NCBI GenBank assembly: GCA_934176955.1
Contig: CAKPOS010000006.1
Span: forward strand, 8,566 to 72,565
Length of the DNA stretch: 64,000 nt
Direction of reading: 5' to 3'
DNA from: an uncultured Bacilli bacterium
Lineage (GTDB): Bacteria > Bacillota_I > Bacilli_A > RF39 > UBA660
The position numbers and the translations under genes were made by a program. This document shows, piece by piece, positions 1-64,000 of this stretch; within the stretch, counting starts at the first letter, position 1; every line of letters begins with the position of its first letter. Under the pieces are notes generated by a model. The model had not been told where the DNA came from. It saw only the letters and a list, made by a program, of their open reading frames with translations, and made no database searches.

Positions 1-956
1 TAGCCCCTATTTATTTTATCAATATGATAAGCAATATCTGGCGTTAAGTAAGTATAATTTCCATCACCTTTAATCAAAACTCTATCTTTTTCATCTCCAT
101 AATCAGTAGTTTTTAACCATAGAGCATCATCTTTTATATAGCACTCGTTACTTAATTTTAATTTATTTAGGGTATCTTCTACTAAGCATCTGTCATAAAT
201 TGATTGCTCACTAGTGAATACATTGAAGTTTACTCGATAGTGGTCTAAGTCTTTTTTTATTTGATCTAATAATTTATCTAGTCCTTCTTTTCTAAAAAAT
301 TCTATATCACTATCTAACTTTGTATTTCCATATCTATCATAAATATCTTTTGCTAAACCTATAATCTCTTTTCCATGATAACCATTTTCTGGTAAATTAC
401 ATTCATAACCACATAACTCTTTGTATCTTTCTTTAATTGAAATTCCTAAATTGTTCATTTGGTTACCAGCATCATTTACATAATATTCTTTTGTTACATC
501 ATATCCACTGAAATTCAAAATTCTAGCTAAGTTATCTCCGTATGTTGCTCCACGTCCATGACCAATATGGAGTATTCCAGTTGGATTTGCACTAACAAAT
601 TCAATATTTATTTTTTGATTATTTCCTATTGTATTTTTTCCATAATTTCTTTTTTCATTAATTATCTTATTAATATAGCTTTGAATAAATTCTTTTTTTA
701 AATAAAAATTAATAAAACCTGGATTTGCAACTTGAATATCATTAATTATATTTTCATATTCAATATTCTCTTTTATCATATTAGCAATTTCTAAAGGAGA
801 TTTATGTAATTTCTTAGTTAGTGTTAAAGCTACATTCGTAGAGTAATCTCCATTTTCTTTTTTTGCTGGTTTTTCAATTACGATATTATCGGTTTCGATA
901 TTTAATTTTTGTAAACTACTTTTTATTAATTCAGTTAATTTAACTTTTACACTCAT
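1..956 (-). CDS. argS: arginyl-tRNA synthetase, N-terminal ~318 codons (C-terminus lies beyond the left window edge)
   Basis: The minus-strand frame is open to the window edge, so it is absent from the ORF track. ATG at 954-956 gives MSVKVKLTELIKSSLQKLNIETDN... It contains FVSANPTGILHIGHGRGATYGDN and EYYVNDAGNQM, the class-I HIGH region typical of ArgRS. Confidence 0.85.
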   Translation of the reverse strand, partial: MSVKVKLTELIKSSLQKLNIETDNIVIEKPAKKENGDYSTNVALTLTKKLHKSPLEIANMIKENIEYENIINDIQVANPGFINFYLKKEFIQSYINKIINEKRNYGKNTIGNNQKINIEFVSANPTGILHIGHGRGATYGDNLARILNFSGYDVTKEYYVNDAGNQMNNLGISIKERYKELCGYECNLPENGYHGKEIIGLAKDIYDRYGNTKLDSDIEFFRKEGLDKLLDQIKKDLDHYRVNFNVFTSEQSIYDRCLVEDTLNKLKLSNECYIKDDALWLKTTDYGDEKDRVLIKGDGNYTYLTPDIAYHIDKINRG

Positions 957-1317
957 TGTTATCACTCATTTCTATTTTATATTGATAATCAGTATTGGAA
1001 TCGATAATAGTATATGCAATATCAATTAGATTATCTGATATTTTTAAGTATTTTGTTTTTAAATTGATTTCTAATGTAATGTCTTCCTTTTTTATTTGAT
1101 AGAAAGAAGAAGATTTTTTCCCTTTCTCAAAAATTAACGTACTATTGATTAAATCATTGTTTCTTTGAATAATCACCTTATCATTGGATAAAATTTTAAT
1201 TTTATAAATATCTTTTTCATGCGGGTAACTTAATGTATTTTTTTGTTTTATTCCTAAAACATCAATATCAATTTGTTCATCATATGTAATATTTTTTATG
1301 AATCCAAAAATCCTTAT
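940..1317 (-). CDS. DUF1934 (YwiB)-like small beta-barrel protein, start codon uncertain
   Basis: The 78-aa track ORF (GTG 1176) stays open upstream to an in-frame TGA at 1348-1350. The extended translation is ..RIFGFIKNITYDEQIDIDVLGIKQKNTLSYPHEKDIYKIKILSNDKVIIQRNNDL.. Size (~125 aa) and position overlapping the argS start match ywiB-argS linkage. AAGGAGGA lies at 1330-1337 but only ATT/ATA codons follow. Confidence 0.45.
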   Translation of the reverse strand: MRIFGFIKNITYDEQIDIDVLGIKQKNTLSYPHEKDIYKIKILSNDKVIIQRNNDLINSTLIFEKGKKSSSFYQIKKEDITLEINLKTKYLKISDNLIDIAYTIIDSNTDYQYKIEMSDNNECKS

Positions 1318-1464
1318 TTTCGTAAAAATTCCTCCTTGCGTGATTAATCAGTAGACATTATACCACAAGTTTTTTAAAAATAAAACTTATATTTATTTTT
1401 TTTTAACTAATAATATAAATAAGATTTAAAATACTTAATTTTTGTGGGAAAAGAGGGTTATTTT

Positions 1465-3441
1465 ATGACTAAATTAAAGCGAGGTTTTTCTGTTTTTTTT
1501 AAACTTGTAGGTATTTCATTCTTATTTTTTTTAAGTTTTAATATTATTCTTTATTCTTATTGCTATATTACACCTAAAATATCCATACATAAAACTCAAT
1601 CCTATTATTTATATGATAACCAAAAAAAATTAATTTTTAATGATAATGATGAATGGGTTGATTTGGATAATATTAGTCCTTATTTAATACAAGCTACTTT
1701 ATCTACAGAAGATAAGTATTTTTATCAACACTTAGGATTTGATTATTTTAGAATTATTAAAGCGGCTATAAAAAACTTGCAAAGTAGAAGTTTAAGAGAA
1801 GGAGCATCTACAATTACTCAACAGTATGCTAGAAATTTATTTTTAAACTATGATAAAACATGGAGTAGAAAAATAGATGAGGCTATTTTAGCGGCTGAGT
1901 TGGAGACCCATTATAGTAAAAAAGAAATTTTAGAAGGGTATTTAAATACAATTAATTATGGTGGAGTTTATGGAATTGAAAATGCTAGTTGGTATTATTT
2001 TGGACATAGTTCTAAAACATTATCATTGGCAGAATCTTCTATGTTAGCTGGTATCCCTCAATCTCCTTCTAATTATTCTCCAATTATTAATGAAAATAAA
2101 GCCAAAAAGAGACAAAAAATAGTTCTTTTGTCTATGTATAATAGAAAAATTATTCAAAAGGAAGAAATGGATAATGCAATTAATTATTCACTTGAATATA
2201 TTGGAAAAACTAATCAAAGTAATTTAGAGAATGTTCTTTATTTTAGAGATGCTGTTATTGATGAATTGGAAAGTATCAATATTCCTAATTCGACATTACA
2301 GTCTGGTGGATTAAAAATTTATACTACTTTAGATGTTAAAGCTCAAGAAAGTTTAGAAAAAGCTATTCGTGACAATATGGATGATAGTACTGAATTGCAA
2401 GTTGCTGGGATGATGAGTAATCCTAATGATGGTAGTATTATTGCTTTAATAGGAGGAAAAGATTATTCTAAAAGTCAATTTAATAGGGTAATTAATGCTA
2501 AAAGACAAGTAGGGTCTACAATGAAGCCTATTCTTTATTATTCTGCACTTGAAAATGGATTTACTAGTGCATCTTGCTTTACGAGTGAAAAAACAACATT
2601 TAATTTTTCGAATGGAAAAAATTATACTCCTAGTAATTATAATGAAAGTTATGCAAATAGTTCTATTACTATGGGAGCAGCTATTTCTTATTCTGATAAT
2701 GTATATGCTGTTAAAACTCATTTATTTTTGGGGGAAAATACTTTAGTAAATATGTCCCATCGATTAGGAATTGAAAGTAAGTTATTTCCAAATCCTTCTT
2801 TAGCTTTAGGTACTGGAGAAATGAAAATGATTGAGCTTATTGAAGCTTACAGTACATTTGCAAATATGGGGAATCAAGTTAAGCAACATTTTATTGAAAA
2901 AATTGAAGATAGTTCTGGAAATATAATTTATCAATTTAGTCATTATAATGAAAAGATTCTGAATAAAAGTTTAACTTTTATTTTAAACGAAATGTTAACT
3001 TATACTTATGATAAATCCTTTATTAATTATAATTATCCAACCGTAATTAGTCTTTTACCAAAAATATCAAATAAATATGCTATTAAAACAGGAACAACAG
3101 ATACAGATGTGTGGATTGTTGGCTATAATAAAAATGCTGTTTTATCTATTTGGAATGGATATGATAATAATAAGAAAATTGATACCGGAGAGCATAATTA
3201 TCATAAAAATATTTGGATAGATACCATGGAAAATTATTTAAAAGATAAAGATAATAGTTGGTATGATATTCCTGATGATGTTGTAGGAACATTAGTAAAT
3301 CCTATTACTGGAGAATTAGCAAAAGAAGGAGATAAAAATACTAAAATATTTTATTTTTTAAAAGGAACGGAACCTAGCTATGGCACAAAAGATTTTGAAA
3401 CAGTTTTTAAAGAAGAAAATGAAAAAAAGTTTGCAAGTTAA
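1465..3441 (+). CDS. class A penicillin-binding protein (glycosyltransferase GT51 + transpeptidase)
   Basis: Track ORF 1444-3441; likely ATG 1465 after AGAGGG. It has an N-terminal TM helix. GT51 motifs are EDKYFYQHLGFD, GASTITQQ and RKIDEAILAAELE. Transpeptidase motifs are STMKP (SxxK), SDN and KTGTT. Confidence 0.9.
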   Translation: MTKLKRGFSVFFKLVGISFLFFLSFNIILYSYCYITPKISIHKTQSYYLYDNQKKLIFNDNDEWVDLDNISPYLIQATLSTEDKYFYQHLGFDYFRIIKAAIKNLQSRSLREGASTITQQYARNLFLNYDKTWSRKIDEAILAAELETHYSKKEILEGYLNTINYGGVYGIENASWYYFGHSSKTLSLAESSMLAGIPQSPSNYSPIINENKAKKRQKIVLLSMYNRKIIQKEEMDNAINYSLEYIGKTNQSNLENVLYFRDAVIDELESINIPNSTLQSGGLKIYTTLDVKAQESLEKAIRDNMDDSTELQVAGMMSNPNDGSIIALIGGKDYSKSQFNRVINAKRQVGSTMKPILYYSALENGFTSASCFTSEKTTFNFSNGKNYTPSNYNESYANSSITMGAAISYSDNVYAVKTHLFLGENTLVNMSHRLGIESKLFPNPSLALGTGEMKMIELIEAYSTFANMGNQVKQHFIEKIEDSSGNIIYQFSHYNEKILNKSLTFILNEMLTYTYDKSFINYNYPTVISLLPKISNKYAIKTGTTDTDVWIVGYNKNAVLSIWNGYDNNKKIDTGEHNYHKNIWIDTMENYLKDKDNSWYDIPDDVVGTLVNPITGELAKEGDKNTKIFYFLKGTEPSYGTKDFETVFKEENEKKFAS

Positions 3442-3447
3442 AAAAAA

Positions 3448-3482
3448 CATCTAATGAGAAAGAAGGATATCTCGATTAGATG
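3448..3482. terminator. bidirectional hairpin between the convergent PBP and ParB-like genes
   Basis: CATCTAAT...ATTAGATG arms with inner GAGA/TCTC pairing. Flanked by an A-run upstream and a T-rich stretch downstream. Confidence 0.5.
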
Positions 3483-3488
3483 ATTTTA

Positions 3489-4958
3489 TTATTTTTCTAT
3501 TTCAATAATTAGTTTAACAGAGTTTTCTAAATTTTCTTCATTAATATTTAAATGGTAACCAAAAGCTTCTAAATTAAGAGCCAAAGTTTTAATTGTATTT
3601 AAAACTGGTGTGATGTCTTTTGATGGTTGCTTCGTTGGAATATTCATAGATGGATTTTCTTTTGATTCTTCTTGAATTGAAATAGGAGTAGGATTGTTTA
3701 TTGGTTCTGTTACTTGAGGTTGCTCTAAAATTTCATTTTGATGCATTACATTATGAGGGATTCCTTGTTCTAATGATTGTTGCAAAACTTCCTGATTTGA
3801 CGAAGAACTAGTTGGTAAAACATTTTGTGACATATCATATTGATTTTGAGGTTGTTGAATAATTGGTGCTTGTTCTTGGATAGGAGAGATACCTTGATTT
3901 AATACAGGTTGTCCTATATTTTGAGGTTCTTGTTGTGGAACTTGGTTATAAATTGGAGGTATATTTCGAGGCTCTTCTATAGGCTGTACAGGTCTAGGTT
4001 CTACTAATTGATTATTATTTTGTAAGTTATCAATATTGAGAATATTATCTACTGATGTTGGATTTGGAATTGGACTTAATTGTTCTTGTTGTTGTCCAAT
4101 ATTAAATTGAGAATTATTTCCAATTGATTGATTATTAATAATATTTTGAGGAGAGGTTTGGACTGGAGGTACATTATTGTTTCCCATATCCGTTAAGTCA
4201 ATTAAATTATTATTATTTTGATTTGGAATATTTATTCCTCCCATATTCATATTTGTTGGTTCATCTTCTAGTGACGGAAAAAATCTTCCTCCAAAAGTTG
4301 GTTCTTGTGGTACCAAATTATTATTTTGAGAATTCATTCCCATATTATTATTTGACATATTATTCATTTGATTATTATTCATTTCTAAATCTTCCCTTTC
4401 ATATTCTTTGTTTAAATCAGATAAATTGATAATATCTGATTTTTTTGTTTCTCTATTTATTCTATCATATGTATTTTCTATCTGAGAATTATTAAAATTA
4501 AACATTCTTGAATTATTTAAACATTCTTCATTGTTAGTTCTATTATATATTGGCTTCTTATCTTGATCATTTATTTCTTGATTTTGATTTGGCGATGTAT
4601 CAGGTATGTTAATGAATTTTCCTGATCGTCTTTTTTGATCATTTGGGGTATTTCTTGAAGTTTTATTTTTTTTATCAAAATTATTAATTATTTTATATTG
4701 CTGTACCACTTCATCGTCTAGTTGTTTTACTAATGCAGGAACTGTTTTTAGACCTAGTATTCGAGCTATTTCATATCTTCTATTTCCAATTACTATTTCA
4801 TATTTATTGTTTTTAGGTCGTAATAATAACGGTTCTTGTATTCCATTTTCCCTTATAGAATCGATTAATTTTTGTACTTCATTGTCTATAATTAATTGTT
4901 CTTTGGGAGGAATAATTGTACCTATATCAATATTTTGAATAGTACTATTCAACTCCAT
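3489..4958 (-). CDS. ParB/Noc N-terminal-domain protein with a ~350-aa Q/N/P-rich low-complexity tail
   Basis: The N-terminal ~95 aa match the ParB N-domain (IQEPLLLRPKNNKYEIVIGNRRYEIARILGLKTVPALV; the arginine box is GNRR, not GERR). The rest is Q/N/P-rich with no recognisable HTH, plus a short ordered-looking C-terminus. It lies next to rsmG, where noc/spo0J normally sit. Start taken at the second ATG, 6 nt after AGAGGG. Confidence 0.7.
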   Translation of the reverse strand: MELNSTIQNIDIGTIIPPKEQLIIDNEVQKLIDSIRENGIQEPLLLRPKNNKYEIVIGNRRYEIARILGLKTVPALVKQLDDEVVQQYKIINNFDKKNKTSRNTPNDQKRRSGKFINIPDTSPNQNQEINDQDKKPIYNRTNNEECLNNSRMFNFNNSQIENTYDRINRETKKSDIINLSDLNKEYEREDLEMNNNQMNNMSNNNMGMNSQNNNLVPQEPTFGGRFFPSLEDEPTNMNMGGINIPNQNNNNLIDLTDMGNNNVPPVQTSPQNIINNQSIGNNSQFNIGQQQEQLSPIPNPTSVDNILNIDNLQNNNQLVEPRPVQPIEEPRNIPPIYNQVPQQEPQNIGQPVLNQGISPIQEQAPIIQQPQNQYDMSQNVLPTSSSSNQEVLQQSLEQGIPHNVMHQNEILEQPQVTEPINNPTPISIQEESKENPSMNIPTKQPSKDITPVLNTIKTLALNLEAFGYHLNINEENLENSVKLIIEIEK

Positions 4959-5066
4959 AAGCATCCCTCTATTCTTTTTATTCTATTAGTATCATACAAT
5001 AATTTTTTTGTTTTTTCAATCCTTTCAAAAAAATTATTAAATTAATTGAAAGAAGTGTTAACTATT

Positions 5067-5768
5067 TTAGAGGCTTTTATTTTTGATATCTTTATATTTT
5101 CTTGGGTATTTTTTATTTGTTTCTTTTAACTTTTGATATCTTATTAATGATCTAGTACTTTTTTCAAAAGGAAGCTGAAAAGTAAGTATTTTATCCTCAA
5201 TGATATCTAATTTTTTATAATAAATCTCTATATTTTCAGTTTCTTTTGTTATTTCTCCCTTCATGGCAATGTAAAATCCATTCACTTTAACTAATGGGAT
5301 AGAATATTCTAAAAGATGTTTCAATGGAGCTACAGCACGGGAAGTTACAATATCATATTTTTCTCTATTTTCCTTACTAAATATTTCTGCTCTTTCATTT
5401 ATTACTTCAATATCTTTTAATTCAAGACTATCAATAACTTTTTGTAAGAACTTGCATTTTTTTTCAGTAGAATCTAAGAGAGTTACCTTTAGAGTAGGGT
5501 AGACTATTTTTAGAACTATTCCCGGAAAACCTGCTCCCGTTCCTATATCACATAAACTTTGTGTATTTAAATCAACTATTTTTGTTAAAGTGAGACTGTC
5601 ATAAAAATGTTTTAAATAAACATCTTCTTGTTTAATAATAGCGGTGAGGTTATATTTCTGATTTTCTGTAATGAGTATTTCATAATATTTTTGTAATTTA
5701 TCCAGCTTATCATTGGTTAATGTAATATTAATTTTTTTTAGTTCTTCTAAAAATATTTCTTTATTCAT
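5067..5768 (-). CDS. rsmG: 16S rRNA (guanine527-N7)-methyltransferase
   Basis: SAM-binding motif DIGTGAGFPGIVLKI. Conserved mnmG-rsmG linkage with overlapping stop/start. Confidence 0.9.
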   Translation of the reverse strand: MNKEIFLEELKKINITLTNDKLDKLQKYYEILITENQKYNLTAIIKQEDVYLKHFYDSLTLTKIVDLNTQSLCDIGTGAGFPGIVLKIVYPTLKVTLLDSTEKKCKFLQKVIDSLELKDIEVINERAEIFSKENREKYDIVTSRAVAPLKHLLEYSIPLVKVNGFYIAMKGEITKETENIEIYYKKLDIIEDKILTFQLPFEKSTRSLIRYQKLKETNKKYPRKYKDIKNKSL

Positions 5769-7635
5769 TATAATTTTTCCTTAAATAAATTGTTAAGATA
5801 GAGATATCTGCTGGATTTACACCACTAATTCTAGATGCTTGACCAATAGAAGTTGGTCTAACTTTTTCTAATTTTTGTCTTGCTTCACTTGCTAAATTTT
5901 TAATTTTACTGTAATCAATATCTATTGGAATTTGTTTTGATTCATTTTTTAACATTTTTTCAGCTTCTCTTTCTACTTTTTTTATATAACCATCATATTT
6001 AATTTGAATTTCTACTTCATTCATTACTTTTTGTGGATAATCTAGTAATAATAGTTTATTTTTTATTAAAAGTTCTATTGTTATTTCTGTTCTTTTTAAT
6101 AGTTCATAGATTGTAATTCCATCCTTTAAAGGAGCAGAATTTAATTTGGTTAAGATATCATTTGTTTCTTTAGAAGGAACTAATTTTATTGTTGCAAGTT
6201 CTTTTTTTAGTTGTTCTATTTGCTGAGAATATTTTAAAAATCTTTGATGTTTATCTTCTTTAATTAATCCTACTTGGTAGCCATATTCTCTTAATCTTAA
6301 GTCTGCATTGTCATGTCTTAATAGGAGACGATATTCTGCTCTTGAAGTTAGCATTCGATAAGGTTCTATTGTTCCTTTTGTTACTAAGTCATCAATTAAA
6401 ACTCCTATGTAGGCTTCATTTCTTTTTAATATTAAAGGAGGATTCCCTTCTACTTTTCTTGAAGCATTGATACCAGCAATAAGTCCTTGGCAGGCAGCTT
6501 CTTCATATCCACTTGTTCCATTGATTTGACCTGCTGTAAATAAATTTTCTAAAATTTTTGTTTCTAAACTTGCATTTATTTGAGTAGGATAGATAGCATC
6601 ATATTCAATTGCATAAGCATATCTCAATATTTTGGCATTTTCTAACCCCTTTAGAGAGTGAACCATTTGTTCTTGAACATCAATAGGCATACTCGTTGAA
6701 AAACCTTGCAAATAAATATCATAATAATATAGGCTTTCTGGTTCTAAAAATAATTGGTGTCTTTCTTTATCTTTAAATCTAGTCACTTTATCTTCAATAG
6801 AAGGACAATATCTTGGACCTACCCCTTTAATATCATTTAATCCTCCATACATGCTAGATTTAGATAAGTTATCTAAAATAATTTTATGGGTCTTCTCATT
6901 GGTATATGTTAAATAGCATGGTTCTTGATTATTTACGTCATAAATAGGGGAGATATCATGAGAAAAAGTATATGGTATTTTATCACCATCTTCTCTTTTA
7001 ATTTTACTGAAATCTATTGAATTTCTTTCAATTCTAGGAGGAGTTCCTGTTTTTAATCTTAGAATTTCAAATCCGTATTTTTTTAAATTATCACTTAAAT
7101 GTAGGGAAGGACTTTCACCATGGGGACCACTTCTTGTTCTCGTTGAACCTCTTAAGATATCCGATTTTAAATAAGTTCCTGTAGTTAAAATAACTGTTTT
7201 TGAAGAAATTTTTGTTCCATCTGCTAAAATTATTCCTTTTACTGATTTACCTTCTATTTTTAAATCTTCTACCATTCCTTCTAATAAATCTAGATTTTCT
7301 TGATTTTTTAAAGTTTTCAACATTTCTTGTGGATAAGTCACTTTATCTGCTTGTGCTCTTAACGAATGAACAGAAGGTCCTTTTGAAGAATTTAACATTT
7401 TCATTTGAATTAATGTTTTATCTGCATTTATCCCCATTTCACCACCTAAAGCATCTATTTCTCTTACAATAATCCCTTTTGCTGAGCCACCTATTGAAGG
7501 ATTGCATGGCATAGTAGCAATATTTTTGATATTTCCTGTTACTAATAGAGTAGAGTGACCAATTCTTGCAGAAGCTAATGCGGCTTCACAACCAGCATGT
7601 CCTCCACCTACTACAATAATCTCATATTCTTTCAT
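5761..7635 (-). CDS. mnmG: tRNA uridine 5-carboxymethylaminomethyl modification enzyme MnmG (GidA)
   Basis: N-terminal FAD motif IVVGGGHAGCEAA. Full-length 624-aa GidA-like sequence. Confidence 0.95.
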   Translation of the reverse strand: MKEYEIIVVGGGHAGCEAALASARIGHSTLLVTGNIKNIATMPCNPSIGGSAKGIIVREIDALGGEMGINADKTLIQMKMLNSSKGPSVHSLRAQADKVTYPQEMLKTLKNQENLDLLEGMVEDLKIEGKSVKGIILADGTKISSKTVILTTGTYLKSDILRGSTRTRSGPHGESPSLHLSDNLKKYGFEILRLKTGTPPRIERNSIDFSKIKREDGDKIPYTFSHDISPIYDVNNQEPCYLTYTNEKTHKIILDNLSKSSMYGGLNDIKGVGPRYCPSIEDKVTRFKDKERHQLFLEPESLYYYDIYLQGFSTSMPIDVQEQMVHSLKGLENAKILRYAYAIEYDAIYPTQINASLETKILENLFTAGQINGTSGYEEAACQGLIAGINASRKVEGNPPLILKRNEAYIGVLIDDLVTKGTIEPYRMLTSRAEYRLLLRHDNADLRLREYGYQVGLIKEDKHQRFLKYSQQIEQLKKELATIKLVPSKETNDILTKLNSAPLKDGITIYELLKRTEITIELLIKNKLLLLDYPQKVMNEVEIQIKYDGYIKKVEREAEKMLKNESKQIPIDIDYSKIKNLASEARQKLEKVRPTSIGQASRISGVNPADISILTIYLRKNYNE

Positions 7636-7644
7636 TTTTCCACC

Positions 7645-8994
7645 TTACTTTCCTAAACAAAATCTTGAGAATAATTCATCTAATAACTCTTCTTTATATG
7701 TTTCTCCTATGATTTCTCCCAATGAATCCCATGCATCTTTAATATTAAATTCAACAATTTCTATTGGCTCTTGGTTATTTATAGAAGTAATTGCATCATT
7801 GATATAAGCTAAAGATTTTTTTAAAAGAGAAATGCTTCTTGCATCGCTTAAGTAAGTTAAATCTTTTGTTTCTAATTCTTCTAAATTAAAAATATCAATG
7901 ATTCTTTGTTTTACTTGCTCTAGTCCCTTTTTGTCTTTGATACTAATTTTTAATAAATTTTTTGGAAGTTCTAATAAGTCTAATTTCTGTTCTAAATCAA
8001 TTTTATTAATTAAAATGATATGTTTTTTTTCTTTTAAAATACTTATCAAGTCTTTGTCTTCTTGTGTTAAAACTTCATTATTATTTAGTATTAATATTAA
8101 TAAATCACATTGATTTATTATTTTTTTGCTTTTTTCTACCCCTATTTTTTCTACTACGTTGTCGGTTTCTCTTATTCCTGCCGTATCAATAAAATTTATA
8201 ACTATTCCTTCTAAAGTAATTTTTCCTTCTACAATATCTCTAGTTGTTCCTTCTATATCTGTTACAATTGCTTTTTCTTCTTCTATTAAAGCGTTTAATA
8301 AACTACTTTTTCCTACATTTGGTCTTCCAATAATCCCTATATTAATTCCTTCATTAATTATTTTTCCATCAGTAGAATTTTTTATTATTTCTTGAATCTT
8401 TTTTCTAAAGTTTAAGAGATTAGGAAGTATTTTTTCAGTCGTTAATTCTTCAATATCTTCATATTCTGGGTAATCAATATTTACTTCAATATGAGAAATT
8501 ATTTCTACTAATTCTTGACGAAGATTTTTTATATCATTTGTAACTTTTCCTGTTAACTGATTCATAGATAATTTTCTTGAAGTCTCTGTTTTGGATGAAA
8601 TTAAGTTCATTATTCCATCAGCTTCTATTAAGTCTATTCTTCCATTTAAAAAAGCCCTTTTAGTAAATTCACCTGGTTCTGCTAATCTGGCTCCATTTAA
8701 AAGTAATAATTCCAAAACTTTATTTGTTGTAGCAATTCCACCATGACTGTTAATTTCCACCACATCTTCTGTTGTAAAAGTCTTGGGAGATAACATAACT
8801 GAAACTAACACTTCATCAATTGCATTTTCTCCTTCCATAATATGACCATAATGAATAGTATGACTTTTGACTTTTGTTAAATCTTTTCCTTTAAAAATTT
8901 TGTTGACTATTTTTACACTATCATCGCCACTAACACGAATAATAGAGATGGCTCCTACCCCTAAAGCAGTAGAAATTGCGGCTATTGTATCCAT
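7645..8994 (-). CDS. mnmE: tRNA modification GTPase MnmE (TrmE)
   Basis: G-domain motifs GRPNVGKSSLLN and DTAGIR. C-terminal FCLGK motif. Confidence 0.95.
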   Translation of the reverse strand: MDTIAAISTALGVGAISIIRVSGDDSVKIVNKIFKGKDLTKVKSHTIHYGHIMEGENAIDEVLVSVMLSPKTFTTEDVVEINSHGGIATTNKVLELLLLNGARLAEPGEFTKRAFLNGRIDLIEADGIMNLISSKTETSRKLSMNQLTGKVTNDIKNLRQELVEIISHIEVNIDYPEYEDIEELTTEKILPNLLNFRKKIQEIIKNSTDGKIINEGINIGIIGRPNVGKSSLLNALIEEEKAIVTDIEGTTRDIVEGKITLEGIVINFIDTAGIRETDNVVEKIGVEKSKKIINQCDLLILILNNNEVLTQEDKDLISILKEKKHIILINKIDLEQKLDLLELPKNLLKISIKDKKGLEQVKQRIIDIFNLEELETKDLTYLSDARSISLLKKSLAYINDAITSINNQEPIEIVEFNIKDAWDSLGEIIGETYKEELLDELFSRFCLGK

Positions 8995-9059
8995 GATCTC
9001 ACTTCCTTTTAACAGTTAATATTTTATCACATAATAAAAAAAAATAAAATAGAGAAAAA

Positions 9060-9920
9060 TTATTCTTCATATAGCTCTATTTCTCCAGCTTGATAGGCTT
9101 CTAATACTTTATTAGAAATAACTGAATGAATATATCTGGCTTTTTTTGGATGAATTAAATATCTTACTGTTAATTCAATATGATTTTCCACAATTTGTGT
9201 ATAAATAATTGGTTCATATTGATTGTAATAAATTCTATATTCGCTAGTGCTATTATTAATTTGTTTTTTCATTTTAGAAGGAATATTTTTAATCACTTCA
9301 TTTGAATTCACTATTTTATAGATTACTCCTTTTGTTTTTGATAAATTACATTTTAAAGGAACTCTAAAAGTCATTTCATTCCATATATACTTGAATGCTT
9401 TATTATAATTTCTTAATGGGTAATTAAAAATTAAAGAATTCGGTAAATGGGTAATCACTCCTGTACTTTGACCAATAAAATTTTGATTATTTACTTCTAA
9501 TACCTCAAAACTTAATGTATTAATATTGATTACATCACCTTTGTAATTATTAATTTCAATTCTATCTTCGATTTCAAATGGCTTTTTTATTTTAATATAT
9601 ATTCCTGAAAAGAAATTAAAAATTAAATCTCTTAGTGCAATGGTAAAACCTGCAGAAACAAGGCTAATTAGTGTAATAAAACTTTCCAAACATTTTCCCC
9701 ATATTAATATAAAAACTACTAATTTGATAATATTGATTAGTAATTTATATTTTTGAATATATAAATATTCTTTTTTGGAATCCTTTATTTGTTTTAAAAA
9801 CTTTACTCCTATTTTTTTGATAATTGTTAATATAAGAAAAAAAATAAGAGTTTTTATTATTAAAATACAGTATATTTTATCAATACTTGTTAAATGACTA
9901 ATATATTCAACTAATTTCAT
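9060..9920 (-). CDS. MscS-family mechanosensitive channel-like membrane protein
   Basis: N-terminal TM helices followed by a beta-domain (FEIEDRIEINNYKGDVININTLSFEVLE) typical of the small-conductance channel family. Confidence 0.7.
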   Translation of the reverse strand: MKLVEYISHLTSIDKIYCILIIKTLIFFLILTIIKKIGVKFLKQIKDSKKEYLYIQKYKLLINIIKLVVFILIWGKCLESFITLISLVSAGFTIALRDLIFNFFSGIYIKIKKPFEIEDRIEINNYKGDVININTLSFEVLEVNNQNFIGQSTGVITHLPNSLIFNYPLRNYNKAFKYIWNEMTFRVPLKCNLSKTKGVIYKIVNSNEVIKNIPSKMKKQINNSTSEYRIYYNQYEPIIYTQIVENHIELTVRYLIHPKKARYIHSVISNKVLEAYQAGEIELYEE

Positions 9921-10078
9921 CTGTTCTCTCCTTTCTTGATATAATGGGTATACATTATAGCATAAAGTATGAATTTATCAATGAAAAAATGAGCTAAAAT
10001 ATAGTGTTTGACACAAAAAAAGAAGAATGTGTATAGTCTATAAGATTAATTCCTCTAAATTAAGGGAGCAATCTAAAA

Positions 10079-10690
10079 CTAGATTTCTTCTTTTAATTTT
10101 ATCATTACATATCTATTGGGTTCTTCTCCGATACTTTTGGTATAAACATATTTATTTTTTGATAAAGTATTATGAACAATTCTTCTTTCATAAGAATTCA
10201 TTGGTTCTAAACTAGCTTCTACTTTTGTTTTAGCAACTTCTCTTGCCACTTTTCTAGCAGTTCTTTCAATATTTGTTATTCTATGTTCTTTATAATTTTC
10301 AACATCTATTATTAATTTTAAATCACTAGATGTTTCTTTTAATAGAATTTGTCTCATTATATTTTGTAATGAGTCTAATGTCTTTCCTTCTTTTCCAATT
10401 AGTATTGAATTATGATTAGAAAAAATATTTATTGTTATATTTTCTTCTTTTCTTTTTATCTCCAAATTTGCATCAATATTCATTAAATTTAAAATAGTAC
10501 TTATTTTATCTTTTAAATCAGATAGTATATCATTTATTGAAATTACTTCTATTTTTATACTTTTTTTTAATAGTCCTTGCTTTTCTTCTAATGTATTTAT
10601 GATTACATTTTGTTCATCTAAATTTAATTCTGCTAAAGCCTTGCTTTGGGCTTCTTCATAGTTTTTTGCTTCATAAATATACTTTTTCAT
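10079..10690 (-). CDS. jag: Jag/KhpB RNA-binding protein (Jag_N, KH, R3H)
   Basis: C-terminal R3H motif (SYERRIVHNTL). Located directly downstream of yidC, as in Firmicutes. Confidence 0.8.
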   Translation of the reverse strand: MKKYIYEAKNYEEAQSKALAELNLDEQNVIINTLEEKQGLLKKSIKIEVISINDILSDLKDKISTILNLMNIDANLEIKRKEENITINIFSNHNSILIGKEGKTLDSLQNIMRQILLKETSSDLKLIIDVENYKEHRITNIERTARKVAREVAKTKVEASLEPMNSYERRIVHNTLSKNKYVYTKSIGEEPNRYVMIKLKEEI

Positions 10691-11625
10691 TACTTTTTCT
10701 TCTTTCTTTCAACATAAATATTTTGAAAAATTGTAAATAAGCTTGATGTAATCCAATAAATTCCTAATGCTGCTGGTAAAGTTAATGAAGCAACTGAAAT
10801 CATTGCAAGCATAAAATAAATCGTATATTTCATTTGTTGAGCCGCTGGACCTGATTGATCTTTCATCGTTTTTCTAAAAGAGATAAATGTGGTTCCGATA
10901 ATTAAAAAAATTAACAAAATGTACCAATAGTTATGATTATTGATTATTCCTATCCATGGAGTCGTTCCCATCTGAAATACTAAAAAGTTATTTTCAAATA
11001 GTGCTGGAGTACGGTTTATTGCTTCTAAAAATCCAAACAATAGTGGCAATTGAATAAAACTTAATAAACAACCTGATAAAGGATTTATTTTATATTTTTG
11101 ATATATCATCATCATTTCTTGTGCTTTTTTTGCTTGATCTTCTTGAGTGTCTTTTCCTTGATATTTTTTTTCTAGTTTATTCAATTCCGGTTGTGCTTTT
11201 TTTATCATCTCTGACTGCATTGCTGTTTTTTGTGTTATTGGCATCAATACAATTCTTATTAGCAAGCAAGTAATTATAATTGATAGTCCATAATTATTTA
11301 AAATAACACCAATCTGTAAAATTAACCAAGCAAGTGGTTTTACAAAAATGCTAGTCCATAATCCTTCATAATTTTTTAAAGGATTAAATTTATCACAACT
11401 TGGTAATTTAGAAATATTTACCTTATTTTTTTCATATATTTTTATAACCTCTTTGTTCGTTGGTTTACAAATAATATTTTCTGTAATAGATTGTCCTGTT
11501 TCTTTATTTGTCACAACTTGCTTATTTTCATCTTTCAACTGCTTTGTACATCCTGACAACAAGAATATACACATTACACTTATAGTAATTTTTTTTAATA
11601 TTGTGTTAAATTTTTTTTTCTTCAT
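10690..11625 (-). CDS. yidC: membrane protein insertase YidC/SpoIIIJ (lipoprotein type)
   Basis: Lipobox ...FLLSGC, a multi-TM YidC/Oxa1 core and a K-rich C-terminus. Sits in the rnpA-yidC-jag order. Confidence 0.9.
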   Translation of the reverse strand: MKKKKFNTILKKITISVMCIFLLSGCTKQLKDENKQVVTNKETGQSITENIICKPTNKEVIKIYEKNKVNISKLPSCDKFNPLKNYEGLWTSIFVKPLAWLILQIGVILNNYGLSIIITCLLIRIVLMPITQKTAMQSEMIKKAQPELNKLEKKYQGKDTQEDQAKKAQEMMMIYQKYKINPLSGCLLSFIQLPLLFGFLEAINRTPALFENNFLVFQMGTTPWIGIINNHNYWYILLIFLIIGTTFISFRKTMKDQSGPAAQQMKYTIYFMLAMISVASLTLPAALGIYWITSSLFTIFQNIYVERKKKK

Positions 11626-11953
11626 TTTTTGCTCCTATCTTTTTCATTAGACTAATCAAATTTAATTCCATTTCTCGATAATTTAACTCAACTAATCTCT
11701 TTCTAACAATTATAACATAATCATAATTTTTATGCACCTGTTTTTCATTGATATCAATGATATTCTTAATTCGTCTTTTTATTTTATTTCTAATATTTGC
11801 TTTTCCTGTTTTTTTAGGAACAGATATTCCATATTTTGTAGCATTACTATTCTTTTGATAATAAATTACATAATAGTTGTTTTTTACATATGGACAGGTT
11901 TTGATCATTTCAGTAAAAGTTTGTTCTTTTTTTATTATTTCACTTTTTTTCAT
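11606..11953 (-). CDS. rnpA: RNase P protein component
   Basis: Basic 115-aa protein with GKANIRNKIKRRIKN (RNase P protein motif). Lies between rpmH and yidC. Confidence 0.85.
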   Translation of the reverse strand: MKKSEIIKKEQTFTEMIKTCPYVKNNYYVIYYQKNSNATKYGISVPKKTGKANIRNKIKRRIKNIIDINEKQVHKNYDYVIIVRKRLVELNYREMELNLISLMKKIGAKNEEKKI

Positions 11954-12038
11954 TTCATTTAAATTCCTTTCAATTTAAATATTTTATTTTATAGTAATTA
12001 AACTATATATATTGATAGATAGTTATTAACAAATTAGC

Positions 12039-12067
12039 AAAAAAAAAGCCACAAATAACTCGTGACT
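12039..12067 (-). terminator. hairpin plus U-run just after the rpmH stop (partial terminator before rnpA)
   Basis: On the minus strand: AGUCAC-N9-GUGGCU followed by U9 (top-strand A-run 12039-12047). Confidence 0.4.
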
Positions 12068-12070
12068 ATA

Positions 12071-12205
12071 CTATGCACATAATTTTTTTCTTCCCTTTGC
12101 TCTTCTACTTTTTAAAATATTTCCATCTTTACGAGCTCTAAATCCAAACTTTTTAGATTTTTTATTATTATTAGGTTGAAAAGTTGGCCCTTGTGTTTTT
12201 GCCAT
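12071..12205 (-). CDS. rpmH: 50S ribosomal protein L34
   Basis: 45 codons, below the ORF-track cutoff: [52 protein letters not shown] lies 5 nt upstream of the ATG. Confidence 0.9.
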
Positions 12206-12378
12206 AGATACACCTCCTAATCAAAAATGCTACTTTATTATATATGTTAAAATTCAATCTGTCAACATGTAAGTTTACAAAAAATTGCTATTTTGGAGGA
12301 GGAATAAGACTTTTTTTAGCTTTTTTCTTATTTTTATGATAGAATATTGTTAAATAATAGATAGTTAGGAGATTGATT

Positions 12379-14133
12379 ATGTTTAAAGAAATTACTGCAA
12401 TTAGTAAAAATTTTGCTTGGGTAAAAATGGACGGAACTACTACTGATGACTTGTTAAATATGAATGTAGTATTTGAAGAAAATGAAAAAAAAATTTTAGG
12501 TGAAGTCGATGAAATTGATAATGGCCAAGTTAAAATTAGTTTTTTAGGAGAATTTATTAATGGCAACTTTCAAGGAGGGATTATTCGAAAACCAAGTTTA
12601 ACTTCAAAAGTAAGAATAATTAACCAGGAAGAATTAGGGGAATTAGTAGGAAGTAATGGAAAAAGAAGTATGATTTTGGGATTATCTCCTTTATATAATG
12701 ATTGTCCAATAAAAATAGATATAGATGATATGTGGAGTAATCATAATGCTTTTTTTGGTAATACTGGTAGTGGAAAAACTTATGGGGTTTCCAGATTTGT
12801 CCAAAATTTATTTAATATGTCAGATAAAATTCCATTTAATAGTAATATTTTTATTTTCAATAATACTGATGAATACGATAATGCATTTAGGAGTATTGGA
12901 AATTATAATATTAATTTTAATTATAAAATGTATTCAATTAGCGGAGAAGGTGGAAACAAAATTCAATTACCTTTATGGCTATTGTCGGTTGATGACTACG
13001 CTAATTTGTTAGATGTTACGGCGTATTCTCAGTTAGCAATTATTGAAAAAATGTTAAGTTTAGTATCTGTCTTTGCAAGAAATGATGAAAATTCTAAAAG
13101 ATACAAGAATCATTTAATTGCGAGTGCTATTGTTTCAGTACTTTACACTAATCAAACTGCTGGTCGAATACGTGATCAAATATTTTCAATTTTAGAAAAT
13201 TGCAATACTGATGAATTAAATCTAAATGTTGACGTTCCAGGGATTGGTTATACTCGTCAGTTTAGAAAATGTTTTGAAATAGATAGTAAGGGAGAATTTG
13301 CAGAAAGAATACTTATAGCAGAATATATCCAGCAATTCATAGATAATAATACGAAATGGAATGAGGATTATGTCCCTATTTATTTTACACTTGATGATTT
13401 AGAAATTGCTTTAAACTTTGCTCTCATCTCTGAAGGATTATTACTAAATGAAAAAACATCATCTGAAGCAATGGCATTAAAAGTTAAGTTACATACAATT
13501 AATAATAGTAGTTATAAAAATTTATTTCATTGTGATAAATTTTGTACTTCATCTGACTTTATTACTAGCATTATCATGATTGGCACTAATAAAAGGGCAC
13601 AAATTATTAATTTTGTATTAGAAGATATTGATGATCGATTTGCCAAAGCAATTGTAAAAGTTTATTGTCGTATTATTTTTAAATTTAGTAAAGGGTTAAG
13701 AGATAGAGGAGCAATGCCTATTCATTTGATGTTAGAAGAAGCACACCGATATGTACAAAAAGATTATGATATAGATATACTGGGATATAATATTTTTGAA
13801 AGAATTGCTAAAGAAGGACGTAAATTTGGAGTAATTATGGACCTTATTACACAACGTCCTACTGAATTAAGTGAAACTGTTATTTCACAATGCACAAATT
13901 TTTTAATTTTTAAAATTACTCATCCAAGTGATTTAGACTATATTAAAAAGATGGTTCCAAATATAAGTAATGATGTAATTGAAAAACAAAAAACTTTACA
14001 AGCTGGTACTTGTGTTGCTTTCGGAAAAATGATGAAAATTCCTATGATTGTAAAAATGCAATTACCTAATCCTGAACCCCATAGTTCTAATGCATCAATA
14101 TTTGATAAGTGGATGATTACAATAAATAAATAG
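12379..14133 (+). CDS. HerA/DUF87-family (FtsK-HerA superfamily) ATPase, no adjacent partner gene
   Basis: N-terminal barrel-like segment, Walker A GNTGSGKTYG and Walker B-like HLMLEEAHRY. EGRKFGVIMDLITQRPTELSETVISQCTNFLIFKITHPSDLDYI is typical of HerA. ATG 12379 lies 6 nt after AGGAGA, and an extended -10 (TGATAGAAT) is upstream. Confidence 0.8.
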   Translation: MFKEITAISKNFAWVKMDGTTTDDLLNMNVVFEENEKKILGEVDEIDNGQVKISFLGEFINGNFQGGIIRKPSLTSKVRIINQEELGELVGSNGKRSMILGLSPLYNDCPIKIDIDDMWSNHNAFFGNTGSGKTYGVSRFVQNLFNMSDKIPFNSNIFIFNNTDEYDNAFRSIGNYNINFNYKMYSISGEGGNKIQLPLWLLSVDDYANLLDVTAYSQLAIIEKMLSLVSVFARNDENSKRYKNHLIASAIVSVLYTNQTAGRIRDQIFSILENCNTDELNLNVDVPGIGYTRQFRKCFEIDSKGEFAERILIAEYIQQFIDNNTKWNEDYVPIYFTLDDLEIALNFALISEGLLLNEKTSSEAMALKVKLHTINNSSYKNLFHCDKFCTSSDFITSIIMIGTNKRAQIINFVLEDIDDRFAKAIVKVYCRIIFKFSKGLRDRGAMPIHLMLEEAHRYVQKDYDIDILGYNIFERIAKEGRKFGVIMDLITQRPTELSETVISQCTNFLIFKITHPSDLDYIKKMVPNISNDVIEKQKTLQAGTCVAFGKMMKIPMIVKMQLPNPEPHSSNASIFDKWMITINK

Positions 14134-14208
14134 ATATTAGTTTGTAGTTATGCTTATTTCAAAAATAATTGATGTTAATGAATAATTTAGTTTGTTTGTA
14201 CGAATCAA

Positions 14209-14239
14209 GGGTACTATATTTATGCAGTACTCTTTTTTT
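14209..14239 (+). terminator. intrinsic terminator after the HerA-like gene
   Basis: GGGTACT-N10-AGTACTC stem followed by T7. Confidence 0.5.
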
Positions 14240-14486
14240 GAGATATACTATTTATTATTTTTTGATATATTTCTGAAATTGTTTTAAATACTTTAATATT
14301 ATTTTATATTCGTATTACCATTTAAGAAATTATTCATTACTAATACCTCTATTCTTTCAGTTTTAAATTGTTATGTTTTGATTTAAATACTTTTTATTTA
14401 AATTAGGTAGAACAACATATTATAGTAAAATAGGATATTTTTTCTTAATATCTACTAAATGCTAACAAGGAAAATGTTATGATAAC

Positions 14487-14656
14487 TGTGGATTTAATTT
14501 ATTAACAATCCTTATAAATCAAGGTTTTAACACTTTTTCCACAATTATCAACTTTTTTATTTTTTTTCCACAGTAGTATGTTTAAAACTATCTGTGGATA
14601 TTTGTGGAAAAGTTGATAAAAATCAATTAAAGTAAAGGTTTTGTTCCTGTGGATAA
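14487..14656. promoter_or_regulatory. oriC part 1: cluster of six DnaA boxes upstream of dnaA
   Basis: The boxes are TGTGGATTT 14487, TTTTCCACA 14535, TTTTCCACA 14564, TGTGGATAT 14593, TGTGGAAAA 14603 and TGTGGATAA 14648 (perfect). Consensus is TTATCCACA or its complement. Confidence 0.8.
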
Positions 14657-14753
14657 CTTCAAAATAACATAGTTTTTTGTTACTTAGTAATAAATTTATA
14701 GAAAAAAAATAAGATTTATGTTAATATTGTTAGTGAACGTGGGAGGGATTAGA

Positions 14754-16157
14754 ATGGACATTGATGATTTATGGAAAAATTTTCTAGAGATAATAAAAAA
14801 TAGTATTTCGTCTTTATCGTATCAAACTTGGTTTTATGGTACAAAACTAGTATCTATTTCTAATAATACTGCTATTATTATTGTTCCAATGCCTGTTCAC
14901 AAAAAGCATTTGATGGAAAATTATCTAGATGTTATTGAAGATAAATTTAAACAGTTGACCGGTACAGTTTTTGAATTTGAATTCATGTTAGAAGAAGAGT
15001 GGGAACAAAACAAAAATAGTTTTATAACTAATGATGGTTATGATAAAGCAGTAGAGGAGAAGGAGAGCAATCCCCAAAATAGTATAGAAATTTCACCTAA
15101 AAGCTTTGAAGATGCTAATTTAAATGAAAATTATAACTTTGATAATTTTATTGTTGGAAATTCTAATCGTTTTGCTTTTACTGCATCTATGGCTGTTGCT
15201 GAAAAACCAGGGAAAGCATATAATCCTTTATTTTTGTATGGAAAAAGTGGTTTAGGAAAAACACATTTAATGCATTCGATTGGTAACTATATACTGAAAC
15301 ATACTAATTTGAGAGTTTTATATATATCTAGTGATAAATTTGTTAATGATTTTATTAATGCTGTTAGAAATAATGATAAAAATAACTTTAAAAAAATAGA
15401 TAATTTTAAAGCTAAATATAGAAATATTGATGTTTTAATGATTGATGATATACAATTTTTAGGAAATGCAACTAAAGGACAAGAAGAATTTTTTCATACT
15501 TTTAATGAGCTTTACAATGAGAATAAGCAAATAATTATTGCTTCTGATCGTTCTGTTGATGACTTGAAAATGTTAGAAAATAGGTTGCTTACTAGATTTA
15601 ATTGGGGATTAACAGCTAATATTACTCCTCCTGATTTTGAGTTAAGAATGAATATTTTAGAAAGAAAGATAGCCCACCAAGAATCAGCTAAAGATGTTCC
15701 TAAAGAAGTTATTGAATATATAGCTAACAATTTTGCTTCTGATATTAGACAATTAGAAGGCGCAATAACTAGAGTTTTTGCTTATGCATTAATGATGAAT
15801 AAGGGGATTGTTGATTTAGATACTGCTGTTGATGCGTTAAAAGATCAACTTACAGATAGAAGTGTTTATAAAAATGACGTTCATAGAATTCAAACTGTAG
15901 TTTGCGACTACTTTAAAATTACTTTAGAAGATATAAAAGGGAAAAAAAGGAGTCAAAATATCAATTATCCTAGACAAGTTGCTATTTATCTCTGTAGAAC
16001 ATTAGCCAATGAATCTTTTCCTAAAATTGGAACTTATTTTGGAGGAAGAGATCATTCAACAATTATGAGCTCATATCAAAAAATTCAAAAAGAATTACTA
16101 GTGAATGAACAACTAAAAATAGTAATTAAAGAATTAAAACAACAATTATCCCCATAA
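14754..16157 (+). CDS. dnaA: chromosomal replication initiator DnaA
   Basis: AAA+ motifs GKSGLGKTHL and IDDIQFL, plus a C-terminal DnaA-box-binding domain. ATG 14754 follows GGGAGGG (the track ORF begins earlier, at 14718). Confidence 0.95.
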   Translation: MDIDDLWKNFLEIIKNSISSLSYQTWFYGTKLVSISNNTAIIIVPMPVHKKHLMENYLDVIEDKFKQLTGTVFEFEFMLEEEWEQNKNSFITNDGYDKAVEEKESNPQNSIEISPKSFEDANLNENYNFDNFIVGNSNRFAFTASMAVAEKPGKAYNPLFLYGKSGLGKTHLMHSIGNYILKHTNLRVLYISSDKFVNDFINAVRNNDKNNFKKIDNFKAKYRNIDVLMIDDIQFLGNATKGQEEFFHTFNELYNENKQIIIASDRSVDDLKMLENRLLTRFNWGLTANITPPDFELRMNILERKIAHQESAKDVPKEVIEYIANNFASDIRQLEGAITRVFAYALMMNKGIVDLDTAVDALKDQLTDRSVYKNDVHRIQTVVCDYFKITLEDIKGKKRSQNINYPRQVAIYLCRTLANESFPKIGTYFGGRDHSTIMSSYQKIQKELLVNEQLKIVIKELKQQLSP

Positions 16158-16168
16158 TTGGGGAATAT

Positions 16169-16258
16169 TGTGGATAAGTATTTTCTTTTCAACAAATAAT
16201 GTGGAAAAAAAAACACTTATCCAAAAAGGAAAAAATATAGTTTTCCACAGTTTCCACA
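16169..16258. promoter_or_regulatory. oriC part 2: five DnaA boxes between dnaA and dnaN, followed by an AT-rich stretch
   Basis: The boxes are TGTGGATAA 16169 (perfect), TGTGGAAAA 16200, TTATCCAAA 16217, TTTTCCACA 16241 and GTTTCCACA 16250. ATTATAATAAATAATATAATTAAAG then precedes the dnaN RBS. Confidence 0.8.
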
Positions 16259-16297
16259 TTATAATAAATAATATAATTAAAGAAAGAAGGAAGAAAA

Positions 16298-17413
16298 ATG
16301 AAATTTATTATTAAACAAGAAATATTATTAGAAAGTTTATATCATACTTCAAGAGCAATTTCTCCAAGAAATTTAATTCCAATATTAACTGGGATTAAAT
16401 TTGATTTACAAAAAGAAGGGTTGTATTTATCTGCTAGTGATACTGATATTTCTATTCAGTGTTTGATTCCAACAGAAAATATTGTTGAAGTTGTTGAATA
16501 TGGTAGTGTTGTTATAGGAGGAAAGTACATAGTAGAAATTATAAAAAAATTACCAAATACAAATATTACTATAGAAGTTATGGATGAAAATAAGATGATT
16601 ATTAGTACTAATAATACCGAATTTAATTTAAATGGTATTAATTCTAATGAGTTCCCTAATTTAGATTTAGAGGGTACTAGTGAACCAATAGTTTTAAAAA
16701 CAAATATATTGAAGAAAGTTATTTCTCAGACTTTTTTTGCCACTTCTCGTAATGAGTCACGTCCTATTTTAACAGGAATGAATTTTAGAATAGATGGTTC
16801 TATAATGGAAGTTATTTCTACTGATTCTTATCGTTTAGCAAAAAAGATTATTCTTTTAGATAAAAATTTAGACTATAAAGTAAATATTGTAATACCTGGA
16901 AAAAATTTATTAGAATTAGATAAGATTATGAGTGAGGATGAGGAAAATTTAGAATTACACATTTTTGAAAATAAGGTATTATTTAAATATAAAAATATTT
17001 TATTTTTATCTCGTTTATTGAATGGTACATATCCTGCTACTTCTTCTATTATTCCTACAGATTTTAAAGTTCAAGTAAAATGTAGCTGTAATGGTTTATT
17101 TGAAATGATTGATAGAGCCTCTTTATTAACTTCTGATCGTGATAAAAATATTATTCGGTTGGAATTGTCTCATCAAGATATGATTATTTCTTCGAATTCT
17201 CCAGAGATAGGAAAAGTGGAAGAGAAGATGGTTGTAGATAGTAATGACGAAATTTCTATATCTTTTAGCTCAAAATATATGTTAGATAGTATAAAAAGTT
17301 TTGAAACGAATGATGTAATGCTTTGTATGAATAATGATAATAGTCCAATTATTATAAAATCTGATGAAGATGATTCATTAATACAATTGGTTTTGCCAAT
17401 TAAGACATATTAA
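16298..17413 (+). CDS. dnaN: DNA polymerase III beta sliding clamp
   Basis: 371-aa three-domain clamp-like sequence in the conserved position after dnaA. Confidence 0.95.
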   Translation: MKFIIKQEILLESLYHTSRAISPRNLIPILTGIKFDLQKEGLYLSASDTDISIQCLIPTENIVEVVEYGSVVIGGKYIVEIIKKLPNTNITIEVMDENKMIISTNNTEFNLNGINSNEFPNLDLEGTSEPIVLKTNILKKVISQTFFATSRNESRPILTGMNFRIDGSIMEVISTDSYRLAKKIILLDKNLDYKVNIVIPGKNLLELDKIMSEDEENLELHIFENKVLFKYKNILFLSRLLNGTYPATSSIIPTDFKVQVKCSCNGLFEMIDRASLLTSDRDKNIIRLELSHQDMIISSNSPEIGKVEEKMVVDSNDEISISFSSKYMLDSIKSFETNDVMLCMNNDNSPIIIKSDEDDSLIQLVLPIKTY

Positions 17414-17517
17414 TTTTGGTATAATTAAATGGCAAAAAGAAGGTTTTCAACTTTTATAAATATTTTAAAAGCAGCAAAAACTATGAATTTTCTAAAAATT
17501 TCGTTTTTTTGTTATAT

Positions 17518-17544
17518 TTCGACAATTTTCGACAAATTTCGACA
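17518..17544 (+). promoter_or_regulatory. three tandem consensus Spo0A (0A) boxes at 10-bp phasing
   Basis: TTCGACA at 17518-17524, 17528-17534 and 17538-17544 is the reverse complement of TGTCGAA (0A box TGNCGAA). They lie 60-90 bp upstream of the comK start. Confidence 0.6.
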
Positions 17545-17567
17545 TTGTTTTATGTTTTAATGAATAT

Positions 17568-17588
17568 GGTTTTCATTTATTGAAAACC
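17568..17588 (+). promoter_or_regulatory. perfect 8-bp-arm palindrome abutting the comK RBS (operator or leader hairpin)
   Basis: GGTTTTCA-TTTAT-TGAAAACC ends 1 nt before the GAGGGGGGG Shine-Dalgarno. No T-run follows. Confidence 0.4.
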
Positions 17589-17605
17589 AGAGGGGGGGAA
17601 TTTGT

Positions 17606-18094
17606 ATGTTAGAAAATTATGAAATTAATGATGAAACTTTAGCAATTGTTCCATATGATTTTGGAAAATCCAAAGTTTATGAGTATGATGAGGAATTTAT
17701 AGTTAATATGATTCCTTTAACAATTATTAAAAATAGTTGTTTATTTTTCGGTTCATCATTTGAAGGAAGGAGAGATGCATCTAAAAATATTATTGGGGTT
17801 GATATGAAAGTTCCAATTCTTATAGAGGAAAGCAGAAATATTATATTTTTTCCTGTTTCCAGTTGTATTAATAAAAATAGCATTTGGATATCTTATCAAA
17901 ATTTATTAAAATACTCTAAAAGTAGTTTGAGTACTTCCAATTTATATTTTAAAAATAAGAAAAATCTTCAATTACCTGTTAAGTATAATTTAATTGATAA
18001 TCAAGTTATTCGTTGTATTAAATTAGATACTCTTTTGCTTAAAAGAAAAAAGTTTATTAAAACTGCTGTTACTGATGTTGAAGTAGAAATGTAA
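17606..18094 (+). CDS. comK: competence transcription factor ComK
   Basis: Aligns along its length with B. subtilis ComK. Examples: YEINDETLAIVP vs YEVNGATIAVLP, VNMIPLTIIKNSCLFFGSSFEGRR vs VNMKPLQIVDRSCRFFGSSYAGRK, IIFFPVSS...IWISY vs IFLFPTLS...GWISH, and LQLPVKYNLIDNQV vs MELPISYNSFENQV. Confidence 0.85.
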   Translation: MLENYEINDETLAIVPYDFGKSKVYEYDEEFIVNMIPLTIIKNSCLFFGSSFEGRRDASKNIIGVDMKVPILIEESRNIIFFPVSSCINKNSIWISYQNLLKYSKSSLSTSNLYFKNKKNLQLPVKYNLIDNQVIRCIKLDTLLLKRKKFIKTAVTDVEVEM

Positions 18095-18441
18095 AAGATT
18101 ATTCAATGAATTATTTTAACTATAAAAATGTCTTTAAAGTTTCATAGATTTATAAAATATGTTTATTTTATTTTTCATTTGTTAAGATATTTTTTATAAT
18201 TTAACAGTTAGGCTTTCATGAGTTTATTTCATGATAGCTTTTTTTTGTTATCAATATTATTGAAAAAAAGGTTAGTAAATAAAGAAATGTGTAAGTATTT
18301 TATTCTTTTTTTCAAAATTGTAGTCAAAAAAGAAAAAAGTTTTGAAAGACTCTTATAAATTATTGTATTTTGTGTTATAATTTTATTGTATAGAATTTTT
18401 GGTAGGTTTGGTGAAAAAAATGGATTCGTTTAGATTTTATT

Positions 18442-21478
<3,037 letters not shown>

Positions 21479-21495
21479 ATTAGGAGGAAGTTATT

Positions 21496-23937
21496 ATGCA
21501 AGAAGAAAGAGATAAGAAAATATCAGTTAATATAGTAGAAGAAATGAGGACTTCTTTTCTTGACTATTCAATGAGTGTAATTGTAGCAAGAGCAATTCCA
21601 GATGTGCGAGATGGATTAAAACCTGTTCATCGAAGAGTATTATATACTTTATATGAAGAAGGTATGACACCTGATAAGAAATATCAAAAGAGTGCTAATG
21701 CTGTTGGTGCTGTTATGGGTCATTATCATCCACATGGAGATAGTGCTATTTATGATACTATGGTTAGAATGGCTCAAGATTTTACTTATAGACATTGTTT
21801 GGTTGATGGTCATGGAAATTTTGGTTCGATAGATGGAGATGGTGCTGCAGCAAGTCGTTATACTGAAGCAAGATTAGCCAAGATATCAATGGAGTTATTG
21901 AGAGATTTGAATAAAGATACTGTTGATTTTTCTGAAAATTATGATGGTCAAAGAAAAGAACCAGTGGTTTTACCAAGTCGTTTTCCAAATATTTTAGTAA
22001 ATGGAAATATGGGAATAGCTGTTGGAATGGCTACCAATATTCCACCCCATAATTTGGGTGAAGTAATTGATGGTTGTGTAGCATATATTGACAATCCGGA
22101 TATTACTGTCTCTCAATTAATGGAATTTATTAAAGGTCCTGATTTTCCAACTTATGGAGTTATTTTAGGAAACAGTGGTATTAGAAAAGCATATGAGACT
22201 GGTAGAGGAACCATTACTATTAGAGGAAAAGTTGAAATTGTTGAAAAAGCAGGAAAATCACATATTGTTATAACTGAACTTCCTTATCAAGTTAATAAAA
22301 AGGCTTTAATTACTAGAATTGGTGAATTAGTTAGAGATAAAATATTAGATGGGATTTCTAATTTAAGTGATGAATCAGCTTTAGAGGGTATTAAAATAGT
22401 TATTGATGTAAAAAAAGATGCTAATATAAATGTTGTTTTAAATAATTTATACAAGCATACTCAGTTACAAACGACTTATGGCATTAATTTTTTGATGTTA
22501 GTAGATGGTCGTCCTCGTACTTTGGATTTAAAAACTATTTTAGAAAAGTATGTTGAACATCAAAGACATGTAATATATCGTAGATGTCAATTTGATTTGA
22601 AAAAATATAATGCTAGATTACATATTTTGAGTGGTTTAAAAATTGCTTTGGATAATATAGATAGGGTAATAAAGATTATTAGGGAATCAGAAACTGATGA
22701 AATAGCACAAGCTGAATTAATATCTAATTTTGGTTTATCAGAAATACAATCACAAGCTATTTTAGAGATGCGTTTAAAACGGTTGACAGGTATGGAAAAG
22801 TCGAAAATAGAAGAGGAAATTTCTGAATTATTAAAAATGATTGAAGAACTAGAAGAAATTTTAGCGTCTAAAGAAAAGATTGATGCTGTAATAAAGAAAG
22901 AAATGTTAGAAATTAAAGAAAAATATAGTGATGAGCGTAGAACTTATATAGATATGACAGCGATCGAATATATAGAGGATGAGTCATTGATACCTGTGGA
23001 AAACATAGTAATTACTCTTACAAATAAGGGATATATAAAAAGGTTACCTGTGGATTCTTATAAAACGCAACATAGAGGTGGTGTAGGAATAAAAGGAATG
23101 ACAACTAATGAAGAAGATTTTGTTGAAAACATTATTAATACCACATCACATGATTATATTTTATTCTTTACAACTAAAGGTCGAGTATTTAGAATAAAGG
23201 GTTATGAAATTCCGGAATTTTCTAGACAATCAAAAGGATTACCAATTATTAATTTATTAAATTTAGAAAAAAACGAAAAAGTGACGTCATTGTTAAAAAT
23301 AAGTAAAAATGATAACTGTAAATTTTTAGTCTTTGCGACAAAAAATGGTTTAATAAAAAGATCTGATATTTCTGAATTTAATAGTATTAGAAATAACGGG
23401 AAAAAAGCTATTACCTTAAAGGATAGAGATGAATTAATTTCTGTAAAAAAGACTAATGGAAGTAATGAAATTTTAATGGCTTCATCTAATGGAAGAATGG
23501 TTCGTTTTTCTGAAGAATCACTAAGGATAATGGGAAGAAGTGCTTCTGGAGTTAAAGGTATTAATTTAGACGGTGGTATATTAATTAATATGGATGTTGT
23601 TGAAAGTAATCAACAAGTTTTAGTAATTACAAGAAATGGTTATGGTAAAAAAACTCCAATAGAGGAGTATAGAATTACTAATCGTGCTGGAAAAGGTGTA
23701 AAGACTGTTAATATTACTGATAAAACTGGGGATATTGTATCTTTTGAAATAATACCTTCTGGATGTGATAAAGATGTTATGTTAGTTACAAATGAAGGAA
23801 TTATTATTCGAATAGATGTTTCTCAAATTTCTACCATGAGTAGAGTTACTCAAGGAGTTAAATTAATTAATTTAAAAGAAGAACAATTTGTTAGTTCTGT
23901 TACTATAATTGATAAATTAGAAGAATGTGAAGATTAG
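21496..23937 (+). CDS. gyrA: DNA gyrase subunit A
   Basis: HPHGDSAIYD and the active-site region AAASRYTEARL. C-terminal beta-pinwheel repeats. Confidence 0.95.
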   Translation: MQEERDKKISVNIVEEMRTSFLDYSMSVIVARAIPDVRDGLKPVHRRVLYTLYEEGMTPDKKYQKSANAVGAVMGHYHPHGDSAIYDTMVRMAQDFTYRHCLVDGHGNFGSIDGDGAAASRYTEARLAKISMELLRDLNKDTVDFSENYDGQRKEPVVLPSRFPNILVNGNMGIAVGMATNIPPHNLGEVIDGCVAYIDNPDITVSQLMEFIKGPDFPTYGVILGNSGIRKAYETGRGTITIRGKVEIVEKAGKSHIVITELPYQVNKKALITRIGELVRDKILDGISNLSDESALEGIKIVIDVKKDANINVVLNNLYKHTQLQTTYGINFLMLVDGRPRTLDLKTILEKYVEHQRHVIYRRCQFDLKKYNARLHILSGLKIALDNIDRVIKIIRESETDEIAQAELISNFGLSEIQSQAILEMRLKRLTGMEKSKIEEEISELLKMIEELEEILASKEKIDAVIKKEMLEIKEKYSDERRTYIDMTAIEYIEDESLIPVENIVITLTNKGYIKRLPVDSYKTQHRGGVGIKGMTTNEEDFVENIINTTSHDYILFFTTKGRVFRIKGYEIPEFSRQSKGLPIINLLNLEKNEKVTSLLKISKNDNCKFLVFATKNGLIKRSDISEFNSIRNNGKKAITLKDRDELISVKKTNGSNEILMASSNGRMVRFSEESLRIMGRSASGVKGINLDGGILINMDVVESNQQVLVITRNGYGKKTPIEEYRITNRAGKGVKTVNITDKTGDIVSFEIIPSGCDKDVMLVTNEGIIIRIDVSQISTMSRVTQGVKLINLKEEQFVSSVTIIDKLEECED

Positions 23938-23951
23938 TTTAAGTCATTCTA

Positions 23952-23985
23952 TGTTCCACGTGAAACATAGAATGACTTTTCCACA
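23952..23985 (+). promoter_or_regulatory. parS site 1 plus adjacent DnaA box, embedded in a 38-bp palindrome (23941-23978) right after gyrA
   Basis: TGTTCCACGTGAAACA (23952-23967), then 9 nt, then TTTTCCACA (23977-23985). The palindrome AAGTCATTCTATGTT/AACATAGAATGACTT can also serve as the gyrA terminator. Confidence 0.8.
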
Positions 23986-24010
23986 TATATATTAATAAGT
24001 AAAATATTTT

Positions 24011-24035
24011 GACTTTATATTAAAGTCTTTTTTTT
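24011..24035 (+). terminator. intrinsic terminator
   Basis: GACTTTA-TAT-TAAAGTC followed by T8. Confidence 0.6.
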
Positions 24036-24454
24036 ATCAACTTAATTTAATATATATTAGGGTACTATATTCTAAATATTTTTTATGTAAAGAGTAATTT
24101 TTTTTATATAAAATAGATTTATCAACATAAAAATAAAGAATTTAATAATATACAAATATTAAAATAAGATAAGTTTTAAGTCTGTAAAAGTAAAGAAATA
24201 AACGACATAGCAATGATATTACGTTATCGTATTCTTTCAATTGAAGATAAGTAAATTCGTTATTTTATGTTGTTATGATTGAAAAAACTAATTTGAATTG
24301 GAAATATATGAATATATAGAATTAATTAAGAGAAAAAATAGTTTTAGACAAGTAGATCTATTATAAATAGCAGAAATAATGTATTTAAAGATAGATTTTT
24401 GTAGTACTTTTTATAATTTTTGAGTAATGTTAAAATTTTTGTTTAAATCAATAA

Positions 24455-24487
24455 TGTTTCACGTGAAACATAAAATAAATTTCCACA
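24455..24487 (+). promoter_or_regulatory. parS site 2 plus adjacent DnaA box
   Basis: TGTTTCACGTGAAACA (perfect palindrome, 24455-24470), then 8 nt, then ATTTCCACA (24479-24487). Confidence 0.8.
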
Positions 24488-25101
24488 GTAGATATAAATT
24501 CATCTTTTTTTGTAATAATTGTATATATATATTTAAATTTGTTATGAATTAATTTTTCTTTTATGTCATTATATTTTCTTAGTTTAGTTAATATAAAAAA
24601 AATAATTTTATGTTATAAAGAAAGATGGAAATATAAATAAATAACTGATGAAATGTTTTTTGAATCTTATAATTGGGAAGTATTTTATCATTTATAAGTT
24701 TGAAGGTAAAAATAAGTATTTTTGGCTGATGAGAAAGAAGGCAGTATATAAATAATTAATTATCTAAGTAATTAGCATAAAGTAGGATTTATTTATGAGT
24801 GAAAGAAAAAAATCTTTAAAGATTAGTTTGAAAATTGTATTTTAAGCTGCAATTAGAACATTAATCTTTATAGAATTTAAAGAAATTTTCGGCAAGTTAG
24901 ATATTTTTCTATAAATAAAAAATCTAATAATAATATCAACATGTTTAAAGAATATAAATTTGTAATATACAAACGAGAAAAATTCTAAAAATAATTTTTT
25001 TACATTCTTATAGATATCTATATTATTTTTTTGTTTATTAAACTTTATAATTTATTTGTTTTTTTAGAGAATTTTTGAACAATTAAATTTGTACATTTTT
25101 A

Positions 25102-25131
25102 TGTTTCACGTGGAACATAAAGTTATCCACA
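25102..25131 (+). promoter_or_regulatory. parS site 3 plus adjacent perfect DnaA box
   Basis: TGTTTCACGTGGAACA (25102-25117), then 5 nt, then TTATCCACA (25123-25131). Confidence 0.85.
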
Positions 25132-25154
25132 GTACTTTAATTTTTAATATAATA

Positions 25155-25187
25155 TGTTTCACGTGGAACATATTAATATTTTCCACA
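25155..25187 (+). promoter_or_regulatory. parS site 4 plus adjacent DnaA box
   Basis: TGTTTCACGTGGAACA (25155-25170), then 8 nt, then TTTTCCACA (25179-25187). Confidence 0.8.
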
Positions 25188-25373
25188 AGCAACTAAATTT
25201 ATTACATGTAGTTTAGTAATTGGGGAAAATTGGTTAATAACATTGGCATAGTAGGTCAAGTTCGTTAGAAATCAAGGAAAAAAGTATACCAAAATTCATA
25301 GATGACATTGAAATTGTTTGATTAAGGTCATACAAGATACTCCGTGTTTCTGTGTTGCGGAGAGGTTCATTTT

Positions 25374-25405
25374 AAAAAGCTAACGCTCAATTAGCTTTTT
25401 TATTT
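25374..25405. terminator. bidirectional intrinsic terminator with no annotated gene on either side
   Basis: AAAAAGCTAA-CGCTCA-ATTAGCTTTTTT, with an A-run before and a T-run after. Confidence 0.6.
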
Positions 25406-25457
25406 TGTGTGAAATTTATTTTTGAAACTAATAACATGATTTGTAGAAAACGACAAA

Positions 25458-25653
25458 AGTTACAGTTCAGTCAGATAAAATAAGTGTTTAAATGATATTT
25501 TTTTATAAAAAATACTAAAATAGTCTTATTTTACTAATAAATTGTGTGAAATTTTATCCATTTATCATTATTTTGTTTATTAAAATTTTTACGAACTTCT
25601 TTATTTATATTTGGTTAGAGCTGTTTTATATTTTTCTTGACTGAACTGTAACT
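25458..25653. mobile_element. MITE-like element: 16-bp perfect terminal inverted repeats, ~164-bp AT-rich core, flanking 6-bp direct repeat
   Basis: AGTTACAGTTCAGTCA (25458-25473) and TGACTGAACTGTAACT (25638-25653) are exact reverse complements. GACAAA lies immediately outside both ends (25452-25457 and 25654-25659). There is no ORF inside. Confidence 0.45.
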
Positions 25654-25682
25654 GACAAAAAAATTAAAATGGTAAGATCATA

Positions 25683-25711
25683 TTGATTTTTCTTTTTTTT
25701 TGTTTTATAAT
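25683..25711 (+). promoter_or_regulatory. sigma-A-type promoter of the SRP RNA
   Basis: TTGATT (25683-25688), 17 nt, TATAAT (25706-25711). The predicted start G at 25718 coincides with the first base of the SRP hairpin. Confidence 0.55.
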
Positions 25712-25717
25712 TATTTT

Positions 25718-25797
25718 GATGCAATAGTATTTATTTGGAATTAAGTCAGGATTGGAAAATAGCAGCTTTAACAGATTTTACTATGTGCATCTTTTTT
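25718..25797 (+). ncRNA. ffs: small (4.5S-type) signal recognition particle RNA
   Basis: Single hairpin GAUGCAAUAGUA...UACUAUGUGCAUC. Its apex GUCAGGAUU-GGAA-AAUAGCAGC matches the domain IV consensus GUCAGGUCC-GGAA-GGAAGCAGC (GGAA tetraloop, symmetric-loop UCAGG/AGCAG). A U-run follows. The position immediately upstream of dnaX matches scr-dnaX in B. subtilis. Confidence 0.7.
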
Positions 25798-25916
25798 ATA
25801 ATTTTAGTGTATAACATTGTTTATATTTTTTTACAAACAAATGTTCTTTATTTTTTATAGAAATTTTTAATCATATATGTTATAATATATATTTATATAA
25901 AGGTGGTGATTGTAAT

Positions 25917-27608
25917 TTGGCATATCTTGCATTATATAGAAAATATAGGCCTAAAAATTTTGATGACTTAGTTGGTCAAAATGAAATTGTGAATATTATT
26001 AAAAATGAAATTTTAAATAATAAACTATCTCATGCTTACTTATTTTCTGGTCCTCGTGGTACTGGAAAAACTTCCACTGCAAAGATTATTTCTAGAATGA
26101 TTAATTGCGAAAATTTGGGAGATGATGGTGTACCTTGTAATAAATGTGAAAGCTGTGTACATTTTTCAGAAAATAGTGATATTATTGAAATTGATGCAGC
26201 TTCTAATAATGGAGTAGATGAAATACGTGAATTAAGGGATAAAGTCAATTTGGTTCCTACTTATGGTAAATATAAAGTATATATAATTGATGAAGTTCAT
26301 ATGTTGACTACTCAAGCTTTTAATGCATTGCTAAAAACATTAGAAGAACCTCCAGCACATGTAATATTTATTTTAGCTACTACAGAATTTTTTAAAATAC
26401 CTGAAACAATTGTTTCTAGATGTCAAAAATTTCAATTTTCGAAATTTTCTTTAAATGATATAGTTAATAGGTTACGTTATATTTCTACCCAAGAAAATAT
26501 ATCTGCTTCAGAAGATGTTTTATTTGAAATTGCTCGCTTGGCAGATGGTGGACTTAGAGATGCCATTAATATGTTAGATCAGTTGTCATCGTTTAATAGT
26601 AATGGTATAAAATTAGAAGATGTTTATTTATTAAATGGTGTTGTTTCTTATATGGATTTTTATGATTTATTATCGAATATGAAAAATTGCAATTGGGAAC
26701 AAATAATTGTTTTTTTTGAAGAATTTGATAGGAATGGCAAAGATTTTGAAAGATTTATAGAGGATTTAATATCTTTTGTAAGTGAAATTTTGCTTTATTT
26801 AGTGAACAATGATTTTAGAAGTAGTATTAAAGAAAAAAATGAATTAATAAAGAAAGTATCTAGTTTTTTCTCTAAAGAGAATTTATATGATTTTATATTG
26901 TTTTTGAATGATTTATTTTTTAAACTAAAAATCTCATCTTTTACTAAAATTTTAGTTAGTACAGAATTTATTAAATTTTCTCATTCAATTTTTTTGAATT
27001 CTGATATCGAAAAAAATAATAATCAAGTCGTTAATCATAGCAACAATATTAAAACACTAAATGAAAGTAGAATGTTAATTTCTTGTAATCAGAAAAAAAT
27101 TTCTGATGATGAAAAAAAAATTATAATTAATAATGCTTTTTCATCGGCTTCTAAAAAAAATAAGGAATCTTTTTTAAAAAAGTGGAATGAATTTAAAGAG
27201 TATATAGTAAATAATCAACAATTTTTTGGTATTTATGGTTTATTGAATGACATTGAAGTTTTAGTAGTAGGAGATAAAAATATAATATTTTTAGCTAGTT
27301 ATAACTCTATAATTACAAGGCTTTTTGAAAATATTTTTAGTATAGAGCAAGCTTTGAATGAGTTCTATGCTATTAAATATAAAATTGTTTTTTTGAATTC
27401 TGAACAATGGAAAAAAGAACGAGAAAAATATATACTAAATATAAAAAAAGGTGTAAAATATAATTATATTAATGAGAATGATGATAATTTAGCGTCAAAT
27501 AATTTTTCAGATAAAAAATTAAATAGTGACACATTTGACGATAATATAGAAAATGACGTTAATAAAATTACTTCAATTTTTGGAGATAATATTGTTTCGT
27601 TTGATTAA
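25917..27608 (+). CDS. dnaX: DNA polymerase III subunit tau (gamma/tau)
   Basis: Starts with TTG: MAYLALYRKYRPKNFDDLVGQ. Has GPRGTGKTS, IIDEVHML and a Zn module CNKCESC. Confidence 0.95.
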   Translation: MAYLALYRKYRPKNFDDLVGQNEIVNIIKNEILNNKLSHAYLFSGPRGTGKTSTAKIISRMINCENLGDDGVPCNKCESCVHFSENSDIIEIDAASNNGVDEIRELRDKVNLVPTYGKYKVYIIDEVHMLTTQAFNALLKTLEEPPAHVIFILATTEFFKIPETIVSRCQKFQFSKFSLNDIVNRLRYISTQENISASEDVLFEIARLADGGLRDAINMLDQLSSFNSNGIKLEDVYLLNGVVSYMDFYDLLSNMKNCNWEQIIVFFEEFDRNGKDFERFIEDLISFVSEILLYLVNNDFRSSIKEKNELIKKVSSFFSKENLYDFILFLNDLFFKLKISSFTKILVSTEFIKFSHSIFLNSDIEKNNNQVVNHSNNIKTLNESRMLISCNQKKISDDEKKIIINNAFSSASKKNKESFLKKWNEFKEYIVNNQQFFGIYGLLNDIEVLVVGDKNIIFLASYNSIITRLFENIFSIEQALNEFYAIKYKIVFLNSEQWKKEREKYILNIKKGVKYNYINENDDNLASNNFSDKKLNSDTFDDNIENDVNKITSIFGDNIVSFD

Positions 27609-27630
27609 TAAGAAAGAAGGATGATATAGA

Positions 27631-27933
27631 ATGAATATGCAGCAAATTATGAAACAAGCTCAAAAAATGCAAAAGGAGTTGCAAAAAACGCAAATTGAAT
27701 TAGAAAATACACATTATGAGGGAAAATCTTCTCTTGTAAGTGTAGTTTTAGATGGAAATAAGAATATTATTTCTGTCAAAATTGATAGTACAGATGATTT
27801 GGATAAAGATGATATTTCTATGTTGGAGGATATGATTTTAGTTGCTTTTAAAGATGCTGCTAAGAAAGTTGATTTAGATAAGGAAAAAAAGTTAGGCAAG
27901 TATGGTGCAGCTGGTCTTACAGGATTGATGTAA
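27631..27933 (+). CDS. ybaB: YbaB/EbfC nucleoid-associated protein
   Basis: 100 aa, MNMQQIMKQAQKMQKELQK... Conserved dnaX-ybaB-recR order. Confidence 0.9.
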   Translation: MNMQQIMKQAQKMQKELQKTQIELENTHYEGKSSLVSVVLDGNKNIISVKIDSTDDLDKDDISMLEDMILVAFKDAAKKVDLDKEKKLGKYGAAGLTGLM

Positions 27934-27934
27934 G

Positions 27935-28537
27935 ATGCTTCCAAATAGTTTAAAAAGAATAATTGATTGTTTTAAAAAATTACCTGGTATAGGTGAAAAG
28001 ACTGCGGAACGTCTGGCTTTTGCGTTGTTGGATTCTAGTAAAGAACAAATGACAATTTTTTCTGATTCAATTATTGATATTAGAGATAATATTTGTTATT
28101 GTAGTGTTTGTGGAAATATTTCTGATAGTGAAATTTGTAGTATTTGTTCCAGTTCCGTTAGAGATGATTCTATTGTTTTAGTAGTAGAAAAGTCAAAAGA
28201 TATTTTATCTTTTGAAAAAATTGGAGTTTTTAAAGGAAAATATCATGTTTTGAATGGATTAATTTCTCCAATTGATAATATTGGTCCGAATGATATTAAT
28301 TTGAATTCTTTAATTAGTCGAGTAAAAAATGGTAATATAAAAGAAATTATTTTTGCTTTGAAACCTAGTATAGAGGGTGAAACTACTTTACAATATATCA
28401 AGAAGTTATTATATGAGGTATCTAATGATGTTAAAGTTTCTAAATTAGCTATTGGTGTTCCTATTGGAGCTGATATGGAATATATTGATTCATTGACATT
28501 AGAATTAGCAATTGATGAAAGAAAAAGTTTAAATTAA
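27935..28537 (+). CDS. recR: recombination protein RecR
   Basis: HhH N-terminus, Cys4 finger CSVCGNISDSEICSIC and a Toprim domain. Confidence 0.95.
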   Translation: MLPNSLKRIIDCFKKLPGIGEKTAERLAFALLDSSKEQMTIFSDSIIDIRDNICYCSVCGNISDSEICSICSSSVRDDSIVLVVEKSKDILSFEKIGVFKGKYHVLNGLISPIDNIGPNDINLNSLISRVKNGNIKEIIFALKPSIEGETTLQYIKKLLYEVSNDVKVSKLAIGVPIGADMEYIDSLTLELAIDERKSLN

Positions 28538-28561
28538 TAAAAAAAACATAATATTTAATAG

Positions 28562-28753
28562 GTGATAGTTTTGAAATTTTTGTTTTGTATAAAACGTTTA
28601 ATTATTTCTATGCTGCTTATTTATTCGTTTGATGTTTTTTTTATATTTTTAAATACTGTAATTCCTATTAATTTTTTTACTGTAATTCTAGTAAGTTTTT
28701 TTGATATTCCAGGAATTTTTTGTATTTTTTTGTTTTCTCTATTTTTATATTAA
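28562..28753 (+). CDS. bofA: BofA-like small membrane protein (pro-sigma-K processing inhibitor family)
   Basis: Hydrophobic 63 aa. NTVIPINFFTVILVSFFDIPGIF resembles the BofA motif HVPINLVTTAISGILGIPGIA. The slot after recR matches B. subtilis. Confidence 0.55.
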   Translation: MIVLKFLFCIKRLIISMLLIYSFDVFFIFLNTVIPINFFTVILVSFFDIPGIFCIFLFSLFLY

Positions 28754-28774
28754 AGTTAAGAATTTTGAGGTGAT

Positions 28775-29752
28775 GTGATAGTGTTAAAAGATTATGAAAA
28801 AGAACAATTTATTGCATATACTATTATTAAACAATCTATAATGAATGATAAATTATCACATGCCTATTTAATTAATTCTAATAATTATGAAAAGGCATTT
28901 GATTTTTCTTTATCAATTGCAAAATATATATTCTGTAGTAATCATTTTGAGAATTTTTCTAGTGAAACTTGTTTAAATTGTAATATTTGTTCTCGAATTG
29001 ATAGTTTTAATTATCCAGAGTTAAAAATTATTTCTTCTGATTCTGCAGTAATTAAAAAAGAACAATTGTTGGATTTACAAAGTGAATTTAATCTTTCAAG
29101 TGTTGAAAATAAGTATCGCATTTATATTATAAAAGATTGTGATAAAATGAATAAACAAGCTTCTAATTGTTTATTGAAATTTTTAGAAGAGCCTGTTTCA
29201 AATGTAGTAGCAATTTTATTAACTAATTGTTTTTCTAATGTGTTATCTACAATTGTTTCTAGGTGTCAAATTTTAAGATTAAGTAATTCTTCTTATGATA
29301 AGAAAAATAATTTAAAAAATTTTTTGTTTTCGTTAAATGATAATAATGAAAATTTTAAGAATAATTATAGTGATGAACAAAAAGATTTAATTATTAAGGA
29401 AGTTTTTGATTTTATGTTTTATTTTGAAGAAAATGGGTTTGATTTTATGATTTATCTTAAGAAAAAGTGGAATTTTATTATTTCTTCTAGAGAAAATTGT
29501 AATTTTGCTTTTTTCTTACTTATTCAATTGTATTATGATGCACTAAAATTTAAAAATTCGTTTAAAAATTATTTTTTTGATGATTATAAAGATAATATTT
29601 CCTTTTTGTCTTCAAAAAATAGTACTGAACAGTTGATTAGTAAATTAGAAATATTACGATATGGTTATGATATGTTAAAGTGTAATTTGAATGTTAATCT
29701 TTTAGTGGATGATGTAATTATAAAGATGGGTGAAATAAATGAGCATAGTTGA
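28775..29752 (+). CDS. holB: DNA polymerase III delta-prime subunit
   Basis: SHAYLI.. and IYIIKDCDKMNKQASNCLLKFLEEP, an AAA+ clamp-loader fold without an intact Walker A. Confidence 0.8.
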   Translation: MIVLKDYEKEQFIAYTIIKQSIMNDKLSHAYLINSNNYEKAFDFSLSIAKYIFCSNHFENFSSETCLNCNICSRIDSFNYPELKIISSDSAVIKKEQLLDLQSEFNLSSVENKYRIYIIKDCDKMNKQASNCLLKFLEEPVSNVVAILLTNCFSNVLSTIVSRCQILRLSNSSYDKKNNLKNFLFSLNDNNENFKNNYSDEQKDLIIKEVFDFMFYFEENGFDFMIYLKKKWNFIISSRENCNFAFFLLIQLYYDALKFKNSFKNYFFDDYKDNISFLSSKNSTEQLISKLEILRYGYDMLKCNLNVNLLVDDVIIKMGEINEHS

Positions 29753-30527
29753 GATTGAATGTGAAAGTAATCATTCAGTATTATTTTTTAAAAATAAAAA
29801 TTTAAAATTAAAAAAAAATTTATCAGTAATTGTTGAAACAGATAAGGGATTGCAGTTTGGCAAAGTTATTGGTTTTGTAAATGATGGTTCAAAATTTGAC
29901 AATATTGAACTTTTTTCTGTGGTTAGGATAGCTAGTAAAAAAGATTATTACTATTATTTGGAAACTTTAAAATTGGAAAAGAAATGTTTTTCGGTTTGCA
30001 AAGCAATGGTGAATAGATTAAAATTAGATATGACTGTTTTGGATGCTTATTATAATTTTGATCGTACTCAGTTAATTTTTCGATTTATTGCTGAATCTAG
30101 AATAGATTTTCGACAACTTGCTCGTGAATTAGGTGCCACTTTTCATACTAGAATAGAACTTCGTCAGATTGGAATAAGAGATAAAGCGAAAGAAGTTGGT
30201 GGAATTGGTCCTTGTGGACGATTACTTTGTTGTAGTAGCTTTCTAAAAAATTTTGATAGCGTAACTATTAATATGGCAAAGAATCAAAATGTTTCTTTAA
30301 ATCCTACGAAAATAAATGGGGTTTGTGGGAGATTATTATGTTGTCTTCGGTATGAGAATGAGGATTATCTTCAAGAAAAGAAAAAGTATCCTAAAATTGG
30401 TTCTATTATAGAAACTCCAAAAGGAAAGGGGAAAGTTATTTCTATAAATATAGTTAGAAAAATTTATACAATTGAATTAGAGAATAAAGTGAGAGTAGAA
30501 GTGAGTTATTTTGAAGATAAAGAATAG
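29739..30527 (+). CDS. ricT: PSP1-domain protein RicT (YaaT)
   Basis: PSP1 C-terminal domain with paired CGRLLCC motifs. Follows holB as in B. subtilis. Confidence 0.85.
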   Translation: MSIVEIECESNHSVLFFKNKNLKLKKNLSVIVETDKGLQFGKVIGFVNDGSKFDNIELFSVVRIASKKDYYYYLETLKLEKKCFSVCKAMVNRLKLDMTVLDAYYNFDRTQLIFRFIAESRIDFRQLARELGATFHTRIELRQIGIRDKAKEVGGIGPCGRLLCCSSFLKNFDSVTINMAKNQNVSLNPTKINGVCGRLLCCLRYENEDYLQEKKKYPKIGSIIETPKGKGKVISINIVRKIYTIELENKVRVEVSYFEDKE

Positions 30528-31236
30528 ATTATTAAATTTGGATATGATTATTTATCAAGATAGTGATTGGTTTAAATTTTCATTGGATTCTGTATTGTTG
30601 GCAAATTTTGTTACGATTAATTATCGTGTTAAAAAAATTATGGATTTTGCTACGGGAAATGCCCCAATTCCAATGTTGCTTTCCTATCGAACAAGTGCTC
30701 AAATTTATGGAGTTGAATATCAAAAATGTGTTTATGAATTGGCCATTCAATCGATAAATGAAAATAATTTGGGAAATCAAATTCATTTGAGTTGTGGAGA
30801 TGTTTCTGATTTAAAAAATAAATTTCAAAGTGATTCTTTTGATGTTGTAACATGTAATCCTCCTTATTTTAAAACTTTAAGTTCGAATTATTTTAATCAA
30901 AATTTTGTAAAATCTATAGCTCGGCATGAGATTTTTTTGAATTTAGATATTATTTTTAGACAAGCTTTTTATTTATTGAAAACAGGCGGAGTTTTTGCTA
31001 TGGTTCATCGTACTGAAAGATTTAGTGAAATTTTAGAAAAAATGAAAAAATATCATTTGGAACCAAAGAGAATTCAATTTATTTATCCTAAAGAAGGAAA
31101 GAATAGTGATTTATTTTTGATAGAGGCTGTAAAAAATGGGAATGTTGGTTTGAAAATGTTATTTCCATTAATTATTCATGAAAATGATAATACTTATACA
31201 GAAGAAGTTTCTAGAATATTAGAATTTAAATATTAG
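30511..31236 (+). CDS. yabB: SAM-dependent N6-adenine methyltransferase (YabB / tRNA m6A37 family)
   Basis: NPPYF catalytic motif and a small methyltransferase fold. Start ambiguous (TTG 30511 or ATG 30544). Confidence 0.75.
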   Translation: MKIKNRLLNLDMIIYQDSDWFKFSLDSVLLANFVTINYRVKKIMDFATGNAPIPMLLSYRTSAQIYGVEYQKCVYELAIQSINENNLGNQIHLSCGDVSDLKNKFQSDSFDVVTCNPPYFKTLSSNYFNQNFVKSIARHEIFLNLDIIFRQAFYLLKTGGVFAMVHRTERFSEILEKMKKYHLEPKRIQFIYPKEGKNSDLFLIEAVKNGNVGLKMLFPLIIHENDNTYTEEVSRILEFKY

Positions 31237-31246
31237 GAGGTTTTTT

Positions 31247-32092
31247 ATGTGGAAAAGAAGTTATGATAATGGTGCTATTTTATATTTAGTTCCTACACCT
31301 ATTGGAAATATGGAAGATATTACTTTTAGAAGCTTAAGAATATTAAAGGAAGTAGATGTTGTTTTTTCTGAAGATACAAGAGTAACACAAAATTTATTTA
31401 ATTATTTTGAAATTAAGAAGAAATTAGTTGCTCTTCATGATCATAATGAAAATATTGTTAAGGAAGAAGTGCTTTCTTATTTGGAACAAGGTTGTAATGT
31501 TGCTATTGTTACAGATAGAGGAACACCAATTGTTAGTGATCCTGGTTATAAAACGGTGTCTTATGTTAGCCAAAAAGGATATTCAGTCGTTGCTTTGCCT
31601 GGTGCTTGTGCTTTTGTTCCAGCGTTAATTGTGTCTGGAATCAATCCACAGCCTTTTACCTTTTATGGATTTTTGGATAGTAAAATTGAAAAAAGAAAAA
31701 AAGAATTAATGCAGTTGAAATTTGTAACAAATACGCTTATTTTTTATGAGGCTCCTCATCGAATTTTACAAACAATGAAATTAATGTTAGAAATTTTTGG
31801 GGATAGAGAAGTTAGTTTATCTAGAGAGATTACTAAGAAATTTGAGAGTGTTTATCGGGGAAAAATTTCTAATTTATTGCCGACATTGGAAAGTATTAAA
31901 GGAGAATTTGTTATTGTTGTATCTGGTTTTGAAAAGAATCTTGCTGATATGGAGTGTGGAATAGTTGAGCAGGTACAATTTTATATAGATAATGGCATGA
32001 AAAAGATGGAAGCAATTAAAATTGTAGCAAGAGAAAGAGAAATGAAGAAAAATGATGTATACGCTTTGTATCATCAGGAGGTAGAAAAGTGA
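31247..32092 (+). CDS. rsmI: 16S rRNA (cytidine1402-2'-O)-methyltransferase
   Basis: LYLVPTPIGNMEDITFRSLRILKEVDVVFSEDTR, a tetrapyrrole-methylase fold. Confidence 0.9.
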   Translation: MWKRSYDNGAILYLVPTPIGNMEDITFRSLRILKEVDVVFSEDTRVTQNLFNYFEIKKKLVALHDHNENIVKEEVLSYLEQGCNVAIVTDRGTPIVSDPGYKTVSYVSQKGYSVVALPGACAFVPALIVSGINPQPFTFYGFLDSKIEKRKKELMQLKFVTNTLIFYEAPHRILQTMKLMLEIFGDREVSLSREITKKFESVYRGKISNLLPTLESIKGEFVIVVSGFEKNLADMECGIVEQVQFYIDNGMKKMEAIKIVAREREMKKNDVYALYHQEVEK

Positions 32093-32649
32093 AATTGATA
32101 GTGGGTTTGGGTAATCCTGGTAGGGAATATGTTAATACTAGACATAATATTGGTTTTCAATTGTTAGATTATATTGCTGGTAAAAATGGTTATTGTTTTT
32201 CTAGGGAAAAGTTTAACGGCAGTTGTGCAAAATTGATGATTAATGGAGAAAAAGTATTACTTGTTAAACCTTTATCTTATATGAATTTATCAGGGTCAGT
32301 AGTTGCTAAATATGTTTCTTTTTATAAGATTAGTTTTGATGATATTTTGATTATTCAAGATGATTTGGATATGAATTTTGGAAGAATTAAGATTGTTTAT
32401 GACAGTAGTTGTGGTGGACATAATGGAATTAGAGATATTGAAAGGTGTCTTGGGACTAAAAAATATACTAGATTAAAAATTGGAATTGCACATGATAAAT
32501 CAATGGATACAAAAGATTACGTATTAGGAAGTTTTAATAAAGATGAGCAGCAAGAAATAGAAAAAATTGATCATTATTTAGAGAATGTAGTTCATGATTT
32601 TTGTTGTATGAGTTTGGAAAATTTGATGAGTAAATATAATCGAAAATAA
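32089..32649 (+). CDS. pth: peptidyl-tRNA hydrolase
   Basis: GTG start overlapping the rsmI stop. GLGNPGREYVNTRHNIGF. Confidence 0.9.
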   Translation: MKLIVGLGNPGREYVNTRHNIGFQLLDYIAGKNGYCFSREKFNGSCAKLMINGEKVLLVKPLSYMNLSGSVVAKYVSFYKISFDDILIIQDDLDMNFGRIKIVYDSSCGGHNGIRDIERCLGTKKYTRLKIGIAHDKSMDTKDYVLGSFNKDEQQEIEKIDHYLENVVHDFCCMSLENLMSKYNRK

Positions 32650-32695
32650 AAATACTTATCAATATTTTTTTCGTTATTTAAGGAGGAATGTTTGT

Positions 32696-35600
32696 ATGAA
32701 TTTTTTTGAGCGTTTGTTTGATGTCTGTGATAATGATTATTATGGAGTAAGTGGGCTTAATGCTGAATTGAATTGTGTTTATGTTTATGATGCTTTTGTT
32801 AAATATCAGAGAGGTATGGTTATTGTTACTAATTCTTTGTATGAAGCTAATACTTTATATAATAAGTTGTTGAGTTATACAAATAGAGTATTATTTTTTC
32901 CTATGGATGATTTTATTACAAGTGAAGCAATAGCGATTAGTCCTGAATTTAAGAGTGAAAGAATTCATACTTTAAATCAATTATCTAGAGATAATAATTA
33001 TATTGTTGTTACTAATTTGATGGGTATACTTAGGTATTTGCCTATTGTTGATGTTTGGAAAAATCACATTGTTCATTTAAAAAAGGGAATGTCAGTTGAA
33101 AGAGATCGATTGATTCAACAGTTGTATGAGATGGGATATGAAAGAGAGACAATTGTTAGCGAAACAGGTAAATTGGGGGTTAGAGGCTATGTTTTAGATA
33201 TTTTTCCTATTGATTTCGAAAATCCTATTCGTATTGAATTTTGGGGAGATGAAATTGATAGTATAAAATATTTTGATGTTGATTCACAAATTTCATCGAA
33301 TTTAGTAGATGAGATTGATATTTATCCATATTCTGAATTTTTACTTAGTACTAAATCTGTTGATGATGTTATGCAAAAAAAACAAAAGTATTTAAAGTAT
33401 TATTCAGATCAAATTGGTTCATTATGGGATTATATGGGTAAATATATGTGTTTTTATTATGACTACAATCAAATTGAAGAAGGCTATAAAATACTTAGGG
33501 AAACTATTTTCAATTATGATAAGGATAATCGTAATACATCAGGTATTCAAACTGATTATATGTATGATTTAAAAGATATTCATTTTGAAAAAGAAATTTT
33601 TTTGATGAATTTTGACAATATTTTAATGAATATTAAGTTAAAAGAAGAAAAAAAATATATTAGTGGTGCAGTAGATTGTTATAATGGTAATTTTAATTTA
33701 TTGAAAAATGATTTAGAGAAATATTTATTACATAATAAAACAGTTATTCTTTGTGTTGAAGATGAAAATTCTAGAAAGAGAATTGGGAAGTATTTTGAAG
33801 ATATAAATATTGTTAATTCTAGTGAAGATTCTATTGCTTTGGGAAAAATTAACATTATTGTTAAAGGTATTGATTCTGGGTTCCTTTTTGGGGATTATGT
33901 GGTAATTTCGGCGAATGATATGTTTCATACTAGTGAAGTAAAGAAAAAATATAAAAATAAATTTAAACTTGGGACTAAAATTAATAGTGTTAGTAATATT
34001 TCTAAAGGAGATTATATTGTACATGAGTCGCATGGAATTGGAATTTATGATGAATTGTGTACAATTGTGAAAAATGGTTATAAAAAAGATTATATAAAAT
34101 TAATTTATGATGGTGGGGATGTTTTATATATTCCAGTAGAAAAAATAGATCGAATTAGTAAATTTTCTGGAAAAGAAGGTGTTAGTGTTCGTCTTGATAG
34201 TCTTAGTAGCGATAAATGGCAGAAGAGGAAGGCTCGTGTTCGTAGTAGATTAGAAGATATTGCAGCTAATTTAATTAAGGTTTCTGCTGAAAGAGAAGCA
34301 ATGAAGGGGTTTGCTTTTTCTCAAGATGATGAGACGCAAGTTTTGTTTGACAGTAATTTTCAATTTGAAGAAACTCCTGATCAATTGAAGGCTATTTCAG
34401 CGATTAAATATGAGATGGAAAAGCCTAAACCTATGGATATGTTGTTGTGTGGAGATGTTGGTTATGGAAAAACAGAGGTTGCTTTTCGTGCAATGTTTAA
34501 GGCAGTAAATGATGGAAAACAAGTATCTTATTTGTGTCCAACGACTATTTTATCAAATCAACAGTATAAGAATGCTTTGAAGAGATTTGCTGATTTTCCT
34601 GTTTCTATTGCTTTGTTAAATCGTTTTGTTGATCGAAAAAAACAGAAAAAAATTATTGAGGATGTTAAAGATGGAAAGGTAGATATTTTATTTGGTACAC
34701 ATAGAATTCTTAGTAATGATATTTCTTTTCGTGATTTGGGATTGTTGGTAATTGATGAAGAACAGAGATTTGGTGTTACGCATAAAGAGAAAATTAAACA
34801 GTATAAAGCAAATATAGATGTTCTTACTTTGTCTGCTACCCCCATTCCTAGGACACTTCAAATGTCAATGACTGGGATTCGTAGTCTTGCTTTGATAGAA
34901 ACTCCTCCTCTTCAACGTTTACCTATTCAAACTTATGTACTTGGGGAAAATAATAATGTAATTAAAGATGCTTTATATAAGGAGTTATCGAGAAATGGTC
35001 AGGCTTTTGTTTTATATAATCATGTTGATGATATTGAAAATAAGATGATTAAATTAAATGAGCTAGTTCCTGATGCTAGAATGGATTTTGCTCATGGGCA
35101 AATGACTAAAACTGAACTTGAAGATAAGATGCAAGATTTTATTGATCATAAATTTGACGTGTTAGTTTGTACGACAATTATTGAAACAGGAATAGATATT
35201 CCTAATGTAAATACTTTAATTATTATGGATGCTGATCATTTTGGTTTATCGCAATTGTATCAAATTAGGGGAAGAATTGGTCGTAGTGATAAGATTGGTT
35301 ATGCATATTTAATGTATGATAGTCATAAAGAGTTGAATGAGATTGCTGTTAAACGTTTGAATACAATTAAGGAATTTACAGAACTTGGTAGTGGATTTAA
35401 GATTGCAATGAGGGATTTATCTATTCGAGGGGCTGGAGATATTCTTGGTAGTGAACAATCGGGTTTTATTGATACAATTGGTATTGAACTTTATTTAAAG
35501 ATGTTGAAAGATGCTGTTGATAAAATTAAAGGGGAGTATGTAGAAGAAGAAGTTGATGAGAATTTAGATAATCGTAGTTTGATTGATGTGGATACTCATA

Positions 35601-36031
35601 TAGATGATAATTACATTAAAGATGATGACTTAAAGATAGAAATTCATAAGAAAATTAATGAAGTAAATTCTATGGAAAAATTAAATGAAGTAAAAGCAGA
35701 ATTAGAAAATCGATTTGGAAAAATTAGTTATGAGTTAGAAGTTTATATGTATGAAGAATGGTTTGAAAAATTAGCTAATAAATTAGAAATTAAGAAAGTA
35801 AAACAAACCAAAACTATGATTGATTTAGAGTTATCAGAAGATATTAGTAAAAAAATACAAGGTGAGGAATTATTTATGTTATCTTATGAGATATCGCGAA
35901 ATTTTAAATTGAGTTTTAAAGATAATAAGATTCATGTTATTTTAGAATTAGTTAATTTAGATAAACATTTCTTATTGTATATTATTGAACTTTTATCTAA
36001 ATTAATTGAAAAATTAGGATTAAAGATTTAA
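32696..36031 (+). CDS. mfd: transcription-repair coupling factor
   Basis: 1111 aa with a UvrB-like N-terminus, a CarD/TRCF RNAP-interaction domain and superfamily-2 helicase motifs (GDVGYGKTEV, DEEQRFGV). Confidence 0.95.
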   Translation: MNFFERLFDVCDNDYYGVSGLNAELNCVYVYDAFVKYQRGMVIVTNSLYEANTLYNKLLSYTNRVLFFPMDDFITSEAIAISPEFKSERIHTLNQLSRDNNYIVVTNLMGILRYLPIVDVWKNHIVHLKKGMSVERDRLIQQLYEMGYERETIVSETGKLGVRGYVLDIFPIDFENPIRIEFWGDEIDSIKYFDVDSQISSNLVDEIDIYPYSEFLLSTKSVDDVMQKKQKYLKYYSDQIGSLWDYMGKYMCFYYDYNQIEEGYKILRETIFNYDKDNRNTSGIQTDYMYDLKDIHFEKEIFLMNFDNILMNIKLKEEKKYISGAVDCYNGNFNLLKNDLEKYLLHNKTVILCVEDENSRKRIGKYFEDINIVNSSEDSIALGKINIIVKGIDSGFLFGDYVVISANDMFHTSEVKKKYKNKFKLGTKINSVSNISKGDYIVHESHGIGIYDELCTIVKNGYKKDYIKLIYDGGDVLYIPVEKIDRISKFSGKEGVSVRLDSLSSDKWQKRKARVRSRLEDIAANLIKVSAEREAMKGFAFSQDDETQVLFDSNFQFEETPDQLKAISAIKYEMEKPKPMDMLLCGDVGYGKTEVAFRAMFKAVNDGKQVSYLCPTTILSNQQYKNALKRFADFPVSIALLNRFVDRKKQKKIIEDVKDGKVDILFGTHRILSNDISFRDLGLLVIDEEQRFGVTHKEKIKQYKANIDVLTLSATPIPRTLQMSMTGIRSLALIETPPLQRLPIQTYVLGENNNVIKDALYKELSRNGQAFVLYNHVDDIENKMIKLNELVPDARMDFAHGQMTKTELEDKMQDFIDHKFDVLVCTTIIETGIDIPNVNTLIIMDADHFGLSQLYQIRGRIGRSDKIGYAYLMYDSHKELNEIAVKRLNTIKEFTELGSGFKIAMRDLSIRGAGDILGSEQSGFIDTIGIELYLKMLKDAVDKIKGEYVEEEVDENLDNRSLIDVDTHIDDNYIKDDDLKIEIHKKINEVNSMEKLNEVKAELENRFGKISYELEVYMYEEWFEKLANKLEIKKVKQTKTMIDLELSEDISKKIQGEELFMLSYEISRNFKLSFKDNKIHVILELVNLDKHFLLYIIELLSKLIEKLGLKI

Positions 36032-36057
36032 AAATAAAAAATGTTTGGTGGTTATTT

Positions 36058-36944
36058 ATGAAAATATTATTGTTTTTCTTTCTTTTTCTTTTCTTTCTTG
36101 TAATATTAGATAACATTTTTGAACTTATTTATTCTCGAAATGGTGATTATTGTTATGGTAAAACTGGGAACAGAGTTAAAAAAAATATTTCTAATTTTAA
36201 TATTATTCCGTGTAATAATGATATTTTTCGTTGCTATTGGATTGCTGTTAATTATCATTTAGTTAAGAAAAAAGAAGATTTTCTTGTTTCAATTTTATTA
36301 AAGTGGCTTCACAATGGAAATATTAAGATTCAAAAAATTGATCATAAAACTTTTTATAAAAAAATATTTTTAATATTATTTTTATAAAACCACCAAGTGA
36401 CACAATTGAATTGGAAGAAAGATTATATGAATATATGTATAAAGCTAGTCAAAATGGGGAATTGAATAGAAAAAAATTTAAAAAATGGTGTTGGGAAAAT
36501 GATGTAAATATTCGTAGGTGGTTTGAGGAAGTTCTTGATTTTGAGAGAAAAATGCTTATTAATGATAATAAAATCAGTGTTCGTGAGATTAAAATTAGAA
36601 AATTAGGTTATCGATTAAAGGGCCTAGTATTTGATGTTGACTCTTCTATGATGACTGAAGCGGAAAAAATTGTTGGTTTTAAGAATTACTTAAAAAAAAT
36701 TTCTAGTATTCAAGGAAAAGAGTTTATAGATATTAATTTTTTGAATGATTATTTAATGTATGCTCAAATGTTTGGGATTGTTAATAAAGTTGCACGACGT
36801 TTTAACTCGTTATATCCAGAAGTAATTAGAGATATGGATATAGGTTATAGTTATGATGATATTGTATTTTTAAATATGTTGGTAAATACTGGAATTAGTA
36901 CTGCTCGAAAAATTTCAAGAAATGATGATAGAATTGGATATTGA
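36058..36944 (+). pseudogene. membrane-anchored hypothetical protein split by a frameshift in an A7 tract (ORFs 36058-36387 and 36360/36411-36944)
   Basis: Frame 1 ends ...DHKTFYKKIFLILFL*. The second frame is already open from 36360 (KNIFNIIFIKPPSDTIELEERLYEYMYK...). The two frames overlap across A7 at 36358-36364, and one extra A would fuse them into ~290 aa. The C-terminal NDYLMYAQMFGIVNKVARRF weakly resembles DUF2207-type tails. Confidence 0.5.
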
Positions 36945-37061
36945 TTGAATTAAATATTTAAAGAATTAATTTGTATTTTATTAGAATTTAAAGTACTATT
37001 AATTCTTTTTTTCTTGTTTTGAAAAAAATATTTAAGTATAATGATAAAGAGGTGTATTTTT

Positions 37062-37841
37062 GTGAAAATAATATTTAGTGATTTTGATAAAACTTTGGTA
37101 GATAGAGGTGTTAATAATGGGAAAATCAAAGATATTAATTTAGATATTCTTAAAAAAATTAAGAGTAGTCAAGTTAATTTTTCTATTGTAAGTGGTAGGT
37201 GTTTATCTTTTTTTAAAGAAGAATATCCAGAATTGATGAATGTTGTTTCATTTTTTATTTCTTCTAATGGTAGTAGTATATATGATATTTTGGAGAGTAA
37301 GTATATTTATTTTAGTTTTATTGATAGTAGTGATTTAAAAAATGTTTATGAATGTGCTAAAAAGTATAATTTAAGTGTATATTTTAATTTATTAAATAAA
37401 CGATTTTATTCTGAGAAAGGATCTTATCAGTATTTTAAGTTTGATGAAATGCAATGTGAGCAAGTGGTGTTGATGGGAGATATTGAAAATTATGAAATTT
37501 TAATTGACGATATTGATAAAATCGAAAATTTAAAAGTTAGTAATAAAGGAAAAAATCCAGATAATGGTAGTTTCTTTTTGGATATTAATCGAAAAGATGT
37601 ATCTAAAGGAAAAGCAATTTCTTATTTATGTGATTATTTAGAAATTGATAGAAATGATACTATTTGCTTTGGTGATAGTGATAATGATTTATCGATGTTT
37701 CAAGTAGTTGGTAAAGGGATAGCTGTTGAAAATGCAAGTGAGAAAATTAAAGAGAATGCCGATGAAAAAATTGGAACTGTGTGGGAAGGTAGTGTATTTA
37801 AATATATTGATAATATCTTAAAGAAAGAAAATAATTTTTAG
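37062..37841 (+). CDS. Cof-type HAD-IIB phosphatase
   Basis: GTG 37062 after AAAGAGGTG. Motif I is FSDFDKTLVD and motif IV is GDSDNDLSMF. Confidence 0.8.
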   Translation: MKIIFSDFDKTLVDRGVNNGKIKDINLDILKKIKSSQVNFSIVSGRCLSFFKEEYPELMNVVSFFISSNGSSIYDILESKYIYFSFIDSSDLKNVYECAKKYNLSVYFNLLNKRFYSEKGSYQYFKFDEMQCEQVVLMGDIENYEILIDDIDKIENLKVSNKGKNPDNGSFFLDINRKDVSKGKAISYLCDYLEIDRNDTICFGDSDNDLSMFQVVGKGIAVENASEKIKENADEKIGTVWEGSVFKYIDNILKKENNF

Positions 37842-38043
37842 TTTTTTTTAAGAATGGTGTATTTTTTTTGATGATTTGCTTAATATGATAATGTAGTTAT
37901 TATTTCTTTTTTGTTTATTCCTGGAAAAGCTGATGAATAATCATTGGCTTTTTTTGTAAAGTTTTTGTGGAATAGTATATTTTTTTTAACATTTTTTATT
38001 TCTTTCTTATTTTTTTGGTATAATTATGAAAAAGAGGGATGTT

Positions 38044-38358
38044 ATGAAGAAAGATAGAATTATTAATACTGAGGAATTAAGATTAAAAATTGTGAATATG
38101 TTAAAGATATATGGTTATTATGATGGTATTTTGGTGAGTAGTAATAATGAAAAAGGGTTTGTGGATGGAAGTTTATCTTTAGATGATATTATTCTTAATC
38201 GGAAAGATTTTAAAGAATTAAAACGAAGTGTTAAGAAATTGTTGGATTATTGTTATGAGAATAACTTTGATGAGTTGATAAGAGAAGTAAATTATTTTTA
38301 TCAAGTAATGGAAAAAAATATTCGTAAAAAATTCGGCAATTTATTTGATAAGTTTTGA
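38044..38358 (+). CDS. hypothetical protein (104 aa)
   Basis: ATG 38044 after AGAGGGA, with an extended -10 TGGTATAAT upstream. No recognisable motif. Tightly followed by the DUF2974 gene. Confidence 0.5.
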   Translation: MKKDRIINTEELRLKIVNMLKIYGYYDGILVSSNNEKGFVDGSLSLDDIILNRKDFKELKRSVKKLLDYCYENNFDELIREVNYFYQVMEKNIRKKFGNLFDKF

Positions 38359-38386
38359 TGAATTGTTTTTGATTGGAGGATAGAAA

Positions 38387-39484
38387 ATGAACTTAAATCG
38401 TTATGTGGATGATTATGGGTGCTATACATTTGATGATGTTCCTTTTAATGAAGTCGATAATGCGGTGATGTCAGCTATTTCTTATGTGAATTTAGATGGT
38501 ATTGTTTCAAAAAATCGATTTCATAAAATTACTATTGAAGAGGCTGGAAATATATATTTTAAAAGACATTCCAAAAAGGAAAAACAGGTTCTTGCGGTTA
38601 GGGAAGCAATTAAACTATTTTATATTATTAAGGATACAGAAAGATATAAAAAATTATATCTTTATAATTATACTTATGAATCTGGAGATGCTGAACAATT
38701 TTCTGCTATTACTATTGAACTTTCTAATAAATTAGTTTATGTTTCTTTTGAGGGGACTGATCATTTGGTAAGTGGTTGGAAAGAAAATTTTATGCTTAGT
38801 TATCAGTTTCCTGTTTTATCCCAGAGGAGAGCAATTGATTATGTAAATAAGAATTTTCTTTTTCGTCATCATGAAATTATTTTAGGTGGTCATTCTAAAG
38901 GTGGTAATTTAGCTATGGTAGCAGGAATGTATGCTAATTTTTTGGTTCGGGATAAAATTGTTAAGATTTATAATAATGATGGTCCTGGTCTTTTGATGGA
39001 GCAGATTTCTTCTAAATATTATAAAAATGTTGCGAATAAAATGGTTCATATTATTCCTAATTATTCTATGGTTGGTTTATTGCTTAGGCATGAAAATAAT
39101 TATGTTGTAGTAAGGTCTGCTCGAAAGAGTATTTATGCACATGATATGTTTACGTGGGTAGTTCGGGGTAAGGAATTTGAAAAGTGTGAGCTTAGTTCTT
39201 TTAGTAAAGCGTTGGATGATAAGTTAATTCATTGGCTAAATAAATATGATCGAAAAACTAGAGAAGAGTTTGTTCTTTCTTTGTTTGATGTTTTTGATAA
39301 GGCTGGTGTTTATAGTTTAGTAGATATTATGGAGAAAAAATCTTTGATTATTCGAATTGTACTTGGAATTAATAATACTAATCCAGTGACGAAAAATATT
39401 TTAAAGGACTTTATTTTTGCTTTATTTCAATGTTTTAAAGATGTAAAAAAAGAGGAATTAATTTCTTTTTTTGAAAGAAAATAG
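38387..39484 (+). CDS. DUF2974 (Mbeg1-like) alpha/beta-hydrolase-fold protein
   Basis: Nucleophile-elbow-like GGHSKGGNLA within an otherwise lipase-like core. Confidence 0.7.
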   Translation: MNLNRYVDDYGCYTFDDVPFNEVDNAVMSAISYVNLDGIVSKNRFHKITIEEAGNIYFKRHSKKEKQVLAVREAIKLFYIIKDTERYKKLYLYNYTYESGDAEQFSAITIELSNKLVYVSFEGTDHLVSGWKENFMLSYQFPVLSQRRAIDYVNKNFLFRHHEIILGGHSKGGNLAMVAGMYANFLVRDKIVKIYNNDGPGLLMEQISSKYYKNVANKMVHIIPNYSMVGLLLRHENNYVVVRSARKSIYAHDMFTWVVRGKEFEKCELSSFSKALDDKLIHWLNKYDRKTREEFVLSLFDVFDKAGVYSLVDIMEKKSLIIRIVLGINNTNPVTKNILKDFIFALFQCFKDVKKEELISFFERK

Positions 39485-39599
39485 TACTTCTTTTTCTTTT
39501 GTACTTTCGATGTTATTTTTTGTAAAGTGGTTTCTTTGTATTGTTAAAAATTTTAATTGTATGATATAATGATTTCATCATAAAGAGGAGGTAAATGAT

Positions 39600-40619
39600 A
39601 TGAAGTGTGTATCGATTTCTGGGGAAAAAAGTTTTGTTTTGAAAAATATTGATGTACCTGTTTCTAAAGATGGTAGTGTGGTATTAGAGGTAAAATCTTG
39701 TGGTATATGTGGATCTGATATTCATTACTGGGTAGATGGTAATCCTGTTGGTTTAGTTATGGGACATGAATTTGCTGGTGTGGTAGTAGATCCTGGTTCT
39801 AGAAAGGATTTAGTAAAGGGGGATAGAGTAACTGGTTTACCTATTTCTCCATGTGGTAAGTGTGATGCTTGTAAGCATGGTATGCCTCAATATTGTCAAG
39901 ATACGTGGTCAGAGGCTGTTGGTCTTGCTCTTACTAATCCTGGTGCTTATGCTGAGTATACAAGTTGTAGATCTGATATGATTAGAAAGATTCCTAATAA
40001 TGTTAGTTTTGATGCAGCATGTATGACAGAGCCATCAGCTGTTGCTTTACATGCGGTTAAGCTTGCTGATATAAAGATAGGAGATTCTGTTTTGATTGTT
40101 GGTGGTGGTATTATTGGTCTTATGTCGGCTGAATTTGCTCGGCTTGCTGGTGCTGGTTATATAGCTATTTTGGAGACTAATAAAAAGCGTGGTAAAAAAG
40201 CTGTTAGTTTTGGAAAAATTAATGAGTATTATGATGCTACTAAGGAAGATAGTATTGCAAAAATGGTAACTAAAACAAATGGTGGATTTGATCATGTTAT
40301 TGAATGCTGTGGAAATTCTCCTGCTGTTAGTGAAGCGATTATGTCAGTTCGTCCAGGTGGTAGAATAGTGTTAGTTGGTGTATCGATGGATGCTGTTACT
40401 ATTCCAACAGTTGTTTCTGTGATGAGGGAAGTAACTCTTCAAGGGGCAATTGCATATACTCCAGAAGAGTTTGATACATGTTTAAAACTAATTAGTGAGA
40501 AAAAAATTAATGTTACTAAGTATATTGATGATTTAGTTTCTTTGGAAGATGTACAAGAATCTTTTGAAAGACTTACTAGTGGTAAAGATGCTGCGGTTAA
40601 AATTGTAATTAAGCCATAA
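39600..40619 (+). CDS. zinc-dependent medium-chain alcohol/polyol dehydrogenase
   Basis: CGICGSDIH and GHEFAG catalytic Zn ligands, structural Zn loop CGKCDACKHGMPQYC, and Rossmann GGGIIGL. Confidence 0.85.
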   Translation: MKCVSISGEKSFVLKNIDVPVSKDGSVVLEVKSCGICGSDIHYWVDGNPVGLVMGHEFAGVVVDPGSRKDLVKGDRVTGLPISPCGKCDACKHGMPQYCQDTWSEAVGLALTNPGAYAEYTSCRSDMIRKIPNNVSFDAACMTEPSAVALHAVKLADIKIGDSVLIVGGGIIGLMSAEFARLAGAGYIAILETNKKRGKKAVSFGKINEYYDATKEDSIAKMVTKTNGGFDHVIECCGNSPAVSEAIMSVRPGGRIVLVGVSMDAVTIPTVVSVMREVTLQGAIAYTPEEFDTCLKLISEKKINVTKYIDDLVSLEDVQESFERLTSGKDAAVKIVIKP

Positions 40620-40695
40620 TAAATGGTATAAAACTATACGGTTAAATCTATAATAGTAAAGGTAGGTTGTCAATTGATTGAAAAAAATAAAAAAA

Positions 40696-40722
40696 TTAGC
40701 AATCTGTATTGACAATTGCTAA
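40696..40722. promoter_or_regulatory. CIRCE-like (HrcA operator-like) 9-N9-9 inverted repeat overlapping the hsp20 promoter
   Basis: TTAGCAATC-TGTATTGAC-AATTGCTAA versus CIRCE TTAGCACTC-N9-GAGTGCTAA. The -35 TTGACA (40709-40714) lies in the spacer. The -10 TATAAT is at 40731-40736 (16-nt spacer). Confidence 0.55.
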
Positions 40723-40759
40723 AAAAGTAGTATAATGAAAAATGAAAGGTGATGATAAT

Positions 40760-41182
40760 ATGGCTTTAATACCAAGACTTGTGCCAAATAAATTATATTT
40801 GGATGATGTATTTGATGATTTTATGTTTCCTACAGTAAAGGATGATTTTGGAAAGATGAAATGTGATATTTACGAAAAGGATGGTGCATATCACTTAGAA
40901 ATGGATGTTCCAGGTTTTGATAAGAAGGACGTTCAAATTGAGGTTGATGACAATGATTATTTGACTATCACTGCTGAAAAAAATACAGAAGATAGTGAAG
41001 AAGATGCGGATAAAAATTATATTCGTAAAGAAAGAAATTATGGAAAATATCAAAGAGCTTTCTATGTTGGTGGAATAGATAAAGATAATATTCAAGCTAA
41101 TTTTGAGAATGGTATTTTAAAAATATCTATGCCTAAGAAAGAGGAAGAAAAGTCATCTAAAAAAACTATTGAAATTAAATAA
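40760..41182 (+). CDS. Hsp20/alpha-crystallin small heat-shock protein
   Basis: Alpha-crystallin domain (YHLEMDVPGFDKKDVQIEV ... GILKISMPK). ATG 40760 after GAAAGGTGA. Confidence 0.9.
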   Translation: MALIPRLVPNKLYLDDVFDDFMFPTVKDDFGKMKCDIYEKDGAYHLEMDVPGFDKKDVQIEVDDNDYLTITAEKNTEDSEEDADKNYIRKERNYGKYQRAFYVGGIDKDNIQANFENGILKISMPKKEEEKSSKKTIEIK

Positions 41183-41400
41183 TATTATTTGACATATATG
41201 GACTGTACTTTTGTAGAAGAGTATAGTCTTTTTCTTTCTTTTGATTTCATGGATTTTATGTATAATAATAAGTGTGTTAGATTTATTTGATTTCTTTAGT
41301 CGAAAATTATAATAATCTAACACTTTTTATTTTGTAATATTTTTTGTTTAAAGCTAAAGACTTTTCATCAGAAATTTGGTACAATATAATATGACGGCAG

Positions 41401-42354
41401 GTGATTATTTTGATAAGGATTTATAAGAATGAAATTAATCAAGAACAAGTTAATTTAATTAATAATATAGAAGATAATTGTTGGATTAAAATGGTTCATC
41501 CTACTGATGAAGAAATAAAGAAAGTTGTTGAGAAATTAAAGATAGATGAAGATTTAATTACAAAAGTTTTAGATGAAGAGGAATTGCCTCGTATAGAAAA
41601 GACTGATGGCGCTACTTTGATTGTGGTTGATTGTCCTTATTGGGATGATCATCATATAAAGAATAAATATCATACATATCCTTTGGGGATTATTATTTGT
41701 GATGATTTACATATTATTACTGTTTCTTTGAAAGAATTTGATTATTTAAAAGAATTTGAAGAAGGAAAGGTCAAAACTTTTTATACTTATAAGAAATCTC
41801 GTTTTTTAATTCAAATTTTACTTAAGACGGCTTCTGCTTATTTGAAAGTACTTAATGTTGTAAATGAAGATATTCGTAAGAAAGAGAAGATTTTATATAA
41901 TTCTACAAATAATAAACATTTGGTTGAGCTTTTGGATATTGAAAAGACATTGGTTTATTTTATTACTTCTTTAAAAGCTAATGATGTTGTTTTAGAAAAA
42001 TTATCTAAAGGGAATGTTATTATGATGTATGATGAGGATGTTGAATTACTTGATGATACAATGATTGAAAATAGACAAGGTATTGAAATGTGTACAATTT
42101 ATAAAGAAATTTTATCTTCTATTACGGATACTTACGCTACAATTGTTTCTAATAATTTAAATGGTGTGATGAAGTTTTTAGCAGGAGCTACAATAGTTTT
42201 GGCTATTCCTACTATGATTTCTTCTTTTTTAGGAATGAATATTTCACTTGGAGATTTTGCTAAAAATGATTATGCCTTTGTGGCAATTTGTATTTTTTCT
42301 TTTATGTTGGCCTTATTTGTGGCCTATTTATTGAAGAAAAAAGATATGCTTTGA
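41401..42354 (+). CDS. corA: CorA-family magnesium/cobalt transporter
   Basis: Cytoplasmic domain plus two C-terminal TM helices with the GMN motif (FLGMNISL). Start uncertain. Confidence 0.8.
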   Translation: MIILIRIYKNEINQEQVNLINNIEDNCWIKMVHPTDEEIKKVVEKLKIDEDLITKVLDEEELPRIEKTDGATLIVVDCPYWDDHHIKNKYHTYPLGIIICDDLHIITVSLKEFDYLKEFEEGKVKTFYTYKKSRFLIQILLKTASAYLKVLNVVNEDIRKKEKILYNSTNNKHLVELLDIEKTLVYFITSLKANDVVLEKLSKGNVIMMYDEDVELLDDTMIENRQGIEMCTIYKEILSSITDTYATIVSNNLNGVMKFLAGATIVLAIPTMISSFLGMNISLGDFAKNDYAFVAICIFSFMLALFVAYLLKKKDML

Positions 42355-42377
42355 TTTAGATTTGAAAGATTAGAGAG

Positions 42378-42644
42378 GTGATAATTTTGAAGAAGTTTAC
42401 TTTCATTCCCGAGGGAGTTTGTTCTAGTAAAATGAATATTATTGTAAATGATGGAATAATAAAAGAAGTTGAGATTATAGGTGGGTGTCCTGGTAATACT
42501 GTTGGTGTCAGTAGATTGTGTGCAGGTAAAAGTATCGAGGAGGTAATAGAACTTTTATCTGGAATTAATTGTAGAGGGAGAGGAACATCTTGTCCTGATC
42601 AACTAGCAACAGCTTTAAAAGAATTTTTAATTGAGAATAGGTAA
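42378..42644 (+). CDS. TSCPD-domain small Cys-rich protein (TIGR03905-like)
   Basis: GGCPGNTVG ... CRGRGTSCPDQLATAL. Start ambiguous (GTG 42378 or TTG 42387). Confidence 0.7.
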   Translation: MIILKKFTFIPEGVCSSKMNIIVNDGIIKEVEIIGGCPGNTVGVSRLCAGKSIEEVIELLSGINCRGRGTSCPDQLATALKEFLIENR

Positions 42645-42771
42645 GGAGGTATCTTTCATAAGAAGATTTCTAATAATCATTTGATGTTGAATCAAAAGAA
42701 CATGTTATATGGGAATGATAAATTTCATAAAAAACATTAAAAAGGTAAGTAAATATCTTTTTTAGATGAAT

Positions 42772-42808
42772 AAAAAGCTACATCAAAATTTTGGTGTAGC
42801 TTGTTTTA
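42772..42808. terminator. bidirectional terminator
   Basis: AGCTACA-N12-TGTAGCT, flanked by an A-run and a T-run. Confidence 0.5.
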
Positions 42809-42827
42809 GATTTAAATATTATGATGT

Positions 42828-42968
42828 TTATTTTTGATTTTCTTGGTAAATTGATTTTTCCACACTATTGTAATAATCATTTCCTTTTTCATAATATTTT
42901 TCTATTTTTTTCTTTTCTTTTTCTGTAAACATTTCGTCAGATAATTCTAGTTTTTTTAAATATTTCAT
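42828..42968 (-). CDS. possible 46-aa charged small protein
   Basis: MKYLKKLELSDEMFTEKEKKKIEKYYEKGNDYYNSVEKSIYQENQK. Weak RBS GGTGAT; below the ORF-track cutoff. Confidence 0.3.
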   Translation of the reverse strand: MKYLKKLELSDEMFTEKEKKKIEKYYEKGNDYYNSVEKSIYQENQK

Positions 42969-43072
42969 TTTTATCACCATTCTTAATATGGTTATTTTTT
43001 GAATTTTTATCCTTAATCTTAGTATAAAGATTTTAAATATTGGTAAAATATTTATAGAATGGAGTGAAATTT

Positions 43073-43606
43073 ATGAAAACGACAGGGATTATTAGAAGAA
43101 TTGATGATTTGGGAAGAATTGTTATTCCTAAGGAATTGAGAAAATCACTTCGTATTAAGAATGGGGATTCATTAGAAATTTTCGTTGATCAAGAGGATAT
43201 TGTTTTAAAAAAGTATTCTCCAATGGAGAGTATTGAAGAAGCGGCGATGAAATATGTAGATAGTTTTAATCAAGTAATTAAACATAATGTAATTGTAACA
43301 GATAAAGATAAAGTAATTGCTGTTTCAGGTATGTTAAAAAAGAAGTATTTGGGTAAAAAAATAACCGAATTTACTGAGAGAGGTATTGAACGAAGAGATA
43401 GTTTTGTGGAAAGGCAGAAAAAATTATTTTCTTTTGTTGAAGGTGTGGAAGAATTAGGTTATTATTCTTTTAGTTCAATTGTTTCGGATAGTGATACGAT
43501 TGGAAGTGTAATTATTATTTCTGTTGATAGTCCTATTTTGGAGAGTGATGAAAAATTAGCGGTTATTTTAGCTAAATTGTTATCGGGAAAATTTTTAGAA
43601 AATTAA
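43073..43606 (+). CDS. spoVT: stage V sporulation protein T (AbrB-family regulator with GAF-like C-domain)
   Basis: MKTTGIIRRIDDLGRIVIPKELRKSLRIKNGDSLEIF aligns with B. subtilis SpoVT MKATGIVRRIDDLGRVVIPKEIRRTLRIREGDPLEIF. Confidence 0.85.
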   Translation: MKTTGIIRRIDDLGRIVIPKELRKSLRIKNGDSLEIFVDQEDIVLKKYSPMESIEEAAMKYVDSFNQVIKHNVIVTDKDKVIAVSGMLKKKYLGKKITEFTERGIERRDSFVERQKKLFSFVEGVEELGYYSFSSIVSDSDTIGSVIIISVDSPILESDEKLAVILAKLLSGKFLEN

Positions 43607-43617
43607 AGAGAGAAAGA

Positions 43618-45981
43618 TTATTTTTGCTTTCTCTCTTTAAGTATTGTTAGTACAAATAGCAAGATTCCAATGCTGCTAGTAATAAGGCTAATCTTTTTTA
43701 GCGGTGCTTCATATATTATTTTTATTTTATGTGTCCCTGTTGAAATAGGAAAAGTAATGAAATTAGCCCCAGATTTTTGGTAATTTCTTTTTTTATCATC
43801 TATGTAAATTTTAAAACCTTTATCGTAAGGGATTGAAATGGTAAAATATGAATTATTCTTTGTAACTGTAATTTTGCCTTCTATTTTGTCTCCTTTTGTC
43901 AATTTTTTGTTGATTTTAAAGGTATCTATATTTTTGTTTGCATTTTTAATTGTATCATAATCTAAGATATATGTAGTGAATTGATCTAGTTTATATGTTC
44001 CTTTTGAAATTTTAATTTCCAAAATATTTGTGTTTTCCACAGTATAGTGAAAAATGATATTATTATTGAAGTATTTCCAATTTTTATTGGTTAACTTATT
44101 TTGAATTCCATTGATAGTAATGCATAGGTCTTTATTGGCAAGTTTTTTATTTTGAAAACTTAGAAATAGTATTTTGTTGTTCATGTTATTATCAAGTTTT
44201 ATTTTTAGGGTTGCATTTTTATTGGCTTTTATATTTATTGTATTATTTTCTTGATTTATTTTTAAGTTATTTTTTTCTAATATGGTATATTTTAGTTTTT
44301 GTTGATTTAAAGTACTTATTTTTTTCTTTTCTTTGTTATTTATAACAATATTTGTTAATAGTTGTATTGTATTGTTAGGGTATTGTAATTCTTTAAAATC
44401 TTTTAGAGATATGATGTTGTTGGTGGCGTATCCTATAGGTAGGGAGTTTGTATTTTTGTATAGATTAATACCATTTTTTGTTTTGATTAGTTTATAGCCA
44501 AGTGTTAGATTTTGTTTTGTTATGATGTATTTTTCACCTAGTATAATTTGCGATAGTAGATTGGGAGAAGGAGAAATCATAAATTTATTTCGATTAGGTA
44601 TTGGGTTATTTAATAATTGATTATAGGTATTTATGTAATTTTGATTAGAAGTAGAAGAATAAATGGTTGTTTTTCTTGTATTGATATTATCTATTTTATT
44701 AATGTATTTTTCTTCGTTTAAGTTTGTATTTAATCGATAAAATTCTTTGTCTTTTTTTGTTATTTCATTGATTAGTTGGTTTACTGTTTGATATTCTTTA
44801 CTATTAATATCATCTTTTTTCATTAATTTATCTTTTGAATTTGTATGGAGACAAATGATAAATGAGGAGAGAATAAGATAAGATATAATTAGATATTGTT
44901 TTTTTGAATGAATTTTTTTCATAGTAATTTCTAAAAAATTGGCAACTAAAATTAAGATTAGGGGAATGAATGGTATTAATGATTTTGCATTAATATATAA
45001 TGTTCCGTTTAAGATATAATTAAATATAGGAAAAATTGTAATTAAGAGACAAGTTATGGATAAGTATTTTTTTTCATTTTTTCCTTTTAAAGCAAAGAAA
45101 ATTAAGGAAATTAAGCTAATTAAGGTTAATCCTATGCTATAGTGAGAATATAAAAGGTTTTTACTAATGGAAGGTGTAAAAAGACTAGATAGGCTAATAT
45201 TTTTATGTGTTGTTGCTCTTCCTGTTAGTAGTGCATATGCTGTTGGTAAGAGAAGTATAGAAGATGTTATAATTCCAATAAAAAATGGGGGTATAATTTG
45301 AATTGTTTTGTTGATTAAATTTTTAAAGGTGATATTTTTTTCTTCTTTTATATAGTTGTAGATATAGTATAAATATAATACAATTAAAGCGGGAATGCTA
45401 AAGTAGTAGCTGCTTAATATAATTAGTATTGTGCTTATGATTAAAAGTGTGGATTTTTTCTTTTTAAAGAAGTTATCAATTCCAAATAATCCTAAAATTA
45501 GAAAAGGAAAATAATTAATGAACATAATATGTCTTTTTGCATGAAAGATTAGTGGCCCACTTACTAAGAATAAAAAACTTGTGATGAAACTTATTTTTTC
45601 TTTATGTTGATGTTTTCGAAGAAAGTAATAGAATAGTATTGCGCTAGTTATAACAATAAGGCAATTTGTTGCAATTAGATAATCAATCATTTTGATGAAA
45701 GGAAATAGGTAAGATATTAGAATATAGGGATTATATAGTCCATAGTAAGATAGATAATAAATATTTTGTCCACTTCCTAAATTAGGGGCAAAATTAGGAA
45801 ATAAATCATTGGTGTTATAAAAAAGTGTACGAAAATATTCTGGGATTAAATAATGTTGATATTTAAAATCAATATTGGAGGCAAATAAATGGTTGTCTCT
45901 TGTTAGAAATAAATAAATTATGATAAATGTTGAGATGAGAATCAAATTGGATAAGATATCTTTTTTAGTAATTTTTTTCAT
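43618..45981 (-). CDS. YfhO-family polytopic membrane protein
   Basis: 787 aa with many TM helices, a large extracytoplasmic C-terminal domain and a terminal TM. The N-terminal region is YfhO-like. Confidence 0.75.
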   Translation of the reverse strand: MKKITKKDILSNLILISTFIIIYLFLTRDNHLFASNIDFKYQHYLIPEYFRTLFYNTNDLFPNFAPNLGSGQNIYYLSYYGLYNPYILISYLFPFIKMIDYLIATNCLIVITSAILFYYFLRKHQHKEKISFITSFLFLVSGPLIFHAKRHIMFINYFPFLILGLFGIDNFFKKKKSTLLIISTILIILSSYYFSIPALIVLYLYYIYNYIKEEKNITFKNLINKTIQIIPPFFIGIITSSILLLPTAYALLTGRATTHKNISLSSLFTPSISKNLLYSHYSIGLTLISLISLIFFALKGKNEKKYLSITCLLITIFPIFNYILNGTLYINAKSLIPFIPLILILVANFLEITMKKIHSKKQYLIISYLILSSFIICLHTNSKDKLMKKDDINSKEYQTVNQLINEITKKDKEFYRLNTNLNEEKYINKIDNINTRKTTIYSSTSNQNYINTYNQLLNNPIPNRNKFMISPSPNLLSQIILGEKYIITKQNLTLGYKLIKTKNGINLYKNTNSLPIGYATNNIISLKDFKELQYPNNTIQLLTNIVINNKEKKKISTLNQQKLKYTILEKNNLKINQENNTINIKANKNATLKIKLDNNMNNKILFLSFQNKKLANKDLCITINGIQNKLTNKNWKYFNNNIIFHYTVENTNILEIKISKGTYKLDQFTTYILDYDTIKNANKNIDTFKINKKLTKGDKIEGKITVTKNNSYFTISIPYDKGFKIYIDDKKRNYQKSGANFITFPISTGTHKIKIIYEAPLKKISLITSSIGILLFVLTILKERKQK

Positions 45982-46121
45982 AAATTCTCCTTTCGATAGA
46001 GTTATTATAGCATAATTGCCATATTTCTTTCTTCGTTTAAGTTTATTTTTTGTGTAGTAATGATTTTATTATTAAAATGTTTGACACTTGTTGTCAATTA
46101 AAAAAAATATGAAAAAAGGTA

Positions 46122-46150
46122 TTGTCAGAAGAAAAAAAGTGTGGTATAGT
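46122..46150 (+). promoter_or_regulatory. strong sigma-A-type promoter of the orphan RNA
   Basis: TTGTCA (46122-46127), 17 nt, extended -10 TGGTATAGT (46142-46150). Confidence 0.55.
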
Positions 46151-46156
46151 TAAGAT

Positions 46157-46520
46157 ACTTAGATAGAGAGTACTTGGCATATTACTCATTTAAAACTTGT
46201 ACTTCTAGATGAAAGAGAAGTATATTGATTGAATGACTAAAATAATATCTAAAAAATATTTTGTTAAGTTAACTTTCTTTGTTTGGTAGAAAAGATATAA
46301 GTATGTCTTTGTTCTTATCGCCACTAAGTGAGACGCGCGTTTTGAGAAAGATAAACTCGAAAGGATAAGAAGTTGAGATAGGCACTGATAATGTCTATTA
46401 AATGGGGGAATAGTATATAGGTTATGTTAGATAATTCTATATATTATTGATGTAATTCCAATTCAACCTTTTCTTAAACTAGAAATGAATCAATGTTATC
46501 AGTATTGATTCATTTTTTTT
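46157..46520 (+). ncRNA. unclassified structured RNA candidate (~364 nt) with its own promoter and terminator
   Basis: No ORF over 21 codons. Multiple hairpins include a small three-way junction closed by CUUAUC/GAUAAG (46312-46370) containing the GC-rich GAGACGCGCG. Ends at a strong terminator, and a separate metG promoter follows. Confidence 0.4.
46487..46520 (+). terminator. intrinsic terminator
   Basis: GAATCAAT-N9-ATTGATTC followed by T8. Confidence 0.7.
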
Positions 46521-46540
46521 ATTTTCTTTTTCTGAAATGT

Positions 46541-46568
46541 TTGATAATTTTTTAGTTAATGGTATAAT
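46541..46568 (+). promoter_or_regulatory. putative metG promoter
   Basis: TTGATA (46541-46546), 16 nt, extended -10 TGGTATAAT (46560-46568). Confidence 0.5.
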
Positions 46569-46779
46569 AATTATTGGATTGAAAAGAATTATTTTTTTCT
46601 ATTAGATAAGATTATTTTTGTGAGATTTAAATAATTTTATTTTGGATGATATCATACTTTATTAATGATAAAATTTTTGTATTTAAGAAGTACTGTTTAA
46701 TGAAGAAATAATTTTTTAAGTATTTTACTTGTATAGATAAGGTTAACAGTGTTATTGTAATTGTAAATAAGGAGATGGA

Positions 46780-48321
46780 ATGATGGAAAAAAAGTTTTAT
46801 ATTAGTACAGCAATTGCTTATACAAGTGCTAAGCCTCATATTGGTAATACATATGAAGTTGTTTTGGCTGATGCAATTGCTCGTTATAAAAGATTACAAG
46901 GATATGATGTTTATTTTCAAACTGGGACAGATGAACATGGAGAAAAAATTGAGATTAAAGCAAGAGAAGCTGGGGTAACTCCTCAAGAATATGTGGATAA
47001 GATTGCTTCTGAGATTAAGAATATTTGGGATATTATGAATACTAGTTATGATTATTTTGTTCGTACAACGAATACGGAGCATGAAAAGATAGTTCAAGAA
47101 ATATTTAAAAAATTTTATGATCAGGGAGATATTTATAAGGGTGAGTATAGTGGTTTGTATTGTACGCCTTGTGAGTCATTTTGGACGGAAAGTCAATTGA
47201 TAGATGGAAAGTGTCCTGATTGTGGTCGTGAGGTTAAGGAAGCTAAAGAGGAAGCTTATTTCTTTAGAATGAGTAAATATTCTAAATGGTTGGAAGAGTA
47301 TATAGAAAGTCATCCTGGCTTTATTGAACCAGAGGTGCGTAAAAATGAGATTATGAATACTTTTATTAAGCCTGGTCTTCAAGATTTATGTGTATCTAGA
47401 ACAAGTTTTAAGTGGGGAATTCCTGTTACTTTTGATGAATCTCATATTGTTTATGTTTGGATTGATGCTTTATCTAATTATATTACTTCTTTGGGATATC
47501 ATCCTGATGGAGAATGTGGGGAAGCATTTAAAAAGTATTGGCCTTGTGATATTCATTTGATTGGCAAGGATATTTTGAGATTTCATACAATTTATTGGCC
47601 AATTATGTTGCATGCTCTTTCTTTGACACTTCCAAGAAGAATTTTTGGTCATCCTTGGTTGTTATTTGGAAATGATAAAATGAGTAAGAGTAAGGGAAAT
47701 ATTGTTTATGCTGATGACTTGGTAAATCAGTATGGAGTAGATGCAATTCGCTATTACTTGATTCATGAAATGCCTTTTGCTAGTGATGGTACTTTTACAA
47801 ATGATTTGTTAGTAGAGAGTATTAATAGTAATTTGGCGAATGTTCTTGGTAATTTGGTTAATCGTACAATTGGTATGGTAAATAAATATTTTGATGGAGT
47901 AGTAGTAAATAAAAATACTTCGGAAGAATTGGATATAGAGTTAAAGAATTTAGTTTTGAATACGAAGGAAATTGTTGAAGGTAAGATGGATAATTTAAGA
48001 ATTGCTGATAGTTTAGATGCTATATTTGATATTTTTAGGAGATGTAATAAATATATTGATGAAACTATGCCTTGGGTGTTAGCAAAAGATGAAGAGAAGA
48101 AAGATAGGCTATCTACTGTTTTGTATAATTTGGTTGAATCTATTCGTTTTGGTACAGTTTTACTTCAACCGTTTATGCCAGATACAGCGGCTAAAATTTT
48201 TAAACAACTTAATACTGATAAGATTACTTATGATACATTAGATAAATTTGGGTATTATGAGAGTGGTACTCATGTAGGAGAGGCTCAAGTATTATTTCAA
48301 CGAATTGAAGTGAAAAAATAA
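46780..48321 (+). CDS. metG: methionyl-tRNA synthetase (short form, no C-terminal tRNA-binding domain)
   Basis: HIGH-type KPHIGNTYE, KMSKS, and Zn knuckles CTPCE / CPDCG. Confidence 0.95.
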   Translation: MMEKKFYISTAIAYTSAKPHIGNTYEVVLADAIARYKRLQGYDVYFQTGTDEHGEKIEIKAREAGVTPQEYVDKIASEIKNIWDIMNTSYDYFVRTTNTEHEKIVQEIFKKFYDQGDIYKGEYSGLYCTPCESFWTESQLIDGKCPDCGREVKEAKEEAYFFRMSKYSKWLEEYIESHPGFIEPEVRKNEIMNTFIKPGLQDLCVSRTSFKWGIPVTFDESHIVYVWIDALSNYITSLGYHPDGECGEAFKKYWPCDIHLIGKDILRFHTIYWPIMLHALSLTLPRRIFGHPWLLFGNDKMSKSKGNIVYADDLVNQYGVDAIRYYLIHEMPFASDGTFTNDLLVESINSNLANVLGNLVNRTIGMVNKYFDGVVVNKNTSEELDIELKNLVLNTKEIVEGKMDNLRIADSLDAIFDIFRRCNKYIDETMPWVLAKDEEKKDRLSTVLYNLVESIRFGTVLLQPFMPDTAAKIFKQLNTDKITYDTLDKFGYYESGTHVGEAQVLFQRIEVKK

Positions 48322-48549
48322 AAATAATTTGGAAAAATATGAATAAAGTAGTTTTATACTTTATCAGTATTTTTTGTTTATGATAATTATTCGACAAATA
48401 TTTCTTTTGAAAAGTGTTATTATTGATTTACAACATAAATGTGTAAATTTTTACGAAACACTTTTCTTTTATTTACATTAAAATATTGGTTTGCTATGAT
48501 TGATGTAGTAGTTAAGCAGTTTAGTAGTTTAAGAAAGGAACGAAAAAGA

Positions 48550-48717
48550 ATGCTTAATAAAATTAAAAATCAAGAAAATATAATGATGATATTTTTTGTA
48601 GTAACACTATTGTTTGTTGGAATTTATGCTGTTGTAAATCAAAATGTAATGGATGCTATTTACTTTTTTGTATTGTTGTATTATTTTTTTAGATTTTTAA
48701 TGATTCGTAGGAAGTAG
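48550..48717 (+). CDS. possible small membrane protein (55 aa)
   Basis: ATG 48550 after AAAGGAA. MLNKIKNQENIMMIFFVVTLLFVGIYAVVNQNVMDAIYFFVLLYYFFRFLMIRRK has two hydrophobic helices. The track ORF starts earlier, at 48439. Confidence 0.4.
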   Translation: MLNKIKNQENIMMIFFVVTLLFVGIYAVVNQNVMDAIYFFVLLYYFFRFLMIRRK

Positions 48718-48723
48718 AGGATT

Positions 48724-49488
48724 TTGATGTTGATTGATACGCACTGCCATATTTTTACTGAATATTTTGAGGATATTGATGCGGTTATTGAAAGATGTAA
48801 TCGTCATGGTGTTGGGATGATCATTGTTAATGGAACAAATCGTCGTGATAATGAAGAAGTGTTGTCACTTGTTAAAAAGTATGATATTGTGTATGGTGCT
48901 TTGGGAATTCAGCCTGAAGAAATTGATGATTATACAGAAGAAAATTTGAAATTTATTGAAGAACATATTGATGATGATAAGATTCTTGCTGTTGGAGAAA
49001 TAGGTTTAGATTATCATTATGAGTGTGATAAGGAACTTCAAAGAGAACTATTTAAGAAACAACTTAATATTGCTAAAAAGCATAATAAGCCTGTTATTAT
49101 TCATAGTAGAGATTGTATTATGGAGACATATAATATTTTGAAAGAGACAGATGTAAAGGGAATTATGCATTGTTATAGTGGTAGCGTTGAGATGGCAGAA
49201 AAATTTATTGATTTGGGATTTTTTCTTGGAATTGGAGGTGTAAGTACTTTTAAAAATGCAAATAAGATTATTGATGTCATAAAGAATATTCCTTTAGAAT
49301 ATATTGTATTGGAAACAGATGCCCCTTATCTTTCTCCTGAACCATATCGTGGAAAGAGAAATGAACCTTGTAATGTTGATGTTATCTTGGAGAAAATTTG
49401 TAGAATAAAAGGTATTGATTATAAGGTTGTTGGTGATATTACAACCCGTAATGTTTTTCGCTTGTTTGACAAACAACTTAAATTATGA
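48724..49488 (+). CDS. tatD: TatD-family metal-dependent hydrolase (YabD)
   Basis: N-terminal DTHCH motif. Follows metG as in B. subtilis metS-yabD. Confidence 0.9.
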   Translation: MMLIDTHCHIFTEYFEDIDAVIERCNRHGVGMIIVNGTNRRDNEEVLSLVKKYDIVYGALGIQPEEIDDYTEENLKFIEEHIDDDKILAVGEIGLDYHYECDKELQRELFKKQLNIAKKHNKPVIIHSRDCIMETYNILKETDVKGIMHCYSGSVEMAEKFIDLGFFLGIGGVSTFKNANKIIDVIKNIPLEYIVLETDAPYLSPEPYRGKRNEPCNVDVILEKICRIKGIDYKVVGDITTRNVFRLFDKQLKL

Positions 49489-49530
49489 TAAAATGTTAAT
49501 TGCCTGAGAAATAAAATAAGAGGTGATTTA

Positions 49531-50229
49531 ATGAAGAAAATAGTATCTAATGTATTGATTGTGTCAACACAATTGATAGTTGGGGGTCTATTTTTGTTTA
49601 TGTTATTTTCAAATAAAACTGAAGATAATAGAGTTGTAGTAGTAGAAAATAATAATTTAGATAAGATGGCTGATGCTGTTTCTGAACTTTTTGAAGTAGA
49701 TCATGTAGTGAATGTAAATCAAGCTGAAGAAGATGCTAAAAAAGAGGAAGAATTAAAATCTGAACAACAAAGAATTGCAGAGGAAGAAAAAAGAAAAGCA
49801 GCAGAAGCTGAAGCGGCTAGAATAGCTCAAGAAGAGGCTAATCGTAAGGCTCAAGAAGAGGCTGCTGCTAAAAAGGCGCAGGAAGAAGAAGCTGCTAGAC
49901 GAGCAGCTGCAGCTAGTAGTACTAGTGTTGAAGTTTTGCAAGCCTATGCTCATGATTTAGTTATTAATTCTTATGGATGGACTGAATCTGATTTTATTTC
50001 CCTTGTTGCTTTATGGAATAGAGAGTCTGGATGGAGAGTTACTGCTAGCAGTGGTAGTGGTGCTTATGGCATTCCTCAAGCTTTGCCAGGTAGTAAGATG
50101 GCGAGTGCTGGTAGTGATTGGGCTACGAATGGGGAAACTCAAATTCGTTGGGGCTTAAATTATATTAAGTCTACTTATGGTAGTCCGTCGGCGGCTTGGG
50201 CAAAGTTTCAAAGTAGTGGTTGGTACTAA
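49531..50229 (+). CDS. membrane-anchored protein with an E/A/K-rich coiled coil and a C-terminal lysozyme-like (Apf/SceD-type transglycosylase-like) domain
   Basis: The C-terminus LVALWNRESGWRVTASSGSGAYGIPQALPGSKMASAGSDWATNGETQIRWGLNYIKSTYGSPSAAWAKFQSSGWY matches the aggregation-promoting-factor type domain. Confidence 0.65.
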   Translation: MKKIVSNVLIVSTQLIVGGLFLFMLFSNKTEDNRVVVVENNNLDKMADAVSELFEVDHVVNVNQAEEDAKKEEELKSEQQRIAEEEKRKAAEAEAARIAQEEANRKAQEEAAAKKAQEEEAARRAAAASSTSVEVLQAYAHDLVINSYGWTESDFISLVALWNRESGWRVTASSGSGAYGIPQALPGSKMASAGSDWATNGETQIRWGLNYIKSTYGSPSAAWAKFQSSGWY

Positions 50230-50320
50230 TATATGTACTATGATATTTAAAGGTAGAGAGTCTTTAGAGGCTTTCTATTTTTTTTAATTTTTGCTATAAT
50301 ATTTAAAGAAATTTGGTGAT

Positions 50321-51121
50321 TTGATGAATGAGTTTAAATTTAAGAAATCTTTAGGACAAAATTTTTTACAGGATAATAATGTTATCCACAAGATTGTGGA
50401 TAGTGCAGAGTTGAATAGGGATACTTTATTGATTGAAATTGGTCCTGGTGGAGGAGCAATTACTAGATATACGGTTTCATTATGTGGACATGCTTTGTTA
50501 TATGAAGCAGATAGTAGGTTAGAAGAAAATTTGAATGAACTTTTAAAAAGTAATGATAATTATTCAATTATTATTGGAGATTTTTTAAAGAGTAATTTAG
50601 AAGATGATATTAAGAAATATGATTATTCTAAAATTTATGTAGTAGCTAATCTTCCTTACTATATTACCACTCCTATTATTCTAAAATTTATCGATAGTGA
50701 TGTTTTACCTGATAAGATGATTGTAATGGTTCAAAAAGAGGTAGCGGCTAGATTGTCTGCATCTGTTGGAAGTCGTGATTATGGTTCTTTAACGGTATTT
50801 TTGAATTATTATTATAATATTAAGAAACTATTTGATGTTAGTAGAAATTGTTTTATGCCTAAGCCTAATGTGGATAGTGCAGTTGTTTGTTTTGAATTAA
50901 AGAAAGAAAGAGAGCAAGTATTAGATATTGCTTTGTTTAAAAGGTTAGTTAAAGATAGTTTTTCTTTTAAGAGAAAGACGCTTCGTAATAATTTAAAGAA
51001 TTATGATTTGAAGATTATTGAAAATGTATTGATGATGTATGGTTTTGATTTAGGGGTAAGGGCAGAAGCTTTGTCTTTAAAGATTTTTGTTGAGATGGCA
51101 AATGCTTTAGTTAAAAAATAA
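50321..51121 (+). CDS. rsmA: 16S rRNA (adenine1518/1519-N6)-dimethyltransferase
   Basis: KSLGQNFL, EIGPGGGAIT and NLPYYITTPI. Confidence 0.9.
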   Translation: MMNEFKFKKSLGQNFLQDNNVIHKIVDSAELNRDTLLIEIGPGGGAITRYTVSLCGHALLYEADSRLEENLNELLKSNDNYSIIIGDFLKSNLEDDIKKYDYSKIYVVANLPYYITTPIILKFIDSDVLPDKMIVMVQKEVAARLSASVGSRDYGSLTVFLNYYYNIKKLFDVSRNCFMPKPNVDSAVVCFELKKEREQVLDIALFKRLVKDSFSFKRKTLRNNLKNYDLKIIENVLMMYGFDLGVRAEALSLKIFVEMANALVKK

Positions 51122-51232
51122 AATACTTATTTTTACTTTGATTTCTGTTAAAGAAGTTTAATAAAGATAAGTATTTTTTGTTTGTGTTGTTCTTTTTTTG
51201 ATTATTATTCATATAGTTAGATGGGTGGTTTT

Positions 51233-51997
51233 ATGATTAGAATCGGGGATTTTGTTACGAGAAAGTCTTATGGGAATGATATTGTATTTAAGGTTGTTGG
51301 AATTGAAGGAAACAATTGTTTTTTGTATGGAAGCTGTATTCGATTGTCTGCGGATAGTCCTCTTCAAGATTTGGTTTTGTATGATAAAGAAATTGATGAT
51401 GATTTTGGTAGTGATTTTAGTGAGTATAAATCTCTTGATCGCCATGAATACTTTTATCTTCCTGGGAAAGTACTTCATATTGATGGGGATTCGGAATTTT
51501 TGTCTAAGTGTATGAATTTTTATAAAAGGAATCGGATTAAAGCTTATGGAGTTTTTTGTTCGGAGAGTGAGTTATCTTCGAAGATTGTTTCTTTTTTGGA
51601 AAAGTATAATCCTGATATTGTAGTGATTACTGGTCATGATTCAATGTACAAAAGAGAGAGAGCTAATGGAAATTATAAGAATACGACAAATTTTGTTGAG
51701 GCAATTCATGAGGCTAGAAAGTATGAAAAATCTCATGAGAAGTTACTGATTATAGCAGGTGCATGCCAATCTAATTATGAGGAATTGATTAAAGCGGGAG
51801 CTAATTTTGCTTCTAGTCCTAAAAGAATTAATATTCATGCATTAGATCCTGCTATTGTTGCTAGTTCTTTAGCTTTATCAGATAAAAATAATAATATTGA
51901 TTTAATTCATATTTTAGAGAAAACGAAATATGGGGCTGATGGAATGGGAGGTATTATTACTAAGGGTACAATGTATGTTGGTTATCCTAGAGAATAG
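51233..51997 (+). CDS. yabG: sporulation-specific peptidase YabG
   Basis: MIRIGDFVTRKSYGNDIVFKV... is a typical YabG N-terminus. Conserved rsmA-yabG-veg order. Confidence 0.85.
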   Translation: MIRIGDFVTRKSYGNDIVFKVVGIEGNNCFLYGSCIRLSADSPLQDLVLYDKEIDDDFGSDFSEYKSLDRHEYFYLPGKVLHIDGDSEFLSKCMNFYKRNRIKAYGVFCSESELSSKIVSFLEKYNPDIVVITGHDSMYKRERANGNYKNTTNFVEAIHEARKYEKSHEKLLIIAGACQSNYEELIKAGANFASSPKRINIHALDPAIVASSLALSDKNNNIDLIHILEKTKYGADGMGGIITKGTMYVGYPRE

Positions 51998-52006
51998 GGG
52001 GTATAT

Positions 52007-52222
52007 ATGACGATTGATGCAATTCGTGATAATATAACAAATCATATGGGTAATGAAATTTCAGTTATTCATAACGAGGGAAGAAATCGTATTTTGGAAT
52101 ATCATGGAAAGGTAGTTGAGGTGTATCATAATATTTTTATTGTTTTAGATAATGGTGGGAAAAAAAGTTTTAGTTATCATGATATTTTGACAGAAACTGT
52201 AAAAATTTCTTTTAAATCGTAA
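52007..52222 (+). CDS. veg: Veg protein
   Basis: SFSYHDILTETVKISF aligns with B. subtilis Veg SYSYADILTETVELTF. Confidence 0.85.
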   Translation: MTIDAIRDNITNHMGNEISVIHNEGRNRILEYHGKVVEVYHNIFIVLDNGGKKSFSYHDILTETVKISFKS

Positions 52223-52320
52223 AATAATGGTAAATAAAGTTAAAAAATATTGACAATTTTATTTTACTTTTATAAAATGTAGTTAGAAAGTAACATTTCT
52301 AGAAGGAGAGTTGATACATA

Positions 52321-52578
52321 ATGAAGATTACTTCAGTTACTGTACACAAGATTGAAAAAGAAAATTCTCGTATGAAAGGAATTGCAGTTGTTACTCTTGA
52401 TGATTGTTTTGTTGTTAAGGGTATTAGAGTTATAGATGGCGATAATGGTTTATTCATTGCAATGCCTAGTAAGACTACTGCTACTGGTGAGCATACTGAT
52501 ATAGCACATCCTATTAATAAGGAAACACGTAAGATGTTCGAAGATGCTATTATTGAAGCTTACAATAACGCTGAATAG
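52321..52578 (+). CDS. spoVG: septation/sporulation protein SpoVG
   Basis: MKITSVTVHKIEKENSRMKGIAVVTLDDCFVVKGIRVIDGDNGLFIAMPS is typical SpoVG. Confidence 0.9.
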   Translation: MKITSVTVHKIEKENSRMKGIAVVTLDDCFVVKGIRVIDGDNGLFIAMPSKTTATGEHTDIAHPINKETRKMFEDAIIEAYNNAE

Positions 52579-52669
52579 AAAATCTTAGGAGACTACTGAT
52601 ATATTTAGTAGTTTCTTTTTTTTGTCATTATTTTTTATTATTAGCATATATCTTATTAGGAGGTACTTT

Positions 52670-52963
52670 ATGGACAAGGTAAAAGAAATGGAGTCTAGTT
52701 TTAATCATGGAATATCGATTGCTGAGAGAAAGAATGTTTTGGTTACAGGGGTAAAGAAGATTGAGAGTTTTGATAAGGAGGAGTTTTTGATGGATACTAC
52801 TTTAGGATTTTTAAGTATTAAAGGAAATGGGTTAGAGATTATAAAGTTGGATACTTATCAAGGAAATGTTACAATTAAGGGAACTGTTGATAGTATTAAT
52901 TATACGGCTAGTGATAACAAAAAGAAATCAGAGGAAAGTTTCCTTTCTAAGTTATTTAAGTAA
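52670..52963 (+). CDS. yabP: sporulation protein YabP
   Basis: VLVTGVKKIESFDKEEFLMDTTLGFLSIKGNGLEI aligns with B. subtilis YabP. ATG 52670 after AGGAGG. Confidence 0.8.
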   Translation: MDKVKEMESSFNHGISIAERKNVLVTGVKKIESFDKEEFLMDTTLGFLSIKGNGLEIIKLDTYQGNVTIKGTVDSINYTASDNKKKSEESFLSKLFK

Positions 52964-53241
52964 TGATTTTAAAGGTGCAGATTATTTCTTTATTATTTTC
53001 TTTTTGTTATGGAATCTTTTTTTATTTATTGTTAGAGTTAAATTCTAAATTTTTATATTCTTCTCATATTATAGTTAGGATAGTAGTTTCTTTTTTGTTT
53101 GTAATGTTTCATACTTTATTATATTTTTTGGTTTTAATGAGAATTAATTATGGTTATCTTCATTTTTATTTCTTTTTATGTATTATTTTGGGGTATATTT
53201 TGTGTAAAGTGGTAATGAAAAAAATTGTAAAGAAGCAATGA
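52963..53241 (+). CDS. yabQ: spore cortex biosynthesis membrane protein YabQ
   Basis: 92-aa multi-TM protein overlapping the yabP stop, in the conserved yabP-yabQ-divIC order. Confidence 0.65.
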   Translation: MILKVQIISLLFSFCYGIFFYLLLELNSKFLYSSHIIVRIVVSFLFVMFHTLLYFLVLMRINYGYLHFYFFLCIILGYILCKVVMKKIVKKQ

Positions 53242-53270
53242 TTATGCTATACTTATTTTAAGATAAGTAG

Positions 53271-53579
53271 GTGATAGAGGTGAAAAAAAGAAGAAAATAT
53301 ACTGTTAAGACAAAGGGTAGAATGTTTGTTATTATTCTTTTTTTTGGTGCAATTATTGCTACTTTAGGATATACTTTTTTTCTTGATTTAGGTCGCATTC
53401 ATGAGATGAAGAAAGAAGAGAAAAGTTTAAATCAGGAAAAAAGCAAGTTACTTGATGAGGAAGAGACAATACAAGCGGATATTAAGAGATTGTCTGATCC
53501 TGAATATATTGCTAGGTATGTAAGAGAGAAGTATATGTATTCTAAGGATGGAGAATTAATTTTAAGAATTGAAGAATAA
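53271..53579 (+). CDS. divIC: septum formation initiator (DivIC/FtsB family)
   Basis: Single TM followed by a coiled coil and ...DPEYIARYVREKYMYSKDGELI. Confidence 0.75.
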   Translation: MIEVKKRRKYTVKTKGRMFVIILFFGAIIATLGYTFFLDLGRIHEMKKEEKSLNQEKSKLLDEEETIQADIKRLSDPEYIARYVREKYMYSKDGELILRIEE

Positions 53580-53612
53580 TATTATTTTATACAATAGAAA
53601 AACTGGTAAGGG

Positions 53613-55541
53613 TTATTCCTTATCAGTTTTCTGTTCTTTATTAGATTTTGTTTCTTTTTTAGAAGAATCTTCATCAGTATTTTTTTCTTCTTCCTTATCT
53701 TCTTCGGTTGGAAGATGTCCTGTTTCTACTAAAGAGTCAATTTGTTCTTTGGTAATGGTTTCTTCTTCTAATAGAGTGTTTGCAATTAAATCTAATAAAT
53801 TTTTATTTTCTTTTAAGATTTTTTTTGTTTTTTCATAGCATTCATTGATGATGCTACGCATTTCTTCGTCTATTTCATGGGCAACGATATCAGATATATT
53901 TCTGTTTTTTGTATAGTCTCTTCCTAAGAAGGTATTTCCTGATGGTTCTTCTAACATCATTGGTCCTAATTTACTCATTCCATATTCGGTTACCATGCTT
54001 CTAGCAATTTTTGTTGCTTTTTTGAAGTCATCGTGAGCACCAGTAGTGATTTCTCCAAATTCGATTTCTTCAGCAACACGGCCACCTAATAAGCCTGAGA
54101 TTGCTTCTAATAGTTCTTGTTTTGTGCTTGTGAATGTTTCTTCTTTTGGTGTCATCATTGTATATCCACCGGCTTGACCTCTTGGAATGATGGTTATTTT
54201 TTGAACATCGTTAGCACCTTCTAATTTAAGACCAACAACGGCGTGTCCTGCTTCATGATAAGCAACTAATTTTTTTTCTTTGTCTGTATATTTTTTTGTT
54301 ACTTTAGCTGGTCCCATGATAACACGGTCGGTTGCTTCGTCAATTTCGCTCATGGTAATTGCTTTTTTTCCTCTTCTTACGGTAAGTAGGGCTGCTTCAT
54401 TTAATAAGTTTTCTAGGTCAGCTCCACTGAAACCTGGTGTTCTTTTAGCAAGATATTCTAAAGTAATATTTTTATCTAATGTTTTATTTTTAGCGTGTAC
54501 TTTTAAAATTTCTAAACGAGCGTTTTTATCTGGTAGTCCAACGGTTACTTGACGGTCAAATCGTCCTGGTCTAAGTAAGGCTGGGTCTAATACGTCTGGA
54601 CGGTTAGTAGCAGCAATTACGATAATTCCTTCATGAGGTCCAAATCCATCCATTTCTGTTAATAATTGGTTTAGGGTTTGTTCTCTTTCATCGTGTCCTC
54701 CACCAAGTCCTGTTCCTCTTTGACGTCCAACTGCATCAATTTCATCAATGAAGATTAAACATGGGGCGTTCATTTTTGCTTGCTTAAACATGTCTCTTAC
54801 ACGAGATGCTCCAATTCCTACGAATAGTTCTACAAAGTCAGAACCACTAATGTAATAGAATGGTACTTTTGCTTCTCCAGCAACTGCTCTGGCAAGTAAG
54901 GTTTTACCTGTTCCTGGGGGACCTACTAGAAGTACTCCTTTTGGTATTCTTGCTCCCATTGCTTGGAATTTCTTTGGATTTTTTAAGAAGTCAATTAATT
55001 CTTTTACTTCTTCTTTTTCTTCTGTTAATCCGGCTACATCTTTGAAGTTAGTTTTTGTTCCTTCTTCTAATAATTTTGCACGAGATTTTCCAAAGTCCAT
55101 TGATTTGTTGTTGCCTCCGATTTGTCTTGTGAATAGCCAGAATGTTGCGCCTACTAGGATTGCTAGTGGAATAATTTCTGTTAATACAGCTAGCCATTCA
55201 GAAGATTCGGGGTCTCTTTCAACATTTAGAGTAAATTTATTTTTATCAGCAGCATCTGTTATTTTAGAGATGAATTCGTCTGATTTTGGTAAAGTTAAAG
55301 TAAATGTTTCATTTTCATCATAATCTTTTAATTTTCCTGTTATTTCATATGTTTCACTTCTTGTTTTTGGAACGATATTTAATTCTTTAATTTCATTACT
55401 ATCTAATTCTTTTATGAATTCATCATAGGTAAAATTGTTTACAGTGGTATTAAAGTTTTGAAATATTAGTAAACATACTATGATAAAACAGAAGAGAAAT
55501 ACATAGGGAAATAATCCTTTTTTTACTGTTTTATTATTCAT
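53613..55541 (-). CDS. ftsH: ATP-dependent zinc metalloprotease FtsH
   Basis: Two TM helices, AAA motif [11 protein letters not shown] and zinc site HEAGHA. The ATG at 55541 overlaps the tilS stop (ATGAATAA) after GGAGGAAAAGA. Confidence 0.95.
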
Positions 55542-56856
55542 TCTTTTCCTCCTTTTCACAGTACTTTAGTATTATATCATAAAATTCTTTTGAATTGCTA
55601 TTAAATTTAGACTTTTTTAGATTTGGTATCCAAATTATTTGGTCATTTGCATCAACTAAAATCGGATAAGTTTCTCGCTTTTCTTTTGGTATTTTTTTTT
55701 CAATAAAAATATCACTTATTTTTTTCTTTCCAGGATTGTTATAAAGGTAGATTTTATCTCCAGGTAATTTTTTCCTGAAGTATAAGGGTAGAGTAATATT
55801 TTTACTGTTTAGTTTACATATATCATTTCCATTTTCTGTGGTTTTATCTATTTTTTTGATGATAATACTTCCAAAGATATTTTCTTTCTGTAAAAGAACT
55901 TTATTGTTAAGGATTGAAGTTTCTTCTGTTTCTTTTATGGTTAATTTGTTGTAATTTTTGATTGCTTTTTTTTGTTTAGGTAAATTTATAGATAAGTTTG
56001 GTGTAGGAGAATTAATGATTTTTAAGATATTATTAATATGATTACTTGTAATAATATTAGGAATATTTTGATAAGTATTATTTAAAATGTTGTAAAGAAT
56101 GTTTTTTTGGATAAAGGGCTTTTCTTGTTTGAATAATTTTAAATTTAGGATATTTTTTTTATAAAGGATAGCCATTTTTTCTTTTACTGTTTCTTCTATA
56201 TAAGTATTATATTCAAGTAAGACTTTTGAATATTTTAAAAATTGTTTATGAATGTCTTTATTTTCTTGTTTTAAAAGTGGAAGAATATTAGCACGAATTC
56301 TATTTCTAGTATAATTGGTGTCTTGATTTGTTTTATCAATAAAATATTCGACATTATTTCTTTGATTATAATCTAATAAATCCTCTTTAGTATAAGAAAG
56401 GAAAGGTCTAATAATGGTATAATCTTTATGTGTGGATATTTCTTTAATACCAGCATATCCTTCTAGATTAGATCCACGATTAATTTTCATGATAATGGTT
56501 TCGATTAAATCATCACCATGGTGTGCTAAAAATAGATAATGGCTATTGTATTTTTGTAATGTTTTTTCATAAAATTGATATCTTTTTTTTCGAGCTTCAT
56601 TTTCAAAGTTATTTTCTTGATAGTTTTCTATTTTATAAGATTCAAAAAGAATATTTTGTTTTTGACAATAATTTTTTAAATATTTTTCTTCCTTTTCACT
56701 TTCTTTTCTTACGTTGTGATTAATGTGACAACAGACAATTCTGTTCTTTGTGTTAGTGATTAAATAGTGGAGAAGGGCCATAGAATCTGGTCCTGCAGAA
56801 CACCCTATAACAATAGTTTCTGTTTCTTCAGGGATAAATTTTTCAATATTAATCAT
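55534..56856 (-). CDS. tilS: tRNA(Ile)-lysidine synthase
   Basis: PP-loop GCSAGPDSMALL; 440 aa. Confidence 0.85.
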   Translation of the reverse strand: MINIEKFIPEETETIVIGCSAGPDSMALLHYLITNTKNRIVCCHINHNVRKESEKEEKYLKNYCQKQNILFESYKIENYQENNFENEARKKRYQFYEKTLQKYNSHYLFLAHHGDDLIETIIMKINRGSNLEGYAGIKEISTHKDYTIIRPFLSYTKEDLLDYNQRNNVEYFIDKTNQDTNYTRNRIRANILPLLKQENKDIHKQFLKYSKVLLEYNTYIEETVKEKMAILYKKNILNLKLFKQEKPFIQKNILYNILNNTYQNIPNIITSNHINNILKIINSPTPNLSINLPKQKKAIKNYNKLTIKETEETSILNNKVLLQKENIFGSIIIKKIDKTTENGNDICKLNSKNITLPLYFRKKLPGDKIYLYNNPGKKKISDIFIEKKIPKEKRETYPILVDANDQIIWIPNLKKSKFNSNSKEFYDIILKYCEKEEKNE

Positions 56857-56971
56857 GATACACCTTCTTTTTTTGTATTATAACATGGAAAGAATTTTTA
56901 GTAAAATTACTATTGCTTTTTTGGTGTCTATGTTGTATCATAAATTTTAATTATTGAGAGGGAGAAAGATT

Positions 56972-57328
56972 ATGTTTGAAAAATATGATATTGATAAATT
57001 GTATATTGGTGAAATAGAGGGATGGATTCCATGGAGTATTGAAAATATAGGTGGAAATATTTCTATTACTGGGGATGATGTTGGAGTTTATCAGACAATT
57101 ATTTATGAGGATAATGGTAGATATATCGATATTTATCATTTAGATAGAATTATTTGCGATATCTCTAAGGGAAATATTAATCATTTATGTTGTTCAATAG
57201 ATTGTTGTTTATATATTTTAAATGGTTCTACTTTGAGAAAATATTCTGATTGTTTACATGATAAAAAAAAGAATAATAAAACTTTACAACGGTTGCCTTT
57301 TAAGAAAAATAGATTGTTGAAAAAGTAG
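56972..57328 (+). CDS. hypothetical Cys-rich protein (118 aa)
   Basis: ATG after GAGAGGGAG. Has ...HLCCSIDCC... and a basic tail. No recognisable family. Confidence 0.5.
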   Translation: MFEKYDIDKLYIGEIEGWIPWSIENIGGNISITGDDVGVYQTIIYEDNGRYIDIYHLDRIICDISKGNINHLCCSIDCCLYILNGSTLRKYSDCLHDKKKNNKTLQRLPFKKNRLLKK

Positions 57329-57421
57329 GAATGAAGTACTTATTTGTTTGTTTTTTATTAATGTAGTTAAGAGACAAGTAAGTATTTTTTGCATAAGATA
57401 TCATTGAAAAAATGATTGACA
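57271..57421 (+). repeat. direct repeat copy A (~150 bp: gene 3' end + hairpin + TTGACA)
   Basis: Roughly 85-90 percent identical by eye to 58167-58317. Weaker homology extends upstream to ~57190. Confidence 0.75.
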
Positions 57422-57582
57422 GTTACTACGCAGCCTTAAATAATTAAATTTAGTGATACAAACGTATTTTTGTAGTATAATGAATATGTGAGATACGACT
57501 ACCTTAAGCAGTTAGTCAAATGTATCTCGCTTTTTTATTAGTTTTATATTATAATTGTAATAAGCTTGAGGTAGTGATAGAT

Positions 57583-57795
57583 ATGAGTAAATATAGTAAT
57601 GACATATACAGAATGTATGAAAAAGAATTTAACAAAAATGAAAAATTACCTCAAAATTTTTATAGTGATGTAACATACAATAATGATATCAAAATGCTTA
57701 TCGTTTCATTAGAAAATTATTATAATCTTCCATATAATAAGATTAGAGAATTTATAAGTGATGTTACTAAAGGTATTATTTCAATAGCTGAGTAG
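57583..57795 (+). CDS. hypothetical protein (70 aa)
   Basis: ATG 57583 after GAGGTAG: MSKYSNDIYRMYEKEFNKNEK... Confidence 0.45.
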   Translation: MSKYSNDIYRMYEKEFNKNEKLPQNFYSDVTYNNDIKMLIVSLENYYNLPYNKIREFISDVTKGIISIAE

Positions 57796-57801
57796 TAACG
57801 A

Positions 57802-57830
57802 TTGACAAATAATATAAGTATACCTATAAT
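57802..57830 (+). promoter_or_regulatory. consensus sigma-A promoter module, copy 1
   Basis: TTGACA-17 nt-TATAAT. The whole ~47-bp module including the AGGTGA RBS is repeated at 58312-58356. Confidence 0.6.
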
Positions 57831-57851
57831 TAATTTTATGAGGTGACAAAG

Positions 57852-58022
57852 ATGTATGAAGAAAATGAGATCGAAAGGATACGAAAAGATATATATAAAG
57901 ATATGTGGGAAAAAAAGCAAAGAGAAACAGATTTTTCTAAAAGTTGGATTGGGAGAAGAAAGATGAAAGTTAAGAATGCGAGGGAAAAGCAAAGTTTTCT
58001 AAAATGGAGTCGTATGAGATAA
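57852..58022 (+). CDS. hypothetical basic small protein (56 aa)
   Basis: MYEENEIERIRKDIYKDMWEKKQRETDFSKSWIGRRKMKVKNAREKQSFLKWSRMR. AGGTGA lies 5 nt upstream. Below the ORF-track cutoff. Confidence 0.4.
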   Translation: MYEENEIERIRKDIYKDMWEKKQRETDFSKSWIGRRKMKVKNAREKQSFLKWSRMR

Positions 58023-58086
58023 GGATATCTTTTTTTGAGGGCAAAGAAACAAGATGTCTTTAATATGTGCTAAAAAAATAATTTTA

Positions 58087-58215
58087 TTGTTCTATTGGTT
58101 GATATATTTTAAATTCATTACTTAAAAGGGGAAGGGTATTTTAATTTTTTATTTAACAGGAAGAAAGATAATAAGATTTTATAATGGTTGCTTTTTAAAA
58201 AAATAAATCGTTGAA
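58087..58215 (+). pseudogene. degraded paralogous remnant of the 3' end of the 56972-57328 gene
   Basis: Nucleotide similarity to 57190-57328, but interrupted by stops. Confidence 0.4.
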
Positions 58216-58317
58216 AAAGTAGGGATAAAGTACTTATTTGTTTGCTTTTTTATTAATGTGGTGAGGGTACAAGTAAGTATTTTTTGCATAAGATATCATT
58301 GAAAAAATTGATTGACA
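58167..58317 (+). repeat. direct repeat copy B
   Basis: Matches 57271-57421, including the hairpin AAGTACTTATTTG...CAAGTAAGTATTTTTT and GATATCATTGAAAAAATTGATTGACA. Confidence 0.75.
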
Positions 58318-58340
58318 AATAATATAAATATATCTATAAT
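58312..58340 (+). promoter_or_regulatory. consensus sigma-A promoter module, copy 2
   Basis: TTGACA (58312-58317), 17 nt, TATAAT (58335-58340). Confidence 0.6.
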
Positions 58341-58367
58341 TGTGTTTACGAGGTGAAGATAAATAAA

Positions 58368-58841
58368 ATGGAACAAAATGACCTGATATCTTTTACATCT
58401 GTAATAGCAGGTATGCTTTTATGTAAAAGAATTCTTACTTCTAGTGAAATTGTAAATTTTATTAGTGAGTTGAATTGTGAAGGTATGGAAATAGATGATT
58501 ATTGGAATAATGAAGAATTATTTCCAATAGTAAATATGGATAGTAATTATTCTTTTCGATTAAGAGATGACTTTTCTTATGATACTGTTCTTCCATGTGG
58601 GATAACTGTTCGAGATTTTTTATATCGAAATACAGATAAGAGAGTATTAAGTGTTATTTATGGAAATCAGAAATATAGTGAGATGTATTTGAAAAATTAT
58701 TGTTTGAGCAATTGTGCTGACAATGATAATCAAAAATCATCTTTAGAAGTTTTTTATTTAGATGGTTCAGAAGAGAAAAAATCACTTCCCAAGGTAAAAA
58801 AAAGAAGTTTTCTTTATTCTTTGTGGGCAGGAATTCATTGA
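58368..58841 (+). CDS. hypothetical protein (157 aa)
   Basis: MEQNDLISFTSVIAGMLLCKRIL... No recognisable family. A terminator hairpin AATGACATT...AAATGTCATTTTTTT follows. Confidence 0.5.
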   Translation: MEQNDLISFTSVIAGMLLCKRILTSSEIVNFISELNCEGMEIDDYWNNEELFPIVNMDSNYSFRLRDDFSYDTVLPCGITVRDFLYRNTDKRVLSVIYGNQKYSEMYLKNYCLSNCADNDNQKSSLEVFYLDGSEEKKSLPKVKKRSFLYSLWAGIH

Positions 58842-58947
58842 AATGACATTAGTTTTTGCTAAATGTCATTTTTTTGTCGTTTTTTTCCTTTATTTTTAAG
58901 AAAAAGTTTGATACAATGTATTTTGTAGGAAATAAAGGTGAGTATAA

Positions 58948-59763
58948 ATGGGAAAGATTATTGCAATTGTTAATCAAAAAGGTGGAGTAGGGAAGACTAC
59001 AACAAGTATTAATCTATCCGCTTCTTTGGGTGTTTTGAACAAGAAGGTTCTTTTAGTTGATTTGGATCCTCAAGGAAATGCTACTACTGGTGTTGGTGTT
59101 GATAAGGGAGGAATTAATAGTAGTATTTATGAAGTTCTTGTAATGAAATCACCTATTGAGAAATCAATTATTAAAACGAAAAGTAAAAATCTTTATTTAT
59201 TACCAGCATATTTAAACTTAGCTGGTGTTGATATGGAACTTATTGAAATGGAAAAGAAATATCATGCAGAAGGCTTAAAATTTAATCGTGTATTGAGATT
59301 AAAGGAAGAGTTAGATAAAGTTCGGGATAAGTTTGATTTTATTTTTATTGATTGTCCACCTTCTCTTGGAATTTTGACAACGAATGCTTTGGGAGCTGCT
59401 GATAGTGTATTAATTCCTGTTCAATGTGAATATTTTGCATTAGAAGGAATTATGCAATTAATTAATACGATTATGCTTGCTCAGAAGAAAGTAAATCCTA
59501 ATTTAGATATTGAAGGAGTTTTACTTACGATGCTTACTACGAATACTAATTTGGGACTTGAAGTAGTAGATAGTATTAAGGGATTTTTTAAAGAAAGGGT
59601 ATATGATACAATTATACCAAGGTTGATTCGTTTGGCTGAGGCTCCATCTCACGGAAAACCAATATTAGAATATGAGCCTAGAAGTAGGGGAACTTTGGCA
59701 TATTTGAATTTGGCTAAGGAGGTCATTGAGAAGAATGGAACAAAAAAAGAAAGCGTTGGGTAG
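58948..59763 (+). CDS. soj: ParA/Soj chromosome-partitioning ATPase
   Basis: Deviant Walker A NQKGGVGKTTT; 271 aa. Confidence 0.9.
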   Translation: MGKIIAIVNQKGGVGKTTTSINLSASLGVLNKKVLLVDLDPQGNATTGVGVDKGGINSSIYEVLVMKSPIEKSIIKTKSKNLYLLPAYLNLAGVDMELIEMEKKYHAEGLKFNRVLRLKEELDKVRDKFDFIFIDCPPSLGILTTNALGAADSVLIPVQCEYFALEGIMQLINTIMLAQKKVNPNLDIEGVLLTMLTTNTNLGLEVVDSIKGFFKERVYDTIIPRLIRLAEAPSHGKPILEYEPRSRGTLAYLNLAKEVIEKNGTKKESVG

Positions 59764-60613
59764 AGGTCTTGAACAATTATTTAGTAGTGAAGTTTTAGAT
59801 TTTGATACATTTGAAGATAATATTATGGAAAATGCAAAGGAATCTGATATTATTCAAATTTCTTTAGCGGATATTCGTACTAATCCTTATCAACCAAGAA
59901 AGCATTTTGATCAAGAGGCTTTAGATGAATTAGCTACTTCTATTCGTAATTATGGTGTATTTCAACCAATTATTGTAAAGAAAAGTATTAAAGGTTATGA
60001 TTTAGTTGCCGGTGAAAGAAGACTTCGTGCTTCTAAGTTAGCTGGTTTGGAAACGATTCCTGCAATTGTTAAGGATTTTTCGGATGAAGAAATGCGTGAA
60101 ATTGCTTTGCTTGAAAATATTCAAAGAGAAAATCTTACTTCGATTGAACTTGCTTGGGCATATAAGGGAATTATTGATAACCTTCATATTCGACAGGAAG
60201 ATTTAGCTGCTAAAATAGGAAAGAGTCGTAGTCATGTTACAAATACTTTAGGTCTTTTAAAGTTACCAAATGATGTACAAGATATGGTTAGAGATAATCA
60301 AATTTCTATGGGACATGCTAGGGTTCTTAGTAAGATGGAAGATGATGAAAAAGTAGAGGAACTAGCAAAGAAAGTTGTTCAAAATAATATTAGTGTTCGT
60401 GATTTAGAGGATATTTCTAGCCAGGAAAAGGTTGAGAAAAGAGTCCCTATTAATCGTCAAAGTAAAACTAATGAATATCAATATATTGAAGAGGAACTTA
60501 GAGATATTTTAGGAACAAAAGTAAAAGTTGATAATAAAAAAATTGAGATATTCTTTGAATCTAAAGTAGATTTGACAAGAATATTAGATATATTAAATGT
60601 AAATGTTGAGTAA
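59735..60613 (+). CDS. spo0J: ParB/Spo0J chromosome-partitioning protein
   Basis: MEQKKKALGRGLEQLF, arginine box LVAGERRLRASKLAG, and HTH region SRSHVTNTLGLLKL. Confidence 0.9.
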   Translation: MEQKKKALGRGLEQLFSSEVLDFDTFEDNIMENAKESDIIQISLADIRTNPYQPRKHFDQEALDELATSIRNYGVFQPIIVKKSIKGYDLVAGERRLRASKLAGLETIPAIVKDFSDEEMREIALLENIQRENLTSIELAWAYKGIIDNLHIRQEDLAAKIGKSRSHVTNTLGLLKLPNDVQDMVRDNQISMGHARVLSKMEDDEKVEELAKKVVQNNISVRDLEDISSQEKVEKRVPINRQSKTNEYQYIEEELRDILGTKVKVDNKKIEIFFESKVDLTRILDILNVNVE

Positions 60614-60745
60614 TTTATGGAAAAAGTCAATTTCTTGAGGGAGATTGATTTTTTTGTCGGATATTGTAGGGTTGATAGGGGTAGTTTTTTGCTTTTTCTT
60701 ATTTTATAATTTTATTATAGAAGTAAGAGAAAGAGGTGCAACGGT

Positions 60746-60973
60746 ATGAATGGTAGAGTAAAGTGGTTTAATAATGAAAAAGGATATGGATTTATTGATC
60801 ATGCATCAGGTGAAGATATTTTTGTTCATTATTCAGCAATTAAGCAAGATGGGTATAAAACTTTATCTGAAGGCCAATTGGTTAATTTTGATTTGATTGA
60901 AACTCCAAAAGGGCTTCAGGCGGTTAATGTTACAACAGCTATAGATTCTAAAGTTATTCATCATAATTGTTAA
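60746..60973 (+). CDS. cold-shock protein (CspA family) with a short C-terminal extension
   Basis: RNP1 KGYGFI and RNP2 IFVHY. Confidence 0.9.
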
Positions 60974-60974
60974 A

Positions 60975-60999
60975 AAAGCGATGGTTATCGCTTTTTTTG
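60975..60999 (+). terminator. intrinsic terminator after csp
   Basis: AGCGAT-GGTT-ATCGCT followed by T7. Confidence 0.7.
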
Positions 61000-61211
61000 T
61001 GTTTGAAAAATTGAATTTTGAGATGATTTTTTGTTCAAAATTATCTTATTTTGGTAATAAACGAATTTTGGTTAGTATGAATTTTGTTAATTTTATTAAT
61101 CTTTATTAAAAGAAGATATTATTGCAAATAAATTTTTTGAGTAATGTCTGTAATTTTATCTAGTGTATGTTATTTTTTTGTGATAAGATGAAAATAGAAG
61201 AGGTGCTGTTA

Positions 61212-61733
61212 ATGGTGGATTATTCTTTTTTGTTTATACAAGGAATGGATATTGTAGCTTGGGTTATTTTATTTGTTAGTTATTATCAAAAAAATACTAA
61301 TAACGTAATATTATTTCAGATATTTTCAACAATTTTATTTATTTTACATTATTGGTTATTAGGTGCTTATAGTGGAAGTTTAATTTGCTTATTTGAGGTG
61401 TTTAGAGATTGTTTATATTATCGAACTGATAAGGATAAATATATATTTTTATTATCTGTTCCTTTTTATGGCGTTTTAGCTTATTTTAGTTATCGTACTT
61501 GGATTGATTTTCTTCCTATTTTGTCGAGTTTGATTGATGGATATAGTTTGACTTTTTCTCATAAAAAAATTGTCGTTATTGGTGGATTTTTTTCTTACGT
61601 TCTATGGATAATTTATGACTTTTTTGTTGGTTCTTATACTGGTATGATTACTGATAGTTTAATTGTAATATCAAATGTATGTATTTTATTATTTAACAAG
61701 AATGTTGATGGCAAATTATTTAGAAAAATTTAG
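61212..61733 (+). CDS. YgjV-family inner membrane protein
   Basis: Five TM helices. VILFQIFSTILFILHYWLLGAYSGSLICLFEVFRD resembles the YgjV signature. ATG 61212 after GAGGTG. Confidence 0.65.
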   Translation: MVDYSFLFIQGMDIVAWVILFVSYYQKNTNNVILFQIFSTILFILHYWLLGAYSGSLICLFEVFRDCLYYRTDKDKYIFLLSVPFYGVLAYFSYRTWIDFLPILSSLIDGYSLTFSHKKIVVIGGFFSYVLWIIYDFFVGSYTGMITDSLIVISNVCILLFNKNVDGKLFRKI

Positions 61734-61830
61734 TTTAATAGAAATTAGGTCTAGGTAAGTATTTTTAGTCAAAAAAAGATAGACTTTACTTTCATTATTA
61801 GTGTATAATGGTGATTATGAGGTGATATTT

Positions 61831-63120
61831 ATGTTAGATATTAAATTTGTAAGAGAAAATCCTGATAAAGTAAAAGAAAATATTAAGAAGAAATTTCAGG
61901 ATAAAAAATTACCGTTAGTTGATGAAGTTATTGAATTAGATAAAAGAGTTCGTGAATTGAAGGCTGAGGGAGATACTCTTCGTCAACAAAGAAATACAGT
62001 TAGTGATGAGATTGGTAGTTTATTTAGAGAAAAGCGTGTTGATGAGGCTAATGAAAAGAAGCAAGCTGTTGTTGAGATTAATGAAAAATTAGTTGATATT
62101 GAGAAGGAAGAAGAGAAGTTATCTGGACTTTTGAAAGAAAAGATGATGACTATTCCAAATATGATTGCTCCTGATGTTCCTATTGGAGAAGATGATAGTA
62201 AAAATGTGGAAGAGCAAAGATTTGGAGAACCAGTTGTTCCAGATTATGAAATTCCTTATCATTCTGATATTATGGCACGATTTGATGGTTTAGATAAAGA
62301 AGCAGCTGGTCGTGTTAGTGGGGCTGGATTTTATTATTTAATGGGAGATATTGCTAGACTTCATTCTGCTGTTCTTTCTTATGCTAGAGATTTTATGATT
62401 GATAAGGGATTTACTTATTGTATTCCTCCATATATGATTCATGGAGATGCTGTTGATGGTGTTATGTCTTTTGAAGAAAAAGATGCTATGATGTATAAGA
62501 TTGAAGGGGAAGATTTATATCTGATTGGTACTAGTGAGCATTCTATGATTGCTAAGTTTAAAGATCAATTATTGAGTGAAAAAGATTTACCAATTACAAT
62601 GACTTCTTATTCTCCATGTTTTCGTAAAGAAGTAGGTGCTCATGGTATTGAAGAAAGAGGAGTATATCGAATTCATCAATTTGAGAAACAAGAAATGGTA
62701 GTTATTTGTCGCCCAGAAGATAGTGAAACTTGGTATGATAAGATGTGGAATTATTCAGTTGAATTATTTCGTAGCTTAGATATTCCTGTCCGTAAGTTAG
62801 TTTGTTGTTCTGGAGATTTAGCTGATTTGAAATATCGTTCTTGTGATATTGAAGCTTGGAGTCCTAGACAAAAGAAATACTTTGAGGTATGTTCTTGTTC
62901 AAACTTGACAGATGCTCAAGCAAGAAGACTAGGAATAAGATATAAAAAGGAAAATGGAGAAAAAGAGTTTGCACATACTTTAAATAATACTGTTATTGCT
63001 CCACCTAGAATGTTAATTGCGTTTTTAGAGAATAATTTACAAGAAGATGGAAGTGTATTAATTCCAGAAGTATTAAGACCTTATATGGGAGGAAAAGAAA
63101 GATTAATTTCTAAAAAATAA
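61831..63120 (+). CDS. serS: seryl-tRNA synthetase
   Basis: MLDIKFVRENPDKV, an N-terminal coiled-coil arm and a class II core. Confidence 0.95.
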   Translation: MLDIKFVRENPDKVKENIKKKFQDKKLPLVDEVIELDKRVRELKAEGDTLRQQRNTVSDEIGSLFREKRVDEANEKKQAVVEINEKLVDIEKEEEKLSGLLKEKMMTIPNMIAPDVPIGEDDSKNVEEQRFGEPVVPDYEIPYHSDIMARFDGLDKEAAGRVSGAGFYYLMGDIARLHSAVLSYARDFMIDKGFTYCIPPYMIHGDAVDGVMSFEEKDAMMYKIEGEDLYLIGTSEHSMIAKFKDQLLSEKDLPITMTSYSPCFRKEVGAHGIEERGVYRIHQFEKQEMVVICRPEDSETWYDKMWNYSVELFRSLDIPVRKLVCCSGDLADLKYRSCDIEAWSPRQKKYFEVCSCSNLTDAQARRLGIRYKKENGEKEFAHTLNNTVIAPPRMLIAFLENNLQEDGSVLIPEVLRPYMGGKERLISKK

Positions 63121-63162
63121 AAATTTATTTTTTTGATAATTATGATTACAGGGTGATGTTTT

Positions 63163-63753
63163 ATGAAAAATGAAGAATTGGAAAATTTAAGAAAAAAATA
63201 TTTTGATTTAGTAAAATTAAGAAATTATGTATTAAAAGCAAAAGAAGAAATAGAAATTTTGGAAAATAATCCATTAATAAAGGAATATTTAAGGTTAGTT
63301 AATTTTTGCAAGCAAAATGAAAATATTTCTAAGAAATCTGATGATGAACTTTTAAATTATTTTTTAGATAATTTTATTTTATTTAATAATTTTACAGATA
63401 CTAATAATATTTATATGTACATGGGTTCATATGCAACTGAAGAGGACGCTCTTAAGGCAAGTGGTATACAAAGGTCAGATAGTTCTACGGCTAACTATAG
63501 AACATATTTAAGTTTAGAGAGTAGTATTGGTTATTGCAATGATGTGGTGATTGTTCCAGCTAATAAAGTGTCTGATTTTGAAAAAAATCATGAAGTTATT
63601 TATATTGGAGAGCTTTATTCGCCAAAAAAATATTTGGAGCATTTTAAAACAATAAGAAAATTATTTATGAAGGACTGTATGTTAGGATTAGAATCACAAG
63701 AAGAATCAAAAGGTAAGATTTTATCTATGTATAATTGGAAAAAGCCATTTTAG
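63163..63753 (+). CDS. hypothetical protein (196 aa)
   Basis: Clean ORF with a GGGTGA RBS. No recognisable motif. Confidence 0.5.
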   Translation: MKNEELENLRKKYFDLVKLRNYVLKAKEEIEILENNPLIKEYLRLVNFCKQNENISKKSDDELLNYFLDNFILFNNFTDTNNIYMYMGSYATEEDALKASGIQRSDSSTANYRTYLSLESSIGYCNDVVIVPANKVSDFEKNHEVIYIGELYSPKKYLEHFKTIRKLFMKDCMLGLESQEESKGKILSMYNWKKPF

Positions 63754-64000
63754 TTTTTAACTATTTATATGTTTATTGAATTTTTGGGAGGTTGTTATTT
63801 TAAAGTGTTAATAATTAATTTTTTTCAAATGAAAATTGATATGAAGAATTATATATCTATATTTCATATTTTGAAATTAAAATAAAAAAATTTTTATTGT
63901 GATTAATTATTATAATGGTACTAGTAAGAATATAATAGTAGTGTGTAAACTATTTGTTAGATTAAATTTATAGGGTGTTAAATATGAATAGTAGTAATTT

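Follow-up and report, generated by a model that had tools for sequence, protein, structure and literature searches.

Competence control and Spo0A-dependent promoters in described systems

In Bacillus subtilis, the spoIIG and spoIIE promoters carry 0A boxes that overlap a -35-like hexamer located 21–22 bp from the -10, with tandem boxes at about -40 and -50. Another feature known from Gram-positive bacteria is the stabilisation of mRNAs by a 5'-terminal stem-loop, as in the aprE leader and in ermC. The 0A box, TGTCGAA, is contacted by Spo0A at bases G2, C4 and G5, a specificity that Bacillus and Clostridioides share (PMC3485338), and footprinting has shown a Spo0A site made up of two 0A boxes with 3 bp between them (PMC2731898). 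Spo0A~P also binds directly to the comK promoter of B. subtilis, PcomK (Mirouze et al. 2012, PMC3297582), a crowded region with a K-box for ComK, sites for Rok, CodY, AbrB and DegU, and distinct sets of weak Spo0A sites for activation and for repression. The link between Spo0A and comK is already known from B. subtilis, and the arrangement of the RF39-type Bacilli described here is a variant of it. In Streptococcus pneumoniae, gene dosage under replication stress has been proposed as an input to the competence locus comCDE, a dosage model that is disputed in the same paper (PMC8394987). The RF39-type Bacilli, which have small genomes and are uncultured, are abundant in the gut.

The comK locus between dnaN and recF

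The window, i.e., the whole 64-kb stretch of DNA that was analysed, belongs to an uncultured, very AT-rich gut bacterium. Its genes follow the order dnaA, dnaN, comK, recF, gyrB and gyrA (Table 1). The 162-residue ORF downstream of dnaN had been taken for comK in an earlier, sequence-only reading of this DNA, and this assignment is supported by its match to the Pfam ComK family (E 5.4e-41, 140.3 bits against a curated cut-off of 22.3), which is full-length, from residues 3–148 to positions 2–151 of the 152 in the model, and by 37–42% identity over residues 1–147/149 with ComK from Bacillus, Cytobacillus and Mesobacillus (28 Bacillaceae genomes). In total, 266 comK homologs were found, and an alignment of 27 ComK sequences has 40 invariant columns. 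Judged by these matches, the ORF is a member of the ComK family. The activation by ComK of the late competence genes (comG, comE, comF and others) is a criterion for this family; no late com gene was detected among the Pfam-annotated genes of the window, in a scan that covered part of the ORFs and gave no match for several small ones.

As the same reading had stated, comK fills the place of yaaA, which is missing because comK is the only ORF of at least 50 residues between dnaN and recF; likewise, recF overlaps gyrB and there is therefore no remB. The position of comK between these two genes is real and is kept across a deep clade of uncultured low-GC gut Bacilli (RF39-type), since it was found in 52 GTDB species genomes that share only 42–92% identity in DnaA and 42–94% in dnaN. 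In all of the 28 recovered Bacillaceae loci comK lies away from dnaN, and a literature search found no description of the arrangement of comK with dnaN and recF.

The proposal that comK is embedded in an origin operon was overstated. The gene has a predicted extended -10 of its own and is followed by a terminator-like hairpin with a T-run, a separate promoter is likely for recF, and in most relatives dnaN is followed by a hairpin terminator. From these predicted elements, comK appears to be a stand-alone gene with its own promoter and terminator; the 3' region of dnaN in this window shows only a weak A/U-rich structure, so that some read-through from dnaN into comK is possible.

Table 1. Coordinates of the features discussed in the text, in positions of the window.
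Feature	Position	Strand	Basis or remark
DnaA-box cluster upstream of dnaA (oriC part 1)	14470–14660		TTATCCACA/TTTTCCACA at 14535, 14564, 14603, 14648
dnaA	14718–16157		ORF list
DnaA-box cluster between dnaA and dnaN (oriC part 2)	16165–16260		Boxes at 16169, 16200, 16241
dnaN (DNA polymerase III beta clamp), upstream neighbour	16298–17413	+	ORF; ortholog in locus L001 with Pfam DNA_pol3_beta domains
AAAA-N5-TTTT motif	17495–17507		Chance AT-box
0A-type box 1 (TGTCGAA on minus strand)	17518–17524	-	Exact match; about -50 to -44 from predicted start
0A-type box 2	17528–17534	-	Exact match; about -40 to -34 from predicted start
0A-type box 3	17538–17544	-	Exact match; about -30 to -24 from predicted start
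Extended -10, TGTTTTAAT (TG-n-TTTAAT)	17553–17561	+	Conserved TGnTTTAAT/TGnTAnnAT at fixed distance from box 3, 50/52 promoters
Hairpin, 9-bp stem and 5-nt loop	17567–17589	+	Extends the palindrome; begins at about predicted +1 (17568)
Shine-Dalgarno, GAGGGGGGG, strong	17590–17598	+	Directly after the hairpin; 7 nt before ATG 17606
comK coding sequence	17606–18094	+	162 aa; ATG at 17606; Pfam ComK PF06338
Intrinsic terminator-like hairpin and T-run after comK	18211–18247	+	GGCTTTCATGA-loop-TCATGATAGCT then TTTTTTTT
Likely own promoter of recF, TGTGTTATAAT	18371–18381		Read from sequence
recF, downstream neighbour	18442–19572	+	ORF, sequence, synteny
spoVT homolog	43064–43606	+	Pfam SpoVT_C E 8e-23 and AbrB/MazE-type N-terminal domain
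yabG	51221–51997	+	Pfam Peptidase_U57 E 8e-87
yabP	52622–52963	+	Pfam YabP E 7e-18
yabQ	52963–53241	+	Pfam Spore_YabQ E 1.5e-6

The comK promoter and its three phased boxes

The most prominent feature upstream of comK is a set of three TTCGACA heptamers, each of them (3/3) the exact complement of the 0A box, separated by 3-bp spacers that give a 10-bp period. Exact matching placed them at 17518, 17528 and 17538, as had been reported from the sequence alone, and box 2 includes TCGACA, which resembles a -35 hexamer and is separated from the -10 by 21 bp. A phased pair or triple is unique within the window, and no further array was detected in the ±10 kb flanks of the 52 relatives either; in the shuffled window CGACA-N5-CGACA occurred 0.02 times on average and the GACA-N6 triple did not occur. 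A lone copy of TTCGACA lies at 48390, ahead of a small membrane ORF, and is probably due to chance.

The comparison of dnaN–recF spacers among relatives, which the sequence-only reading had suggested, revealed that the boxes are kept in 50 of the 52 distinct comK promoters, as 2–3 TTCGACA-like copies with a 10-bp period located 8–9 nt 5' of TGnTAnnAT. In each of the 50 anchored promoters box 3 lies 8 nt before the TG of the -10, except that the gap is 9 nt in five loci. The column consensus of these 50 aligned promoters is T38 T30 C26 G31 A39 C37 A45 for box 1, T34 T34 C32 G37 A41 C44 A39 for box 2 and T40 T41 C37 G43 A50 C50 A47 for box 3, which is apparently the best-kept box of the array, in an alignment anchored on box 3 itself. 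The aligned promoters bear out the boxes as a conserved cis-element with the exact sequence and the 10-bp phasing of Spo0A sites. The array, its position and the promoter architecture are not the product of chance, and the recurrence of the comK/box layout in about 50 related genomes suggests that it is a real switch.

No -35 hexamer is present at 17±1 bp from the comK -10, and none is conserved in the relatives. Transcription of comK is predicted to start at about 17568. A sigma-H promoter was also considered and rejected, given that the relatives do not conserve GAAT at 17562–17565 and an AGGA -35 is lacking.

Further upstream, the AAAA-N5-TTTT motif had been pointed out with the AT-boxes of ComK in mind. 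The motif is indeed there, but its reading as a ComK box does not hold, given that the window contains 36 such occurrences and this copy has no partner at 8, 18 or 31 bp and is not kept in relatives. No K-box, i.e., two AAAA-N5-TTTT motifs 8, 18 or 31 bp apart, was found in the window, where the sole relaxed match needs two mismatches. This absence argues against a comK autoregulation of the Bacillus type and not against membership in the ComK family.

The leader of the comK transcript

Between the -10 and the Shine-Dalgarno there is a perfect 8-bp inverted repeat, GGTTTTCA-N5-TGAAAACC (17568–17588), which had been described as a palindrome abutting the Shine-Dalgarno; its sequence is as described and the stem extends to 9 bp. 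The predicted hairpin has a minimum free energy of -10.6 kcal/mol (z -4.8). RNAalifold found no consensus structure in 11 leaders aligned with MAFFT, as their stems differ too much for alignment, and the leader hairpins were scored by per-sequence folds in place of a consensus fold. In this way, a hairpin with z < -2 was detected at the same place in 32 of the 50 relatives, with differing stem sequences, whereas two sub-clades are without it. The stems of the closest relatives differ by GG..CC, AA..TT and GA..TT (G.U) changes, none of which breaks a pair; 4 close relatives retain the full set of 9 pairs and show 2 compensatory changes, a result that was reached by 67 of 500 shuffles and is not significant alone. 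On the basis of these folds, a hairpin at the 5' end of the mRNA is the most likely nature of the palindrome. The AGGGGG of the Shine-Dalgarno that follows is kept in all relatives.

Spo0A as the candidate regulator

Given the sequence and spacing of the boxes, we infer that Spo0A is the best candidate binder of the three-box array. A metagenome scan for the triple array detected it upstream of 9 further comK genes. It also precedes spo0A itself, at a distance of about 140 bp, in two unrelated, GC-rich contigs from the gut (L089 and L198), and it stands before spoVS (L122) and before small orphan histidine kinases (L112, L194 and L131). The contigs with the array at spo0A, spoVS and the kinases have a GC content of 0.5–0.64 and carry spo0A and other sporulation genes. 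Some triple-TTCGACA matches fell in contigs of higher GC content (0.66–0.68) or in satellite repeats, and the motif alone is therefore no proof of a Spo0A site.

The window holds the sporulation-signature genes spoVT, yabG, yabP and yabQ, a context that speaks for Spo0A, and no spo0A. In the relatives, yabP and yabQ occur within 10 kb of comK in L019 and L032 only, and these are too few for a presence/absence correlation. Over the 204 loci, a local tblastn with a B. subtilis Spo0A probe detected spo0A in L089 and L198 only. One of the syntenic relatives, L051, corresponds to Ca. Faecimonas, of the GTDB order RF39 (PMC8035907). RF39 and related orders are predicted sporulators, and spo0A has been reported in the RFN20 families CAG-631 and CAG-449 (PMC10868615); the portion of the supplement of that study available to us has no spo0A or comK rows.

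A proposed Spo0A~P switch and its alternatives

The best explanation for the whole set of features, to which we assign a probability of roughly 0.6, is that Spo0A~P bound to the array drives comK from an activator-type sigma-A promoter. Such a promoter would have an extended -10 but lack a usable -35, and its three consensus boxes would lie on the same side of the DNA helix. Under nutrient limitation Spo0A~P would rise and bind the array cooperatively as head-to-tail units, as it does on a pair of boxes 3 bp apart; with box 2 overlapping the -35-like TCGACA, binding would act as a switch on comK, most probably turning it on. The 9-bp hairpin would stand directly at the start of the transcript and probably protects its 5' end; next comes a very strong Shine-Dalgarno that is proposed to yield, for this reason, much ComK per transcript.

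The sign of this regulation is the first point to be weighed. Box 3 lies inside the core promoter, a position more usual for repression. An extended -10 may also fire without an activator, and the array could therefore be an off-switch: the -10 would be constitutive in growth, and occupancy from -50 to -24 by Spo0A~P would shut comK off on commitment to sporulation. This possibility, which we regard as rather unlikely, agrees with the good conservation of the proximal box, with known Spo0A repression sites that overlap core promoters, e.g., A2c of phage Nf/phi29 (PMC2731898), and with the presence in PcomK of a repressing Spo0A operator next to activating sites (PMC3297582). Nevertheless, the lack of a conserved -35 is typical of activator-dependent promoters, the hexamer of box 2 recalls the Spo0A-activated spoIIG and spoIIE promoters, and default activity would be out of the ordinary for a master regulator; we estimate activation to be about twice as likely as repression. 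A different regulator of 10-bp-phased repeats, either an OmpR/PhoB-type response regulator belonging to a competence two-component system or a diverged ComK acting on its own gene, seems improbable. Winged-helix response regulators typically act on phased direct repeats that stand in for the -35. Autoregulation of comK is known in B. subtilis (PMC3297582), and here any such loop must use other sequences because there is no canonical K-box. Against both versions, the heptamer is an exact 0A box and not any other known consensus, TTCGACA is kept across lineages whose ComK has diverged to about 40% identity, the same array stands before spo0A, spoVS and the kinases in the gut contigs that carry spo0A, ComK being, to our knowledge, a family restricted to the Bacilli, and around the comK loci the array is confined to the comK promoter.

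The boxes could also be variant DnaA boxes (TTTTCGACA versus TTWTNCACA) through which DnaA would couple comK to the replication status, with one mismatch only to the relaxed consensus, a DnaA-box cluster 1.27 kb away between dnaA and dnaN, and, in relatives, tandem TTCCACA-N3-TTCCACA DnaA boxes upstream of dnaA that share the 10-bp phasing. We consider this very improbable. The genuine DnaA boxes of the window are canonical TTATCCACA or TTTTCCACA (27 versus 11 expected), while the comK boxes read (A/T)TTTCGACA; at the discriminating position 6 of the 9-mer they have G in 43, 37 and 31 of the 50 promoters and the required C in only 0, 3 and 3, from which it follows that selection avoids the DnaA-box form. 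A last alternative concerns the palindrome, which could be a DNA operator for a dimeric repressor. A perfect inverted repeat between -10 and Shine-Dalgarno is in the classic place for an operator, and its half-sites TTTTCA/TGAAAA resemble those of the CodY box, but the relatives carry unrelated stems at this place (AATTTCTTT, ACATTC, CACATCA, GAAAGC, AAAGCAA and others), and one close relative pairs through G.U alone, which matters in RNA and not in DNA. A conserved operator was not borne out, as most relatives retain the pairing with a varying stem sequence, and we hold it to be as improbable as a response regulator or ComK at the boxes.

Proximity to the origin of replication

The comK boxes lie about 1.27 kb from the second part of oriC, and the GC skew changes sign near 12 kb of the window. 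It had been suggested that the array might also affect the initiation of replication; this found no support. The fixed distance between the boxes and the comK -10 accounts fully for the boxes. A more speculative possibility, which we judge distinctly unlikely, is that the clade-wide fixation of comK at no more than about 1.3 kb from oriC is itself functional. The position would then read the replication status (copy number, or continued initiation under fork arrest) and the Spo0A array would read starvation, so that competence in these gut Bacilli with reduced genomes would require replication stress and Spo0A~P together, as in an AND-gate, with a minimal promoter devoid of ComK autoregulation. 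In a bolder version, a consensus Spo0A array by oriC may also help Spo0A to restrain initiation.

Comparison with known systems

The spo0A-upstream arrays of the two GC-rich gut contigs share with comK the three TGTCGAA boxes and the 10-bp period; however, about 140 bp separate them from the start codon, and with respect to the gene they face the other way. A phased 0A array with an extended -10 would be a signature for finding Spo0A regulons in metagenomes. The predicted leader resembles the aprE and ermC stabilisers in having a hairpin a few nucleotides from the (here predicted) 5' end followed by a strong Shine-Dalgarno, and differs from them in that two sub-clades of the comK relatives are without the hairpin.

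With regard to position, the locus invites comparison with the pneumococcal one, given that in both cases a competence control locus adjoins the origin; nevertheless, the regulators are unrelated, ComCDE/ComX in S. pneumoniae and ComK here. The B. subtilis comK gene, in contrast, is not at the origin. With respect to spoIIG and spoIIE, the comK promoter shows a like overlap of a 0A box with a -35-like hexamer, at 21 bp, whereas it differs in the extra proximal box, in the extended -10 and in its target, competence instead of a sporulation sigma-factor operon.

The closest counterpart is PcomK of B. subtilis. Both promoters control a ComK-family master regulator and have several Spo0A sites, which are putative in the locus described here, and competence is tied in B. 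subtilis, as it would be here, to the output of the phosphorelay that governs sporulation. The only conserved elements of the promoter described here are the three phased consensus boxes and the extended -10, with no K-box, in contrast to the many inputs of PcomK. This minimal three-box promoter, kept across the clade, predicts that competence hangs directly on the master regulator of sporulation, and it would represent a natural stripped-down version of the intricate comK switch of B. subtilis.

Identity and position of comK

The ORF between dnaN and recF encodes a 162-aa ComK-family protein, as the sequence-only reading had it. Its residues 3-148 match positions 2-151 of the 152-position Pfam model PF06338 (ComK; E 5.4e-41), and it is 37-42% identical to many Bacillaceae ComK proteins across residues 1-147/149; NCBIfam holds no model for this ORF. 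The nearest ComK proteins are from gut metagenomes of humans and animals, and the genomes nearest to the window are MAGs of uncultured Bacilli. The gene order is dnaA, dnaN, comK, recF, gyrB and gyrA, and an ORF map of the dnaN-recF interval, where comK is the sole ORF of at least 50 aa, agrees with the earlier claim that it fills this slot and that yaaA is absent. In B. subtilis, recF is flanked by two small genes, yaaA and remB; since recF and gyrB overlap in the window and the interval holds no further ORF of that size, both are missing here.

Among the best 80 comK loci in GTDB contigs (one genome per species), the exact order dnaA-dnaN-comK-recF-gyrB was found in 52, whose DnaA is 42-92% identical to that of the window. 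The other 28 are all Bacillaceae (Bacillus, Cytobacillus, Mesobacillus, Peribacillus, Neobacillus and others) and carry comK elsewhere. The dnaN-comK-recF position is a clade character, and a literature search found no description of this arrangement. One syntenic relative, Candidatus Faecimonas (L051), belongs to GTDB order RF39, family CAG-611 (PMC8035907); NCBI taxonomy places these genera in Bacilli incertae sedis.

The comK promoter

The three TTCGACA boxes of the comK promoter lie at exact 10-bp spacing, as had been reported. Single copies number 8 in the window against 3.2 expected, whereas the phased pair or triple has no second occurrence in the 64 kb and almost never arises in shuffles. 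When 52 distinct dnaN-comK spacers were aligned on the promoter-proximal box, 50 showed one layout, with (A/T)AATTCGACA repeated two to three times at a 10-bp period upstream of a TG-type -10 (TG-n-TTTAAT or TG-n-TAnnAT), followed by a short leader and AGGGGG; the gap from proximal box to TG is 8 nt, but 9 nt in five of them. In the remaining two (L006 and L037) the boxes are visible by eye. By column counts, each box has TTCGACA as its consensus, the proximal one being apparently best kept in an alignment that was itself anchored on it. The middle box has decayed in the Ca. Onthousia sub-clade, where boxes 1 and 3 are still 20 bp apart, and another sub-clade retains boxes 2 and 3 only.

Taking TTTAAT (17556-17561) as the -10 and ~17568 as the predicted +1, the boxes occupy -50/-44, -40/-34 and -30/-24. 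No second array was found elsewhere in the window or within 10 kb on either side of the locus in the 52 relatives. An isolated TTCGACA, 43 nt 5' of a 92-aa hydrophobic ORF in the metG-tatD interval, is probably due to chance. The fixed position of comK, its minimal promoter of three phased consensus 0A boxes with an extended -10, and the leader hairpin make up a genuine conserved regulatory module of RF39-type uncultured gut Bacilli.

Coordinates of features in the window and in compared contigs
Feature	Sequence	Position (strand)
Protein of 491 aa, ParB_N domain only	window	3489-4964 (-)
DUF87/HerA-like ATPase gene	window	12373-14133 (+)
TTCGACA boxes 1, 2, 3	window	17518, 17528, 17538
Extended -10	window	17553-17561
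Leader stem	window	17567-17589
comK	window	17606-18094 (+)
Terminator-like hairpin and T-run	window	18211-18247
recF predicted promoter element, TGTGTTATAAT	window	18371-18381
AT-rich gap	window	23938-25714
DnaA boxes in gap	window	23977, 25123, 25179
Small SRP RNA	window	25715-25797 (+)
spoVT, sporulation-signature gene	window	43064-43606
PGK RNA motif	window	46307-46398 (+)
Isolated TTCGACA	window	48390-48396
Hydrophobic ORF	window	48439-48717
yabG, sporulation-signature gene	window	51221-51997
yabP, sporulation-signature gene	window	52622-52963
yabQ, sporulation-signature gene	window	52963-53241
parA-parB pair	window	58948-60613 (+)
DnaA-box palindrome terminator	L016, L040, L044	~9870-9900
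DnaA-box palindrome terminator	L051	~7830-7880
TTCCACA tandems 5' of dnaA	L001; L005; L008; others	~7010; ~7033; ~6839
Three phased TGTCGAA boxes before spo0A	L089	1031-1057
Three phased TGTCGAA boxes before spo0A	L198	6139-6165; second copy near 773-799

The candidate regulator

Spo0A is the best candidate for the protein that binds the array. Read on the other strand, TTCGACA is a perfect 0A box (TGTCGAA), and Spo0A makes the same base contacts (G2, C4 and G5) with the same specificity in Bacillus and in Clostridioides (PMC3485338), which fits a motif unchanged across genomes whose ComK has drifted to 40% identity. A pair of boxes 3 bp apart forms a footprinted Spo0A binding unit (PMC2731898), and in B. 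subtilis PcomK is a direct Spo0A~P target with both activating and operator sites (PMC3297582). The retention of spoVT, yabG, yabP and yabQ in the window also counts in favour of Spo0A. [quoted passage not shown]

Searching JGI metagenome contigs for exact copies of the triple array returned at least 120 loci. Among the matches listed, nine are further comK promoters (contigs of 21-29% G+C) and about 24 are satellite-like repeats. The same listed matches place the array ~140 bp 5' of spo0A on two unrelated GC-rich human-gut contigs (L089 and L198), where it probably serves Spo0A autoregulation, and also before spoVS (L122), small soluble histidine kinases of the orphan-kinase type (L112, L194, L131) and a parA/soj gene (L092); the L198 box sequence is common to L098, L130, L155 and L156. 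Contigs that carry the array with spo0A or sporulation genes have a GC of ~0.5-0.64 and are therefore unlikely to derive from ComK-encoding Bacilli, and a regulator common to spore-forming Firmicutes would fit the array better than a ComK-specific one. The motif is also present in some contigs with a GC of 0.66-0.68, so the motif alone is not diagnostic.

In two low-GC contigs (L138 and L102) the comK-type layout (three boxes, 8-9 nt, TGnTAnnAT, AGGGGG/AGGAGG SD) precedes non-ComK ORFs, starting 42 nt past the boxes in L138; these lack a Pfam match and look like PD-(D/E)XK-type nucleases. The satellite-like arrays, GGTTCGACAT units followed by GAGCTCACCAACC units in environmental contigs (L095, L099, L106, L111, L134, L167 and others), are unrelated to promoters.

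The boxes could be taken for variant DnaA boxes, since TTTTCGACA has one mismatch to TTWTNCACA, they lie 1.27 kb from oriC, and tandem TTCCACA-N3-TTCCACA copies stand 5' of dnaA in relatives. This reading was rejected: the real DnaA boxes of the window are canonical, unlike those of comK, and the base that separates the two motifs is G in 43, 37 and 31 of the 50 promoters and C in just 0, 3 and 3. The TTCCACA tandems share the 10-bp period of the comK boxes and differ in one base. As for autoregulation by ComK, the window holds no K-box at any of the three canonical spacings, and binding of ComK to the array itself is unlikely, since the array also precedes spo0A and spoVS in gut contigs whose high GC makes an origin from ComK-encoding Bacilli improbable. 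An AAAA-N5-TTTT motif does lie where the sequence-only reading placed it, near the boxes, but its interpretation as a ComK box does not hold, as it is one of 36 copies in the window and is not conserved. Another response regulator is possible, with nothing specific in its favour.

For the sign of control, the odds are put at about two to one for activation over pure repression. The aligned comK promoters lack a conserved -35 hexamer at 17±1 bp, and the -35-like TCGACA of box 2 is 21 bp away from the -10, a non-functional distance, which speaks for activation; repression would be favoured by a proximal box that falls within the core promoter and by an extended -10 capable of working alone. A dose-dependent mix is possible, in which low Spo0A~P would turn comK on and high Spo0A~P would turn it off.

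Leader hairpin and transcription unit

The palindrome abutting the SD was recovered as a 9-bp stem (-10.6 kcal/mol, z -4.8) running from the predicted +1 to the SD. The leaders of 32 of 50 relatives also form a hairpin at this site, significantly more stable than in shuffles, with unrelated stem sequences; in two sub-clades with shorter leaders the hairpin is absent. The four closest sequences, too few for significance, keep 9/9 pairs with the variants GG..CC, AA..TT, GA..TC and the G.U-bearing GA..TT. Conservation of the fold under a changing sequence points to an RNA element, not to a protein operator. The classic Gram-positive mRNA stabiliser is a 5'-terminal stem-loop with a strong SD behind it, and by analogy the comK hairpin may act as one. 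A sense-direction terminator is ruled out by the absence of a T-run after the stem.

The proposal that comK belongs to an origin operon was upheld for its location only. comK has its own predicted promoter and a 3' terminator-like hairpin, recF its own predicted promoter element, and most relatives an obvious terminator after dnaN, several made of a DnaA-box palindrome (two boxes just 3' of dnaN, e.g. ATATCCACAATTTTTGTGGATAT). The dnaN-comK spacer of the window has weak A/U structure only, so some read-through from dnaN is possible. comK is therefore best described as residing in the origin gene cluster rather than as a proven operon member. Nothing points to the suggested effect of the boxes on initiation, as the array is explained by the constant spacing between the boxes and the comK -10.

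The origin region

The window has a G+C of ~26%, and the GC skew changes sign near 12 kb; together with canonical DnaA-box clusters 5' of dnaA and between dnaA and dnaN, this switch identifies the region as oriC. The DUF87/HerA-like ATPase gene lies between rpmH and dnaA, adjoining the upstream cluster, and is confined to the closest family (14 related loci, 80-95% identity). The ~1.8 kb directly 3' of gyrA form a very AT-rich gap (GC ~0.20) that holds DnaA boxes; its ORFs do not exceed 41 aa, and it matches no tRNA, rRNA or Rfam family; the gyrA-dnaX gap of relative L001 likewise has no called gene. The small SRP RNA is immediately 5' of dnaX, and the PGK RNA motif (Rfam RF03040, 56 bits) is 5' of the methionyl-tRNA synthetase gene. 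The ParB_N protein gene adjoins rsmG, and the regular parA-parB pair is ~45 kb away on the opposite side of oriC.

Comparison with known systems

A -35-like hexamer too far from the -10 is a hallmark of the Spo0A-activated spoIIG and spoIIE promoters, with boxes at about -40 and -50; likewise, the comK hexamer lies within a box, 21 bp from the -10. In B. subtilis the effect of Spo0A~P on comK is dose-dependent, on at low and off at high levels. The conserved origin-side position of comK is intriguing, and S. pneumoniae comCDE is likewise origin-proximal; there, replication stress has been proposed to act through gene dosage, a link that is disputed (PMC8394987). The link between Spo0A and comK is already known, and what is described here is a new variant of it, not a new kind of system.

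Follow-up and report, generated by a model that had tools for sequence, protein, structure and literature searches.

Introduction

Links between the initiation of replication and chromosome segregation are known to run either through proteins, like Soj and DnaA of B. subtilis, or by way of individual loci, such as the Caulobacter parS region and rctA in Vibrio. Firmicute parS arrays reportedly load ParB-CTP clamps, and the initiator also has sites away from the origin: datA of E. coli, which lies close to oriC without being an origin and combines clustered DnaA boxes and an IHF site, has an effect on the initiator and promotes DnaA-ATP hydrolysis, in a bacterium that lacks ParABS.

In Caulobacter, a DnaA site within the parS locus is needed for the DnaA-driven movement of the centromere (Mera 2014, as related in PMC4468827 and PMC6399470). 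The ywcI-vpr region of B. subtilis binds both DnaA and Spo0J (Ishikawa 2007, PMC2533591), and deletion of the DBCs interacts genetically with that of spo0J (Okumura 2012, PMC3245932). On chromosome II of V. cholerae, parS2 lies in rctA, where the binding and spreading of ParB alter the occupancy of the initiator (Yamaichi 2011; Venkova-Canova 2013, PMC3688505). Protein roadblocks reportedly limit the spreading of ParB from Firmicute parS sites (Murray 2006), and the DnaA boxes of P. aeruginosa oriCII regulate gidAB-parAB (PMC13438810). A direct interaction between ParB and DnaA has been reported in Deinococcus and Vibrio.

The DNA analysed here (64,000 nt, hereafter the window) comes from an uncultured Bacilli lineage of the gut (“Tenericutes”-like, 26% GC) and represents the origin region of its chromosome. 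Between gyrA and dnaX it carries four predicted parS sites, each of which forms a bipartite module with one putative DnaA box. DnaA sites at centromeres are already known, and the locus is a variant of that theme; the original prediction, that such a composite “is not a described element”, was too strong, since the Caulobacter parS DnaA site and the B. subtilis ywcI-vpr region precede it.

The predicted centromere array between gyrA and dnaX

The spacer follows gyrA (21496..23937, + strand; NCBIfam gyrA equivalog, 1174 bits), whose stop codon lies 14 nt before the first parS. On the other side stand the SRP (4.5S) RNA gene (25715..25797, + strand; Rfam RF00169, 49.4 bits), which is the first conserved feature past the spacer and is kept in the sister species L007, and dnaX (25917..27608, + strand; NCBIfam), the right-hand edge of the locus. 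The spacer is very AT-rich (20% GC) and, as originally described, free of genes, with no ORF longer than 41 aa in 23938-25714. A search for a hidden RNA gave only the SRP RNA with Rfam, even at E up to 1, and the GC-richer stretch at 25200-25410 folded no better than its shuffles. Promoter-like matches in the spacer number 31 vs 22 expected from shuffles, a barely higher count in such AT-rich DNA.

When the whole 64 kb was scanned, exactly four parS 16-mers were found, all between gyrA and dnaX and at the positions first predicted: parS1 (23952..23967, TGTTCCACGTGAAACA), parS2 (24455..24470, TGTTTCACGTGAAACA, a perfect palindrome), parS3 (25102..25117, TGTTTCACGTGGAACA) and parS4 (25155..25170, TGTTTCACGTGGAACA). 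Each is a perfect match to the 16-bp inverted repeat tGTTNCACGTGNAACa, and flanking A...T extends all four to 18-bp palindromes, as had been noticed. The claim that the window, spo0J included, contains no other site also stood: matches to TGTTNCACGTGNAACA with up to 2 mismatches were limited to these four in the 64-kb window (expected, 0.11), and no parS lies inside spo0J/parB at 59726-60613.

The candidate partners of these sites are encoded in the same window. The parA/soj gene (58948..59763, + strand; NCBIfam ParA-family matches) is accompanied by parB/spo0J (59726..60613, + strand), which encodes a canonical full-length ParB with its N domain, HTH and C domain (parB_part 200 bits, cut-off 58). 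The latter is 45% identical to B. subtilis Spo0J over residues 3-278 (tblastn) and scores 230 bits with the Noc model, under its cut-off of 315; it is the predicted binder of the four parS sites. Another candidate, a 491-aa ParB_N protein beside rsmG, was rejected as the parS binder, having the N domain only, without an HTH; at just 68% identity to its L007 counterpart, it also shows how far orthologues of the two species differ. With ParA, ParB and DnaA all encoded within the window, the reading of the sites as genuine origin-proximal parS with cognate ParA and ParB was borne out, and the gyrA-dnaX spacer is the predicted centromere array of this chromosome, with four putative ParB-loading sites.

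The first of them, parS1, occupies the apex of a 38-nt palindrome (23941..23978, + strand), an inverted repeat of 19+19 nt with an RNA fold of -18.5 kcal/mol (z = -5.6). UUUU follows the hairpin, and this U-tract is at the same time the TTTT of the neighbouring box. The palindrome is likely the intrinsic terminator of gyrA, in keeping with what had been proposed from its appearance. An equivalent hairpin, with arms of other sequence, is present in L007, and there too the U-tract is the TTTT of a box.

One putative DnaA box at every parS site

The four companion 9-mers all lie on the + strand. Box 1 (23977..23985, TTTTCCACA) comes after a gap of 9 nt from parS1 and has 1 mismatch to the consensus TTATCCACA; box 2 (24479..24487, ATTTCCACA) comes 8 nt after parS2, with 2 mismatches; box 3 (25123..25131, TTATCCACA), 5 nt after parS3, is the perfect consensus with 0 mismatches; and box 4 (25179..25187, TTTTCCACA), 8 nt after parS4, has again 1 mismatch. 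The predicted boxes and gaps were all present, and only the general form TTWTNCACA given for them did not hold, since box 2 misfits it.

In the four window modules the box turns its T-rich (TTAT) end towards parS and is origin-distal of it, 5-9 bp off the edge and 18-22 bp from centre to centre. The composites follow each other at spacings of 503, 647 and 53 bp, and their boxes, one per parS, at 502, 644 and 56 bp from start to start. A lone box-like 9-mer without a parS partner (24119..24127, + strand, TTATCAACA) is included in the five boxes that the spacer holds over 1.2 kb. Both the sequences and the lengths of the gaps (5, 8, 8, 9 nt) differ among the four modules, and a weak similarity (68-81%) reaches 20-30 nt around the parS sites of the window.

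The origin of this genome provides the reference set of box variants. A cluster of DnaA boxes upstream of dnaA (14487..14656), with the GC-skew switch just to its left, is followed by dnaA itself (14718..16157, + strand; NCBIfam DnaA equivalog, 506 bits), whose product is the predicted binder of the parS-adjacent boxes, and by a dnaA-dnaN box cluster (16146..16260) that includes the tandem pair TTTTCCACAgTTTCCACA. The oriC clusters contain TTTTCCACA five times (at 14535, 14564, 14603, 16200 and 16241), the variant of box 1, and TTATCCACA twice. The variant of box 2, ATTTCCACA, is present also in the oriC of the relatives L007 and L009. At 16241-16290 the tandem pair is joined by DnaA-trio-like repeats and by an unwinding element rich in AT, and a tandem pair followed by such a trio-like unwinding region is found at none of the four composites. 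The parS array lies about 8-10 kb to the right of dnaA/oriC; the GC skew switches at ~12 kb and is evenly positive over 24-25 kb.

Across lineages, the companion motif varies with each lineage's own oriC box, being TTTTCCACA, TTATCAACA, TTATTAACA or TTTTGCACA. The oriC box of L012, TTTTGCACA, occurs seven times in 13 kb, six of them in oriC and one exactly 9 nt after parS1. In L013, with oriC boxes (G)TTATTAACA or TTATCAACA, i.e. TTAT(T/C)AACA, 4/5 parS are followed by TGTT(G/A)ATAA(C/T), and in L008 and L010, where the oriC boxes are TT(A/T)TCAACA, the parS companions are TTATCAACA. Since the companion changes with the oriC variant of the lineage, it behaves as a DnaA box and not as a ParB half-site. 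The proposal that the 9-mers are DnaA boxes gains from both observations, the shared variants within this genome and the co-variation in relatives, and by these sequence comparisons they are genuine boxes of the oriC type of this lineage.

Chance, conservation and polarity

In the window, [AT]T[AT]TCCACA has a background density of 1.9e-4 per position and strand; for spacer-like Markov sequence the value is 7.5e-6. The probability of 4/4 boxes within 15 bp of parS, on any side or strand, is ~1.6e-8, and that of 4/4 on a fixed side and strand is ~5e-12; the background check that had been proposed for the 9-mer has therefore excluded a 4/4 pairing by chance. As the identical array occurs on six independent metagenome contigs, it is no assembly artefact. 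In the window and its GyrA-retrieved relatives, a strict box lies within 12 bp at 13/49 parS vs 2.4% expected (p = 1e-10), and in AT-rich metagenome relatives, where the index sites were left out of the enrichment count, a box accompanies 13/43 non-index sites vs 3.1% expected (p = 4e-10). GyrA-retrieved loci of other phyla had too few parS for a baseline. On these statistics chance is excluded, and the pairing of parS and box is under selection.

In all ten GyrA-retrieved relatives (GyrA identity 65-93%) the gyrA-dnaX spacer holds an array of parS, with 3-12 sites. The spacers of the window and L007 can be aligned only at the SRP RNA gene and in the promoter region of dnaX, and 3/3 parS of L007 have TTTTCCACA 4-8 nt away; taking both species together, a + strand box lies 4-9 nt off 7/7 parS. 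Polarity is the same throughout each array, most often with parS faced by the TTAT end of the box, in the window (4/4), L007 (3/3), L160 (4/4), L156 (6/6), the box-bearing sites of L208 (7/7) and, mirrored, L167 (6/6). A reverse orientation of the box is rare (3/209 parS among the metagenome loci listed), and L008 and L013 show the opposite orientation with gaps of 0-3 nt. Across species the gap varies from 2 to 9 nt, which means that no rigid docking of one protein on the other is needed, and the box is origin-distal in ~10 species and origin-proximal in ~6, a difference that weakens models tied to the orientation of the chromosome.

The pairing is neither obligatory nor universal in the clade. 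Mostly bare parS sites are seen in L009, L011, L071 and L014; in certain species the composites number just one or two, or are absent, and several relatives keep the parS array without boxes. A Noc-binding site (ATTTCCCGGGAAAT) stands beside parS in L046, L014, L144 and L194, and none was found anywhere in the window or L007. The arrays of L046 (at least 12 units of ~79 bp) and L156 (units of ~128 bp) show tandem duplication. Conservation of the pairing in related gyrA-dnaX spacers, as originally proposed for checking, was thus seen in L007 at every site, and failed in several relatives with bare or Noc-paired parS. Where it is kept, the pairing looks like a hard-wired link between the start of replication and chromosome segregation, and what these uncultured gut Bacilli present is a conserved centromere locus (gyrA-dnaX) combined with lineage-specific variants of the DnaA box.

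Among the metagenome matches listed, the same composite is found in unrelated groups of high GC, where it lies either upstream of parA or immediately past mnmE, and in these the flanks diverge while parS and box both stay. Such loci were chosen for carrying the composite, so any frequency outside the clade that is drawn from the matches listed would be biased. The gaps in the metagenome matches listed peak at 4 and 8 nt; these matches are phylogenetically redundant, so the peaks were not relied on.

Proposed mechanism and alternative readings

The reading that we prefer, tentatively and at a little short of an even chance, is that of a bipartite parS-box centromere array under selection, in which the occupancy of DnaA would most likely gate ParB at each loading site. 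With a ParB dimer at parS and domain IV of DnaA at the box, the two would be within about two helical turns of each other, so that they would have to touch or exclude one another. DnaA could then act as a one-sided roadblock or boundary to the ParB-CTP clamps that leave parS, or alternatively as a switch for the loading of ParB, which would tie the building of the segregation complex to the status of the initiator. Gating of this kind would have its parallel in what DnaA does at the centromere of Caulobacter. The geometry fits the opposite direction just as well, in which ParB clamps would evict or shield DnaA. A bolder version, which we regard as unlikely, would make of the parS-DnaA box pair a widespread and so far unrecognised bipartite cis-module of fixed polarity, its TTAT end towards parS at a gap of about 3-9 nt, where the initiator and the ParB-CTP clamp interact directly on DNA, DnaA being for example a directional gate or loader for the clamps. 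Were this true, replication and segregation would have a DNA-encoded coupling independent of Soj, and Noc sites could be the equivalent partner in some lineages.

Among the rival explanations, the control of DnaA by ParB is possible, if somewhat unlikely. The boxes would be initiator-holding sites like datA or the B. subtilis DBCs, with ParB bridging of the four parS gathering the dispersed boxes into one cluster in 3D, and clamps or condensate sequestering or evicting DnaA, which would adjust free DnaA soon after duplication of the locus, some 10 kb from oriC. The locus is indeed origin-proximal, and hence doubled early; DBCs and parS both lie near oriC in B. subtilis, where deletion of the DBCs and spo0J over-initiates synergistically (PMC3245932) and ywcI-vpr is bound by both proteins; and ParB2 at parS2 in the V. 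cholerae rctA counteracts titration of the initiator. The geometry, besides, is silent on which protein regulates which. However, known sinks are tight clusters, whereas here 4-5 boxes are scattered over 1.2 kb, one per parS, a very small titration capacity, and some species have just one or two composites or none; the datA/DBC-like titration first suggested is thus a poor fit. The other role first suggested, a third part of oriC, fares worse. That the array is an auxiliary origin element, either a third oriC segment or a DnaA loop anchor to the clusters flanking dnaA, would agree with its oriC-like box variants at 8-10 kb and with the AT-rich spacer, but the unwinding arrangement of 16241-16260 is missing from every composite, the skew switches at ~12 kb instead of at the array, ~8 kb beyond dnaA, and several relatives have box-free arrays, all of which make this reading very improbable.

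It is rather improbable that the boxes serve transcription, as DnaA-regulated promoter or terminator elements insulating parS, the SRP RNA gene and dnaX, with adjacency a by-product of packing. The shared TTTT of box 1 and the gyrA terminator, in both the window and L007, speaks for it, as do a promoter score of 10/12 for the TCCACA of box 3 with a 16-nt spacer and TATAAT, the presence of the composite in the parA promoter region of high-GC groups and the control of gidAB-parAB by DnaA in P. aeruginosa. Yet promoter-like matches barely exceed those of shuffles, a convincing -10 element is missing at boxes 2 and 4, the stretch from parS1 to parS4 holds no gene to regulate, and the 1:1 pairing, constant polarity and short range of gaps across species are left unexplained. 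The 9-mers might instead be no DnaA sites at all, and the resemblance of TGTTCCAC to TTTTCCAC, which equals a parS half-site at 7/8 positions, suggests an extra ParB half-site, or the site of another protein; we give this little credence, as one box equals the DnaA consensus perfectly, 7/7 boxes of the window and L007 have A as their ninth base, like TTATCCACA, where parS has G, and the companions of L008, L010, L012 and L013 switch to their own oriC variants with parS unchanged. The half-site itself was rejected on the ninth base and on this co-variation. Lastly, an ancestral parS+box unit could have been duplicated with the box carried along, in the way in which the L046 and L156 arrays have grown, and the weak similarity around the window sites would suit such hitch-hiking; but this reading, like chance (P ~1e-8 or less), is effectively refuted by gaps that differ in length and sequence, by the complete turnover of the spacer between the window and L007 with a box kept at every site, and by a box type that follows oriC in four lineages.

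Comparison with known systems

The gating of ParB by DnaA that we favour has its nearest likeness in Caulobacter crescentus (Mera, Kalogeraki & Shapiro 2014), where the centromere locus of ParB, at a few kb from the origin, contains an initiator box; according to reviews of that work, DnaA binds ori and parS through one and the same DNA-binding domain, and the role proposed for it is the coupling of initiation with segregation. By sequence, a predicted DnaA box within the parS locus is found at 4/4 parS of the window. The differences are that the host is Firmicute-type, with another chromosome layout (the gyrA-dnaX spacer), and that here there is one predicted box per parS over the whole array, with a conserved range of gaps (2-9 nt) and polarity.

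The B. subtilis DBCs, as in ywcI-vpr, are likewise origin-proximal DnaA sites co-located with parS, but in them many boxes are tightly clustered and a parS is only occasionally close by, whereas the window has single boxes at individual parS, at nucleotide-scale distance. The locus also differs from E. coli datA in its lack of box clustering. With rctA/parS2 of V. cholerae it would share a replication-segregation coupling in cis, there through a centromere site inside an initiator-binding site, although the initiator is RctB and not DnaA, and one locus takes the place of an array, on a secondary chromosome of plasmid-like character. P. aeruginosa oriCII, where DnaA boxes by mnmG/parAB tie the initiator to the partition system, offers a context similar to that of the high-GC metagenome composites, which lie upstream of parA or past mnmE; the P. 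aeruginosa parS sites, however, are 10-20 kb from parAB and not by the boxes, and the composite of the window is not at a partition-gene promoter. From ordinary Firmicute parS arrays, with which it has in common the 16-bp consensus, the origin-proximal clustering and the cognate ParAB, the locus departs by a sequence-specified neighbour site at each parS, outside their standard description.

The composite offers a compact substrate of ~35 bp for questions of cooperative versus exclusive binding of ParB and DnaA, of the direction of clamp sliding and of substitution by Noc sites. Beside the links through proteins or single loci described so far, that between replication and segregation appears here to be written in the DNA as a repeated 1:1 module, whose initiator half co-evolves with oriC.

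The origin region and its partition genes

The window covers the origin region of an uncultured gut bacterium of 26% GC, which is labelled in public records as Bacilli, “Tenericutes” or Mollicutes. The genes rsmG, mnmG, mnmE, an mscS-like gene, jag, yidC, rnpA and rpmH lie on the - strand, and a GC-skew switch at ~12 kb separates them from a + strand block with a herA-like gene, dnaA (14718-16157), dnaN, comK, recF, gyrB, gyrA, a spacer, the SRP RNA gene, dnaX, ybaB and recR. The herA/DUF87-type ATPase gene (12373-14133, +) is an insertion within the origin region, between rpmH and dnaA, and comK (17606-18094, +) lies between dnaN and recF; contigs L001-L006, of the same species, have both genes, and the sister species (L007) shares the herA-like one. 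A PGK RNA motif match (RF03040, 56 bits) was found at 46307-46398 (+), upstream of an ORF at 46780.

ParA, ParB and DnaA are all encoded in the window. The canonical soj-spo0J pair (58948-60613) maps ~35 kb from the parS array and ~45 kb from oriC. Unlike in B. subtilis, it does not adjoin rsmG and its spo0J contains no internal parS, the latter as originally predicted. Beside rsmG, the position of noc in B. subtilis, an ORF (3489-4964, -) encodes a 491-aa protein with a ParB N-terminal (CTPase-type) domain, in which GNRRY replaces GERRxR, followed by Asn/Pro-rich linkers, the invariant motifs FGGRFFPSLEDE..TNM and IDLTD, and a conserved ~45-aa C-terminal segment. Its more than 200 homologues (370-560 aa) all come from uncultured bacteria. 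This protein was rejected as a parS binder, since it has only the N-terminal domain of ParB and no HTH.

Four parS sites paired with DnaA boxes

The parS 16-mers start at 23952, 24455, 25102 and 25155, exactly where the original prediction had placed them, and the window has no other match to TGTTNCACGTGNAACA with up to 2 mismatches (expected, 0.11). The array is 8-10 kb from oriC, in a 1.78 kb spacer (23938-25714) that proved gene-free as described, with no ORF >41 aa and no Rfam match, and which ends on the right at the SRP RNA gene (25715-25797), followed by dnaX. After each parS there is indeed a DnaA-box-like 9-mer on the + strand: TTTTCCACA 9 nt after site 1, ATTTCCACA (two mismatches to the DnaA-box consensus) 8 nt after site 2, TTATCCACA 5 nt after site 3, and TTTTCCACA 8 nt after site 4. 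Centre-to-centre distances in the window and L007 are either 17-18 or 21-22 bp. The 38-nt palindrome noticed around site 1 is also present, directly 3′ of the gyrA stop codon and with parS as its apex; its RNA form is a hairpin (-18.5 kcal/mol, z = -5.6) followed by UUUU, the first bases of box 1. Between parS4 and the SRP RNA gene, a GC-richer hairpin pair (25330-25400, +), the second followed by a T-run, shows no folding advantage over shuffled sequence and lacks conservation in L007.

The background density of the box, a comparison that the original prediction had suggested, is, for [AT]T[AT]TCCACA, 1.9e-4 per position and strand across the window, and 7.5e-6 in simulated DNA with the composition of the spacer. 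Boxes within 15 bp of four out of four parS have a P of ~1.6e-8 for any side and strand, and of ~5e-12 when both are fixed, and the identical array occurs on six independent contigs from different samples. The pairing is neither chance nor an assembly artefact.

Conservation among gyrA-dnaX relatives

The ten relatives found through GyrA (65-93% identity) all carry 3-12 parS in the gene-free gyrA-(tadA)-dnaX spacer, and therefore the centromere locus is a feature of the clade. The pairing itself follows a less uniform pattern. In L007, the closest relative, which is clearly another species and whose ParB_N protein shares 68% identity with that of the window, the spacer aligns with the window only at the SRP RNA gene and around the dnaX promoter, and yet all three parS are followed by TTTTCCACA, with gaps of 8, 4 and 5 nt. 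Its parS1 also tops a hairpin (-19.9 kcal/mol), whose arms differ from those of the window in a compensatory pattern. Several other relatives (L009, L011, L071, L014), however, have mostly bare parS. L071 shows two perfect parS, 42 bp apart, within the dnaX 3′ coding region (14206-14263), and two more in the spacer.

Counted strictly, a box lies within 12 bp of parS in 13/49 cases in the window and GyrA-retrieved relatives (expected 2.4%, p = 1e-10), and in 13/43 cases among the non-index parS of metagenome relatives (expected 3.1%, p = 4e-10). The metagenome scan gave 20 further AT-rich gyrA-array-dnaX loci among the matches listed, where most parS have a box 2-9 nt away with its TTAT end toward parS; box-bearing parS amount to 4/4 in L160, 6/6 in L156 (three strict), 7/9 in L208 and 5/7 in L166, and 6/6 in L167 in mirror-image form, on the origin-proximal side. 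Polarity is constant inside each array, and the side of the box varies by species (~10 distal, ~6 proximal). L008 and L013 have the opposite box orientation, at gaps of 0-3 nt; in the metagenome loci among the matches listed, the reverse orientation is rare (3/209 parS). The juxtaposition is selected, polar and 1:1, with a DnaA box of the lineage's own type.

Noc-binding sites (NBS) are another partner of parS. At least 12 tandem units of ~79 bp, each with a parS and a perfect NBS (ATTTCCCGGGAAAT), run up to the contig end in L046 (12646-13653), and an NBS also abuts parS in L014 (12647/12663), L144 and L194; none occurs in the DNA available for the window, L007, L009 and L071. With boxes in some relatives and NBS in others, the array of this clade looks like a hub that pairs ParB sites with either DnaA or Noc sites.

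The companion motif follows the oriC box

The oriC clusters of the window (14487-14656 and 16146-16260) contain TTTTCCACA five times and TTATCCACA twice. Across relatives parS stays constant and the companion motif shifts with the oriC box type. The L012 box, TTTTGCACA (3267-5014 and 12522), has seven copies in 13 kb, six in oriC and one that follows parS1 by exactly 9 nt. L013 uses (G)TTATTAACA or TTATCAACA in oriC and TGTT(G/A)ATAA(C/T) after 4/5 parS (2237-4247 and 11989-12384), and L008 and L010 pair TT(A/T)TCAACA in oriC (~3270-3500) with TTATCAACA as companion. These sequence data support the predicted identity of the 9-mers as DnaA boxes; the co-variation speaks against a half-site for ParB or a site for some unrelated factor. 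DnaA domain IV reads GGKNHTT in L012 and GGRDHST in most relatives, which could reflect a specificity shift.

Composites beyond the clade

Scanning metagenome contigs for parS-N{3,10}-TTWTCCACA gave at least 120 loci, a search that picks loci by the composite, so that its frequency outside the clade is biased. The matches listed range from 19% to 70% GC and sit between genes near the origin (upstream of parA, rsmG-parA, mnmE-mnmG, gyrA-dnaX). Among them, two high-GC groups retain the composite amid diverging flanks: eight loci (L115, L119, L131, L152, L174, L180, L191, L169) have parS-(3-5 nt)-TTTTCCACA upstream of parA, and in L101 and L159 parS-(8-9 nt)-TTATCCACA directly follows the stop codon of mnmE. 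More ttccaca/ctccacag motifs occur ~60 bp downstream in the former group.

Possible roles of the pairing

Tightly DNA-bound proteins block ParB spreading. With 2-9 bp from edge to edge, ParB and DnaA would have to touch or exclude each other, and the reading that we favour, tentatively and at somewhat below even chances, is that DnaA gates ParB at parS, either by stopping ParB-CTP clamps on one side, as a roadblock or boundary, or as a loading switch. The converse, where ParB would control DnaA at a small ParB-assembled sink, seems rather unlikely. Transcriptional roles for the boxes are improbable, and an auxiliary origin element is very doubtful, as is a non-DnaA site, against which stands the shift of the companion with the oriC box. 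Chance or hitch-hiking hardly deserves consideration given the P values for the array.

The original prediction of a centromere joined to DnaA sites survives, and its two functional proposals do not fit because each fails a defining architectural feature: a sink like the E. coli datA or the B. subtilis DnaA-box clusters (DBC) requires tight clustering, and a third part of oriC would call for boxes paired in tandem, an unwinding region and a skew switch at the array.

Comparison with known systems

Full-text searches turned up no account of parS and DnaA boxes repeated as 1:1 modules of constant polarity, nor of their co-variation with oriC, although absence from the texts searched is not proof. 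The original description of the composite as an undescribed element goes too far, as the concept has precedents. In Caulobacter, DnaA reportedly drives centromere movement only if it binds within the parS locus (PMC4468827, PMC6399470). B. subtilis ywcI-vpr is bound by DnaA and Spo0J (PMC2533591), and DBC deletions interact with that of spo0J (PMC3245932). In V. cholerae, rctA, the site that titrates RctB, contains parS2 (PMC3688505), and in P. aeruginosa DnaA regulates gidAB-parAB (PMC13438810); direct ParB-DnaA interactions have been reported in Deinococcus and Vibrio. Initiator sites at centromeres are a known concept, and the array of the window falls within that kind, as a clear-cut cis-module that the comparison with relatives supports and that lends itself to testing.
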